This document shows positions 1 through 64,000 of a stretch of 64,000 bases of DNA, in pieces. The stretch lies in NCBI GenBank assembly GCA_010015585.1, contig ML975158.1. One strand, 5' to 3'. Source of the stretch: Eremomyces bilateralis CBS 781.70 (lineage: Eukaryota). The position numbers were made by a program, and so were the translations under genes. Numbering within the stretch: the first letter of the stretch is position 1; every line of letters starts with the position of its first letter. Under the pieces are notes generated by a model that saw only the letters and a program-made list of their open reading frames with translations, had not been told where the DNA came from and searched no databases.

Positions 1-654
1 TACCACTTCCCAGAAGTGGAAGACCCGTCGTAATCTAGGTATTCATGCATGTAGCCGAAAACGTTAAAGAAGTTAACGGACGAAAAAACCGACTCCGACT
101 CGATAAATTTGGTAAATTTATCTACTGCAATTGATGCAGCGACTGTATCCTCTTCGATGAGCCGTTCAACGTAACTCTACGCGAAATTAGCAAAAGAACA
201 ACATAGTAAGACGTATAGCTAGCCTTCATGTTCCTGATAGTCTCAAACTTGAAGCCTTTGGACCAGGCATGAATAAAGTCATGCGCTTCTCGCCACTCGA
301 CGTCGTCCGCCGTCACAGATCCGTACACATTCTGGATCAATTTGTTTTCCTCAAAACAGCTGTGGAAAAAGAAATGGTTCCACCTCGTTGATCTGGACAG
401 CTTCGCAACGCGAGCATTGTCCTCACTGACGGCTTCGGCGTGGTGATGGCGCTTCGCTCGTACCCGTTTCTTCGGGTTACGGAGGTAGGATTGGAAATCC
501 TCGGGCTACTTAATGCGTCAGAGACTGGACTTCCTATATAATTTATATGAGAAAGGCAGTGCGCGGAGCATACTGGAAGACCTGGTTCATCATCTTCCGC
601 TCCAGCATGGGAGCCGGACAGCGCCGGGTCTATGCCAGCAGCAGTGTTAGCCAT
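1..654 (-). pseudogene. Degraded spliced coding remnant of unknown function
   Basis: The ATG at 654 is followed by intron-like segments (GTATGC...TATAG; GCTAAT...GTAG). Protein-like stretches (RWNHFFFHSCFEENKLIQNVYG...WSKGFKFETIRNMK; SYVERLIEED) are broken by TAA stops and frame changes. Confidence 0.3.
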
Positions 655-836
655 CTCAAATATCGAGTTTAAGAGTGGTTATAGGTCATCTGAGTCTTAT
701 ATAAGAAGCTCATCTCATTTATGACGTGTCTACCCGTATGATTAGGTCCAGGAGAGCATCATAGAGTTATGGTAGGAGCCGGATTGATAGGAACCCCCGA
801 AGCTAAGCCGAATCTTAGCCGACGTTTTGCCTACCA

Positions 837-878
837 AACCGTTAACCAACCGTTAACCAACCGCTAACCAACCGATAA
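837..878 (+). repeat. Tandem 11-bp repeat, ~4 copies (AACCG[T/C/A]TAACC)
   Basis: aaccgttaacc aaccgttaacc aaccgctaacc aaccgataa, read directly. Confidence 0.85.
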
Positions 879-1300
879 TTAAGCAAAACGATCGAGGAAA
901 TTTCCCGATTGAATTCTAAACCGCTGATATATCTAACCGTAGATAGACCGGTAGATTAGAATAGACGTTGGGAAATTTAGTAACGTTTAATAGAGAAACC
1001 GCATAGAGACTGTAGATTAGATTCATCAGTTACAAGGCAAAACGTCTGGAATTCCGCCTGTTATGTGTGAATTAACCGTCCAAAACCGGATTAGCGTAAT
1101 CATCGGTTGATTACCAGATATTTTAGTAGCCCCCTGCGCCCTGCTGACGCGACGTCATTTCAGATCTCACAACCCGTCCAAGCTTCAGTCACGACAAACC
1201 CCGACGGTCTTGTCTCATCTTCAATTCTTCTCCTCACTTATCCACAATCCACCATCAATCCAAGTCAATTGAACCTCACCCGTTCAATAATCCTCCCACG

Positions 1301-2448
1301 ATGGCAACCATGTTTGCCCGTCAGGTGTTTCAACCTGTTCGAACCCTTCAGACGGTATGTGTAATCCATACTTGAGCTTGCGATTATCTCGTCCTGTGCT
1401 GTATATGAAGCATGCATGCGTACAAATATTAATCATAGCTGCAGCAAGTCCGTCGGTATGCCAGCGAGGCGCCCAAGAGCGGCGGCGGATCGAACTCGCT
1501 CCTTATCGCCGGTTTCCTCGGAGCAGCCACTGCTGGAGGGTACTACTACCTGACCAGCGACAAGGCGGGCGCTGCGAAGGCGACGGCACCGACAACGCCA
1601 TCGGAACCGGTGTTCAAAGGCGGCGATCAGGGATTCATTTCACTGAAGTTGGACAAGATCGAGACGTTGACTCATAACACGAAGCATTTCACCTTCAGCT
1701 TTGAGGATCCGAATGCGGTGGCAGGGTTGCCGGTTGCGTGTATGTCGACCATCGATTCTCATACCCACGCGCTACATGAACTAACGTGGATGCAACAGCG
1801 GCGATTTTGACCAAGTACAAGGGACCCGAGATGGAGAAGCCCGTCATCCGCCCCTACACGCCCGTCAGCGCGGTAGACGAGAAAGGCCACATCGACTTCG
1901 TGATCAAGAAATACGAGAAGGGGCCGATGTCCACGCACATGCACGACATGTTAGAAGGGCAACGGCTGGATTTCAAGGGGCCGATTCCCAAGTACCCATG
2001 GGAAACGAACAAGCACGAGCACGTCGTCATGATCGCCGGCGGCACTGGGATCACGCCCATGTACCAGGTGATGCGCCGGATCTTCGAGAACCCAGAGGAC
2101 AAGACGAAGGTCACGCTGGTTTTTGGGAACGTGTCGGAGGGTGATATCCTGTTGAAGAGGGAACTGTACCACCTTGAGAACACCTACCCGCAGCGATTCA
2201 AGGCTTTCTACGTCCTGGACAGCCCGCCGGAGAGCTGGTCAGGAGGCGTTGGGTACGTGACGAAGGAGCTGTTGAAGACCGTCATGCCGGAGCCGAAGGA
2301 GGGGGAGAAGGTCAAGGTCTTCGTCTGCGGGCCGCCCGGCTTGTACAAATCCATCAGTGGCCCGAAGAAGAGCCCCGCAAACCAGGGGGAGCTGACGGGA
2401 TTCTTGAAGGAGCTGGGATACAGCCCGGACCAGGTGTATAAGTTCTGA
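1301..2448 (+). CDS. MCR1: Mitochondrial NADH-cytochrome b5 reductase 2
   Basis: Exons 1301-1354, 1445-1739, 1799-2448 with GTATGT/CAG introns. Presequence plus TM ([33 protein letters not shown]). FNR-family motifs [22 protein letters not shown] and C-terminal VYKF. Confidence 0.95.
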
Positions 2449-2760
2449 GTGACATCTCTCTACGCTAGATTCTTGGGGGCGTGAGGATAATCAGGTGCAA
2501 GGTTAGAGAGCATCTGCCACTCCGCTGTTCCAATAGAAGTTAGAAGCCATTCAATGATTTTGTCCAATTTTGTAACATCTAGTGAGATAATCATTCAATG
2601 AACTGCTGAAGTAAGACCCTAGCTGGATGTATGAAGGGTCCATTCTAGAGCACGGGCATCGACGTAATTGTGGACATGTTCCTAGATTCTGAAATTGCTG
2701 CAATAAACGCCCGAAACCGCAGTGTATATACAGATTTCGATGCAGCGTCGTTTTCTATGC

Positions 2761-3390
2761 TCACTCCGCCAATGCCGGAACCGCACCTGGACCTCCCAGT
2801 TCTCGGTCCAACCCTCCCGGAAATCTCCGTTCCACCGCGGGCTGGTCTGGGTATGTGAGCGAGCAGAGCCCTGCAACCCCGCCGATGAAGGCAATGAAGC
2901 AGGCGATTCCGCCGAACGCTTTCTTCGGCGGGAGATGGGGGTACGGATCTGGGGAGAAGACGCCAAGTATGTCGTTGTCCTCATGAACCGGCTCGCCGTA
3001 CATTCGTCTGTCTTGCTCATCCCACCACGGAGCATACGGGTCACGCAAGATACGTTGCTGGGCGGGAGGGCTGACATAGCCACCGTTCTGTAGAAAATAT
3101 TAGCGAATGTCCTTGGCCGGGTGGGGGTGTCGGGGCGGCGGTCGTACCATATCGGGATCTTCTTTGGCCGCGTCGGTGAAATCGTTCACGTTCTCGGCTT
3201 TCACATCGGCATAGTAACCCTTCGCCTTCCAGTAGCCTTCCACGGCCTCGTCGTGTTGCAGCTTAGCGGGATGTTCGGGAGGCGCAGCGTATCTCCTCAC
3301 GCTGGTCAGGGCGGGTGATTGGGAGGTGACGAATTGAGGACGGCATGCTGCGCGGAATGCGCGAGCTGCCAGGGCTGTTCGGGACAGCAT
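2761..3390 (-). CDS. NDUFB8: NADH:ubiquinone oxidoreductase beta subcomplex subunit 8 (ASHI/NDUFB8-like)
   Basis: Exons 3390-3148 and 3087-2761 (intron 3088-3147). Mitochondrial presequence, then DPDMNGGY..RDPYAPWWDEQDRRMYGEPVHED, one TM, and P.GLDRELGG. Confidence 0.9.
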
Positions 3391-3583
3391 CTATGGGAAT
3401 GGTTGATGAGTAGTTCGATGCGGAGAAGCTGGAGCTGAATGAGACTTACATTTGTCTAACGTGACGCTCAATTGAGCCGATGAATTGGATGGAGGAGGTG
3501 ATAATAGCAGTAGTCTGCAGTCCAGTCGTTGGAGATGTGCCGTGTGGTTGTGGATGACAAGGCGCTAATCCCGCTCGGGGGTG

Positions 3584-3601
3584 CACGTGACCAACCACGT
3601 G
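3584..3601. promoter_or_regulatory. Paired E-boxes CACGTG-N6-CACGTG in the divergent NDUFB8/SWR1 promoter
   Basis: cacgtg accaac cacgtg(a), ~200 bp upstream of the NDUFB8 ATG. CACGTG is the canonical bHLH (Cbf1-type) site. Confidence 0.55.
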
Positions 3602-3831
3602 AGATCGTAACCTGGATTTTGCCCGTTGCGCTTGCCTCCAGAACAACTGCACCTTCCCAATTACGTTTTCGTCTCTCACACCTGCAAATCCTCCTCCAAC
3701 TCATATTAAATCTTTTCATAGCAATCAGCTCAATAAGACGTACCAATCGACACCAATATCGAAGTTAGAAACGTTGCCTTCGTCGAGCACGTGGTGGGTC
3801 AGTGAAGATTTCCCACTTCGGACCGGTTGCG

Positions 3832-6800
3832 ATGCAAAGCAGCGTTGCCTCACCACCACCAGAGAGCAACGCCCATCATCAACATCTTGTGCACACCAAC
3901 GGCCACCACGACGTGCATCCTGAGCTGGACCAGCAGCTTCAGAATGGCACACCGGAAGAAATCAAGAAGGAAAATGTTCCAAACGGCCTGAATCATGGCT
4001 CCTCTCTCCCTCCCGCCCTTCCATTAGACCAGTCCGAACCTCCCTCGAAGAGACGCAGGCTTGACTCCCAGAGACTGTCGCGTCCGCCATCACCACCGTG
4101 GAAGAAGGTTGCTGCAGAGGGGCCCAGCTCATTTCTAATCGATGGCAGACGGAAATCATCACGTACTAATACTGTCCCTTCTGAACCCGAACCGCCTTCT
4201 GGTAAACGACGCACCCGCGCCGAATCCAACACTTCCGTCACTCGACCAAGCTATGCCGCTCTACACAATGGGAAGCACTACGAGGCACCCACAAATGGCG
4301 CGATGTCCAGCCCCAAATCCACACCTCGACCCCCTCCAAACAAAGCTACTGGTCAAACCGAGTTCAAGAAACCAAAAGCCATGCTGCCAAACGGAGACAG
4401 GGCGCGAGGTGGAAAACACTCATCCTCTGCAGCAAACACATCACCCTCGAAGCCATCCGCCCAGACACACCCACGTCGAACCTCATCCTCTCGATCGAAC
4501 ATACAAGACCCGTCAACGAATACGCCTCCGTCACAAGGGTCAGCGCGCGGACGTGGTCGGGGCGGTCGCCCTCGAAAATCAGATATAATCTCTCGCGTTG
4601 GCCCCTCAGACTCACCTTCCGAACCCACCGCCCCATCCTCGGCTGGTCCTGCACGATTACGTCTACGTATACGAAATGCAAATCAACCCGAGCTGCGGCA
4701 TCTCGGGACGCTCCCACCGCTGCGGAAATATAACACATTCCAAGAATGGCTATCGCATGATGACCCTTTCCAAGGTGACGAAGAAAGTAGGCCTTCGGTG
4801 GACAAAATCACATCGAAAGCAGACGAAATCATACGCCTGCAGAAAGCGTGCGGACCTGGTGGACCCCTAGAACACAAGGAGAACCTGTTCGATGCATTTG
4901 AAGAGGAGCAAGCGGGCCTGAAAGACCCATATCAAGCTTATGGAGCAGTATACAGCCATTGGGACCATGTCGTTGCACACGCCACTCATTTCCGCCGACT
5001 CATGCGAAGAGAAGCCCGTGCACATGTTGGTATGGCCAAGCGTATCGCCAATGAAGTTGCTGAGGAGGTCGCAACGAACCCGAAATGGGAGAGCAGGCGG
5101 TTGCCGGTGGATAAGAACGAGGTGTGGCGCCAAGAGGAGGCATGGCAGCGGCAGCGGTACAAGCAGGTCGTCCGGGATATGGCGAAGGCGTGGGAACTGG
5201 TCCGGGCGGAGGTCAAGAAAGAGAAGCTGCGGCAGTGGGAGATGGAGCAGCATGCGGAAGGAAAGAGAGCTCTGGATGATATGCTGGACAAGGCGAAGGT
5301 CTTAGTCGAGAAGCGAAGAAGGAGGAGCGAAGGCGCGGGAAGCGATGTAATGGATGAGAGCGACATGGACGACGACGAAGCCGAAGTCGAATATTTCGAT
5401 GAAAACGAGCCTTTGATCGATAGCCAAATGCAGTCTGATAACGAAAAGGAGGACACAGAAAGGGTGGGATCAGATGAGGATGAAGACGAAGACCTGGATT
5501 CTGATGTCATGTCTTCTACGGATGACAGCGAAGAAGAAGTTCAACAAGACGCGGACGACGACGCGGGTCTGGACCAGGAAGCCTTGCGTCAAAAGTATTC
5601 GCACATACTTCAGGAGCAAGAAAGACTTGCCAACGGTGTGGAGGAGGCGGATGAAGACCATGCCTCAGAAACTGGCACGGATGCAGATCAATCTGCAGCG
5701 GACATGGACGAGGAAGATCTCGAGCCTGATGCTGTCCCTGGCGCCGAAGATCATACTCCAGACTCGGCGGAAGCCGATAGAGATTCCGACAAATCCAATG
5801 GCATCGACGTATCTGCGATCGAGCTGGACGAAGTCGATCCTATGCTTCTTGACGATGAAGACGAATCAACCGACATGGATAGCGATATGGGCACAGAAGA
5901 ATCCGAAGAGGAAGAAAGCGGTAGCGAAGAGGATGAAGAAGAGGGGCCAAGCCTACTGGGATTCTTCTCTAAATCTAAGATCCAGCAAATGAAAGAGCAA
6001 GCGAAAGAGCATCTGGCTAACGGAGTTGATCACGATGATGAAGATTCCGCTTCTGTCCGTCATGACGAGGTCGAGATCGACGAGAAGCCTCACGACTCCG
6101 CAATGGATTCAATTACCGACCTTGCCGAGACAGATCCTGCGAAAGACGAATTGCTTCATAATGGACACGCCAGGGATAGTTCGATGGTCGATGATGATGA
6201 GATTGAAGAAATCGAACGCAAAGATCTGCCAGATACTACCATTAAGGATGTCTCTCGACCTTCTTCGATGGAACCCCAGACCCTCAACCAACCAAGCGTC
6301 CACACGGAGATTCCGTCCCTGCTACTTCGAGGTACTCTTCGGGAATATCAGCACCAGGGTCTTGATTGGCTTGCCGGGTTGTACTCGCAGAACACGAATG
6401 GAATTCTCGCAGATGAGATGGGTCTTGGCAAAACGATTCAGACGATTTCACTCCTAGCTCATCTAGCAGTACATCACCATGTCTGGGGTCCACATCTGAT
6501 CGTCGTGCCAACGTCTGTCATGCTGAACTGGGAGATGGAGTTCAAGAAATGGTGTCCTGGATTCAAGATTTTGACCTATTACGGCACTCAAGAGCAGCGC
6601 AAGAAGAAGCGGCAAGGCTGGATGAACGAGGATCTTTGGAATGTGGTCATTACCAGCTACCAACTGATCCTGCAAGATGCACAGGCGTTCAAGAAGCGGA
6701 ATTGGCACTATCTGGTGCTCGATGAAGCGCACAATATCAAGAACTTTCAGACACAACGGTGGCAGACACTCCTGACGTTCAAGACGCGTGCAAGGCTTCT

Positions 6801-8925
6801 TCTGACAGGAACCCCGTTGCAGAACAACCTTAGCGAGCTTTGGTCCTTGCTTTTCTTCCTCATGCCCGGCGGTATCGATGGCCAGGGAGGATTTGCAGAG
6901 CTTGAGAAGTTCACGAACGCCATGCGAAGACCGGCCGATCAGATCCTTGACCAAGGTCGGCAAAAGCTCGATCTTGAAGCGCAAGCCGCCGTGAACAAGC
7001 TACACGAAGTGCTCCGACCATACCTCCTCCGCCGACTGAAAGCGGATGTCGAAAAACAAATGCCCGGCAAATACGAGCACGTCGTCTACTGCCGACTTTC
7101 CAAAAGACAACGTCAGCTATATGACGAGTTCATGGGGCGGACAGATACGCGCAGAATACTTACCAGTGGAAACTACATGAGCATCATCAATTGCTTGATG
7201 AGCTTGAGAAAGGTCTGCAATCACCCCGATTTGTTCGAAACCAGACAGATTGTTACCAGCTTTGCTCTTCCGAAGTCAGTCATCGCCGACTTTGAGATTA
7301 AAGACCTGCTAGTCCGTCGCCGGTTGCTTGCCGACGGGTCTTCGGATAAGGTTGATCTTGACTTTATTGGCCTTCGTCCCGTCTCTGACGAAAGGATAAC
7401 TACGGCCAACGCCCTGAGAACTCAATATCTCCAAGCAAGTCGGCAACTGGATTTCTATGCATCCAAACTGAGTCATGTGCTACAAGGTCGTAAAAACGTC
7501 GGCGTCTCGACGCTTGAATCGAACCTTGAAGAGATCAAATTTAAGGAGCAGCTTGGAGTGATGGAGCAACTTCGAACGACTGCAAGAATCACACGGGCAA
7601 GAACACTCAAACGGCCAATCTATGGGCTGGGGCTTGTGGAACTGGCAACGTTACGTCACACGAAAGGAGTGTATCCACGCCTCGGTCGAAGCATTGGTGC
7701 TGTCAGAGAAGTGGTATCAGATCTGCCTGAAGATGTCTCTCTCCCTTCCACGCCGGCATTTTCGGAAATGTTCTGCTCTCTCGAAGAGCGATCACGGAGC
7801 ATGGAGATGACGGTGGCCAAGTTCGGCTGCATCACGCCTGCAGTTTATGCGAGCGACATGGCCGAGCTCTCCTTGTCCCCGGGTCTGATCAAATATGCTC
7901 GAGCATATGGACAGCAACAACATAATCCTCTCCACGAGGCGCAAGTGCGACTGTCGATTGCATTCCCGGATAAACGACTCTTGCAGTACGATTGCGGCAA
8001 GCTGCAACGACTCGACAAACTCCTCCGACAGCTCCAAGCTGGCGGTCATCGCGCCCTTATCTTCACTCAAATGACGAAAGTCCTCGACATCCTTGAATCG
8101 TTCCTCAACATCCACGGTCATCGCTACCTCCGCCTTGATGGCGCCACGAAGATCGAACAGCGCCAAATCCTCACCGAACGCTTCAACAATGACCCCCGAA
8201 TCCTCTGCTTCATCCTTAGTTCTCGGTCAGGTGGCCTCGGCATCAACCTCACTGGCGCCGACACTGTCATCTTCTACGACCTCGATTGGAATCCCGCAAT
8301 GGACAAGCAATGCCAGGACCGCTGCCACCGCATCGGCCAGACCCGCGACGTGCACATCTACCGATTTGTCTCCGAATACACCATCGAAGCCAACATCCTC
8401 CGAAAGAGCAACCAGAAACGTCTTCTCGACGACATCATCATCCAAAAGGGTGAATTCACCACCGACTACTTCAACCGCGTCACGTACCGAGATGCGCTAC
8501 CCGACCTCGGAGACGATGCCGAAGCCTCCGCCGCAATGGACAAAGTCCTGGGTGACGTCACCGGCCTCGGCCAAGTCTTCGAATCCGTTGAAGATCGCGA
8601 AGACGCGGTCGCAGCGAAGACCGCCACGAACGAAATGCAGCACATCGACGCGGCCGACTTCAACGAGATGGCGGCCGTCAGCACCTCCTCTGGGAACGGC
8701 ACGCCGAAAACGTCGGTGCCGCCCACCCCTGCTGACGGGATGGACGACTCTCGCACCGTCACGGTCCATCCAGAGACGATCGTCGAGGAGGTCCCGCACG
8801 TAGACGACTATATGATGCAGCTGATGCGCGAAGAGTTGAAGCATCTGATTGTGGTGCCACCGGGGCGGGATAAGAAAAAGAAGAAGGGGAACCCGGGAGG
8901 AGATCATCGGCGGCGGAGGAGGTAG
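3832..8925 (+). CDS. SWR1: SWR1 chromatin-remodelling ATPase (H2A.Z deposition)
   Basis: One uninterrupted ORF (first ATG 3832) with an HSA-like helical region and a long acidic tract. SNF2 motifs GILADEMGLGKTIQ, LDEAHNIKN and LLLTGTPLQN; split ATPase with a long insertion; FPDKRLLQYDCGKLQ and DWNPAMDKQCQDRCHRIGQ. Confidence 0.97.
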   Translation: MQSSVASPPPESNAHHQHLVHTNGHHDVHPELDQQLQNGTPEEIKKENVPNGLNHGSSLPPALPLDQSEPPSKRRRLDSQRLSRPPSPPWKKVAAEGPSSFLIDGRRKSSRTNTVPSEPEPPSGKRRTRAESNTSVTRPSYAALHNGKHYEAPTNGAMSSPKSTPRPPPNKATGQTEFKKPKAMLPNGDRARGGKHSSSAANTSPSKPSAQTHPRRTSSSRSNIQDPSTNTPPSQGSARGRGRGGRPRKSDIISRVGPSDSPSEPTAPSSAGPARLRLRIRNANQPELRHLGTLPPLRKYNTFQEWLSHDDPFQGDEESRPSVDKITSKADEIIRLQKACGPGGPLEHKENLFDAFEEEQAGLKDPYQAYGAVYSHWDHVVAHATHFRRLMRREARAHVGMAKRIANEVAEEVATNPKWESRRLPVDKNEVWRQEEAWQRQRYKQVVRDMAKAWELVRAEVKKEKLRQWEMEQHAEGKRALDDMLDKAKVLVEKRRRRSEGAGSDVMDESDMDDDEAEVEYFDENEPLIDSQMQSDNEKEDTERVGSDEDEDEDLDSDVMSSTDDSEEEVQQDADDDAGLDQEALRQKYSHILQEQERLANGVEEADEDHASETGTDADQSAADMDEEDLEPDAVPGAEDHTPDSAEADRDSDKSNGIDVSAIELDEVDPMLLDDEDESTDMDSDMGTEESEEEESGSEEDEEEGPSLLGFFSKSKIQQMKEQAKEHLANGVDHDDEDSASVRHDEVEIDEKPHDSAMDSITDLAETDPAKDELLHNGHARDSSMVDDDEIEEIERKDLPDTTIKDVSRPSSMEPQTLNQPSVHTEIPSLLLRGTLREYQHQGLDWLAGLYSQNTNGILADEMGLGKTIQTISLLAHLAVHHHVWGPHLIVVPTSVMLNWEMEFKKWCPGFKILTYYGTQEQRKKKRQGWMNEDLWNVVITSYQLILQDAQAFKKRNWHYLVLDEAHNIKNFQTQRWQTLLTFKTRARLLLTGTPLQNNLSELWSLLFFLMPGGIDGQGGFAELEKFTNAMRRPADQILDQGRQKLDLEAQAAVNKLHEVLRPYLLRRLKADVEKQMPGKYEHVVYCRLSKRQRQLYDEFMGRTDTRRILTSGNYMSIINCLMSLRKVCNHPDLFETRQIVTSFALPKSVIADFEIKDLLVRRRLLADGSSDKVDLDFIGLRPVSDERITTANALRTQYLQASRQLDFYASKLSHVLQGRKNVGVSTLESNLEEIKFKEQLGVMEQLRTTARITRARTLKRPIYGLGLVELATLRHTKGVYPRLGRSIGAVREVVSDLPEDVSLPSTPAFSEMFCSLEERSRSMEMTVAKFGCITPAVYASDMAELSLSPGLIKYARAYGQQQHNPLHEAQVRLSIAFPDKRLLQYDCGKLQRLDKLLRQLQAGGHRALIFTQMTKVLDILESFLNIHGHRYLRLDGATKIEQRQILTERFNNDPRILCFILSSRSGGLGINLTGADTVIFYDLDWNPAMDKQCQDRCHRIGQTRDVHIYRFVSEYTIEANILRKSNQKRLLDDIIIQKGEFTTDYFNRVTYRDALPDLGDDAEASAAMDKVLGDVTGLGQVFESVEDREDAVAAKTATNEMQHIDAADFNEMAAVSTSSGNGTPKTSVPPTPADGMDDSRTVTVHPETIVEEVPHVDDYMMQLMREELKHLIVVPPGRDKKKKKGNPGGDHRRRRR

Positions 8926-9320
8926 GATGAGGTGACATGATTTTGTATGATTAGAGGACGATGAAAAGTCGGTTTGGGCGAACGGCGCACCGTGGCCGGT
9001 GCATGCATGGTTCGGGAGTCATCCACCGGGAGGCGAATTGATAGAACACAGAACGCATAGCGTGGGTTGGGGTTTGATGATTCCGGTTTGTATGATAGAA
9101 AATAATAAACCACGACGATGCCATACACATTGGACACCTTTCTGGGAACGATCACAGTGATATTTCTGATTCTCATACCGTACTTGTTACTTCCAGACCC
9201 GTTTCTAAGTATTAGTATGCGAGTCTGAAAATGTCCTTAACTAGTCCAATAACTAAAGGCTTTAACTCGTATCTATCATGAGGACAAAATATAACAGTGG
9301 CTTCCACTCCATACTATAAA

Positions 9321-9664
9321 CTATAACCCCAGTGCGTCACGTAAATCCTGATATGCTTGGTCAGTAGTTGTATTTACTATGTAATGGAGGGATTGCTTGC
9401 CATTAACTTCTTCAGCTTCTCCTGAGTTGAACCTGGATCGGATTTGCTGAGGCCTAGCTTGGCTAACTGGAGCTTATGTGTCTGTTGTTGCCGAATGTAC
9501 TATGGGTAAGCGCACTGGTTAGTGGAGCATTATTGCCGTATGATCCAATTTCTCACCTCTTCAACGGTGTCTTGCATAATGTATCGAATAATTGTAACTC
9601 TCTTGTCCTGGCCCATACGCAAAACACGGCCGATTGATTGGCATTCTACCGTGGGATTCCAATG
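9321..9664 (-). pseudogene. 3' remnant of a Rad5/Rad16-type SNF2 helicase gene
   Basis: HWNPTVECQSIGRVLRMGQDKRVTIIRYIMQDTVEE (helicase motif VI), then intron 9556-9500 (GTGAGA..CTAAC..TAG), then YIRQQQTHKLQLAKLG. Everything upstream of HWNP is missing. Confidence 0.75.
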
Positions 9665-9667
9665 CGA

Positions 9668-12085
9668 CACTGGTAGAACCTTCGCCTTCAGGGGTGGAAA
9701 GTGACAGTGACGAGGGTCCTGCAGACGATGCGTACCCCCCTGACTCGGAAATGAGCCGATTAATAGGCCGGGGAAGAGACAGCTTTTGGGAAGTGATGTG
9801 AACCGGTCTCTTTGGTGCACCTACGGTTCCTTGATCAGCTCCTTTCAAGGCCAATTTCCTACCCCCAAAGCCGGCTAGGTAGCCATATCCATCTTCTCGA
9901 AGTTTGACTCCATAAAGATTCCGACGATTGGAGATGAGGAGTGCAAAAACGTAGAGCTCAGTTCCCCTGAAGAGGGTACCGTTTGGTTTCACGAATTGTG
10001 CACCGATAACGAGTGCTGTCCTGGATGTATGCGTGTAATGAAGGTCCGGAGAAACCTGCCCGTTGATGCTAACCCTGTAAGTCCTCAAGTGGTGGATATT
10101 CTGGAACGAATCATCCATCTCACTGTGTCGAAGGATTTGCCCATTGTCGAGAACACGTTCATGACTCCAATTCACCTTGCCCTGAAAGGGGACACCGGGA
10201 GTTGGGGTTTCAGTGTAGTCGATATCGAACTTGACGAACTCACCCGTCGTGAGTGCATTCTTGCCTGGTGGTGTGGCTCTCTCGCCCCGCTCATGCCAAT
10301 CTGCCACGTCTGCTGCCGCCGCAATCGTCGCCGCAGTGGCCGAAGCCGCAAACAAGCCTGCTGCAATACCATTGCTGGTTGACAGAGAAATCCCAGCATT
10401 AGTGCAACAGGAGACGGAAGGGTCATTTTCCTCGAAAGTCCCTTCAGGTCCAGACGAAGCTTCATCTCCATCTGAAACGGCGACAATGGCGCCGGCAACA
10501 GCCAAAATCGTCGCGACAACCCACCCCACGACTTTCGACCAAGGATAATCAAAGGCAAAGGACCATGAGTGCCACGGTACACAGGTGAAGGAATGAGAAG
10601 CAGAGTCCCAGATTTGACGAAGATGGAAAAATGTACGTATTCACCAATAGCAGGATCTTTGCCTGTGTTGTCACCTCCGGAGCCGCTACAGCAGCAGCAG
10701 CAATTGCCATTGCCATGGGTGCCATCATGATCACCGCCGATAGGTGGAGGTCTCGGTGTGATGGCACGATCGACGTGGACATACAGCGAGCCTTGAGGTA
10801 CTCTAACCTCAAATGATTTGGTCGGCTTGTTGAAGCTTAGCCCTAGGACGAAGATCTTTTTCAGCACCCGGATAAAAGTTCTCTCAGAACCTGAGTGCTG
10901 TTGGATGATGAAGGATATGACCGTCTCTCCAGGCGTTGCTCTCTTGAAATCGGCATCAAAGATTTATTTGAAGGAGGCTTGAGTGAGAACAGTCCCATTC
11001 AAAGGCCGATTGATTAACAGAGGAGCGACGATATTTGGATCGGCGATGCCTTCCTCATAGATAGAAATGCCGCTCAAATCGGCTCCTCCATCGTTGCGGG
11101 TCTCCACATTGATCAGTTGATTGCCGATGTTTGACACAAATAAACCATCGGGATTCATCATTCCATTTGCCGGATTCGTCGCGTAGGGCCGGAACGGGAT
11201 ACCGGCTGGAATAGCAAGCGTACTTGCTGTAATAGTAGCAAGAGCAGGGCGGGCACTCCCTACGACCACGATGGCTACACCAACCAACAATGCGACCGTT
11301 CTCGTCATGTTGCTCAACCAGAACGACGGCAGCAGATTGGTCACGGTCCTTTTCCGGGAACTTGACAAGCGCGTGGAATCGCTCGGAGTCATTCGGACGC
11401 AGATTTTTCAATTCGACTTTAGTTTTCCCTCCTTTCGGGGCGGGAGCACCGAGCACCTAATCGGTAACCAATGCTGACTCGGTTGCTTTGGTTGCATTGT
11501 TGCATTTCGGAACTCCCAACATTTTGAGTGTCGGTGCAAAGAGCTCCTCAGGCGCGGGCCCGATAGAGAGTTTAGCTGTAGTATTAGGGAAAAGCCAGCC
11601 GCTGCCATTGGTCTTAATAAGGAAAATTGCCTGGGGGGATCGAAAACAATGTCAACATTTCGCTGAGCAACATGACGATTGTGTATGTCCCATCCAGTGT
11701 TAGGATGCGGTTGTACCGCATCATTCGTGGCGGATGCTTCGCAAATGATACATTCATGGCTGTTGTTGATCCATTGAGGGACCCAAGCGCCGACACAGAG
11801 GACTAGTTTGGTCTCGCCGCTCTCCAATGAAAAATCACTCGTTCCTACGAGCTGAGAGTTGTTCGGTGTTGGCACTATAGCGGGATTTCATATCCAAAAT
11901 TTGATAGTCGCTCCTTGCGTTCGCGATCTTCCAGCGTTCTTGATGGATGCAAGGATGTAGATGGGTACATTCCTGGTGGGAATAGCTGGACTTGGGTCAT
12001 CCGGGGTGTTGTGCAGAACGATATTTGGGTTGAAATAGAGTGGAAAAGGTGCAGAGCTTCGGCCGTCAAAGCGTAGTTCGGCCAT
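9668..12085 (-). pseudogene. Intronless, disrupted ~800-codon gene of bacterial-like character (beta-rich N-module plus membrane-segment C-module), function unknown
   Basis: Consecutive ORF-track pieces (12085-11888, 11875-, 11456-, 11392-, 10867-, 10529-) join into one protein. The joins are stops at 11890-11888, 11459-11457 and 10966-10964, and single-base frameshifts near 11590, 11283 and 10552. No splice signals are needed. The 3' boundary is approximate. Confidence 0.75.
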
Positions 12086-13591
12086 GATACTGTTTCGGTT
12101 CCCTTTCTGGGAGCCCAGTCAGAAGTCTGAGTTGTTCTTTTCAGGGCTAGAGTCTCCTTTCGGCCTTGTGATGATATTATAAATAGAGAGTGAAGAAATA
12201 TGAAGAGTTAGGAACTTCAATTCACCAACCCTCCTTTGGACTATACGAGACTATATAAGGCGTTGCGTCTCTCCCTTCGAAGAGCATTAGGGTTGAGAGT
12301 CCAATCGTCCAATGATACTTGATCTGGCCAAAGTTATCAGCTCGAAGCATAGTCTGCATGTGGCGTTGCTCAGCTCAACAAGTGAGAACCAATCGAGGAA
12401 TACCGTGGAGCAGTAAGAATTGCGGGGTAGACTGTAGTAATAGTACGAAACATTCTCTTTGAGTAGTGATAGAACCGATCCGTGTGCCCCTCGAGTTGAG
12501 ATGTGTTGGGGGATCCAACCACCGGCGAACCCTTTCTCACCGTATGCAGGACACACGTCGACACAAAACTTGACGCCACCGTAAGAGACCAACCACGCAC
12601 GGCTAATATAAAGTACTAGATACTGCGACTGCAAAGAGAAATACGTATGCCCAGAATCGAGCCCACCTTTGAGTCACAACTGGATATCATTTGCGAGATA
12701 CTAAGGGGGGCCGAAAGGGGTAGATAAAAGAAATCAAAGCCTGTCACATAATAGAATGACAGAAAATTAAAAGGAAAGATCTGAGTACGGCGCTGGAAGC
12801 AGCTGCTAAGAGCCTAGAACATGCTGTGGCTGAATACCTAGTGATGGTGCTGTGGTCGGTTGAGACGTTGGATGGATCACGAGGGCTGGATGTGAAGGGA
12901 GCGGCCAGGATGAAGCGCAGTGGTTGCATATTGGATGCGTTGTCTTCAGTTCAGGACATGAATTCATCCGGCTATCCAGTAGCAAAGACATGCATGAGAT
13001 ACTCAACTTGAAAGCGAAAGTTGTTCTGCGATTACCCCTGGTGATGCTTCAGAGAGCTGAGCTGAAAGAAATCTGTTTCCATTTTGGATGATCCATAGCA
13101 AGGGGATATTGAGAGCTGCATAGGTATTACCCTCCGGCTAGTCAGGGTAAAGCCAAGGACCACGTTGTCTGATTCCTGACGTCGGCGTAGGACCATTGAA
13201 GGGGTATGATCATTTGATGAAAGTGAGACGTGATCAACATTCAGGTTGAAGTTGAAGAAGAATGAGGTTGGAATAATGTTGGATCGTCAGGACTCAGGAC
13301 GGTCAGGTGTGAAGGATGGCTTAGTAATCAATGTTGTTCCCGGGCCTAGACCAATTCCGATCTAATTAGACCATCTCCCCAGCCGTTCAATAATCAATCG
13401 TTCATGCGATTGTTCATACGACGGTTATGGGATCTAACTTACTCCTCCCCACGTCGAAGAACATCACCGTACTCAGACCGCTACCCATTCCCTTGCTGCA
13501 TGTGGACTGGTTTATGCACTTTGTAGCAATCAAGGGCACCATGTTATGCCTCCATTAAAGGAACTTCGGGATTCCCACAACTCGAAGAGTT

Positions 13592-15676
13592 ATGACTTCG
13601 AACTCGCCCATCCCTCCGACGCTCCGCAACCTCATTCGTGATGGCCTAGCTAGGGCAGATCGTTTCGCCTCCAAATCGGCTTCGCAAGTGGCTCGACTTC
13701 GTACCACTGGAGGGAACTCTAAGCCACTAAGTGCTCGAACACTCCGTCGCCATTTTCTCACCCTGCCCGGTGTCCTGATAGTTCTTTGGATATATACCTT
13801 ATATTGGGGGGAGCGCTCCGTGTTTTCCAAGAGTATCCCTGAATGTCAATGGGAGAATTGGGAGAGTTGGGTATGTGCTTGACCTCAGAAGTCGTCACGA
13901 AAGTCTAACGCAAAGCAGCCTGCAGATGCGAATCCTCACCGCGTGGTGTTCGTTGCGGATCCGCAACTGGTTGACCCCCACACCTATCCAGGACGACCAT
14001 GGCCTCTTTCGACACTGACGATCAAGTACACCGACCGATACTTAGAGCGAAATTACCGAAAGATACGATGGGACCTGGTGCCAGACAGCGTCATCTTCCT
14101 GGGCGACCTCTTCGATGGCGGCCGAGAGTGGGCCACTTCTGAGAGCGAAAGCCCCGAAGCCCAATATCATCGATACAAATCTCAATATTGGTTGGGGGAG
14201 TACGACCGGTTCGCAAAAATATTCTTCGACCTACCGGTGCAGGTTTCTTCGGGCAGCAACAGGAGGGATGATGCATGCAACTTATTAGCAAGTCTACCTG
14301 GAAATCATGACCTTGGATTTGGCATAGGCATCCAAGAACCGGTTCGAGGTCGATTCAACGCATATTTTGGAGAGAGCAACCGGATAGACATCCTTGGAAA
14401 CCATACTTTTATTTCCGTTGACACCGTATCCCTGAGTGCAAAAGACGATGACCAGGCAAGAGAACGGGAAGACCTTTGGGGACCGCCTATGGAGTTCTTG
14501 GACACTGTCAAGTCTATGATTGGAAAGTCAGTCCAACGGGAGACCTCGTGGCGATTCAATGGCACCCTGCCCACCACCCGGTTTCGCCATGAGTTGGTCG
14601 AGACCGAGCAACTAGCAATAAGCAAGCTATTCAACGATGCCCCGTCGTCTCCATGGGAAGGATCCGTGTTTCCTTCTGTTCTTCTCAGTCATGTACCGCT
14701 CTATCGGCCCCCAGGAACCCCTTGCGGTCCTTTGCGAGAAAAGTGGCCTCCATCATCGCCGCCCAAAGGCCAGTCGGAGCCATTGGCCAATGATGAGAGG
14801 AACGCCATTGCCGTTCAGAGGGGGTATCAATATCAAAACGTCCTAACTCCTGAGACATCCAAAAAGATCACAGGGAGCATTGGCACACTCAAGTATGCTT
14901 TCTCCGGAGATGATCACGATTACTGTGAAGTTGTCCATCGTGGGTACCAATCTTCTGGGAGCGGGATCCGGGAGATCACAGTCAAATCGTTGTCCTTGGC
15001 TATGGGTATACGGCGACCGGGCTTCGTCATGGCCAGTCTTTGGAATCCGGTTGATGAGACCGGGGCCCCGCTTTCTTCTGCGAAAGATTTTTCTACGCAG
15101 CAAACAATGCAGACACAACTCTGCCTCCTTCCTGATCAGCTGGGGGTCTTCATCCGCTACGGTATTCTGTTTGTCTTTACTGTTCTCCTTCTTACCATTA
15201 GCGCGGCGCACACGGCTTTCTTTTCATCACGGACGGATGCATCCAGGGACATGCCTCTTTTACCAATTACGAACATTTCATCTTCGGCCGAGAACGAGAA
15301 GGCGGAGCTATCGCAGTTTAGAAATCATCGAAACCCCAGCTCGAACGAGTCTTCCTCGTCCCAGACTTCTACGTCTGAGGCAAGAAATAAGTTATGGGAA
15401 CGAACACAGACTGCGCGGACAAGGAGTTCTAGTCCCATCGGCGGATATGGCCTGCCCCCGAGCCGGCAGACATATACGCCACCTCTCATTGATCATGCAG
15501 GAACGTACGCGGTCGAGTCTAATTTGAACCATTCGTATTACCCGAGTCACCAGGGTTATCGCTCTATCGCACGACGGCGGCAGGGTTTGGGACTCTTTTT
15601 GTATGAGATTCGGATGGGTTTTGCAAAGGTCGGAGTTGTGCTATTGTGGTACACATACCTCCTCTGGAATGGGTAG
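13592..15676 (+). CDS. CDC1: Cdc1-like Mn-dependent metallophosphoesterase (GPI remodelling, ER membrane)
   Basis: Exons 13592-13870 and 13919-15676. N-terminal TM; calcineurin-like motifs ADPQL, GDLFDGG, PGNHD, SHVPL and SGDDHD; C-terminal TMs. Confidence 0.9.
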
Positions 15677-15972
15677 GGCGGTAATCGGAAATTTTGGATC
15701 TGTATATATCTACTACATCCCTGCCTAACGACCTTGTTAAAGTATTCGAATGCCTAAAGATTTACACCATTCAGCAAAACCGTCAACCTATTACTATACC
15801 TTGCATTGGTGATAAATGACTTGTATATGCAGATCTCATCATGATCTTGAAGTGAAATCTGCTGCTACAACGCTGTAGTCCTGGTATGATCACGTGCGTT
15901 CTAAATATTCCATTATTATTGATATCGCGACCCGACATCTAACTCGATATCACCCCTCCGAGGATAATCGCA

Positions 15973-16887
15973 ATGTCGGACCCCAAGGACGACGATGAGA
16001 ACCTCTTAAAACGACTAAACGCACTCAAACAGTCGAGGGTGCAATTTTCAGACGGTCCAGCTACCTCGACTACTGCGGACTTGACCTCCCGGTTCCAAGG
16101 TCTACGAGCATCAAGTCAGACCCCTGAAACCCCGACATTAGATGACGAAAGAGATATCCTCGAAAGTCACTTTTCCGCAGAGGACGATGGATTTGAGCAG
16201 CTACTGAAAGAGCTGGACCAAGACGCTTCAAAACAGATCGGCCGTACAGAAGAGGACGACATCAAGCGGTTACTGGACGAGGCGCATCAGGTTTTAGATG
16301 CCGCTAAGGATGATATTGAGGGATCGGGCAGACTCATGAAAGATGAGACAGTTCAACTTAATGATGAAATGCAGAAATCGCAAGACCCCAGTCCCGATGA
16401 TGCCGAAGAGTCCAAGGAGACAGAAGAGGAGGAGACAGCGAAGGTCATGGAGCAGGCATTGGACCATGCTCAATTATCTCCTAAAGACGAACAAGAAGAC
16501 GGCAAATTTGGCGACACAGACGACCCAGGCCCCTTGGAAAAGTCTTTCGACCTTCCAGCTGTGCCAACAGGTCAGCTCCCACTCCACGACGTAGAGTCGG
16601 AAGTGCAGGACAATGATTTGGCCGCGCGGTTCTCCAGCCTTTCGCTACCGTCTGCTCCAACGTTCAAACCAGGCGACATGGCGAAGCGGAAGAAAACCAC
16701 CGAGCCATCTGATGAAGAGGTAGGAGGTTGGTGTATCATATGCATGGACGACGGGGAGGTTTGCTGTTTGGGATGCGACAAGGACGTCTACTGCAGGAAA
16801 TGCTGGTTTGAAGGTCATCAGGGTGAGGATGCGCTCTTCGAGAATAAGAGTCACAAGTGGGTGAAGTTCCAGAAGCTCAAGCCTTAA
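15973..16887 (+). CDS. Acidic protein with C-terminal B-box-type zinc finger, ZFYVE19/ANCHR C-terminus-like
   Basis: 304-aa ORF with WCIICMDD..CCLGCDKDVYCRKCWFEGH..H and repeated L..RF/L..L and LPxxP motifs. Confidence 0.7.
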   Translation: MSDPKDDDENLLKRLNALKQSRVQFSDGPATSTTADLTSRFQGLRASSQTPETPTLDDERDILESHFSAEDDGFEQLLKELDQDASKQIGRTEEDDIKRLLDEAHQVLDAAKDDIEGSGRLMKDETVQLNDEMQKSQDPSPDDAEESKETEEEETAKVMEQALDHAQLSPKDEQEDGKFGDTDDPGPLEKSFDLPAVPTGQLPLHDVESEVQDNDLAARFSSLSLPSAPTFKPGDMAKRKKTTEPSDEEVGGWCIICMDDGEVCCLGCDKDVYCRKCWFEGHQGEDALFENKSHKWVKFQKLKP

Positions 16888-17060
16888 TGTTCAAATGTCC
16901 TACGTCATGGGGTTATGAAACGGGCCCGTCACAACGCCCGAAAGAGGCAACACAAGATGGTCATAAGATACATATTAATCCGGAAAGCACCTCAATTCTC
17001 CGAACACCGTCGCCTGTATTGTACACAGAGCCAAACACATCTGCCTTGCCTGGACTCACC

Positions 17061-17824
17061 CTACCCCCTGAACATCCGACTAAACACGCCACCGGCAATA
17101 TTCCTCGCGAGGCCGCTTGAGTACATAGCGGTCGACGCAAAATTCGTCGCTTGTGAGAACTTATCGCATCGTGAGAATGCAAGGGTATTCGTGATCGTCA
17201 GGATGAGTGCAATAACTGCGAGGTTGTCAGCCGGGAATCGCCCAGTCAATTGCTAAGTTGGATTCTTCGGGAATACGTACCGACCAAGCTCAAGGAAATG
17301 AACTCCAGCTTGACGCATGCAATAATCGCAAACGCCACCCATAACACGGGCTGAACGTATAACGCCAGCCAGAAGAATCGTTTGTCCGTCGCGTTCACGG
17401 ACCGCGCCTCCGGGTCCGCCGACTCAAATACCCAATGTGAATCTCCTGTTTGTGGATCCACTTCGTTCCACCACCGTAGGCCGACGAGTCTTCTGCCTGC
17501 TATATTTTTCGAGTAGTAGAAATCGGCGGCAAGGAGGAGGACGGTGATGATGAACATGAGAACACTGTCATCTGGTTAGATGGGTTTCGGAACCGGATGC
17601 TTGCCGTGGCGACACTCGGGCGACTCACAAGTTGTCAGTGAAGAAGAGACCGAAGAGATAGACGAATAGGCTTGCTGTTCGACAGTTAGCAGCATATTCT
17701 TTCTACCATGTTTGCGTGAAGCGGTGGCCGAGAACATACAGATTCGGAAGCCTAGGAAGCATAACAAAGTGATGGGATGGCTGCTGAGCCGCCAGGTAAG
17801 CGATCCAGCCTGTTGATTTTCCAT
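17061..17824 (-). CDS. TVP23: Golgi membrane protein Tvp23 (DUF846)
   Basis: Four exons: [58 protein letters not shown]. Confidence 0.93.
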
Positions 17825-18193
17825 GATCACCAGCGACACATCTACTGTACGGGTTTATATGATTTCGTTGTTGGATTGCATCGCAAGGAGCTCAAGCTTC
17901 ATGTTTCGAGATGTCCAGGTGTTGCGTTCGTATGCAAGTGGACCCTGATATTGAATATTACCTTAGTAATACCACTAGTGATACATACGTGTTTTAGTTT
18001 CCCAAATTAATCTTAGCGTTGTTTCAGTGGTTGATCCCCTTCCAAGCCGCGGGCATCGTCGGGAATAGACCGGCTGTAGCGATTTACCTTGAAGCGATGG
18101 ATAATTGCCGTGACGATGCCTCGTTTTTCATGATGGAGATGAGTTGAACATATAACTTGGTTTTAATTATAAACACCCATTAGTGAAGAGAAA

Positions 18194-19258
18194 ATGGCTT
18201 CAGCAGTAGTCCGCAGAGCTCTGCTCTATGGTTAGAACACACACTCCCCTATTAAATTCAACGCTGACCCATATTACAGTCCCGGCATCTTCGAGGAAGA
18301 TGTTGGACAAGTCTCGCGGGCTTTCTGTTGATTGTGTAGCGTACGATTTAGAAGACTCCGTGACCCCCTCCATGAAGCCAGAGGCTCGACGGAATCTCCG
18401 AGAAATACTCGCTCTTGAGCGTGCCCAAGGTATCCGGGAACAAGCCGTCCGTATCAATGCTGTCGAGAGCGGCCTCGCTCTGGATGACCTGGTGGAAGTG
18501 GTATATATATGTCTCCGTATTCCTCCAGTATCTTTTCTGACCTTTCTTGTTAGCTGAAAGCTCCCAACCTCGATGCAATCGTCGTCCCCAAGGTCCAATC
18601 TGCTTCGGATCTCCACTTCGTTACAGATGTCTTACGGCACACATTGCCGGACAGACACCCATCATCGCCCACTCAAGGATCAGGAAAGGAGCCAATCCGG
18701 GTGATAGCTTTGATCGAATCTGCTCGTGCTCTGATGGATCTTTCGAGCATCTGTGGAGCATCTCCTTATCTCAGCGGCCTGGTATTCGCTGCCGAGGACT
18801 TTGCGTTGGATCTTTCAATCCGGCGGACCCCATCATTGCAGGAATTCCTATACGCGCGTTCCGCCATTTCAACGGCCGCCCGGGCGTTTAATCTGCCGTC
18901 AGCGATCGATCTCGTCTGCACGTCCTTCAAAGGGGAACAGGGGATGAAGACCCTGGAAGCGGAGTGCGAAGGAGGAAAGGATCTCGGCTTTAATGGCAAG
19001 CAGCTGATTCACCCGTCTCAGGTGGAGATTACGCAGAGAGTTTTCTCACCGGTGGAGAAGGAAGTGGAATGGGCAGCGCGCATCGTCATTGGGGACCAGA
19101 AAGCGATCGACCAAGGAAGGGGAGCGTGGACGATGGATGGGAAAATGATTGATGCCCCAGTTGTGGGCAAGGCGAGATCAATATTGGACAGGGGCAGGGT
19201 CTGCGGCTATGATGTAGATGCTGTTATGACTCGATGGAAGGGTCAAGAGCCGGAATAG
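18194..19258 (+). CDS. Citrate lyase beta subunit-like (CitE/CLYBL; HpcH/HpaI aldolase fold)
   Basis: Exons 18194-18230, 18280-18500, 18554-19258. Motifs [45 protein letters not shown] and GKMIDAP. Confidence 0.92.
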
Positions 19259-19293
19259 GTCATGATACCTTTTAGCCCACAAGAAGTGTTGTA

Positions 19294-20175
19294 CTCACGC
19301 CACGCGCCCAACATATCCCCATATATTGGGCGCTGGCCACCCCAACCAACATAGAAATGAACCAAGAGATGAGATTTCCTATATGGCGCCCAAAATAATG
19401 AATTAACATACAAATTTGGTAGTAGATCTTTGCAAAACCATCCAATCTAGTAATCTCCCGACTGGATTAATTTCTAATCGCGTTGGGCGGGTTGTATCTT
19501 ACTTTTGAAGATCTCCCGCCACGAGGTCGAAAAAACATCACGAATTAGAAACTCCTCCCATCCACCGAATCCACGCGTTATCGGCATGATTACGATGTAG
19601 ATTTAGAGGCGGTTAGTCTCTTACGATCCTGACGAGCTTTTTGGCGTGCTTCCTTCGCTTTTTCAGCCTTCTTCCGAGCTGTTTCCTTCTTCTTCGCCTC
19701 CTTGCGGCCCGCCTGGAGCGGGATCTGGTGCCATTGAGGCGGGCGAGGATACGACGGTATAGAGTTTGGGCATCAAAATACCGCGCCGCAGCCGCTGCAT
19801 TAGGCTGTTCGCCTATACGGATCGATTAAGCAGCCAATTCTGCGTGTTTCTCCTCGAGTAAATATTCAGATATGATGGGTGGTGGTGAGTATTAGGTAGG
19901 GCAAAAAACCGTGATAGAAATTGATGGTCTTGACTGACGAACTTAAGCAGAGTAGAACACAACGAAACAATGTCGGTAGAATATCAGGAAAAATACTAAT
20001 TCCTTTAGAATTGGTAGATCTTTTAATTTACCACCAAATTTGTGTAGAAACCACAACGGGAGGCGAACTAACGGGAAACGTCGCGTTGGAGATCATTCTA
20101 TGTTGGTTGGGGTGGTATGTTGATTGGGGTGTCCAGCGCCCAATATATGGGTATATGTTGGGCGCGTGGCGTGAG
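19294..20175 (-). mobile_element. Non-autonomous pogo/Fot1-type (Tc1/mariner superfamily) DNA transposon, internal-deletion derivative, 882 bp
   Basis: 60-bp terminal inverted repeats (19294-19353 and 20116-20175, 3 mismatches, starting CTCACGCCACGCGCCCAAC), flanked by TA on both sides (19292-93, 20176-77). A transposase remnant lies inside. Confidence 0.92.
19590..19873 (-). pseudogene. Transposase remnant: N-terminal HTH joined to the C-terminal charged tail, DDE domain deleted
   Basis: (ATA)SEYLLEEKHAELAA*SIRIGEQPNAAAAARYFDAQTLYRRILARLNGTRSR resembles Fot1/pogo HTH N-termini. After ~19705, in another frame, it reads KEAKKKETARKKAEKAKEARQKARQDRK..*. Confidence 0.75.
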
Positions 20176-20623
20176 TAAGGTATTATTCTTTGGTTTGCTC
20201 TGCGAGTCCTACAAGGACGACAAAGATCCACCTGATGACTTGGATATAAGAACCTTTATTTGCATACCAGAGTACACTCATCCTGAGCCCTAGTAGTATT
20301 GAAAAGCATATAACACCAACAGTCTCTGGATTACTCGTTATCAGAAACGCATATAATTGCGCCATACGACGTAAGCTGATAGTTGGTAAGATGGATGACA
20401 GATTCCAGGCTTCAGGTGCCCCGCTAACACACAACACTATTATCTCAATCCCGAGGCACTTGGCCTTAGAACTTCACTTGTAGACAGGCAAAAAGGTCCT
20501 CCTCCGGTATCTACAAATAACAGTTACCCTACTTTCGATTATAAGGGAATTAAAGAACCTAGACAGTTACATGTACCGCTTAGGTGGTGATATAATTAAT
20601 AGTGACATAAGTCCAACCCCGCA

Positions 20624-22083
20624 ATGGCTACCCCGAAACCGGAGAAGTTGTTGTGTGTTCTACCACTTCCAGCACCGCCAAACTTGGAACAGCAGATGAA
20701 GGAGAAACATCCTGAGATGGATTTCGAGTATATATTTCATCGCTTTGACACGAGGAATGCTCTAGCCTGCGTGAAGGATATTGTTCCTCCTGGTCAGTCC
20801 GACTTAGTCAGACATCCATGCCTTTCTTCGAACCACTTCCAATTACTGGATATGCAGTCATCAATTGAAAGATCTTCATCTCTAACCAAAATGAGACAGA
20901 AAAATTCCAGTCTGCCACAGTACTGGTTACGTTGACCATGCTTCCCGATCCGGCCGACTGTCCTAATCTGGAGCTCATTCATGTTTTCTCAGCGGGAACG
21001 AATCACATTGCCAATCATCCCATTTTTACGAACACGAAGATCCCGATATGCACCGCTACTGGCGTCCATGGGCCTCAGATTGCGGAATGGGTGCTCATGA
21101 CTCTCCTCGCTCATAACCACCTCCTGCCGCGGATGTATGAGTTCCAAAAGAAGCATCTCTGGGAGCGGGAGCGGACGATGGAATTTCATCGTGTGCGCGA
21201 CCTTGTAGGCCAGCGGATAGGCGTGCTCGGGTATGGCAGCATTGGACGGCAAAGTAAGTAAATTGCCCCTTACTACATGTGCTATATGTCTACCGTGACA
21301 CTCTCTTGGTCCTGAATATGCACACGTGCTTCTGAGCTTTGTCTTGCACTTGGATCTGTTTGAGATCGCAAAGCTAATAATCGAACTTTGTCGGCGAACA
21401 GTCGCGCGAGTCTCGAAAGCAATGGGGATGGATGTCATTGCTTACACGGCCACGCCGAAGAAAACTCCCGAAGCGCGCCAGGATTCTGGGTATATTGTCC
21501 CGGGAACGGGGGATCCGGATGGAAGTATCCCGAGTGCCTGGTTTGGGGGATTGGATAAAGATTCGCTGCACAACTTCCTGGAGCAGGATATTGATGTGTT
21601 GGTGTTATCCTTACCATTAACGTATGTCTTATACTTGGTGCACGATCCTTCTTCTGGCAGAGGAGGAGCCTGCACTTTCAGACGTATGGGAGATGAAGCC
21701 ATCGCCATGGCTTCCGGAACAAAGCTGACATATCCAGGGCCAAAACGCGCCACTTGCTAGGGGAAGCGGAGTTCGAAATTCTGGCCAAGAAGCAGGCATT
21801 CCTAGTCAACATCTCGCGTGGAGAAATCATTGACCAGCCGGATTTGATTCGAGCCCTGGAGAAAGGCTCATTGCGAGGTGCAGCTCTCGATGTGACGGAT
21901 CCTGAGCCGCTTCCGAAAGATGATCCCTTGTGGGACGCGCCAAATATTCTGATAGCCCCTCATATCAGTGGCGTTGGGTCGGCATACTCAGAGAGAGCCT
22001 TTCAGATATTGGACATCAATCTGACGAGAAGGGCGAAGGGAGAGAAGTTGATAAACGTCGTTCAAAGGGAGAGGGGTTATTGA
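20624..22083 (+). CDS. D-isomer-specific 2-hydroxyacid dehydrogenase
   Basis: Four exons (introns ~20793-20899, 21254-21400, 21622-21737). Motifs SAGTNH, HGPQIAEW, GVLGYGSIGR, LPLT, VNISRG, ALDVTDPEPLP and PHISG. Confidence 0.93.
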
Positions 22084-24698
22084 AAGCGGAATTCAAGACT
22101 TGGAGCATGCCTTTCCTCAAGCATACATAGACTCTTCTCAGCTAATAAACACGACAATGACTTGAACATCCAAAAGGTAGATTTGCGATCTCACGCCATT
22201 TCTGCGTACTTCGGAGTACTCTGCTTGGCTTTCCCTCAAGCCACGGAAATCCGAAATAAATTTACCTGAAGGATAAAGTCGTCGAGAGCACATCTTAACC
22301 TCTGAAATTTACTCAGATCAGGAAGAACTTGATCTTGTATGCATTAGCCTTCAAGCTTTCTCCGCCGCTGCGCTCCTCCTGGTGTATCGAAGTCAGCCTA
22401 CTGCACTAAGTGCAGTAGCGGGTGCCACTGGTTGTTTGTATCCATTGCTGCTGATTCTTGAACCATTTTCACATGAGTATGCACTCACGATGTAGCCATA
22501 CGAAAACCAAGCCGTGCCCTAATCGGACGGGACAGCCCTTTGGCAGCCAGGATACCTTCTGCCTTCCAATTCAGTACCCGTGGTTGTCATATGAGAGCAT
22601 CATCCTGATAAAGTCACATGTGTGCCACCGGCCACGAAGATTGGACCTGCAGAACCGCCTCCCTGAAAGTTACCGGACAGATTGTCCATCATAGGTATTG
22701 CGGTATACATACCAATATTAGTAGAGTTCCTCTGCCTACTAGGAGTGGCTGGCGAAAGAACACATGATTGGTACGAACTAGCAACAAATCAACTGAAGTG
22801 CAATCACAAGCCAAATGCGCTCCCGGAAGGCTGCCGAACCGAGCCCACGGGGAGCCAGGGACGTAATCGGAAACCCTGACAGCTCTGGCCTGCATGTCCG
22901 GCTTTTAGGGGACTATTGATGCCGTCTCATGAGGTCCATGTCAATTGTCATCACTATGGCCAGGTGAGCCCCGGAATACTAACTCGTACACCAGGATCTC
23001 CACGATATACCATATGGAACCCGTGGGGTAAGGACCTGCGGAGTAGCGTGCGAGGAAACTAGGTTCTTTTGTTTTTGATGGATTTTTCTAGCCGACAGCT
23101 AGGATAAGAACCGGATATAAAAAAGCAATGCAGAGATAATATGCATGCTAAAGCAAACGACGCGGCACGCGAGTTGATGTCGGTGCTAGACACCAATGAG
23201 AACCGTGGATTTGCAGGAAATGCTTTGGCTTGGCTTGTGATTGAATCAATGTGAGGAAAACCGAGGAAAACATGGTCATCCGCTTCGAAAGGTGCAGCAC
23301 GAATCTCATCCATGATCCAGCATCGAGCATGTACGCGAAAAGAGGGGGAAGCCGATTTCATCCGACACAACAAACGATTTGGATTGTGTACATCATGGTT
23401 GGAAACAAGCAATATGGATTCTGAGTTAAAAAGGTGCTATTAGCTGCCACGTGCAGTCGTCCAATTAACAACTGCCGATCGCACGTGCACGCAGATCGCT
23501 CGAGAGTCGAGTCGTGGCCCATTGCATTTCAGTCCCTTATCTCTGGGCCCATCTGGGCGCTCTAACTTTGAGGCATTCTCAAGTAGTAACGGAAAAGTGC
23601 GTAAAAGCAACTCACAACGAAAACGATGCGCAATTAGGAAGGGAAATCATTAATAGACATACTGTCTACCCCATTAGTAAGAATCGTTCCACTCTCGAGT
23701 GGACAGAAGTGACTAAGTAATCCAAAAGGATGATTGCTAAGGAAAGTTGGATGCAAGTCCTTGAACCTGAAACGCGCTCTGTGGGTTACAACGGTTGTGG
23801 GGGTGGTTGAGGATGATCAATGATGCAACTTGGAATCCGTAAGGTGTGGTTCAATCTTACATGTGGATTGTAGATATGCAGGCTGCTCCGAGTCAACCGA
23901 CGCTAGAACATGCAGGAGAAAATGTGAATTGTGGACAAAGATGCCTTACAGGGATAGGGAGTGAAATAGGGAGGTACCATTGTATCAGTCCACCAGACAC
24001 TGGGGAGTACCTATTAGTGGAAGGAAATGCAGCCCCTGCCTCGGAGGTGCTGATGATACATACAGCAAGGCATGGTTGCGTTGAATTCATTATTCAATGT
24101 GTACGTGTATGATGGCCCCTTAGATACAATCCGTTCCAAACTCCGTCCCTTGTGGCCCATGGGTATCAGTAGATGTGCCCAAGCCCCAGTGAAGTCTCTG
24201 TTGATCCAACATCACAACAACTATTCCGTCCGGGGAATATGCACTTCAAACCGCAGATCCTTCGAGATCGGATTCGAAGCTGCCCCGTTCTGGCTCTCGG
24301 CCTCGCTGTCCGGCTGAATGGACGGTTCGAAACGCCTCGTCGATCTTTGCCAGCTTCGTTCATACCAAAACACTTGAAGACTCCCCTTTTGTACCAAATG
24401 CATCCGTGGTGTTACGATTATCATGAATCGAAACGCCTCCCCAAAGACCAGATCGTCTCCCAACGCCACAAATAATCCTAGTGACAAGAAGTGTAAAGAT
24501 AGAGAATGTTGAGGATCGAGCGAAAGAACCAGTTGTCGCCTTGGTATCGATCTGGGTAGATTTCGGCATCGTACACGCCCCGATCTTTTGGACTTGCAAG
24601 TCTTTCGAGGATCATAGATAATGGAGCGTTGCAGCGCTGGGGTATATCGGACTCGTAGATTTGCAGAAAGTAGATGTAGCAGTAAATCCGGCGATCTT

Positions 24699-26561
24699 TC
24701 AGAGTCTGTTGGACATTCCATCATACGCATCCTCCTCATCCTTGATCGGTGGGTGCAACCCCAACCCCCCTCTTGCATGTGTGCTTCGGGGGTCCCATTC
24801 CAGCCTCTGCGGAGATTGTGGACCGCCGCTGCTCGGTGGTCGAGGGCTCGAAAAGCTCATGCTCGGCGTATGGTACTGTCGCTGACTGGACTGGAAATAA
24901 TCCGGGGTTTGCCTGCCATTCATCCCAGGGCTCTGATACACCTCGGTGGGGCTGGTGATTGTCGATACGGGCGACTTCACCTTCAGTAACTCATACTGTC
25001 GCGCGTCGTTTGAGTATCGCTTTGCATCCAGCGATACGAATTCGCTCTTTTGCACGAATAGCTTGCGGAAGAAGTCGTACCAGGCGCGAAGTAAGCTGAA
25101 TCGGGATAGGAGTAGGAAAACTTGGATGCCTGCGAGACCGAGTAACATCAAGATGGCTGTGACGACGGGTTGGCTGATCAGGAACCGCTGAGCATCGGCA
25201 AAACACTCCTCCTTTCTCCCTCCGGAGATTAAAAGACAGGTGAGCCAAGGCATGAGTTGGTCTCTTTTGGTCGTAAAAGCGTGGTCGGTGATATCGTTGA
25301 GGTAGATGAAGACGACGGAGAGGAAGATGACGTCGGCAAGGATGAAGATAACCATCAATATGGCACGCCATTGAAGCCAGAGAACCTTTGTGACACGGCG
25401 GTAGACCCCGCGGGCGGTCTGGTTGCGATGGGCTGAGCCAGAGTAGGAGGCGAGTCCGCCGCTGGAACTCGTCTCTGTCTTCTCGTCACTGAACATGTTC
25501 TTGATGTAGACGTGAATGCAATAACCGAAAGTCGCGATTTGCAATAACGCGCTTGCACCTGCCATCCCAAGCATGGGGCCCCAGAAATCTTTCGTCGAAT
25601 GCTCCGAGTTGACGTGACATGCATCGCCGAATCGGAAACTGACACCGGTGAACTAGCGATACGAAGGGGGTTAGCGAGTCCTTCGCGCACGGAATAGTGC
25701 CGATTATGGGCAAGCATCAAGAAGACATACCACCAACGTGAGCACAAAAAACAACGATACCAGGCCCCATCCCAGGGCTTGAGAACCATAGAAGAACTTC
25801 TTGCCAGGAACGACGTCCCAGCAGATTTGTAGGTGCATGGAGAGAGTTCGAATGAAAACTATGTCATCAATGTCAGCGTCTACGCCGTCCGAGGGTTTTC
25901 GCGCGATGGTCAGACTTACTCCACATGCCTGTGGTGAGGCTGCCAGAAATAATGAATGCGCCAGACCACGCGCAAGTCATACTTGAGTACATGTCATTCG
26001 GTGTAATTTCGTTGAAGCACTGTTCAGGCTGCGCGGCAAGGGGCACGACGAAACCAAGCTGCAGGAAATCAATTGACTGGTTCCTCTGTGAAAAAAAAGC
26101 ACATTACATACCTCCAGTAGTCCAATGCCAATAACGAGACAGACACTGAGATAATGTCGCCTTGATTTCTCGGCAGGAAGAGCGGCATATGAGATGAGGA
26201 GGAACAAGGAAACCGCGACACTGAGCGCACTAAGGACTTCTGTCGCCCTGCTCCACGAGTGGAAGTCTTGGGATCGTAGTCAACATCTTGCATTGAGGAT
26301 TTGAAATGAGCTGCTTACTTTCTGGGAATATCCAGTCTGTTGCGGGGCACGGTAGACAGCATGTTAATCCATCGCCCAAGGAAGAACAAAAACGGCCCGG
26401 AGTATCTGGGCGATGTTAGTTAGGATCCAGAAACGGATCGTCAGTACCGGATGGGAATATGGAGACCACATACATCCATCACTTGGGGGGAACTGCTTGA
26501 CGTCCAGGAACGGCATAGGACAGAGTCCTCTCAGCTCCTCTATCGATCGATTTGAGAACAT
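24699..26561 (-). CDS. gprM: Seven-TM G-protein-coupled receptor, GprM/MG00532-like class
   Basis: Multi-exon. Cys-rich N-terminus (CPMPF, CLPCP..DW), LPAEKSRRHYLS, CFNEITPNDM, MHLQICW, GVSFRFGDACH, LQWR; seven hydrophobic segments and a Ser/Pro-rich tail. Confidence 0.8.
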
Positions 26562-29500
26562 TGTGAAAGGTTCGACGCGCTGTCAACACAGTGGATGAAT
26601 GATCAGGTTGAGAGATGTTGGCTGAGGAGTAGCACAGTGACCGAAGTGGTCGTGAAGCCTGCCCAAGGCGATATATCGCGTCTATAACAAGCGCATCGAC
26701 TAGTCCCGTCCAGGCAATATGGAATCCGAAAGTCTTCGTTGGGCCCTACACGGACTGGATGGGGAAGTCGCCGTTCAATTGACGCTCAGGCGGTTTCAAT
26801 TCGAATGAGTGAGGAGTGGAAAATGTTTGATGTGGAGGGTAGGGCAGTAAAGAATGATCTCTAAAACCAAAATTCCGAGACGGGACTCATGCAAGAAAGA
26901 AACGCCAATCGACAGGGCGTTGCAGAAGGGTGACAGACCGGCGGCGCGACACGACCGTCAGCATGCAGGACCAGTCGACCAGGTACAGGACTGCCTGGTA
27001 TTCCAAGGGAATAATCGGATACAATCTGTGTGCGTCAAGGCGTTGGCGGCTGAGGGGAAAGACTCAAATGAGGGGAGTGGAGACGAGATGAGCAAGTCCG
27101 GTCCTGGGTATCCGTGACAAGCGAAGGCCCAAATAGTGAGGTGGGAGAATATATGTATTGGTACCAATGCTGTAAGAACTTAAAATGTTCGCGCACAGCC
27201 CGGATGCTGGTGACCGACGGGGATGGTAGAAAATGAAGCACGCCGGTCAGGAGATGAATGACTGGAGAACCATGCAAATCCTGGAAGGAAAATAACAAAT
27301 TCTTTATCCGGCTGGCGATCAATACTGCTGGGGACTTGGGAGGGGGGCAAAGTAAGGTAGGACGAAAGAGGTAAGGTAGAGTGTCAGTTGTCGGTATGGA
27401 CTATCAAGTATGGAGTATCGTGAAAGAATGCCCTGACGATGACGCCTAAACACGACGATGAACTAAAAGAAAGTCAACGTTTAAGAACAGGACGTGCATC
27501 GTAGATCGTTATTATTCAATCTCCTTTTAGAACCTCATGAAAAGAAGGGGGATCCAAGAGAGCGGAGCAACGCGACCTGAGGGGCAAGATTGGTAGCAAT
27601 ATGAGGATGGTATGGTTCAAGGGCTTAAGGCACGTCCGATGTCTATCCATAATTGTCGATTGTTAGTACCTCAGTCGATCCCCACGGTACGTCAGAATTT
27701 TAAGCCACCAAAGACATGCTCACCAGTCCCAGGTCTACATCCCGATCGCGAACCCGATGGGAGTGTCGCTTCATTTCCTGTAGGTCAGTATTATCGGTAG
27801 CTTGTACCATAACTGGCTGAATTTGCACCCGAAAGCACCTTTCACTCGCCAATCCGCAAACACTCCAAGTCCCCAGACTCAGGCACTCTGCGCGAAAGTC
27901 AATAACATCCCATCCTCGGAATTGGGTTGGATGAGTGTTGGACCGGAGGGAATTGGCTCTGCAGCCTATGGAACGTCATCCCTTAGCTGGAGGGGTAAAG
28001 GGGCGTTCGCCGAATCCGCTCCACTTGGCGTCGGCGTCAAATACTCTTCAGGGCTGGAGGCCTGGAACTCCCTGTGACTCTGCCAGGGTTCCTCGCTCAA
28101 CGGGGCAAAGTCAACGAAGATTCTCGGCTGTGGGTCCAGAACATGCCCCAACGTGCAGGCTGCGCTTCGGCTTTGGCTGGTCAATTAGCAAGGATGAAAG
28201 ACTGGCGCCATGTGCCGATGTGAAGAGCTGTCGCGTGGCGGGGGGTGTCGACGAGTGAGCGACGAGATGTGGGCGAGACTCTGGGGGCACAGGATCGTAT
28301 CATTAGCAGGCAACATTGGTTTCGTTCCTCCGCTGGAGAGTGGAGGGGGACACCGATTCGACGATGCTGGCTTGGATCGCTGGTTCGATGTGGTGTTACG
28401 ACTGTACCTCAGGACTCTCGCGAGTCACGACACTCCAGCAATCCATACTCCACAAACAGAGGGCAGCTGGTTCGGAGTGGAACAGGTGGGCTGGGTACAT
28501 GCTCACTTCATGGAGACTTGGTTCCCCACCAGTAAGGGTTGGTGTTGCATCTCATCGCCATCCTGGTGGAAATTTGACGACATGTGGAAAACTTGGCTAA
28601 CAATCTAAGTTACAGGTGATTGCAAGAGAGAATGCTTTTTCTAGTGTTCGCATGGCAAATACTTCCGGAGCCGGCCTGCATCATCTCCGTAGAAAAGCAT
28701 GCATCCTGATGACAGGTGGCTGGTACATACAGAATACTGTCAGGCACCCGAACTCTCGAGTCTCATGTTTCCCTTGCTGTAAACTGTAAAGATCTGCTTA
28801 CGGTGGTCTGTGTACTTCAGATGCAGGGTAAGACAGGTAAGTTTGCTAACTGGCTAATGCACTAAGAGAGCCTTTAGGTTTTAGTTCAACCGGATTGTGA
28901 GCTTCCTTGATTTTCTCACGTGGAGTGGCTGCGGGACCTTCGCATCATTTGATCGGATCTATCTCGATTCTCGTATCCATCAAGGGCCAAGGCTTCCGTT
29001 GTACATCTTTTCTTCCACGCTGTCATGGGCCTCGATGGGTATTCTAAATTCTTCCATCGGGAAGCTATTAATACTGGTAGTACTTACCCTAGGCGCCATA
29101 CAATATTCATTGAATGCGAATGTAATACGGAGTACGGAATATGGAATTCGGCTTTCGAGGACTGGTTTTCCAGCGCGCTGATATTGTCCTCAGTCATTTC
29201 GTTTGCGAGTTATGTATGTCCTCAACCTTTCGGTCAGTTAGGATGAACTCTTTAAGTCTTTAATTTTTTTGCCTTCAGAATTGGGCCTCCAACCGTTCTT
29301 CCGCACCGTACCGTGTACGTCGCCCGGCGCCCAAAATCAGAATGCCTTCGGCCCCCAATTACTGGCCAAGAAGCCCGGAGTGGGAGATTGGCAGTCCAGA
29401 CGCGTCGGCGCTTAATGCCACTCCAAAGAAGGTGACATATTTTCTCGCGCCAGCCTCTCACGATTCGTGACAATCTTACGGGAGAGTCACTGGTCGTTCA

Positions 29501-32500
29501 ACAGTCCAACCTCCAGCGAATGATGCGCCACAGTTCGATTGTCCTGCTCGGCTCTCGCGAATAATCCTTTCCTTTAATGGGTACGGGCGGACCTGGATAC
29601 AATTATTCCGTTGATACCTGAGGCGGTCCCAGAACTCTAATGCTTGTGCGAGTTTCCCGGTCTTAGTATTGGGTACAAATATCTTCTCCAAGAGGCAAGG
29701 GCAAACCTGTCGATTGGCTCTCATAATATCCATATATTTTCGTTGTGCACGAGTTATAGTCACTACATAATATTATCCCCACGCCCGTGGTATGCCTTAT
29801 GACTGGTTCTGGAGAACCCGACAATATTAATGCTCCTCGTCCAACTCCCGGGCCACTGGCCTTGTTGCAGCTGTGCAATTGCCAGGTACGGACGTATCGT
29901 GCTGTTCAATCATGCTTACGGAGATCCTTGGGTTTTACTCAGAGCTAGGTATTCACTATTAATTATTATCAACCCTAAGATCCCGGTGTTAGTCCGGGGT
30001 ATCCCTTTCAGCAGTTGAAAGTCAAAGGTCCCTAATATTTGAATTTAGGATCTGAAGTGCGCTGTGGTAACCGTAAGGAACATCGACGCTGCAGTAGAGG
30101 CATCTGAATTCTAATATATTGACCAGTGGAACTGGGAGTTCGCCAGCACTGGCCACAGAGACCGAGAACCAGGTTTCGAGATGTTGGAAATAGGAAATTT
30201 ATTCACAGCGACACTACTGTTGCGTCAGTTTAGATAGGGGCCGGAATGCAGATCCCTTTAGTCGAAATTACTTGCCCATAAAGATTAAAGTTCCCATGTC
30301 CCAACTCCTAACGATATTACGATCGTCTTGGCTTGTAGCTATGATTAGATCGAATCATCGAAATCATTGGTAAACACATAGCAAATGCCATTCACAATTT
30401 ACGTGCGATAGTACCTATCAAAAGGACATCATGGTTTGATTTCAGCCCCTAACTTACCCATTCTGAGTTCTCCGCACTTATTTACCATAGGCAGGTTATC
30501 AGACACCGGTCGAGACAGTTCTGTACAGTCTATGCTTGGGGCCTGCACAATGGTGTACATAATAGTACTTAATACATGGTAGTATATTGGAGCTCCCACT
30601 TGTGAATCGTTCTATGCGTGTTCCTGCATCCATTGTCGAGGAACAGACGAATAGGCAGACGATCCAGCGCGGGATTGTATATGCCCATGGGCCATTCCCA
30701 CATATTCACCCCCTTTCCCTACCAAAGCTGGAGAATTATCCATACTGTACCAGGATTCAGGCTAAAGAAGGTATCGGTAATTAAAGCTTACTGTAAGCAC
30801 ACTAATGGATTAACAGAACTCTTTGATAATCTGGACACGTGCGGAGAATTAAGAATCCCATGTTGCTACTGTCGATGGTGTAGATCCATAGGTATTTGCT
30901 TTCCAAATTCCAACCCATGTCACTCGTGGAAAAAGGAGTATCGCACTTTGCTGACATCTCAGTTCTCATAAGGGGCAAGCTGGCAAAGGCTCATCGTGCA
31001 TTGGGGACTATGTATCCGAATTCCGAACTAAGTTGCGCTGAGGATAGAGACGCCACGCGAATTGTTTCACAGGCACTGGCTCGAGGGCTGGATATGTTCA
31101 GATTCCAGCCTCGTCTTGTAGCTGTTGATGAGCACGATCCAGATCTGTTCAAATGGCAGGAATCTGGTGACACGTTGAACGTGCTGGATCAGTGAAGAGT
31201 TCGGATTTGCCGCCGTGCGACATCGCCTCCTTGTGGTACATTATACATGCGTATCGCTGAGTCTCGAACGGCATTGTGCTTAGATTATAATCACTGTGAT
31301 GTTTTGCCGCCGTCGATCTTTTAGAGTCGGTAACTGCTCGTGGCGAGAACTGTTCCTAGCGTGTCCTGCCTACAGCGGCATTTCTGTTGGTTGTCTCCCA
31401 TCTTCAGATTTCCTGCACGTCTGATCACATCGCCAAGTGGACGAGAACAGAGTTGTGCTTCGTTGCGCCCGACTGAGGCCGCCTGGGACACTACACGATG
31501 TAACATTGTCTGAAGATCACCTAGGGATGACCATGGTAAGACCTCGGTGAACTGCATAGGGGTTGGCCATAATGAAAACGGGGAGAACCCACTCGGTAAC
31601 GGGGACGATATTAACATCAAACAGATCGGCAGGGGCCAACAGTTCTGGACAGTTAACTCTATCCGACTTGTGACCCGTGTGTGGTGTGTTCCTTGAGAGT
31701 TGAGACCTGGTCTGACACCATGCCTTCATTTTGGAACAGAGAGGTATTATCAGAAGGATAATCATAAGATTTACATTATCCGAACTCTACATATGACACA
31801 TAGAAACATACCTACCTTCCACCAGACTCGCCATGCCAGGCCACCCATGAAAATACTAGAATAATACCAGGGGGCGTACGTATCAGCACCCAACGTATCC
31901 CAGTATTACCGTGACATCACCCGTACGGGAGCTGGCATTGCACGCCCTTTGGACTATTTCACGTCCCGTCCGGGGTGATTTTCTAGCCTGTGCAACTTCC
32001 GGAGTTCCTCCACACTCTCGGGCATCTTCTGGGGCGAACTTGTGCTATCATTTCGTTTTCCATTTCGAGCGTTGCTCTTTAATCGGTGAATGTCACGGTA
32101 GCGTCAAGCCTATCCATGGATGGAGGGTGATGGACGCCGTCGCCGTAGATATCTGCATCAATGTAGAGATGACAACGGAGGATAGAGAACACAACGAGCG
32201 GGTAGTTTGCATCGAGCTGGTGTGCAATACCGCACAATGGAGAGGCTAATCTTTACTTACCTGTGCTTGGATATTCCCTTATTGTAGCGTAGCTTAGGGC
32301 TGACGAGCGACTGGAACGACTGATAGGAAGGGGTGTTGTGACGGGTGAAGAGAGACTGAAGCCTCAGACAGAAAAAGGAGAGAACATGCACACGTGGGCG
32401 GATGGAGACGGGACGGGACGACGGGCGACGCGACGGCACGCGTGGAGAACCGAACAGTTTACTCTTTGAAACCCCGTAATACTTGGTGTTAGACCTAAAG

Positions 32501-33242
32501 AAGACGATCTGGCAAGGCATCGGCAACATGTCCTCAGACTTCTCTCAGCTGATTCTACAATTCTTCCCACGCCGCGGTAGTAAATGATAGAGAAACATCA
32601 CCCCTTACATCAAGCCAACCAGAAATCCAATTAGATACACAGGATCCTCAACCGAATGTTATTCAGCGGTATATATATACGCAACTCTCACCCTCCAATC
32701 CGACCCCTCTTCTCCTTCCCAATCATCACTACTATACAAACAAACGCTATGTACATCTCCCCCACCGTTAAGGACGACGGCAAAACCCGCCACTGGGGAG
32801 CGCGTGGCTCGACTCCGTATATGGCGAGTGGGATATATCAAACAAGCCATCCGTATCCCTCCCTATCAAATTACGCATTACTCCTTCCCTTGCCCCGAAA
32901 AGCCCTCTCCAATGCAACAGTGACTGGTGGAGGGGCAAGGTGACGTAGGGCTGATAAATAAGTCCCCAACTTCACGACCATCGCGTTGATCTGCGTGCGT
33001 CGAGGAGCGGGAAAATTGACAAAGGAAATAGAACGCCGGGAAGATGCTTGCTGGGGATCCTGCGTCCTCGACCGGAGATCCGCAGTGAGAATGATATCAA
33101 ACCGAAATATCGAATCCGAAATTGAACGGAGAACGGAAGGCACGGAGATATTGTCCATATGGCCGAGATCGACCCAACCCGACCTAACCACCGGGTCGAC
33201 CGCACCATGCATATAAAACCCAAGGATGATGTATCTCGAACC

Positions 33243-35800
33243 TCAACCCTGCGCCACGGACTTCTTCCGCCCGAAGATCGTTCGGGTGCGTGATTTATCG
33301 CGCGCCGGCTTCTTCTCGGAGGGAGGGCCGTCCTTCTTGATGGTGTGGGTGCGGGCAGGGCCGCGTCCGCGTGGTGCGTCGCGTGGTGCGTCGCGTGGTG
33401 CGGCGGGTTCGGGCGCGTCTTCGGAGTCGGAGAGGTATTTGTCTTTGTAGATCCTAGGAAGATGTTAGCATTGGCCGTGAACGGAATTCGAGACAACTGA
33501 AGTAGGGCTGGAGTGTCACAAACGGATGATAGGATCTGAACGTACCAACTATTCCCCGCCATGCTCACCCCCTTCCGCTCCGCCCGGCGATAAAACCACG
33601 CCGCCTTCTTCCCGTCCCGCTTACAGCCGATCCCCTCCGCATAGCAGAACCCCGCCTCCGCCAACGCGTCTGGATCGCCCCAGTTCCCCGCCACCTCGAA
33701 GCACCGTAGCGCCAGCGCCTTGTCCTGCCGTACGCCCCACCCGTTCATGTAGCTCACCCCCAGCTCATACACGCTCAGCGCGAACTGCGCCTTGTGCGTC
33801 TTCTGGTCGACCCGGTTGATCGCTTTGGGTCCGCCTTTCTTGATAAGGTCCTCGTCGTCCGCGACTTCCAGCTGGGCGGAGTCGACGGCTTTCTGGAGCC
33901 AGGAGACGCCTTCGGATGCGTTCGGACGCATGCCCCATCCGTGGCGGCAGGCGAGCGCGTAGAGCAGCATGGCGGTCGGAAGGCCGGCGCGGGCGGCGAG
34001 ACGGAGGTGGTAGGTAGATTCTTGGAGGGCGCCGCGCTCGTGACATTCGATGCCGAGTTGGAGGTGGGTTTCGGGGTCGTTGGGTTCGGGGGCAGTGGTG
34101 TCGGGTGGTAGGGTGGTGGATTTCACAATGCGGGGTTTGATGGTGCTGTTGCTGGAGGCGATGGAAGGGGAGGTGAAGTGGGCGGCGCGAGGTGGAGAAG
34201 TTGAAGAGGCGTGATTGGGCCCGCGGGGTGGAGAGTTAGGAGGGGAACGACGAGGCCTTTGGGGTTGGGAGGAATGGGCGGGTGCGGAGGCGGTGGAGTG
34301 GCCGTCGGAATCGGTGGAGGGGCGGGCAGGAAAGTGAAGGGATGTGGGAGTGTTCGCGGATGGGTGATCGGTTGCGATGTCATCCCATTGGAATTGTCGG
34401 TTGAGGAATTCTTCCAGACCGATCGATTCCCGCTTCGACTCGCGCTTCGCAAAGCGGCCCCGAGGGAGAGTGAATTTGGAGTGGACGTAGGATGATGTCG
34501 GAGCTGGACTGTTGCCCGAATCGAATTCAGGGGGGAGCTCGTCGTTGGCAATCGACACGCTTGGCGGTACCATCCCCGACGACGACGGCGTATCGGGCAT
34601 ATCCTGAGAATCCTGCCGGGATGGAAGCTCGAATGATAGGCCCGTGCCCGTGCTGTCGTTGGTGTTTTGGCGGCCCGGAGCATCGTAGGGTCGTTTGACA
34701 TCGATAGGCGAACGCATCGCTGCGCTGCTGAGCGGACGGGAGAAATTGAAGGATGGTCGTGGTAGTGCACCAAACGAAGCATTTGATGCGACAGATGGTG
34801 GTCGAGGGATAGTCGGTGGCAGCGGTGAGTATGGGGAATGTGACCGTGGTATGCTGCCGCTCACAGAATTGTCTCGTGGCGGTAACGAGTCTATGGAGTC
34901 GATCGTTGAGAATCCCTCGTTGTCCGAACTATCGTCCGTCATTGATCGCATGCTTGGAGATGATTTCCATGGTTGTGGGTTTGCCATTGGCTTTGGTGGT
35001 AGCAATGCCATGCCTGGATAGGTCTGAGCTGGCGCACGGTCAACAAAGACATCGTTCTGTGACTGCATCGCCGCTACAATAGGTGGTTGCGGTTTTGATG
35101 ACCCCTGAGCACCGACAACCGGTCGACCCTTCGCTACATGTATTCCCAAAGCGCCCACACTTTCTGGTGAGCTTGCACGAGGAATATCAAAGTAGCTTTT
35201 AGGTTTTGAACTCTGCCCTATCGGCGTCGGGTCCTCGGTTACGTGCCTCAAGGAGGGATTGAACGGTGGGCGTAGGGATACGGTCGGTGGCGCACTCCTG
35301 CTCGTACCAGACTCCGTCTGTGGTTGCCCGTCGTACTGAATTTGGGGATAATGCGACGTCGGTCTCCAGGTCGGATCTTGCTTTACGCTTTTCTTCCGAC
35401 CGACCAGCTGGCTGGGATCCTCGTCCCAGCCATCCTCATGTCCAAAGCTCCTCGACAAACCAGTTCCTTGGTGTTCGGTATCTCCGTCATTGAGGCTTTG
35501 GCCTTCGGACAGGCTTCGCAAAAACGCGGGTCGGGACTTGAATTCGTTTTCGACCGTGTTCGGCGGGAGGCGGCTAATACGGCTGCCTGACTTGGATTGC
35601 TCGTCGAATCTCTTCGCGAGAAGGCGGCTCTGGAGGGCGAGTGCATCGAGGGGTGAGAGAGCGGGTGCGAGATCGCCGGTGCGTGGAGAGACGGGGCTAT
35701 CGTTGGGTACATTGAGGTAGGGAACGTCAATAGGTTTCGGACGGAAAGACGTCGCAGATCGTGGAGGGCCCTTCGACTTTGCCCGCGGGTCAGACTGCAT
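33243..35800 (-). CDS. Sel1-like repeat protein, Dsf2/Nif1-like
   Basis: Long S/P-rich N-terminus, then HLQLGIECHERG..STYHL..AMLLYALACRHGWG, YELGVSYMNGWG and GNSW. Intron 33545-33454, then exon 2 (W)IYKDKY...RKKSVAQG*. Confidence 0.85.
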
Positions 35801-37610
35801 TGTGGGCCGCTATCCCGTGTATCACGCGCTTGATATTCGGATCCAGGATCGTAGGAATAGATGAGCGTTGAGTGGGATGTTCGTACGCGATATCGAATGT
35901 CGGGCGACCATAGGAATGGATGCAAATGTCTCTAGGAGTGACTTGGGGTGGTTCACTTGCGCGACGTAGAACCGGTGAAGGATTGTGCTCGCTGACGTCT
36001 GCGGACGAGGCACACACACGACGCAGCGGTGGTGCGCATGAGGCGTGCGCCGTTCGTCGTCGGCAAAGGGGCGGAGTTCGACCACGGGCGCTCCGAGAGG
36101 GGGGGGCTGAATTGCGTTGGAAAGATATGACAGGAAGGAATGCGGCGATGGTTTTGAAGGATTGTCGACGAGGATAAGGAGACGTAGGCCACGGTATAAA
36201 GGAGACGTATAGGCTAGCGATTGAGGTATTGAAGTGGCGATAGGGCTCCGTACGGCAAAGGAGACGGCGAGTAGGGCACAGTATTGGCACAGATGGCGTC
36301 AATGGTGTGATGCACCCCAGCTGGAATCCAAAGAGGGTAGAACAAGAAGACTCGGCGGTGGAATATCGAAGGCGATGATTTGATCCAGAGGGGGAAATTG
36401 AAGCCAGAGTAGAGAGGGGAGAGAGTGCCGATGAGTGGTGGAGTGAAGGAGTGGAGGGAGATGATGATGATGCTGCTGTAGCGTCAATGGGGCAAGATTG
36501 GTAGTGGAGAGTGCCGAGTGGTGAGTGGACAGGGGTGGCCTGGGCGGAATGGAATTGGGGGCCTTAGGGCCTTGGGGCCTGGATGCAGCAAGTCACGCTG
36601 CAGAGTTCAAGATTGAGTTTGTTAGTGACAGTCAGGGGGGAAGGCGCGAGCGATGGGCAGGTGCAGCTCGTGCAGAGGGGGAAATTGGCAACAGAGGAAG
36701 GTGCAGTCGAGAGTGCTTCCCGCGTCGCAGTCTCCAACAGTCAATGCAACAACACCGCTTACAGGGACAATAATATACAGTCAGCAAATACGATCCCTTA
36801 CCTTAGCCCTATCTCGAATTGGCTTTGCTCGGGGCTGTTAATAGCGAAAAAATAATAATAAGTGATATTGTGATCATCCTCCAGAGCACCTATTGTACCC
36901 TGTGGAGGAAATCAAAGCCAAAAGGGGCCAGCCCCTCGTCACCAGCATGTGGTTGGCTCCGCTTTCCATTTCCCAGGGCTGGGCTGCGTGGATCGATTTC
37001 AAGTGGTGGAACCATAGCGCGCAATCGGAATTCTGAACCGTTTGCGCCTTTGTGGCTCCTGATGCGCCAGCTTGCACTAACTTACCGGGACAAGGCTGTG
37101 GCGAATGAAATCGCTGCTGTGTCACGAAAATAGTCCCAATCCAACCTCGCTAATACCGTAATCATAACTGTAGTTCGTACCGTTGATCACTTGGTGTTGG
37201 TGATGTTGGTCCAGACTCTAGACTCTCATCCGAGCAAGCGGGGGATTGTTTAATGATATTCGCCGCTCTATTTTAAGAGAAGGGTGTTCACGATGGATTC
37301 TAGTGTAGAGCATCGTGATCTAGACTAACATATGAAGTCTAGAAGTGTAGGAATCCTAACACTGCACAGAGTGCAAACTGCTGGTAGACTGAGTATCAAG
37401 ATCTTGTCCCTAGATCCCTGTCATACTTCAGTTCGTCTGGGCTTCCTTCACCTGAATCTCCTGCGCAGGGTGTCGCATCAGCGTCCTTCCAGAAGCCCGA
37501 ATCGTTCGGCACATCTCAACCGCACTCCCAATTAGTCAAAGTGGGAAGAATTCCTCCGATCTCAAAGAGTTCAAGTGCCTCCATGCCATACCAATGACAT
37601 GCTCCCCCCC

Positions 37611-39000
37611 TTACACCTGATGCCACGACCCCTCCCCAAACTCTAATAACCCCCTTTCCACCCTCCGCTTCCCCCTCCTCTTCCTCCCCATCATCCACCC
37701 TACCACCCCCTCCGGCACCCACCGCTCCACCAAATCATACCCCCACGCCCCCATCCCCACCCTCACCGTCCCCCCCGCCCACCGCGTCGTCAATGCACCC
37801 ACCACCGCCCGATTAATCCGCATGAACGCCTCCTGATTCCTCCTTACCGCGCCCGGTTCCCCTCTCCCTCGGCGCGGATCGTCCGGATCGTCCTCTGCCG
37901 ACCCGCTCGTGTGGTGGTCGATCGACCCCGTGCGGAGATGCGTGACGGGGACGCCGTCGTGCGCGAGCTCGTGGCGGAGGGAGGCAACGAAGCCGGCAAG
38001 GGCGGAGAGGAGGGTGCTTTCCTGGGCGTGGCGGGGCGGGTGGAGGGCGGAGACGGCGTTGGGGGTGAGGAGGAGGAGGCGAGCGTGGGAGGTGCGGAGG
38101 AGGGGGATGAGTGATTGGGTGGTGGTGATGGTGGCGTGGAGGGCGGACAGGGCGGTGGTCCAAGTGGAGGGGGGGAGGGTTTCGGTAGCGGTGATGGAGG
38201 TGGGGAGGGGGGGGATGAGGATGGCGGCGGTGAGAGTGCGGCTGTGGGCGGTGTCGGAGGAGATGGCGTCCTTGGAGAGCGTGCTCCTGAGATTCTCCAA
38301 GCAGCGATCCGCGTTCGATGGCTGTCTCATGTCAGCGTACGTCCTTTCAAAAGTAAGTGTCCCCCAAAATATCTCCTACCTCGAACCACATCGCCCGCAA
38401 CCCTTCCCTCCCCTCCCTCCCCACCGCCTCCTCCTCCTCCCTCGTCTCCACCATCACAAACACAATATACCCCCTCCTCTCCAACGACAACGCCACACTC
38501 CTCACCAACCCCGACCAACCCCCTCCCACCACCACCACCTCTACCCTCTCCCCCCTTTCCCCCCTCTTTGCTCTCATCTTCCCCACCCTCCGCGCCCCCT
38601 GATACCTCCACCACTGCACCCCTGCCGCCATCCCTCCCACCCCCACAAACGTCCCGATCGTCCACGCCGCTAGCACATGGCGCTCACACCATCGCGTCAC
38701 CGGCCCAAATACCCGGCCCAGCGGCCCATGTGTTAGGAAGCTTGTCGCGACGCGCGGCGGCGGCGGTGGCGGAGGGGGAGGGGGTTGGAGGGAGTCGATG
38801 GCGTGGCGGATGGAGGCGGCGGCGGTGTCGACCGAGGCGTCAAAGTGTTCGGCTGCGGTGGTAGTGAATTTGGCGACCTGGTCGGAGATGTGGGCGAGCT
38901 GGGTCGTATGGTTAGCAGTTGCCAGGAGAATGGAGGGAATGTGTTCAGTAGGGTGTGGAGGACGTACGAGGTCGAGGAATTGACGGTCGTCGCTGGTCAT
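37611..39000 (-). CDS. DUF1776 (Ysc83-like) SDR-fold membrane-anchored protein
   Basis: MTSDDRQFLD; TM followed by RAKR.ERGER.EVVVV; ALSLERRGYIVFV; LRHEL. Introns ~38967-38899 and ~38379-38322. Confidence 0.8.
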
Positions 39001-39545
39001 GGTTGTCGAGGGTTGTTAAGACATTAATGCAGATACTATAGAATTAGGTGGAAATAGTTTATTACTGGGGTATAAACGGGTCTCATGCGTCTAGCTATTG
39101 AGGAATTGTTGTTTTGTAGCTTGAGGAAAGTTGTTAAACTTGACCATCATGAGATATCCGTCCAGAGAAGCGCACGTGATATGACGATTGCTTGCGAGTA
39201 GAGAGCCAGCGAGAGTTTCAACTTCAATTGTTTATTCTGAGCTGCTGGCGCTTCGTGATTTGAGCCGCCCAGCGCCAGATTTGTTCCGCGCACCCAAAGC
39301 TTGAAGTTCTGGTCGTTTGCATCGAGTCCTGCTCTTTGGTTTGAAGTCATTAATACTCTGCCACTAAGTACTGACAACGAGAAGAGATTCGTTGTGATCC
39401 CGGCTAGTCGGGCTATTTCACTGTCCGTTTTGGCTCCCAGTCGGTTCTCTGAATCATCTAGGTACCTAAGCAACGGTATCTTTTCTCTAATTGGAGCTTG
39501 GTCTGCGTTGTCGCTTCACTTTCCCAGGCAATGTACCTTGGGTGC

Positions 39546-41485
39546 GATGGAAGAGGCGAAAGAATAAGACTCATCAAGTCCAGATGACCTTTGTGAACTA
39601 TACTGCAGCTTAATTCTGGACTCCGCTTTGGACAGGTTGTTCCTTCAGTCGGATGGATCCCAGAGAATACCCAGCGCTATATCACCATGGAGTCACGTAG
39701 AGAAAGACCTGAAACCAAGCCTCTCGCAAGCGTGTCGAATTTGCAACCCCATATGGCTTCCCGCTATCCACGAGAATGGGGGCGCAGCCATGCAACTAGA
39801 CAGGAAGCTCCGGATTACAACGTTGTACGTTCGCGGGCGACAGTCTGACTTTGTCGATGCGCTGGGCCTCTACGTTCACGGCGAGCAGACCAACGTATTG
39901 CATTGGCTAGTTCCTATCGATCCACGGCCAGGGCCGGCGGCTAGAGGGAAAATCACTGATCGAGAGCGAGCGGACCTCAAGTTCGCTCAAAATTGTTTTA
40001 GGTTTTGCCGAGAATATCACGCGAAGACGTGTGGGATGGTACCGCAATGGGTTCGAGGGCTAAAGCTGATTGATTGCAAGACCAGGCAGATTTCAAAGGA
40101 GACATCGAACTATCCGTATGTCGCCCTGAGCTATTTATGGGGCAGCCGGACTCCAGCACCACCAAATGTGCACGATGGAATCCTGAAAGAAGTGCCAAAA
40201 GTCATTGAAGACGCGATGACGGTGGCTTCCTCGCTTGGTATTTCATTCTTGTGGGTGGATAAGTATTGCATTGACCAAGCCAACGAAAAGGAACGGTGTC
40301 ATATGATCCAAAACATGGACTGGATCTATGAAGGTGCAGAGTGACCATTTCGCAGCGGCGGGATCCAGTCTGGACTTTGGGTTAGTCGGTGTGTCCAGTA
40401 CCTCGCGTGAACCTCATCGCATATGCAAGTGGGATCGCATACTCTTGTGTCCTTCTCGCACCCCGGTTTGGAACTCCTCTCTTTGAAATGGTCGTCTAGA
40501 GGCTAGACATACCAAGAAGGCCTGCTTTCCAGGCGACGGCTGGTATTCTCCGAGTCTCAGGCGTATTTTCAGTGCTATCAGACACATGGCGCTGAGGCGC
40601 TCGAGCTCCCTCTTCAGGAATGACATGCGACTGACGTCCGGAATGTTCGTTCATTGAGCATATTTCCCGAGAACGGAATCGGGAAAGGAGGTTATGATAT
40701 ATATCGACGCCTGGACGATTATTGCGGTACAGAGTTCACGTTCCAAAGCGACAGTCTCAACGCCTTCCTCGGGATTTTCAACGCTCTTCGGACACGAGAG
40801 CCTTGCGTGTTTCACTTCTGGGGCGTTCGCATCTTCAGGATGTCACGTACTCCAATGAAAAACTAGGGGTTCATCGCATCGCTAGCTTGGGGCGCCGACA
40901 GGGGTGTTAAGCGGCGAGGATGTAACCTGCCATCATGGTCATGGGCTGCGTATAAATGCAGCTAGATATATATCCCGCGCCGAGGATATTGGAACGGTTT
41001 CGACGAATCTACCACGGTGATGGTGACGAAGTTGTCAAGGGGCGCAGCTAGACATCGCGGCCTACGTTAGGGCCATCTATACTAGGGATACTTTCACTGA
41101 TTATCACCTCTGGCTTGATATGACTGGTTAGGTGACTACTTGTCAATTTCACCGCTCAAACAATGTGCTAGTGGTTGGTTACGACGGGGTTTGTTTCCGG
41201 ATCGACCTAAGGGAGGCAGGAAACGTCCTGTTGTTCTCGGGCGAAGAAAGAGTTGAGGGCCAGGACAGTGGCGATAACGAAGATGCTTTGAATCTCATTT
41301 TTTTGGGACGTCAAACTAATTACGGCAAACGGCTGGTCTTTCTCATGCTCCAGACCCAAGGCTCGAATGACTACACTCGCGTCAGCAAATTGGAGGTGAT
41401 ATCTCCGATTGGCGATCTAGATGAGAGCGGCATCTTCGAACACATGAGAACTCATTAGAAAAACCGAACCATTCGGCTCATTTAA
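39546..41485 (+). pseudogene. HET-domain (heterokaryon incompatibility, PF06985-type) pseudogene
   Basis: LIDC, YVALSYLWG, PKVIEDAM, LWVDKYCIDQ, IQNMDWIY. Frameshift at GAE/VTI (~40340); RG*TYQEGLLSRRRL with TAG at 40504; LPSWSWA; further stops; ends RTIRLI*. The start is approximate. Confidence 0.88.
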
Positions 41486-42406
41486 CGCATGTACCATTAT
41501 CTACAATAGATCATAACGACCTTGTCCCTATTCCTTTGATTTTAGGCGACGTTTCAGGACATCCGCCGGATGAATTTCAGTGCCTGTGGGTCGTGAATAA
41601 GATGCTATGTTTTGCGCCGACTGGAAGTTACTGGTGATTATCCGGCATTATTCCCCTGGAAGCCACTGAGGTCCTTACTGGATGTCAGCGTATCTAATCC
41701 ATCCGAATCCCAAGTTGCTGAATTCTCATGCTGAAGAATATGATAAAACGCCTTAATAATGAGAAGGAGGTAGTGAAACTTGTTTCAGCGACTGTATAGT
41801 TCCATTAGCTTTCCAGATTCTCACCTTTCTCCGCATCAGTCTAAAGTCTCCCAAGAAGTAGACTTTTCAGCCGATTTGATATTGCGTTTTCAGTCACTTT
41901 CAATACCGCGTCTTCCTCGCTTGCGGCCGGCTTTTCTGCCGGCTTTGCTGCAACATGCCGTCATCGACTCGAGAAGAGCTCATTGCATAAGTAGAGTAGA
42001 AGTTAAAGGGAGATTAGGACGCTGAATCGCGAACTGTTCCATCGTGCCACCTTTCTTTGATTAACCTACTAGCTTCGACATCGTGCCTTTCGGGAAAGTT
42101 GAGAGAATTCATCTTTGGGTCACACTCGCGTATACTTACCTGGATATTCGAAGTTCTTATAAGTAGAAAGGGATGAGTGGAGTAGCATTTCCGCAACACA
42201 ACCATCCCTTGCGTTCATGATAAGGGACTCGAATACAATATTGAAAATATTGGGACATTATAACACACATAATTTTGTTTATGCGCCCTTGGGCCACGAA
42301 TACAGTAGTACAACCCCCTTCAAAGGCAAAGGAATGATGTTTCTTCCCATCTTCGAACTGGTTATGAAACCTGAAAACCCTAATGGGGCGCCTTGGTAGT
42401 ACATTA

Positions 42407-44358
42407 CTACCTCCATCCCTGCTTATTATCCGTACTGCCGCTTGCGAACATGTCGTCCTGATTCGGTGGAGGCGGAGCATAATCCGGCCGCGGCCCGTCG
42501 ATCGGCGGTAGATCCTGTGCAATCGCATCCTCATAGCTCGGCGGCGGTGCCTCATCATACTGTGCATTCGGATCCGGTACCGGCCTTCTCTGTGGAGGCA
42601 ACGGTGCGCCAGGTTGCGGTGGGACTTGGTGGAACGGACCGCCCGGTGTGATCGGGGTCGTCGGCGAGGAAGGCCCAGGGACAGTAAGAGACGATGCACC
42701 AGGTGGAATGGTGTGTGTTTTGGGCGGTTCGACGTGGAGGGATGGCTTTTCGATAGGCCAGGTGGTGGTAGGTTGGGGTTTCATAGTGTCGGTTTGCATG
42801 GCCTGCAGGAGGGCAGCGGGAGGGCGGATGCCGGAAAACACCTTGACTGGGAGCCGGAGTGGAAGGATGGTGGTTTCGCCCTGTATATTGTCAATACTTT
42901 GCCCACTGGAGAAGATATGGCTAGGGGGATGAAATGGGTTCCAACCTTGCCAGCAACGGTGGTGCCGTAACCAATTCCCACTCGAACTTCCATCTCGTAA
43001 TACCTCGAAATGTTACATGTGGTAAATGTTGGTGCGACAGTATTTGGTAGAGGTCGATTCTGCCAGTACTCTTTCGAGATATCTATCTCCGTTCCAACAG
43101 GATCTTCAACTCTCCCTAACGGGACGCCCATGTTGCTGTAGCTGCATATCACCCACGATGTCGATTCGGTTCTCATGAAATCATGCGCTCGTACTTTCGT
43201 GTATCCGATCAACTCGATCTGAAAGCTGTTCATGTAAAGTGGCTGCCGCCGCTCCGATAGCTGTGTAAAGAGCAATCGCATTGGGATCTCTTCCCCACAT
43301 GTGACAATGGCAGGATTTTGGAGGCGCATATCGAAGGAAAATCGCGGCGGTTCGAGAGGAGGTTCGGGTTCTGACAATGTCTTCTCTTTCTTCCCAAACG
43401 AGAAAATCGACCCTTTTTTCGTCGGCGATGCCGGCGGAGGGTCCATGTTGAATTGATGGTGCCGCCGAGCAAAGCATTCGCCATCGCCCTGGGAACGAGG
43501 CGGCTCTATGGGGAAGAAATTGAATGGCGAGATCTATACCACATTGTTAGTCTTTTGGACAACATTGATAAGACTCTAGATGCAATTCATAAGCATGTTG
43601 CATCTACCACGAGCAGTGTCGGGACATTTTATGGAATAATATTCAGGTGCTGGAATATAGCATTGACGAAAGGGTTGTTGACGACGTACAGCCCTTGGGT
43701 TCTCTTTGAGAATCGATGGTCGGTTTACGGTGACTTTAACATAGTATTTGATTTCTGCTTCTCCGGGAAAGTACAGAGATGGCGGCAACGTCGTCCTGAT
43801 ATGACGAGTAGGCTGCTTTGCAATCTCAACCTGGAGGCCAGAAAATTGGACATTGGTGCTTAAGCTATTTGCCGTAGAACATGCGTTGTTGAACGGGAGC
43901 TAAGAATAAGATTAGACAGATTCACTGGTCTCTTTGTACATCAAGACCACGAACCTTGAACTCAAATGGGAACTCATGTTGGCCTGGGCCTATTGTGAAG
44001 CTCTTCTGTGATACATCATTCTGCATGGACGGATTTGGCCAAACTGTGGCCGTCCGGTACAATAACTACAAAGGTGTCAGTGAAACGTTCAATGGCATAG
44101 TAGCCCGCTCCAAGTCAGCTCAAACGGATGGAATCCGGGGTTCTTCAGTACCTTATGAACCTCCAGCACCGGTTTAGGTTTTTCTCTCGGCTCATGAGGA
44201 GCCTGCGCAATCAACCGTGTTTTGCTTTCGCCCTCGAGTTTGACAATGATAGATGAAACATTCGTGCTGTTGGTGTTCCGTAGGGCGACACGGCCAGTGA
44301 TCACATCGAGATTCGTGTATTGTGCATTTGGCCGATCTAGGAACAGTTGAACGATCAT
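42407..44358 (-). CDS. Alpha-arrestin (arrestin-N domain) with PY motifs
   Basis: Five exons: YTNLDVITG, IVKLEGESKT, EVHK|LLY, GQHEFPFEFK|LP, LPPS, IKYYVKVTV, PTFTTCNISRYY. The C-terminal APPPSYEDA is an Rsp5/Nedd4-binding PPxY. Confidence 0.9.
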
Positions 44359-45297
44359 CTTGAAGGACTGGGAGAGGTAATGGTCCAATATAAACAAGTC
44401 CAATGGTATATTGTCCCGAGGTCCCCTTCCCCAGGTGAGGAGAGGATCGAATTACAGGTCTCCGAATCCTAGGTTATTGTGAATCTCGTCTTTGAAAAGC
44501 GATCGAGGCTATTATCATGGAAATTGATGTGGTTATAAGATGAGCCGAAAGACTTCAAGAATAATCATCAGTTCCGACGCATCCCGTGCTCAAGATGCTA
44601 GTGAGATCTATTGCACCACGAGGAAGCGCGATACTGGATTCGGAGTCGACCTGAGGAGGCTCTTGCTGCGCCTTGCACTGCACACTGCACAGCCTCGTTG
44701 GAATCGTAAGCACGCTGAAAAGGGCAATTACAAGGAATGGTTGAAAAGCTAAAGGTTCTATTACAGCGATACAACGAAGCAACGGAAGGGTGGCTGATAC
44801 GTGGACTCGTGTTTCATGATAACGGATGGAATTTTCGAAATCTCATCATGCGGGCTGTCATGAATCGTGATGTCAACACTTAGCGGAAGTCCTATCAGGT
44901 GGCAGGTCTAGCCGATATCTCCGATCGCACGGTTACGCTTGCTTCGTAATCGCTTCCCCTTCTCACCCCTGGGCCACGGCATCAGTGACTTCTCCCTGAA
45001 TGAATTGATGTCTGAATCTTTCCATTTCTGCGCTACCGGTTTAGGATCATTCCCTTAAAGTGATCCTTGACTAACATATGTAAGGTCCGAATCTCAAACG
45101 TCCGAATCGTACTCCCTTTAATTAAGAGCTACTTAAGTCGCGAGCTAAGCTCGCCGGACGCCATCGCAATATTCGTCAGCCATGAGAGCTCTGAGGATCG
45201 GATCAAGGGGCATGCAGCAAACAATCAAACACCATACCTCTTAATCCCAATAGAGCATTCTCCATCAATGGGAATATCCTCAACTTTCGTCTACCTC

Positions 45298-48200
45298 TCA
45301 CTCTTTGAATGCGCCCGGCACCTCCTTCGGCGTCATCGGCCTACTCGCTCCCGCAGTCGCATAACCCCTCGCCGACTCCCGATAGCTCGCCATGAAGATC
45401 TTCTCAAACGATGGCGGCGGTTTCCAGCCATGAATCATGCACGCCCGGCGGTACGCCTCCACCGCCTCCCCCGCCGAATAGTCCCCCACCGTGCCATGCA
45501 GCCTCGCCGGTCGCGGCTCCAGACTCATGATCGCCATGCGCACCTGCAGCAGGATGCTCTCGATCGAGTTCGCACTGGACCAACCGGACTGAGTGAGAAG
45601 CTCCATGCAAATCGCTCCGCCGGCCGTGACGTGTCCGCCGCCGCCTTGAGCGAAGGGGAGGAAGCGGGGGCGGATGACGCGGATGAAGGGCGGAGAGAAG
45701 GGGTAGTCTTCCGCAAAGCGCATCTCGAGGACGATGCTTTGGATATCCCATTTCTTCATGTCATGGGCGAGCGGGAGCGCGAGCGGGAAGGAATGGAGTT
45801 CCACGATCCATTGGTAAAGGTTGAAGTCGTCATCGCGGAGGTCTTCGGAGACGGTCCAACCCAGTGCGTGATGTACGGTGAGCTTTTGGAGATCCACAGT
45901 TTCCCTGAGATCACGCATGAGGGATTTGGAAGCGGAGGGAGTCGCGTATTCCGGAGGTACGATGAGAGGCAGGTCTTTCGCGTTGAGCTTTCCTGGCTCG
46001 TATCGCATCATATCCTCAGGTTGATCAATCCCAGCGACTACTTGATCCTCATTCTCGGACGCTTCTGAGTCCTCTTCCCATTGGGTTCTGGCATATCTAG
46101 AGTTACCATTCTTCTGTTTCTTGCCTGCGGAGGTCCCTGGAGAGCTTGTACGGATGAACTTCTCTGCTCTATGGACGGCAGAATATGGAATGACGACCCT
46201 GGCTATCTCCCCTGCTGGTGTCCTCAGAGGGTCTTGCTCGAACACCTGGTCCGGGGACTTTTCTATTCCATTGGCCGTGAAACCGGGTATATTGCCCACG
46301 CCACGAACGAAAAGGTACCGTGTCTGAATCCAGTCCACATGCTGTACCACAAGATGTGGACTTGAAGAAACAAACTCCTGTGGTGCATTGACAATTTGGT
46401 TCAGTGACATGGCAGATCGGATGTGTAGCGCACTTCTCGTCCAGCTGGGCGAATTAAACTTTGGACCATCCACGTGGGACCTATGCACGTTCGCATACGT
46501 TTGGCTAACATTAAAATCCAGAGAGTGGTAACAACCATCCCCATAGGCTCGGCCATTGACAACGGAATTATAATGCAGACCTTCCCGAATGATGCTGTGC
46601 CAATTCTCCACAGGGCTGCCATGCCAGGCGAAGAAGGTCTTGTGATTCAATTGCAATCGCTCCGAAACCTTTTCCACCTGGTCTAGGAAACGCTGCTCTT
46701 TGTCTGGAGCACCCATTGCAAACCGGAACTGAAGCCACCCAGGCATCCCGAGGAGCCGTTCTTCGTTCTCACCTCCTTTCTTTTCTTCACCGCCAATGAG
46801 ATTATCGACTTGGAAGATGCAGGCACGGCAGGAAACAATGATCCAGCGCAAAATCTGGATCGAGGCCGGTGGAAGCCTGTTGGTCCACTGTGCAATAGTG
46901 GATCGTGATTCTAGAAGATGTTTGCGCATTTCCAAGACTGGGGGTATGAGGTCCATCATCCGCAATAGGCTGAGTCGTTTGTAATGTTCCGGAATATCGT
47001 CGAAGTTATGGTCGTATAACGCGAATTTGACTTTGAGCGGGTTGCAACCCTTGGATGTCCCAGTCTCTCGCGCGTTCGATCTTCTGGGATCTATAACAAC
47101 CGGGTCATTTTCGGTTCCGAGAGGGCCTGAGAGGGGAATAATCGGGTCATTCTCGATTATAGGAGGTTCCGCGAGTTGAACACGATTTGGGTCAGCAACG
47201 TTCACAACCCGACAGTGACGAACGAACTCTCCTCTTCCCTGGATACAGAGGACAATCCAGTGATTTTCCTTCAGACGGTTCGAATCCTTTGGCTCCAGGC
47301 TCAATGTCCATGATGCCAGGTCGAGTTTCGCTTCGTATGGCATTTTCTTCCGCCAATCATGCATCTGTTCCGTACCTCTCTCATAAGTCTGCGGGTTTGG
47401 GACACGGAGATTGAGGCCCGAGGGGAAGTCTTGCAATTTGTTATAGAGAGCCCTGGAGTAGCAGAAGCTAATCAACAGGTCGACAACGAATGGTTGCTTG
47501 ACGATCTCCTCCTCAATACTGGGACCGAATCCGAACTGTAGGTACTGGTAGAGACAGAGTGGCGCATCGCAGACATAGGGTTTGATTGCTTCCAGCTCGG
47601 TGTTAAGAGTCTTCCAACAAATCATGCAGTGGCTGGTGCAGAGGACCAAGTGTCGAACCAGGCATTGCATGACGAGAAGAGGGAGGGACAGCTGCGATTT
47701 TGGTGAGCTTAGGTGGTCCCTAAGGATGATCGCAGGAAGATGTTTCTCTGAAAGGTCCAGAGGCGGTGTTTCGTGCAGCGAATCTGCCAGGGTGTGGTAG
47801 TCGAGTGACTGACCGACGGGTGCGGTTGAGAGGAGGTTATATCCATGTTGGGCGAGATCCCAGCTGCATGGAAACCCGCAATTTTGACGGACAGAGACAA
47901 GGGTGAAGAGCCTGGTTCGGAGCATTTCTTCAATCGGCTTGGAGATGAAGCAATTCCGAATGATACGAGCCGGGTCGTCTCCAGCCTTGGCAGCCGTTGC
48001 CGAAAAGACGTTGATGATTTCCTCATCGTCGGGTTTGTATCGCTTGCAAAGACCCACGCGCAGGTCAAACACGTGTGATCGCTGCTGGGTAGACAGACGC
48101 GAAAGATCCTCGAAGGCTCGGTAACCCGACGGGAAATACAAGAGCAAGACTAAATACTCTGAGCGATGGAGGTTCCAGGCTACCATGGCTTCGTCGGATA

Positions 48201-48813
48201 TTCCCAGTCTGGCGACACGGATGGACGCTATTACATGGCAGCGTTCACCGCTGAGTAGAGCGCCAGTGTAGCCGACACGAAAGCCCGCGTCTTTCAGTGC
48301 GTGGAGGTCGGATCCGATCCGATTCTGATACTCCGAATTTACGTGGATATCGTCGAATGCGCGACTTAGTCGACGAGTCGCTGGAGATTGGCTCGAGCGA
48401 TCTTTACCGTCGGAGTCATCATAAATATCGTCGTGGCCCTCATCCACCTCTTCGTCATCCGGATCTTCATATTCCAGCTCGTCAGTGTCTACGACCTGCA
48501 AGGTTGAAGAGAGCAGGATTAGGTAAACGCGGACAGTGAGACCCTTGCGGTCCTCAAGACGAGACAGCCTCTGCAACAGAGACTCCGGTGTGGAATCATC
48601 CTCAGTGTAGAGTTTGAACGTATGATCGGAGGGGTAGTCGGAGACATCTGGCCACACTTGAGCGATGAAAGTGACAGGTGAATCGGTGTGGATGGTGTCA
48701 AGTTCGAAAACGAATGTCCCATCGTCCTGGCCTGCTTCGATACCTGAGATGTTTGGAATGCCCTGCTCTCCAGCCAGTGACTTGAGGTCCTCGATGTATT
48801 TGCGGCGAGGCAT
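45298..48813 (-). CDS. PARP-like mono-ADP-ribosyltransferase fused to a C-terminal UBE2Q-like ubiquitin-conjugating (E2) domain
   Basis: 1171-aa ORF. Cys cluster HCMIC..PYVCDAPLC; ART motifs FAWHGS..WHSIIREGL, GRAYGDGCYHS and VVQHVDWIQTRYLFV; E2 motifs YPFSPPFIRVIRP, GHVTAGGAICMELL (Cys codon 45609-45607) and GWSSANSIESIL. Confidence 0.9.
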   Translation of the reverse strand: MPRRKYIEDLKSLAGEQGIPNISGIEAGQDDGTFVFELDTIHTDSPVTFIAQVWPDVSDYPSDHTFKLYTEDDSTPESLLQRLSRLEDRKGLTVRVYLILLSSTLQVVDTDELEYEDPDDEEVDEGHDDIYDDSDGKDRSSQSPATRRLSRAFDDIHVNSEYQNRIGSDLHALKDAGFRVGYTGALLSGERCHVIASIRVARLGISDEAMVAWNLHRSEYLVLLLYFPSGYRAFEDLSRLSTQQRSHVFDLRVGLCKRYKPDDEEIINVFSATAAKAGDDPARIIRNCFISKPIEEMLRTRLFTLVSVRQNCGFPCSWDLAQHGYNLLSTAPVGQSLDYHTLADSLHETPPLDLSEKHLPAIILRDHLSSPKSQLSLPLLVMQCLVRHLVLCTSHCMICWKTLNTELEAIKPYVCDAPLCLYQYLQFGFGPSIEEEIVKQPFVVDLLISFCYSRALYNKLQDFPSGLNLRVPNPQTYERGTEQMHDWRKKMPYEAKLDLASWTLSLEPKDSNRLKENHWIVLCIQGRGEFVRHCRVVNVADPNRVQLAEPPIIENDPIIPLSGPLGTENDPVVIDPRRSNARETGTSKGCNPLKVKFALYDHNFDDIPEHYKRLSLLRMMDLIPPVLEMRKHLLESRSTIAQWTNRLPPASIQILRWIIVSCRACIFQVDNLIGGEEKKGGENEERLLGMPGWLQFRFAMGAPDKEQRFLDQVEKVSERLQLNHKTFFAWHGSPVENWHSIIREGLHYNSVVNGRAYGDGCYHSLDFNVSQTYANVHRSHVDGPKFNSPSWTRSALHIRSAMSLNQIVNAPQEFVSSSPHLVVQHVDWIQTRYLFVRGVGNIPGFTANGIEKSPDQVFEQDPLRTPAGEIARVVIPYSAVHRAEKFIRTSSPGTSAGKKQKNGNSRYARTQWEEDSEASENEDQVVAGIDQPEDMMRYEPGKLNAKDLPLIVPPEYATPSASKSLMRDLRETVDLQKLTVHHALGWTVSEDLRDDDFNLYQWIVELHSFPLALPLAHDMKKWDIQSIVLEMRFAEDYPFSPPFIRVIRPRFLPFAQGGGGHVTAGGAICMELLTQSGWSSANSIESILLQVRMAIMSLEPRPARLHGTVGDYSAGEAVEAYRRACMIHGWKPPPSFEKIFMASYRESARGYATAGASRPMTPKEVPGAFKE

Positions 48814-49549
48814 GATTGTGTAACGCCTCTAAGCTGGTATGAGCTCCGCATAAACGGAGGACTTAAGCCATAACAGTCTTGAGAAGCAGCAGAAAAGAGG
48901 ATGCAGAGGAGAAGTTCGTGATTGATGTTTGGATTGAAGTGAAAGATTGAAGTGAAATATTAGCCTTTGTCAACAAAGAGTTCCGTGCCATCAACAGAAC
49001 ATCTCGATGTGGTTGTGATGCCTATCAGGTCAACACAGCAACCCGCCTCAGCATGGTGAATGTGACACGGTATCTAGACTTTCCTTTGAACTTCTCGGAT
49101 CCCTTCCTCATAAAAGAAGAATAAACTTACAGGATACAGGCCGGTGTAAGTGAGGGAATATCGTGAGGAGGCTGTGTTCAGATGGCTGCCTGGAGGATGC
49201 AGGAGTCCAGTTCCTTTGATGCACAAACAGAAGCCATGCTCTGCTCTGTGGAAGTTTGAACCACCTCCCAATGCCAGACAAAGCAAATAACCATCAACGG
49301 CGGCCTGGGTGAGTACAATTTCCAGGGAGAGCAATATACTTTGGAACTGGTATTTTCCGAGCGGCGCTGAAGCGATGACAGGTCATTTTGTGCATCGCCT
49401 TGCGACCCTGGATTTGTAGGCATCAATACAGCGTTCTCTCTGCAGCTTCATCTTCTGTACAACACATCTTTGTCCGCCACTAGGAACCAGGAAACTTACA
49501 GTATCTTTGTTACGAAAGAGAACTTTCATGACATTAAATTCGTAAAAAA

Positions 49550-50677
49550 ATGACCTTCTCAGCATCCCAAAATGGAACAGTCATCGCCAAATCACCTCAT
49601 GTGTCGGATCCATCGCTCCAACCCTTCCTCCAACCCTCTTTTGACCCCGTCGACTTCTTGAATGGTGCCCTGCCCCATCTCGCAGTTGGCTCACAGGCAT
49701 CATCACAAAGATCAAGCCAATCAATTAAGCACGTATCGCTGCAAGAAGCGTCTTCCACCGCTCAAACGCAGCTATCCCAACTCGCCGCGCAGACAACGCG
49801 CTTGTGCAATGTGCTCACCCAGCTCACGGACGACATCTTGCGGTGCGGCGGACGGCTCGCCTACGAAGTGGAAGTGCTGCGAGGCGAAGCAATTGGGCTC
49901 TCCGAGCTTCTGAACGATGGATTGCAAGACGAATTCAAGCGACTTCTACCAAGCGGGTTGGCTGATCTATCCATAAAGGAGGCGGAGGACGCGCCGCTCC
50001 CATCACAAGAGCCGGCGGCTGAAAAATCATCGTGTGGGCCGAACGTCCCGATCACGGATCAACCCCCATCACCGCCCGTACAGAAAGAGAACGGCACATC
50101 TACAACTAAGTCCGATTTACTTGCGATCCCGCCTGTTAGCGATCAAACCGACGCGGTCCAGCTATCTCTCAAGCAGCTCCGTACCCTCACTTTCGTGCGT
50201 GCCCGCCTCGACGCCGTCATCCGCACCTTCGGCGAAGCCACCAAGTGGTCCGTTCCGCCCTCCGAGCTCTCGCTTGCCTCCTCCTTCATCTCTGTGTCCG
50301 CACCCACCGCACCGGGGTCGTCGACGTCCGTGGACGGACGCTCCGCGGAGGATCGGGCGCAGGAGTTCGCGGAGCGGCTGCGGGGTGAGGTGGCGGAGTG
50401 CATCGTGGGGCCGGTGGCGGAGCAGAATGGGTATCAGGAGGCGATGAGGCGGATTGCGGCGTTGAGGGAGCTGGCGGGGGTGTGGAAGGGGACGGCGGAG
50501 GAGAAGGCGCGGGGGAGGTTCGTGGAGGGGTTGGTGAGATTGGCGGAGGAGAAGCAGAAAGTGAGGGAGCGGGAGGGGGCGTATCGCCGACGGAGTGGGA
50601 GCGTCAGGCAGAGCGAGAGGCCGGAAGGATATTTGGAACATTTGGCGAGATTGAAGGAGGAAGCATCATTCACTTGA
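49550..50677 (+). CDS. Conserved helical protein, possibly COG7/CATCHR tethering subunit-like
   Basis: 375-aa ORF with FLQPSFDPVDFLN followed by a coiled coil (LTQLTDDILR..RLAYEVEVLR), a typical tethering-subunit N-terminus. The family call is tentative. Confidence 0.6.
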   Translation: MTFSASQNGTVIAKSPHVSDPSLQPFLQPSFDPVDFLNGALPHLAVGSQASSQRSSQSIKHVSLQEASSTAQTQLSQLAAQTTRLCNVLTQLTDDILRCGGRLAYEVEVLRGEAIGLSELLNDGLQDEFKRLLPSGLADLSIKEAEDAPLPSQEPAAEKSSCGPNVPITDQPPSPPVQKENGTSTTKSDLLAIPPVSDQTDAVQLSLKQLRTLTFVRARLDAVIRTFGEATKWSVPPSELSLASSFISVSAPTAPGSSTSVDGRSAEDRAQEFAERLRGEVAECIVGPVAEQNGYQEAMRRIAALRELAGVWKGTAEEKARGRFVEGLVRLAEEKQKVREREGAYRRRSGSVRQSERPEGYLEHLARLKEEASFT

Positions 50678-50818
50678 ATCGGAGCTTCATGCATAGGTTT
50701 CTTCATGGAACGAGGGAACTCCGCCATCGTTATCTATGTGGTGACCTAGGATATCTATCGAACATAGTTTCGTACCCTCCGAACGCCAGCTCGATGCAAA
50801 TCATATGCAGAATGAAAT

Positions 50819-53281
50819 TTACTCATCCGGTCGTCTCACATCGTCGTGTTTCACCGGATGCAACAACACCCCCGGTAGGCACATCTTCCCCCCAATTCCC
50901 TCCTCCCACTCCGGTCCGCCCACCTCCCCCAACTCATCCGCCGCCTTCCACCCCATCCACCTCCGAAACAGCACCCTCGGCAACATGCTCCGATAATACC
51001 AACTCCACCCCTCGAAGTTATGCTCCCGATCCTTGTTATAAACGCTGTCCATCCCCGCCGCCCACCGCCCCGGGATGTCCGCGTCCGCCGCATTGAACAC
51101 CGCATCCGCATATTGCGCATCCCACTTCCGCGAGAAATAAATCGGATGCGGCGCGTACACCGCCTTGAACCCATGGTGCAGCGCCACGCTGCTCGGCCAC
51201 ATCTCCGCCTGCATGCTGCGTCCCGCCCGGTTCTCCTCGTGCATCGCGTCTAGCAGCCGCTTCGACAGTCGCGTGATGGTGTTGATGTACACGCGCCGCG
51301 GCATCGCCGCGAAGTCCGGATGCGTGAACGCGTCGTCTGCGCCGTCTTCCGCGCTGAAATGCGGGCGGTGGCCCGGGATGAAGTTCCAGAGCTTGTCGCG
51401 GAAGGGCCAACCGGTCATCTGGGGCTCCCACATGGGGAGGAGGGTGATGAAGTCGGCTTCTTCGCCGACGCCCCAGGTAAAGTTGTCGTCGGATTCGGTA
51501 GTGGGGGGTTTGGGACCGAGGGGCATTTGCTGGATGACGGCGGGTTGAGCGCCCCAGACGGTGGTGATTTTGCTGGCGGCTTTGGATTCGGCGATCAGGG
51601 CGTTAGTGTCGTCGCGGTATTTGGTGAACGAGGGGCCGTGGACGCCGGGGAAGTAGAATCGGGAGTTTCGCTCCCAGAGGTATTTGCGGGGTTGATCGCG
51701 GGAGAAGTCGCCAATTTTCTGGAGGAAGTGGTAATGGTTGGTGGTGTAGCGAGCGTCGACTTCCCAGTTCCAAATGAATTCGAACTCGGGATGGGTACGG
51801 GAAAACCACTGGAGCGGCATGAATTGCTGCCAGTAGACCTGCCAATCTCCGACTTCTGGATACCATTTCTCGCAGATCTCCTCGTTCCAGAGGATGCTGA
51901 TCGATCGGAATTCCTTGGGGATGGACTTGCGCAGGATACGAGAATATTCCGCGCGGTCATGCAGAATATTCGCTCCCCGATCTTTGACGTTGATGAACAT
52001 GAAGACCTGGAATTCTCCACCCGAGTGGAGAGACAACTCCATGATCATAGCCCGGATCGCCTGGAAATCATTCTCGCGGTAGTTATATCCTTCCCATGTC
52101 CGGATCAGAAGGGCTGTCCGTGGCCGGTAAGTCAGCCCGGTCTCCTGAACTGGCTCCTGTCGCTTCTCCTTGGTTTTATCGTCTCCGTCGTAACCCGCTT
52201 GGAATTGATCATATCGAAGTGCAGATTGCCGCAATGCAACACCAGGCGACATATTCGGTGACCGCCGATAGTTCGGGTCATAGCGCTCCTGGTTGCGGTT
52301 CAAACATTCGTTTTGCAGCTCGCCCCAGGACACGGTTTCCCAATCGACTTTTCCAGGTTCTGCCCAGGATGCCCTTTCCCGCACCGATCGGCCTTCGTCT
52401 AGTCCATATGGTCCGTACCGGGAGATTCGATCGATACAGATGTCCTCATCCAGATCCAGCGCCTCGTATGATCCTGTCACTGGCTCGGGAAACCCTAGGG
52501 GAACCGATCGGTAGGCGTGGACGACGTCGTGGATGCTCTCGTTGAGATTCAAATTTCGAGGTCCTCTGCAGGGCACATAATCTCCGTGGTATTGTCTCCG
52601 CCATTCCTCGCCATTGAAGTCAGGATAGGGAAGATACGGCGCATATGACGAGTTGTGACTCTCGTCTACTTCGCCATTGGCATATCTGCCCTGGGCATGG
52701 TTGGCGGCGTGAAATTTCCTAGCTTCGTACGCCCGCAGAAGATCGACGCCACTCTTCTGGTAGAAGCCATGCTCTTCAGGAAACCCTTCCCATCGGTTTG
52801 GGTCGTAGTTGTAATCGACGTAGTCTTCGTAACTGATCCGAGGGGTTAGCATTGAGTGGCGACAATGGTTTACAGCAACGTACGGCGGATAGTGTCCATC
52901 CACATGGCCCGGTCTGTTCCAATCGAGCATCTCATCCATATCTAGTGGTGTCGTAGGCGGTGACCAGGCCTTCGATTTCCTCCGCGTTTCTCGCGGGGGA
53001 GCCGTAACCAGTGTCCGTTGTGTCGAGGTTCCCTCTGATTTTGCCGGTGGCGAGCCATTTTCTCCCTGTGCCGTTTTGCTTGGGGACGGGTCCTTCTCCT
53101 CCTGATAATGTATCTGGCCTGCCTTGATGACGGGTGGCAGGGGGCCAGGCTTGGCGACTTCGACGTGTCGGTCGGCAGCCCATGGATTCTCAAATCGCTT
53201 GGTAAAGATGGCGCAAATGGAAACGAACACGAAAGCAAAGAAGGACAACAGCGCCAGCCTGCGAAAATGTGACCACAGCAT
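50819..53281 (-). CDS. DUF3405 family type II membrane protein
   Basis: ATG 53281 followed by a signal anchor. RTALLIRTW, IRAMIMELSL.SGGE, QFMPLQWF, WNWEVDARY, QPRKYLWERN, WGVGEEAD, ALHHGFKAVYAPHP and LLHPVK. Probable intron 52883-52833. Confidence 0.88.
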   Translation of the reverse strand: MLWSHFRRLALLSFFAFVFVSICAIFTKRFENPWAADRHVEVAKPGPLPPVIKAGQIHYQEEKDPSPSKTAQGENGSPPAKSEGTSTQRTLVTAPPRETRRKSKAWSPPTTPLDMDEMLDWNRPGHVDGHYPPYVAVNHCRHSMLTPRISYEDYVDYNYDPNRWEGFPEEHGFYQKSGVDLLRAYEARKFHAANHAQGRYANGEVDESHNSSYAPYLPYPDFNGEEWRRQYHGDYVPCRGPRNLNLNESIHDVVHAYRSVPLGFPEPVTGSYEALDLDEDICIDRISRYGPYGLDEGRSVRERASWAEPGKVDWETVSWGELQNECLNRNQERYDPNYRRSPNMSPGVALRQSALRYDQFQAGYDGDDKTKEKRQEPVQETGLTYRPRTALLIRTWEGYNYRENDFQAIRAMIMELSLHSGGEFQVFMFINVKDRGANILHDRAEYSRILRKSIPKEFRSISILWNEEICEKWYPEVGDWQVYWQQFMPLQWFSRTHPEFEFIWNWEVDARYTTNHYHFLQKIGDFSRDQPRKYLWERNSRFYFPGVHGPSFTKYRDDTNALIAESKAASKITTVWGAQPAVIQQMPLGPKPPTTESDDNFTWGVGEEADFITLLPMWEPQMTGWPFRDKLWNFIPGHRPHFSAEDGADDAFTHPDFAAMPRRVYINTITRLSKRLLDAMHEENRAGRSMQAEMWPSSVALHHGFKAVYAPHPIYFSRKWDAQYADAVFNAADADIPGRWAAGMDSVYNKDREHNFEGWSWYYRSMLPRVLFRRWMGWKAADELGEVGGPEWEEGIGGKMCLPGVLLHPVKHDDVRRPDE

Positions 53282-54783
53282 GCTGTCGCGGGATATCAAA
53301 GTCGCGGCATAAGTCGCCTCCGAAAGAGCGCGGATCGATTCTAACGGGAAGGACTCGAGAGGTCTCCGTTCTCGACGTCGCAAAGGAGGCACGACGAAAC
53401 GACCAACGGAGACCTTTCAATGATTTGACGAGATGAGATAGTGGTACCAGGTACCGAAAGGAAAGTGATGGAAAAGAAAAAACTCAAGGGAAACTCGCCG
53501 AGATGGTTTCCTATGATGAAGGAATGAACCGTGCTAGACTCCACTTCATCGTCTTTCCAGAGCACGTTTGGATTTGGAACCGTGGATCGTTGACGATGCT
53601 GCTGAAACGTCTCCTGTCATACTTTGTACGGATCGTCACCGATGATCCATACTTACTTCTGGGTCAAGCAAAGGGAGCGGCAAAGTCGTGCAATCATGCG
53701 GCTAAGCACCTTGGCCTGCACCTGGTGATCTTTGTCTTACTTGAGACGGATGTGTAAATCTTCATTCACTTAAGCAACCGCAGAGGCCTTTAGATAATTA
53801 AGGTGTAACTGCTGTGAGGTCACTGAGCTTTGTGTAATGGTAGGGTTTATTGCCGACAGTGTGTGGTTGATAACGAGGACCACAGGTGGAAAATCTGTGG
53901 GGGCAACCACCCTCACTGGCTCCTGCCTCCACCAGCAGAGCATCCTGGTACTCCGTACCTGAACTCCAGAAAATGCAACTGAACACATCTTATCTCGTCA
54001 GATTGCCATCACATTACTATGTAGGTGAGCTCTCCCTACAAATATCTGCTGTATTGCTGTAATTTGGCTTTGAATAAGTACCTAACTATATAAATCTCCT
54101 AGGATGCAGGCACAGTGGTGAGCTTCTGGTCAAGTTCGCGATGTTGAAGCATCAATTTGGCGGCACCCCTATTGATCCTGTGCCGACCGGAAACTGGAAG
54201 TCTTGAAGTCATGAAGACCCAGTTTCAATGATCCCATTTACTCTCAACCACGCGGAAGGGATCCATGACTCCCATTGGTCTTCGGTCCACACCAATTTTG
54301 TCGGGCTCATTATCAAAAAATGACTTCGAGCACCTTTCGCTTGCTTGCAGGGCTTCTCAACATGTGTGGGTTTCCTCGTGGTCCATCAAGGTCGATCCGC
54401 AGTTTGTTTGTCGCCAATTCTCGGCCAATTGCATTGACTGAAGCACAAGACGGGTGTATCAAAGACATCCTAGAGGCTAGACTTCTGCACCCTCGTCTAC
54501 ATGGCTGGTACTGGGGGTACTTCGGAACGGCTTGCCGAAGTCTTACAAGCCACCTTCACAAATCACACCTGGTGACAGCCGATTCGGAACCCTGAGATGG
54601 GATGTAAAGTAAGTTGTAGTAGGCCAGATGGCAGATTTTGAACCTTCAATGTATTCAACGGCAATGGACACAGCCTCTAGGTATATGCCTTCGTGCCCTT
54701 ATCCTGACACTCACTTCACCACCATCAGACCGTAGACATCGTTTTGTACAATCAACTCTTTCAGTTTCCGTCCCCCTGCTATC

Positions 54784-55470
54784 TTAAATGAATGCCAAAG
54801 TCAAAGCCCCCACAAGAGCCGTCACGACCGTCAGCACCTCCGTCCTCTTCACCATCGTCAAGCTAAACATCTTCCCGGTATCCCACGTCAAATGTCTCAG
54901 CCCGTTGACACAGTGATACACGAACGGCGATGCCACCGCGAACTTCGTCGCGATCTTCGCAGCGATCGGCCACGCGCCGAAGCCAGCCGCCAGGCTGGCC
55001 GACCCGATCTGCCAGCCCAGCGACGGGGCCGCGGCGTAGGCGGCCATGTAGAGATAGAAGCCGCCGGAGAGGAGGATGCCGGTGATGCGGTGGAAGCCCG
55101 AGGCGTACCAGTGGCTGAAGCGGTAGATGCTGATGTGTGGGGAGACGGGGCGAGCGAGTCGTTGCTTGATGAGCTCGCTATTGGCGTTTGGGTCGCCGGA
55201 AACGGTTTGGACTTGTCTGTCGAGGGGATAGGTATTAGTCGGGTTTCGTTATATTTGGGGGGACTTGAGGGAAACTCACCTCCGCTGAACGAGATGTGCG
55301 TTCGTCGCAATCGCCGCGGGGGACGCCCATTTGGACAGAACCGTCCGCGATGATGGCTGGACGGCAACTAAAGGAGCGACCGGTTAGCCGGGTTCGACAA
55401 TGAGTGTGTCGGTTGAGGATGAGGACATACGCCGCCTCAGAGATGATTGAACTGCTCTGGTGGCCAACAT
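54784..55470 (-). CDS. SDH3: Succinate dehydrogenase cytochrome b560 subunit
   Basis: Three exons. Presequence, QRLARPVSPHISIY, SGFHRITG, YHCVNGLRHLTWD (heme-ligand His), three TMs. Confidence 0.95.
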
Positions 55471-55640
55471 CTTGAATGGTCTAGCCCGATGGCAGCTAAC
55501 TTTCAATTGGGGAATTGACGATGCAAACAAGAACGAAGTTCCAGGATACGAAACGCACAAGAATCACAGTTGACAGTCGTGATGCGATTGATGCCGAGCG
55601 GCAGTTCCTTCCTCGGTCGGGCTAACTCGGAGCTTCCCAG

Positions 55641-55699
55641 CCAATCAACAGCCGTGTTTTGTAAAAGTACCAAGCCACCCACACGTGCTCGACCACGTG
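55641..55699. promoter_or_regulatory. CCAAT box plus paired E-boxes CACGTG-N6-CACGTG in the divergent SDH3/WD40 promoter
   Basis: agCCAATca at 55641; cacgtg ctcgac cacgtg(a) at 55682-55699. Confidence 0.55.
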
Positions 55700-56159
55700 A
55701 CCAAAATTCTCACTACATCTCCGAAAAAATCCAATCCCCTTTGAACTTCTTCTTCTTCTTCTTCAGATAGTTATTACTGGATCTCAAAATCAGCTCTTGA
55801 CCGCATGGAATGAAAAGATTTGATGGTTGCTTGTCAACTCGAGGTCCCAGACCGATCAACCCCGTAGTTAATCGCGCATTGCCTGTTTCTCAATCAGTAC
55901 GGTGCGTTTCATATCAGGGGTACATTTTGTCGTTTGAATATCAGGTCTTGAATGTATGCCAACATACAGATGCAGTCCCTAGAATCCAAAGCATTGCAGA
56001 CCTTTGTGAGCTTCCTACATGTAACATCGATGTCTCGTCCTCGTCCACTAGGCTAACTCACACTTCCACCTTACCCGTGAAGTTTTTTTCATACCCCGAT
56101 GATGAATTAAATTGAAGCCCGCTAGAGTTTTGACGTCTCCCACCTCCGCAAACGGGAAA

Positions 56160-57518
56160 ATGACGTCCTTAACTTCCACCTCGTCCGGCAATCTCGGCCT
56201 ACCCGCCAATTCATACATCTACTCCATCACCCCATTGACCGCCCAGGTGGGATTCAAGAGCTATGCTCCTGTCTTGGGACCTGGTCGTATGGCTGCCCTA
56301 TGTTCCGACGACTCCGTCCGATTTTTCGATCCGGAGCGGTGTTCAGCGGGGCAATCATCATCCGGGTCAACAGCTCTGCATAATGTCAATTCAAGCGTGA
56401 CGGCTCTCTGCCGATGGGCAGCGGACGGCGAAGAGTGTAAGAACATTTTCACCACCGGTAGAGATGGGTTGGTAAGGCTTTGGGATCTGCGGAGCGGCAA
56501 GAAGAGCATGGAGTTGTCGAGCCCGAAGAGCGTACCGATGTCGGCGCTGGGAGCGAGCTATGCAGGCAATTGTATCGCGGCGGGAATGGAGTTGGAGAAG
56601 AATGGACCAGCAGAAACGCTCTTGTTTCTATGGTGAGAGAATGGCAATGGTTTCAAAGATATGAAGGCCTAATGCTCCCTACAGGGATCCTAGAAAACCA
56701 GGCAGTCCCTCAGTCACATTTGAGGAAAGTCATACAGACACAATAACAGAGGCATGGGCAATTCCTCACAAGGACATTGGAGCACGGAAATCTAACATCA
56801 AGCCTAGATCCAATTTCATCCAGAGAAACGGCATTTAATGCTCACCGGTTCTACAGACAGCCTTATCAATATCTTCGATATCCGGCAAACGGAGGAAGAC
56901 GACGCATTGATTCAAGTGATCAATCACCGCTCTGCCATCCACCACTGTGGCTTCCTGTCCGATGACAATATCTATGGCCTGGGAACGGACGAGACTCTAT
57001 CTTTCTACACTCTGTCGGACCCCGATTCCGATCAACCCGATCCGAACCCCGCACAGCTAGGAGATGTCCGAGAGTCGCTGGAGTGTGACTACGTAGTCGA
57101 TGTGGTCCGAGCAGGCGGCGACTGGATGCTCGTTGCCGGCAGCTTCACGGAGAAGCGAGTCGACCTGGTACCTCTTCGCGCTCCCAATTCCAAAGGCTCT
57201 CTATCATGGACGCCGGATACCGGTTCACGAGTACGCATATCCGGAGCGCATGGCGAAGAGCTCGTGCGAGACGTGTACGCGGAGGTGGCCGATGCAAACG
57301 TAAGGCCGATCTATTTGATATATCCTTATCCGCCGTGAATTAACGTGGATTGCTAGAACCCTATCGTCATCACCTGTGGGGAGGATGGTTTTGTGCGGAG
57401 CTGGAAGTCAGGTTTGGAGAGACAAGGGCGTGATTCGGTGGGGAAGAGCTCCGTTCAGAAAAGCAAATCGGGCAAATCGAGCGGCAAGGGGGAGAAGGCA
57501 AGATTCAAACCGTATTGA
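56160..57518 (+). CDS. WD40-repeat protein, WDR89/YNL035C-like
   Basis: Four exons: SDDSVRFFD, GRDGLVRLWDLR, ESHTDTITE|IQFHP, LTGSTDSLINIFD, GAHGEELVR, TCGEDGFVRSW. C-terminal RFKPY is PY-NLS-like. Confidence 0.88.
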
Positions 57519-58577
57519 GATTTGAGGGGCTAGATGGAAGGCTAGAGGGACAATTCATGCCATCCTACGGCCGTACTGCACGTAGTATGAGTCACGACGC
57601 AGTCAACTCTGTAATACATAGTCTGTAAGTTATGAAGAATGTCAGGTGTGGTGTGGCCTGGTCCTGATCAGCTCACGGTAGCAAACCGTGCACTGAAGCG
57701 GTTATACAGAATACTACCTACTTGGTTACCGTCATATGAAAGAGTGAGCTGTGACTTGTGAGAACGCATCTGCGAACCAGGTCACTCGCGGGAATATGGA
57801 ATATTAGAAGCATAAATGCCCGAAGGCTCGATGGTGGCTTGACGCATATCCGATGTGCCAAGACTTTGCCAAGCCCACTATGACCAGGGGCTGTGCCTAC
57901 AATGGGTGGGGCGGGACGCATCATCGCCTTTTGCTGAGCCCTCTCAATTCCCCTCCCAATCTTGAATCCCCCACCCGATCCCTCCTCTACCGCGATTCTC
58001 CCATTGCTTTGAATATTTATGACGGATATTTTGGGTTTCTTGCCCTTCTATGAAGGAACTATTTGAATATTTTGCCATTGTTGCCGTAAATCAAGGCTTT
58101 TAGTCAAGAATTTATAGAGTCGTCCATGGTTAGAAACGGTCCCTTATTAGCTTTTACAGCCTACTGCAAGATCGCAAGAGCCTTCTGTATCACGCGAGCA
58201 GATTCCATTGGCACTTGCTTGGACGCGATACAGGACTGAACATATAAGAACTGAACTACTGGCAACCAAACAAGTTCCTCATGTCGTCGTCCTTGCGGCC
58301 TGAAACCCTCATCGCGCCGAGAGAAAAAGGCTGACTGGTCTTCCACAAACGTCAACATTGCTTTGACGAACCGTTAACCACTTTTCCAATCTGCCGTATG
58401 ACTCCTGTCTCTTCTTAAAGGGCTGATTTGCTACTGTTGCTCCTTTATTATCTGTTCAGAACACACCGGTCGTTTAATATACCAGCAACGAAGAACCCAT
58501 CGCAGGATCTTAGCACACGAGCGTACCACTATCGTACACATCCCTCATTTCTCTCGCCTCTCCACACACCCATCACC

Positions 58578-60689
58578 ATGTCCCTCGAAAATGCACTGGA
58601 TGAGGAGCGTCTCGAGATCCTCGCGCTCCTCGAGGGTCGCCCGACTAACTCTGCACCTCCGACAAATCGTGAGAGAGCGTCCAGTCCGTCCGTCACCAAA
58701 TCGCCAGTACGGAGCATGCTCGACATAGGCCCTCCTCCTCCCCAGCCGCGAAGCATGCTGGATGTCGGACCAGCGCCTTCCACGGTCCCTCGACATACTT
58801 CGATCGCCGGCCAAGCAGCGGGCGTTTCACGTATCACCCAATCTCCAGCTCGAAGTCCTCCGCAATCACCTCCACACCAGCGTCGCATACATTCGTCCCT
58901 GGCAGGCTCGGCTGTCAACCCAGAGGAGGCATACAAATTCGAAATGCTTCCGTCCATTGAAGCACACGCGTTGCCGAAACGCGTGACTCAGGGTGGAAAG
59001 AAGGCCAAAGGGGCAATGTCGAGCGTGTTTGGATCTGGAGACAGCTCCTCAAGAGCCGGATCACGGTCTGGACCGCTCACGGGCCATAAAAAGTCAAAGT
59101 CTCCGGGTACGCGGTCTCAGTCACCTGCGAATCGTAATCTACATCTGATGCCGGATCCTGGAAAATATTATTCCGAATCTGGAAAAGCGATTGACATGTC
59201 GAGTGCGTACCGTCGACTTTCGGACGCCGCACTCTTGCGCCATGGAGGAACTTTCGCCAGTCTGCCTCACCGGAAAGGTTCCGACCCCGAAACGGGGGAA
59301 TTTATAGGCGCTGATGGCCACGTTCGATTAGAGATGGACTACGACCCTGACGAGAAAGACGAGGAAGCCCTGGAAATTTCCGACGATAGTTCAGATGAAG
59401 ATGTCGCCGGCAAGAAACGTGGTCGACGTCGTACGCGGGAGGGAAGCACTGGAAGTGTTGGTGGACTTGAGGCCAAGGCCAGGACTCTGAACATTGATGG
59501 CGGGAAACGACCGCCGACGTCTCTCATGGGCGCGGCGGAAGAGGAACGGAAAGAGACCGCCTACAAGTACCGGTCCCTCCTTGACGACCCATCCATATCC
59601 ATCACGGAACCCGAAGACTCCCTCGAATACATCACACAGGCCAATAAACGTCCGGGTGTTCATCCTGCCACCAACTTTGATGCGCATTCAGCCCTTTCTA
59701 CACCCATGACCTCCGACGATGAGGGCGATTTGGATGACATCCGAAGAGCACAAAAACTAGAACTCACGGCATCCCAGGTGAAGAGCACGCCTGAAAACCA
59801 GCGATGTGTTCGCGAGATCATCAGGGGCGAATACATCACCCTTCAGGAAGAAGCACAACAAGGACTTCGGCGCCAAAGGGTTTACTTGGTTGCTACAGAC
59901 TTGAGCGACGAAGCCGAGTACGCGCTGGAATGGACCATCGGCACTGTTCTCCGCGATGGAGACACCCTTCTCGCAGTCTACGCCATGGACGAAGAGGCGA
60001 TCGGCGCGACCACCGATGCTTCCCACGAAAAGACAGAAGGCAACGGCTCAAGTGACCCAACCAGCCTCCTTAGGACCCTCAGTAACGATGCGGCCGGACC
60101 CACGGGGCTCATTCATGGAACCCATCCCCTTACTGCCGCGAACCTATCTCCTCTCGCCACCGTAACGAACGCCGATGGCACAAAGAGTCGGAGTCCGGGC
60201 AACCGTGCCCGCTCCGTCTCCCCCATCTCGAATCCTGGCTTTGCAGCGATGGACAAAGCGGAGCGGGAGCGCTGGCATGCGGTGATGGAAGTGAGCGACC
60301 GGTGCATCAAGCTCATACGGGGGACGAGGCTCCAGGCTCGCATCTTGGTGGAGGTGTTCCATTGCAAGAATCCGAAGCACATGATCACCGAAGTCATCGA
60401 CTATCTAGAGCCGACGTTGGTGGTTCTGGGCAGCAGAGGAAGGAGTGCATTGAAAGGGTATGATTCGAGATACTGACACTGTTGTTCGACCACGTCAAAA
60501 TCTAACGGTTATCCAATTAGCGTTCTTCTAGGGTCCTTTTCCAACTACCTCGTTACGAAGTCCTCGGTCCCGGTCATGGTCGCCCGCAAGAAACTTCGAA
60601 AACACCCCAAATACAAACGCACGAACACGCGTTTCAGCAACGTGCTGTCAAGTCCGTCCGGGAAACTGGCGAGTGCCAAGATAGACTAG
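58578..60689 (+). CDS. Universal stress protein (Usp) domain protein
   Basis: MSLENALDEER; YLVATDLSDEAEYALEWTIGTVLRDGD; VVLGSRGRSALKG|VLLGSFSNYLVTKSSVPVMVARK (intron 60458-60520). Confidence 0.92.
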
Positions 60690-61678
60690 CATATCACACA
60701 TCACACCATACTTCTCTACACACACAAATACATACACCCCTCTCTCCCCACATAGCGGATACTGCTTCACATTCTGCACTGACACACGGTACGAATAGTC
60801 GAGTCTGTACAGTTATGTTAACATGATTCGCATCCACAGATCACAACCAGCGGTGATCAATCGCTCTTCTCGGTGCAAGCCACGCCAAGGGAACGCGTGT
60901 TGGAGGCGGGCAAGTTGACCTGGATCAAGCATGGGGAGCGATGGTTGAAGAGCTGTAGCGAGCAGTTGCAGGGTCTTACACTGGGGAGACGGCGAAGCAC
61001 CTCGGATTTGTAAGGGAGGGGAACCCGGTTGCGGATGAGCTGGGCATGGGATATGGTTTTGGGGAATATCATTGCTTCGGTTCTCTCAGAGGGGCTGTAT
61101 GGTGCTTCGGGAAGCATATTCTGCGGATTGTGGTTCCGCTCATGAATGCAAGATATCAAATTTTTATTTCGTGACAGCCGTGATCGGTGTTTGGCGAGCT
61201 CGGTATATTTGACGACGACTTGGTGAATTCTGAGTTTCTCCTTACCTAGGTACGTCCTGGGATGAAATGACCACTGGTGGCTTGAAACCGTCCCTGTTTC
61301 GGGCTTGAATTGGTCATTTACAGGGGTTTTATGAACTCAGACAAACCGAAGAAAAAATTCGTCAACATCGAGACAGTACGGCAATCGTTAATTCAACCGA
61401 AATGACGAATATATTATTCCTATGGAGATCAACTAGGCCATATGGGCAGCATTGTTGGCCGTTCGAAAATGATTCCGTGGCCAGCAGATCTATTGTACAA
61501 AAAATTAAAGGAATCCCACGAACTCCACCTTGACGCTGGATACTCTATGATACGGACTGGAAAGCAGTTCTCCACGCGATGCTGAATCCCCGTTGTCCTG
61601 CAATGACCAAAATGTAAATGCTGGCCCAAAACTTCAAAAAGTATCCACCAATGCAAATAATGAAATACTGTACCACGG

Positions 61679-64000
61679 TCATTCCATGGTACGGACGTCA
61701 CTCAATCGACTAGGAGTGAACTTCGCTGAAGAGCCCGGACTTATCCTGTTCAACTTCGCTTCTCGAACCCTTAGTCTCTCCGGTAACTTCAAAGATGACT
61801 CCCGTTTTGGAGCCGACAATCGTTGCGGACCACCGCGAGCATGGTGGGCAGCGACTGGACCCTCATCATCGCTGACACTATTCGAAGGGCTCCTCTTCCT
61901 CGGTGGACTGACCAGAGACGAGCCCTGTTTCGTATCGCTCGCAAAGCTTACACGACTGCTTGTCGCTGCCTTGCGGGGAACAGGCGGCAACACCTCGACG
62001 GGCGTGGTGGTCCCCGAGTCGAACGGAGTCGAGCTAGGTCTAGCACTAGACTTGGGGCTTCCATGACCAGGCTGATGGAGAGAATTGCGACTGCTCTGGC
62101 GACTGCTCTGGACGTTCAGTTCGCTGTAGATGCTGGTGAAGGAGGTGGCGCCGGATGCACGGTCGCGGCCGCGAAGCCATGGTGTCTTCGGATGAGCCAT
62201 TTTTTCTAGCTGCTTATCGCTCTTCTGCTCCATTGTGGCGGACACTGCAGGTAGGATCTCAAGGTCCAAGGCTTCCCAGCGGGCTTTGCCAATCCAGAGC
62301 ATCTGCTCGTGTTCGCGGAGATAGCGCGCCCCACTGAAGGATTTCTGGACGATGGTGCGTGCTTTCATGCCGAGGGCACGACGGTGGTCGCTCTTGTCAT
62401 ACATGCGCTGAGTGATTCGCTTAACGTCCTCAGGGGTTGGTTCAAAGGGTAGGGCGGGGGCAGGTTCATTCGGGTTGTCATCGGCGAACTTGGACCACTC
62501 TCCAAGCATGGCGAGGATGTTGACTTGTGCCCGAGCAAGTGAGTAGGGGTCGTTGGGGGCGACAACCTCGCTATATCGCTCGCCTGTGTCTGGGTCCGTC
62601 AAGACTCGCAACGATGCACCGACATCTGTTGCGACAACAGGTGCACCGGTTAAAGCCGCTTCTCCGAGTGCCAAGGGAAGACCTTCAGACACTGAAGAGT
62701 TGAGGAATAGCCACGTGGTTGCCAGCACCTTTGTGGGGTCCGCTGTTCCCCGCAGAGTGACTTGAGGTGCAAGTCCCTTGGTCGCGATCAACTCCTGGCA
62801 TTCGGATGAATAGATGGGGGCTTTGTTCAAAGCGCCGTATATGTCAAGAACATAGTCATCGAAACCCCACTTGTTGATGATGATGTCGGCGGCCAGAAGC
62901 GCGGTCTTGATATCTTTCGCAAGCCAAAGATGGCTTAGCATGGTTACCGTCGGTTTCTTGGTCGTGATCTCGGTGACCGGAGCAAACTTGTGCATGTCTG
63001 TGATCCCATTGACGACTGGGTCGATCTTGCGACGGAACTTGTTCCGATGTTCGATTCCACCTTGAGATGTTCCAATTTCAATTTCCCAGCCAGGATTGAA
63101 AGTGTCCGTGCAAGGTAAGATAACATCCGCGTGATGAAGGATGAGCATGGACGTAAGACGCATGAGACCAAGGAGAGAATTGCGAATGAATGGTGGTAGA
63201 GTGCAAAGAGCGGAAGACTGTGTAAAGTTAGAAGCACATCTTATGGATGGGCCGGAAAATCGCTCTTACCAAGTAGAGGTTTGTCTCCCGCCAGCTAATA
63301 GCATGGTCCCAAATTTGGAGAGTACAGTTACGCTTAATTTTACAAACAATCCCGTAAGACGCCGAAACACTATGATGCGATGCTTGGAAAATGGCCGGTA
63401 TCCGCTCCGGGATAGGTATCGAGAAAATGAAAAGATCTAAGGCACGGTTAGCACTTGACAGTAGCAGAAAAGTTTGCTCGGCTTACAACGGAACCATAAA
63501 TCCAAAGCCGAATCAAAATGACCGATCGTGGGGTATTCGGTGTCAAACCACTCTGATGGCGGTTTCGCGTTCGGGATGCTCTCGAGCCAGAGGTTGCGCC
63601 AGGCGTCTTTCACAATATCGCTTGTCCACACTTCCTTCCAGTGCCTGGAGTCCTGGAAGTAGGTATTGAGGTTTACCAAAGCCCGAGTCGCTTGTTTGAC
63701 ATGCGCTGGGGTGATCCGGACGGCTCTGGCACCTCTCACAAGAGCCGTCAATGTTGGAACGAAATTGCGCTTGATATCATCTCTGGTGGACTCAATTGTA
63801 AGCTGGTCAACTTCGCTGTCCAACTTGTTGAAGAACATTCCGTGAATAGGAGCCATAAAATCGAGACCCCACAAGGGAATGACCTTCAAAGACTCCACGT
63901 TTTCTTCAGTCTGGTGCTTCGGGAGACCGAAATCGTTGGCGGATTCCACAACCATATGCCATCGAATGGATTTAAGGTTGTTGATGAGGTCTCTTCGGCA
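61679..64000 (-). CDS. gtb3: Large GT4 (PelF-like) glycosyltransferase, Gtb3-like; 5' part outside the window
   Basis: RKIDPVVNGI, KDIKTA and NSSVSEGLPLALGEAALTGAPVVATDVG (GT-B EX7E motif). Several introns at ~63.1-63.5 kb; the ORF is open at the window edge. The gene symbol is an inference from family resemblance. Confidence 0.75.

Follow-up and report, generated by a model that had tools for sequence, protein, structure and literature searches.

The locus and its features

The minus strand of the window (by which we mean the whole 64,000-nt stretch of DNA that was analysed) carries, from 12085 to ~9884, a single intronless frame with six breaks, of which three are in-frame stops and three are frameshifts of 1 nt (Table 1). 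The fragments were defined as stop-to-stop ORFs on this strand and then checked in the sequence, and they occupy two reading frames, frame A covering 12085 to ~11590 and ~11282 to 10554, and frame B covering ~11588 to ~11282 and 10553 to 9564. An earlier sequence-only reading had joined six fragments into one frame with just these breaks, which the ORFs and the intact relatives reproduce in full. The extent of ~800 aa that it gave holds as far as ~9884, that is, for about 735 codons, while 9883-9564 has turned out to be an unrelated tail. In tblastn comparisons of intact relatives with the window, the region 12085-9867 was covered with E values from 1e-105 to 5e-180, and no second match was found elsewhere in the 64,000 nt. 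Homology of this strength is far beyond chance.

The end of the family protein is missing from the window copy. Its profile match stops at position 714 of 794, the last 80 having no counterpart, and in the bacterial profile the last 89 of 504 positions are likewise without one. The C-terminal end typical of the family (W-Y-x-F-V-x-A-Q-D-V-N ... A-A-x-T-I-G-G ... P-C-x-L) is absent, its sole trace in the window being a 25-residue tblastn match with an E value of 7.6. The copy is thus not one uninterrupted ORF, given its three stops and three frameshifts; it yields no intact protein, and it is a relic that dates nothing precisely. Repeat-induced point mutation (RIP) was considered as the cause of decay and rejected, both on the dinucleotide indices (TpA/ApT 0.49, (CpA+TpG)/(ApC+GpT) 1.33) and because none of the three stops is a C-to-T or G-to-A product.

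Table 1. Features of the pseudogene and its 3' tail in window coordinates; frameshift positions are approximate and were set by comparison with the intact relatives P0006 and P0003.
Feature	Position	Strand	Basis
Pseudogene of fused A-B gene, family-homologous part, about 735 codons	9884..12085	-	tblastn of P0003, P0006, P0004, P0010; profile match ending ~9884
Original start codon (MAELRF..., shared with intact relatives)	12083..12085	-	comparison with relatives
Module 1, equal to bacterial gene A: CARDB-like sandwich and second Ig-like sandwich	11201..12085	-	alignments, profile, model, tree
In-frame stop 1, TGA; relatives have Cys there	11888..11890	-	ORF list and alignment
H-E-C motif, family-invariant His and Cys	11750..11758	-	sequence and alignments
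HVAQRN motif, family-invariant Gln and Asn	11657..11674	-	sequence and alignments
Frameshift 1, 1 nt, in ggcttttccc, frame A to frame B	11587..11593	-	sequence and relatives
In-frame stop 2, TAG; Tyr in P0006	11457..11459	-	ORF list and alignment
Frameshift 2, 1 nt, in ggttggtg, frame B to frame A	11279..11284	-	sequence and relatives
Module 2, equal to bacterial gene B, starts at IPFRPY, C-terminally truncated	9884..11200	-	tblastn, profile, tree
In-frame stop 3, TAA; relatives have Ser there	10964..10966	-	ORF list and alignment
Five-Cys-codon run, in variable Cys-rich loop also found in bacterial B proteins	10688..10702	-	sequence and alignment
Frameshift 3, 1 nt, in cctttgat, frame A to frame B, within the family's LPF-DPWWK motif	10551..10553	-	sequence and relatives
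Hydrophobic helix 1, VVGWVVATILAVAGAIVAV	10476..10532	-	model and hydropathy
Hydrophobic helix 2, IAAGLFAASATAATIAAAA	10311..10367	-	model and hydropathy
Tail of last open frame and stop codon, no family homology; family end (WYVFVFAQDVN...PCEL) missing	9561..9883	-	profile and tblastn comparison
57-nt intron, GTGAGA...ACTAAC...TAG, spliced out in X3 contig	9500..9556	-	X3 joint; CT..AC on plus strand is GT..AG on minus strand

Two modules follow each other in the frame, and the motifs quoted for them in the sequence-only reading are real and proved to be signatures of the family. In module 1, two family alignments show H, C, Q and N without exception, and the window copy keeps all four; the signature (G-H-E-C, A-Q-x-N) is thus present, with the invariant G changed to S (S-H-E-C). 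Module 2 presents in order the start IP-x-S-x-P-F/Y-R-P-Y ... M-x-P-D-G-I/L-F, then K-K-I-F-V and LPF-x-DPWWK, of which DPWWK has decayed to DYPWSK and is split by the third frameshift, then the hydrophobic hairpin with its CC loop and finally SD-x-AD ... RGQ-x-x-T-P-P. The two hydrophobic segments (Kyte-Doolittle values of 2.57 and 1.73 over 19 residues), the acidic CC-bearing loop that separates them and the CCCCC run had all been noticed from the sequence, and all are present.

The flanking genes are eukaryotic (SWR1 helicase, cytochrome-b5-reductase-like, DUF846, citrate-lyase-beta-like). The SWR1 helicase gene lies at 3769-8925 on the same contig, and its nearest named relatives are from Dothideomycetes, with 73-83% identity; the fungus that hosts the window is a dothideomycete-like ascomycete. 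Since the pseudogene is embedded among fungal genes on one contig, it is not contamination. Its GC content of 0.51 equals that of the fungal neighbours, its base composition is that of the flanks, and neither a RIP signature nor transposon domains were seen. The "accessory island" of the sequence-only reading is therefore not borne out: these are ordinary eukaryotic surroundings.

The protein family and its distribution

Homologues amount to 127 representatives at E<=1e-3. A profile search returned 39 proteins. Of these, 18 are fused and 693-963 aa long (7 of them named, all Pezizomycotina), and 19 are unfused and 496-539 aa long, the two with names being from Plantactinospora; 2 more belong to neither group. 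The intact fused relatives, of 786-963 aa, appear patchy within Pezizomycotina, judged by the named holders, about 10 species in five classes. One of them, P0011, has two CBM5/12 chitin-binding modules inserted. In a scan of one genome per species over 185,579 prokaryotic species, a relative was encoded at 163 of 193 pattern matches; among 31 pattern matches in viral contigs, one encodes a relative. As two genes, the pair is spread over more than 10 prokaryotic phyla. Many of the bacterial holders are soil bacteria, strains of Janthinobacterium and Plantactinospora are among the holders, and within one bacterial family 6 of 201 sampled genomes carry the pair.

The family has no entry in the collections that were searched. 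Pfam and NCBIfam gave nothing meaningful on the six window fragments; on the family proteins Pfam, NCBIfam and PADLOC gave no family above threshold; in PADLOC-DB 2.0 (library of 2023) none of the 9 proteins compared matched a family at E<=1. A PDB sequence search found nothing significant. In the ESM Atlas the window fragment had no usable match, and P0165 led only to clusters of "hypothetical protein". No paper on the family was found in a literature search whose coverage left out subscription journals and supplements.

In prokaryotes the modules are separate genes, gene A of about 280 aa and gene B of about 500 aa. Among the 80 genome loci kept, on which these counts rest, A lies directly upstream of B on the same strand in 79, and the same order was found in 9 of 9 metagenome loci. 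In 77 of those 79 the genes abut within -4 to +24 nt, and a 4-nt stop/start overlap (A/GTGA) is seen in 58 of the 80. In prokaryotes, A and B are hence shown to occur side by side almost without exception. Bacterial gene A stands alone and ends just after the G..GG strand, as the sequence-only reading had stated for module 1. A word-index search with the pseudogene's own N-terminus had found no stand-alone module 1 among 54 candidates, a miss that reflects limited sensitivity, since the profile later found the bacterial A genes. A fused bacterial ORF (locus L013) was rejected as a true fusion, because the second half of A lies in another frame, and it is probably a frameshift in a MAG.

No other conserved neighbour of the pair was found across 30 diverse loci, nor were secretion genes, metal-resistance genes or regulators conserved beside it. 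The flanks are heterogeneous and are not defence islands; at only one of 16 scanned bacterial loci do genes for nSTAND3 and for a phage capsid lie close to the pair. In the subclade nearest the fungal genes, 7 of 9 loci have a gene for a Zn-dependent phospholipase-C-like protein (PF00882) directly upstream of A, which was found at 0 of the 80 genome loci; in the window such a gene gave no significant tblastn match (best E 0.44).

Origin and state of the window copy

Both modules tell a concordant phylogenetic story. In the module 2 tree (67 rows), the 21 fused rows, the window included, form one clade with an SH-aLRT value of 100, sister at 99 to a 13-row subclade of high-GC metagenome contigs, a Thorarchaeota MAG, a green alga and others; FastTree agrees with this topology, on which the fused state requires at least two changes. 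In the module 1 tree (58 rows), all 18 fused rows fall into a single clade at 100, which groups at 99 with the same metagenome subclade and apart from 30 other bacterial A proteins. Both trees are unrooted, come from short searches and carry SH-aLRT support only, and organism names are absent for 11 of the 18 fused rows of the profile search and for the entire sister subclade. In these unrooted trees the recipient clade lies, for each module, beside a prokaryote-rich subclade, and the phyla are intermixed. The fungal part of the gene tree is discordant with the species tree, Zopfia grouping with Orbiliomycetes and Westerdykella with Fusarium; this would fit one old transfer followed by paralogy and loss as well as later fungus-to-fungus transfers.

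Because A and B are adjacent in prokaryotes and the fused clade stands beside the same prokaryotic subclade in both module trees, we infer that the operon was transferred and then fused. A two-gene bacterial operon (A ~280 aa, B ~500 aa) would have entered a filamentous ascomycete lineage, where A and B would have been joined into one reading frame, giving a fungal gene of roughly 800 aa, and the copy in the window would be a dead but still transcribed one. We think that this account of what the element is and where it came from, namely, a dead, transcribed copy of a fused, transferred bacterial operon, is very probably correct. The joint acquisition and fusion of two adjacent bacterial genes had already been proposed from the sequence, and it is upheld by the adjacency in 79 of 80 and 9 of 9 loci, by the concordance of both trees and by the named fused forms being all fungal. 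None of the four outcomes that the proposal had set against itself was found, neither a spread along the species tree, nor a lack of bacterial homologues, nor modules that are never adjacent, nor a chimeric assembly.

The opposite direction, in which a family native to Pezizomycotina descended vertically with massive loss and prokaryotes acquired it from a fungus and split it in two, is highly improbable. It can draw on the unrooted trees, on the five classes of Pezizomycotina that the fused clade covers and on the GC content of the pseudogene, whose equality with that of the fungal neighbours implies that the gene did not arrive recently. It has to face a split pair present in more than 10 prokaryotic phyla with branches far deeper than the single fused clade, which a single branch sets apart from all other rows in each tree; moreover, 58 of 80 loci show the 4-nt overlap, an arrangement typical of bacterial operons, the named fungal holders are few and the coding part is intronless.

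The last point rests on colinearity and on assembled contigs. By tblastn, 12085 to 9884 is colinear with intact proteins, with no intron in the transferred part. Runs X1 and X2, which may be the source sample, give one contig each across 9400-12300 with 0 differences from the window, and X3, from another sample and another study, gives contigs across all of this interval, again with 0 differences, whereas run X4, of organism B, gave nothing there; X3 was labelled RNA by guess, and its strain may be that of the source. Within the family-homologous part, no joint is seen in the X3 contigs, whose only intron lies in the non-homologous 3' tail. The lack of introns stated in the sequence-only reading thus stands for the family-homologous part and fails for the tail, where the intron was spliced in one run. 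Because an X3 contig lacks this GT..AG intron, the locus appears to be transcribed, subject to the guessed RNA label, and because contigs of two studies carry an identical sequence, the breaks are real. That the gene is intact and active, its stops and frameshifts being assembly errors or recoded read-through, is nearly refuted: all three frameshifts do sit in short, homopolymer-like T/G/C runs and the locus is transcribed, but three runs, which come from two studies, yielded contigs without a single discrepant base, three different stop codons replace conserved Cys, Tyr and Ser, invariant residues are changed (G-H-E-C to S-H-E-C, DPWWK to DYPWSK) and the conserved C-terminal 80-90 residues are lost.

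Predicted structure

Models of A (pLDDT 90.1, pTM 0.88) and B (pLDDT 83.3, pTM 0.85) together comprise six Ig-like sandwiches, the first one CARDB-like, and a transmembrane helical hairpin. The B model is all-beta except for three helices (203-224, 258-278 and 285-292), of which the first two form the hairpin between sandwiches, and helix 1 reaches a Kyte-Doolittle value of 3.2 over 19 residues. Hydropathy shows no N-terminal signal-like segment, and no signal peptide was found in A or B. The CC in the hairpin loop of B is invariant, whereas its Cys-rich loops are variable (CCCKC and CRCECYCD in bacteria, CCCCC in fungi), differ in length and are absent in some members. As regards location, the CARDB-like and MG-like (macroglobulin-like) folds, the sub-threshold choice-of-anchor-X likeness and the CBM5/12 modules of one relative are features of extracellular type, which speak against the cytoplasm.

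Possible function

In the intact system, A would consist of two cytoplasmic Ig-like sandwiches, the first one CARDB-like with an invariant His-x-Cys / Gln-x-Asn patch, and would bind B in fixed stoichiometry. B would be anchored in the membrane by its helical hairpin. The two Ig-like sandwiches that precede the hairpin and the two that follow it would all face the cytoplasm, and a short loop with two adjacent Cys would lie on the opposite side. The pair would be a self-contained mobile accessory module. A membrane-anchored complex is our guess; tentatively, A-B may serve in conflict or stress by acting on the membrane or close to it, in which case A would be the sensing or catalytic part and B the membrane part. 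No finding connects A-B with a known system.

A released binary toxin or adhesin, whose hairpin would enter the target membrane while the Ig-like domains bind, e.g., chitin-bearing surfaces, seems to us unlikely. The hydrophobic hairpin suits it, as do the folds and motifs of extracellular type (CARDB-like with Z 10.1, MG-like, choice-of-anchor-X at 16-24.6 bits), the two CBM5/12 modules of P0011, the phospholipase-C-like gene that directly precedes A at 7 of 9 nearest-subclade loci and the many soil bacteria among the holders. However, A and B have no signal peptide, no conserved secretion genes lie nearby, and helix 1 is extremely hydrophobic (3.2) in a three-helix model that offers no bundle for solubility. 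The sequence-only reading had suggested a membrane-inserting, toxin-like protein; the hairpin itself is real, but no toxin family matched and the model has no helical bundle that would shield it.

A wider reading, to which we give a low probability, takes A-B as an undescribed, self-contained, mobile membrane-acting system of bacteria, archaea, fungi and a green alga that combines a new reactive site in a CARDB-like domain with a hairpin-anchored membrane effector, and that eukaryotes captured by fusion more than once. The site would be the invariant His-Glu-Cys on one strand opposite Gln-x-Asn on another. It could work as a catalytic dyad, or its Cys and Gln could be joined in an internal cross-link, as happens in thioester and ester-bond Ig-like domains.

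It is quite unlikely that A-B handles a metal or a thiol-reactive compound (by binding, storage or resistance), as a trait easily moved between kingdoms. The variable Cys-rich loops of B in bacteria and fungi, the invariant CC in its hairpin loop and the invariant H-x-C in A would fit, together with the weak resemblance in fold to two copper proteins, YcnI and CrdA (Z 8.4), and to a CARDB domain solved with metal ions, and with the self-contained, patchy character of the pair. These fold matches are, though, generic Ig-like sandwiches with common Z values, the conserved surroundings of the pair include neither metal-resistance genes nor regulators, and the Cys-rich loop is neither constant in length nor present in every member.

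Significance

The interest of the window copy in itself is limited, as a relic without protein activity or a precise date. More widely, a whole bacterial operon that entered fungi and survived as a gene fusion would be a clean example of its kind, in which the histories of the two halves coincide and nature, through the fusion, provides evidence of a joint role of A and B. A conserved two-gene cassette without a Pfam, NCBIfam or PADLOC family is a defined target for functional work, and the bacterial pair is small, intact and present in culturable soil genera.

Comparison with known systems

The closest structural likeness of A is to CARDB (PF07705; 3idu, Pyrococcus PF1109), whose seven-strand sandwich is that of A's first domain (Z 10.1, rmsd 2.6, 98 residues), and one fungal family member is named "CARDB domain-containing" in UniRef. 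The likeness in sequence is weak (E 0.045 to PF07705, E 0.011 to 2kut), with the best bacterial A at 14.4 bits against the Pfam cut-off of 22.7, and thus holds at fold level only; the window fragments have no match to PF07705. Unlike CARDB, the domain of A is without a signal peptide and coupled to a membrane partner. To our knowledge, the CARDB definition does not include an invariant H-E-C and AQ-x-N patch.

Domains of B resemble the factor XIII transglutaminase barrel (4kty, Z 10.6), domain III of archaeal fusexin (7p4l, Z 10.2) and macroglobulin domains (bacterial alpha-2-macroglobulin 4u48, Z 9.3; A2M 7s62, Z 9.2), and the Foldseek matches listed for B include complement C3b and adhesins. 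Only single sandwiches of the macroglobulin, transglutaminase and fusexin proteins match, with a whole-model TM of at most 0.22, and B has no thioester domain, catalytic core or fusion loops; such matches are to common folds and are uninformative on function. The last domain of B carries D-D-G-x-G-x-D-x-x-A-N-D-G-x-Y, as in choice-of-anchor X (NCBIfam NF041940; E 1.5e-5 to 5.6e-3), with 4 of 4 matches under the curated cut-off (16.4-24.6 against 25 bits); this motif of 37 positions belongs to the region lost from the window copy.

In alpha-helical pore-forming toxins (colicin/Cry) the hairpin is buried in an amphipathic bundle, whereas the B model has no such bundle, and no colicin- or Cry-type chain is among the fold matches listed for B. 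PirA/PirB of Photorhabdus is a two-gene binary toxin without signal peptides. It resembles A-B in its adjacent, co-expressed genes, one for an all-beta sandwich protein and the other for a protein with hydrophobic helices and sandwiches; it differs in that no sequence or fold match was obtained and that B has a two-helix hairpin and no helical pore-forming domain.

The fungal urea amidolyase came from bacteria by transfer. It belongs to a known enzyme pathway, whereas A and B have no known activity and the window copy is a pseudogene. It unites amidase and urea carboxylase in one protein of restricted occurrence in eukaryotes (PMC3073912), and it thereby offers a precedent for two linked bacterial-type activities in one fungal protein.

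A decayed gene in an ordinary fungal region

On comparison with the DNA and with intact relatives, the six stop-to-stop fragments that the ORF listing gives on the minus strand of the window, from 12085 to ~9560, are one gene in two frames, interrupted by three stops and three frameshifts as the sequence-only reading had proposed. Its N-terminal half is module 1, or A (~280 aa as a separate bacterial gene), and its C-terminal half is module 2, or B (~500 aa). Four relatives cover 12085–9867 in tblastn (E 1e-105 to 5e-180), with no second match to them anywhere else in the window. Profile homology to the family stops at ~9884, so that 9883–9564 is unrelated sequence in the last open frame, and the copy lacks the last 80 of 794 positions of the fungal profile (89 of 504 of the bacterial one), among them the strongly conserved AQDVN...PC-x-L end. 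The motifs noted earlier are all present and are conserved signatures of the A-B family; two family-invariant stretches are changed (G-H-E-C to S-H-E-C, DPWWK to DYPWSK). RIP indices are normal at the locus, and the three stops are not of RIP type. The window copy is a pseudogene, and the A-B protein cannot be made from it.

Positions of features in the window and in prokaryotic or viral contigs
Feature	Position	Strand	Remark
Start codon ATG	12083-12085	minus	MAELRF...; same start in relatives
In-frame stop TGA	11888-11890	minus	Cys in relatives
In-frame stop TAG	11457-11459	minus	Tyr in relatives
In-frame stop TAA	10964-10966	minus	Ser in relatives
Single-base frameshift 1	~11587-11593	minus	comparison with relatives
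Single-base frameshift 2	~11279-11284	minus	comparison with relatives
Single-base frameshift 3	~10551-10553	minus	comparison with relatives
Branching of X3 contigs	~9400-9429		two alternative continuations
Depth step in X3 contigs	~11760 (11755-11766)		12 to 26
Upstream X3 contig	past 12300		extends ~950 nt
HET (heterokaryon incompatibility) ORF	39568-40341	plus	~27 kb from pseudogene
PARP-UBC ORF	45301-48828	minus	PARP catalytic and ubiquitin-conjugating domains in 1,176 codons
~7 kb without ORF of 180 codons	25700-32900		GC 0.495, ordinary; Pfam match in 0 of 11 scanned ORFs of >=100 codons
A-B pair, L013 (MAG)	6927-9521
A-B pair, L069 (MAG)	7139-9470
Pair near nSTAND3 NTPase and phage capsid genes, L073 (gammaproteobacterial MAG)	2562-4862, 11397-11846
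~740-aa gene upstream of A-B in a three-gene unit, L084	2883-5105
Gene B relative, L090 (IMG/VR contig)	6001-7503		59% identity

Logan contigs of three sequencing runs were compared with the window: X1 and X2, from one sample that is possibly the source of the window DNA, and X3, from another sample and study. X1 and X2 each give one contig spanning 9400–12300 with 0 differences, and two X3 contigs cover the whole of this stretch, also with 0 differences; therefore, errors in a single assembly do not account for the stops and frameshifts. One X3 contig joins 9557 to 9499, omitting 57 nt (minus strand, GTGAGA...ACTAAC...TAG) that are a canonical fungal intron. Thus X3, whose RNA label is only a guess, holds spliced minus-strand RNA. 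The locus is transcribed, and its transcripts may have a complex structure or arise by read-through. The earlier description of an intronless gene has to be amended by this one intron, which is confined to the non-homologous tail.

The same reading placed the gene in an accessory island, which the region does not look like. The neighbours are ordinary eukaryotic genes (a 1,718-codon ORF for the SWR1 helicase, with closest named relatives in Dothideomycetes at 73–83% identity, and cytochrome-b5-reductase-like, DUF846, citrate-lyase-beta-like, 2-hydroxyacid dehydrogenase, DUF1776, HET-domain, PARP-UBC and DUF3405 genes or ORFs); GC is even across the region and no transposon domains occur among the window ORFs scanned, although the interval 25.7–33 kb is devoid of recognisable ORFs.

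The protein family and the bacterial gene pair

The largest in-frame piece, used as a HMMER query against 1.84 billion representatives, matched 127 proteins at E≤1e-3, some of ~786–963 aa matched at their C-terminal half and others of ~500 aa matched from residue 1. With profile A1, built from eight long forms, 39 proteins were found: 18 fused (A and B in one protein, 693–963 aa), 19 unfused (B as a separate gene, 496–539 aa) and 2 others. Seven of the fused proteins are named, all from Pezizomycotina (Lignoscripta, Fusarium oxysporum, Elaphomyces, Dactylellina, Westerdykella, Dactylella, Zopfia), as are two unfused ones, both from Plantactinospora. Cluster look-ups added Penicillium canescens, F. 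oxysporum f. sp. melonis and F. nygamai among fungi and, as unfused holders, the green alga [Myrmecia] bisecta (598 aa) and a Thorarchaeota MAG (P0035, P0038). Every member examined stays below the thresholds of the Pfam, NCBIfam and PADLOC models, and no paper on the family was found in a full-text search of literature outside subscription journals and supplements; it is no curated family and has no name except 'hypothetical protein'.

The prokaryotic scan covered 185,579 species, each represented by a single genome. Module 2 relatives made up 163 of 193 pattern hits, and 80 loci were kept, from Actinomycetota, Alpha-, Beta- and Gammaproteobacteria, Acidobacteriota, Chloroflexota, Nitrospirota, Planctomycetota, Bacteroidota, Bacillota, Thermodesulfobacteriota, Nitrospinota and one archaeal MAG. 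At 79 of these loci an HMM built solely from fungal N-terminal halves finds gene A directly upstream of B and in the same orientation (E 1e-13 to 1e-50); the remaining locus is a contig of 1,676 nt. The stop of A and the start of B overlap by 4 nt (A/GTGA) at 58 loci, and the spacing is -1 to +24 nt at 19 more; in L013 and L069 the pair is broken, frame-shifted or ambiguous, and the apparent fusion in L013 is probably a frameshift. Bacterial A proteins (~275–290 aa) lack a signal peptide, and their C-terminus falls just past the G-G strand, in keeping with the sequence-only description of module 1.

Flanking genes differ from locus to locus without relation, no third gene is conserved among 30 diverse loci, and the pair occurs in 6 of 201 sampled genomes of one bacterial family. 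In the viral contig collection a single relative of gene B was found (L090). The A-B pair is a self-contained accessory module, sparse but widely scattered. Besides L073, no defence- or phage-like context was seen in the 16 loci scanned. At L081–L085, L087 and L089, seven of the nine loci in the prokaryotic subclade closest to the fungal genes, A is immediately preceded by a ~740-aa gene, which makes a three-gene unit; the product of this extra gene has a Zn-dependent phospholipase C domain (PF00882, 32–49 bits, above cut-off) and a hydrophobic stretch. Neither the other 80 loci nor the window contains it.

Transfer and fusion

In the module 2 tree (IQ-TREE, short search, SH-aLRT support, root not inferred; 67 rows, many without an organism name), 21 fused rows, including the window copy, cluster in a single clade (100), and its sister (99) comprises 13 rows: P0014-like genes on high-GC metagenome contigs, the Thorarchaeota MAG, P0042, P0157, the algal protein and P0031. 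A 113-row FastTree gives the same grouping. The metagenome loci of the sister group have gene A upstream in 9 of 9 cases, and among prokaryotic sequences it is these A proteins that match the HMM from fungal halves best (E 1e-63 to 1e-72). In the module 1 tree (58 rows, root not inferred), 18 fused rows are one clade (100) that groups (99) with them, apart from 30 other bacterial A proteins. Both trees agree, and therefore the two halves arrived jointly, from the same kind of donor, and were joined afterwards; gene order and the two trees thus support the proposal that two adjacent bacterial genes were acquired together and fused.

The fused state changes at least twice on the module 2 tree, so that fusion occurred twice or was reversed once, and it is Rosetta-stone evidence of A and B acting together. 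P0031, a second fused form (803 aa, metagenome), clusters with the algal protein rather than with fungi, which suggests a separate capture or fusion. Closest to the window copy is P0006, a partial protein that shares 63% identity with it over 263 columns. Branching inside the fungal clade is at odds with the fungal classes, so that later transfer between fungi and old paralogy with loss are both possible.

Predicted structure and possible function

AlphaFold2 models were made with family alignments. The B model (relative P0165; pLDDT 83.3, pTM 0.85) has sandwiches at 1–190 and 300–502 and, between them, helices 203–224 and 258–278 (plus 285–292); the A model (276 aa; pLDDT 90.1, pTM 0.88) has two sandwiches. 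By fold, A domain 1 is closest to CARDB domains (3idu Z 10.1, 2l0d Z 9.6) and A domain 2 to pilus-chaperone and MSP-type folds (Z ~8), while the B domains resemble transglutaminase barrels, fusexin/HAP2 domain III and macroglobulin domains (Z 9–10.6). The Foldseek hits are again generic proteins of this Ig-like kind (whole-model TM ≤0.29); matches to such predicted models reveal fold, not function. Kyte-Doolittle hydropathy over 19 residues (helix 1 2.2–3.2, helix 2 1.7–2.4) supports a real transmembrane hairpin, and with the B model it bears out the hydrophobic pair first noticed in the sequence; it reveals no N-terminal signal-like segment. In P0011/P0131, a fused metagenome protein of 963 aa that belongs to the fungal clade, two CBM5/12 chitin-binding modules are inserted between the two module 1 sandwiches.

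Tight translational coupling and repeated fusion point to a stoichiometric complex that A and B would form. Because there are no signal peptides and the hairpin has two helices, the simplest topology would leave all six sandwiches in the cytoplasm and the ~35-residue loop with its invariant CC on the other side. The invariant His-x-Cys and Gln-x-Asn of A, on two strands of the predicted CARDB-like sandwich, are the best candidate ligand, catalytic or cross-linking site, and the phospholipase C neighbour hints at a link to membrane lipids. On these grounds we tentatively favour a putative membrane-acting accessory module, for conflict or stress, as one possibility among several. A released toxin or adhesin, to which the extracellular type of the folds, a sub-threshold choice-of-anchor-X motif and the CBM5/12 insertion in P0011 would be suited, we think unlikely. 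A putative metal or thiol function, suggested by the variable Cys-rich loops and by CC and H-x-C, is more doubtful still.

Both the transfer of bacterial genes into fungi and the joining of linked genes have been described before, and the A-B case is a new and unusually well-documented example.
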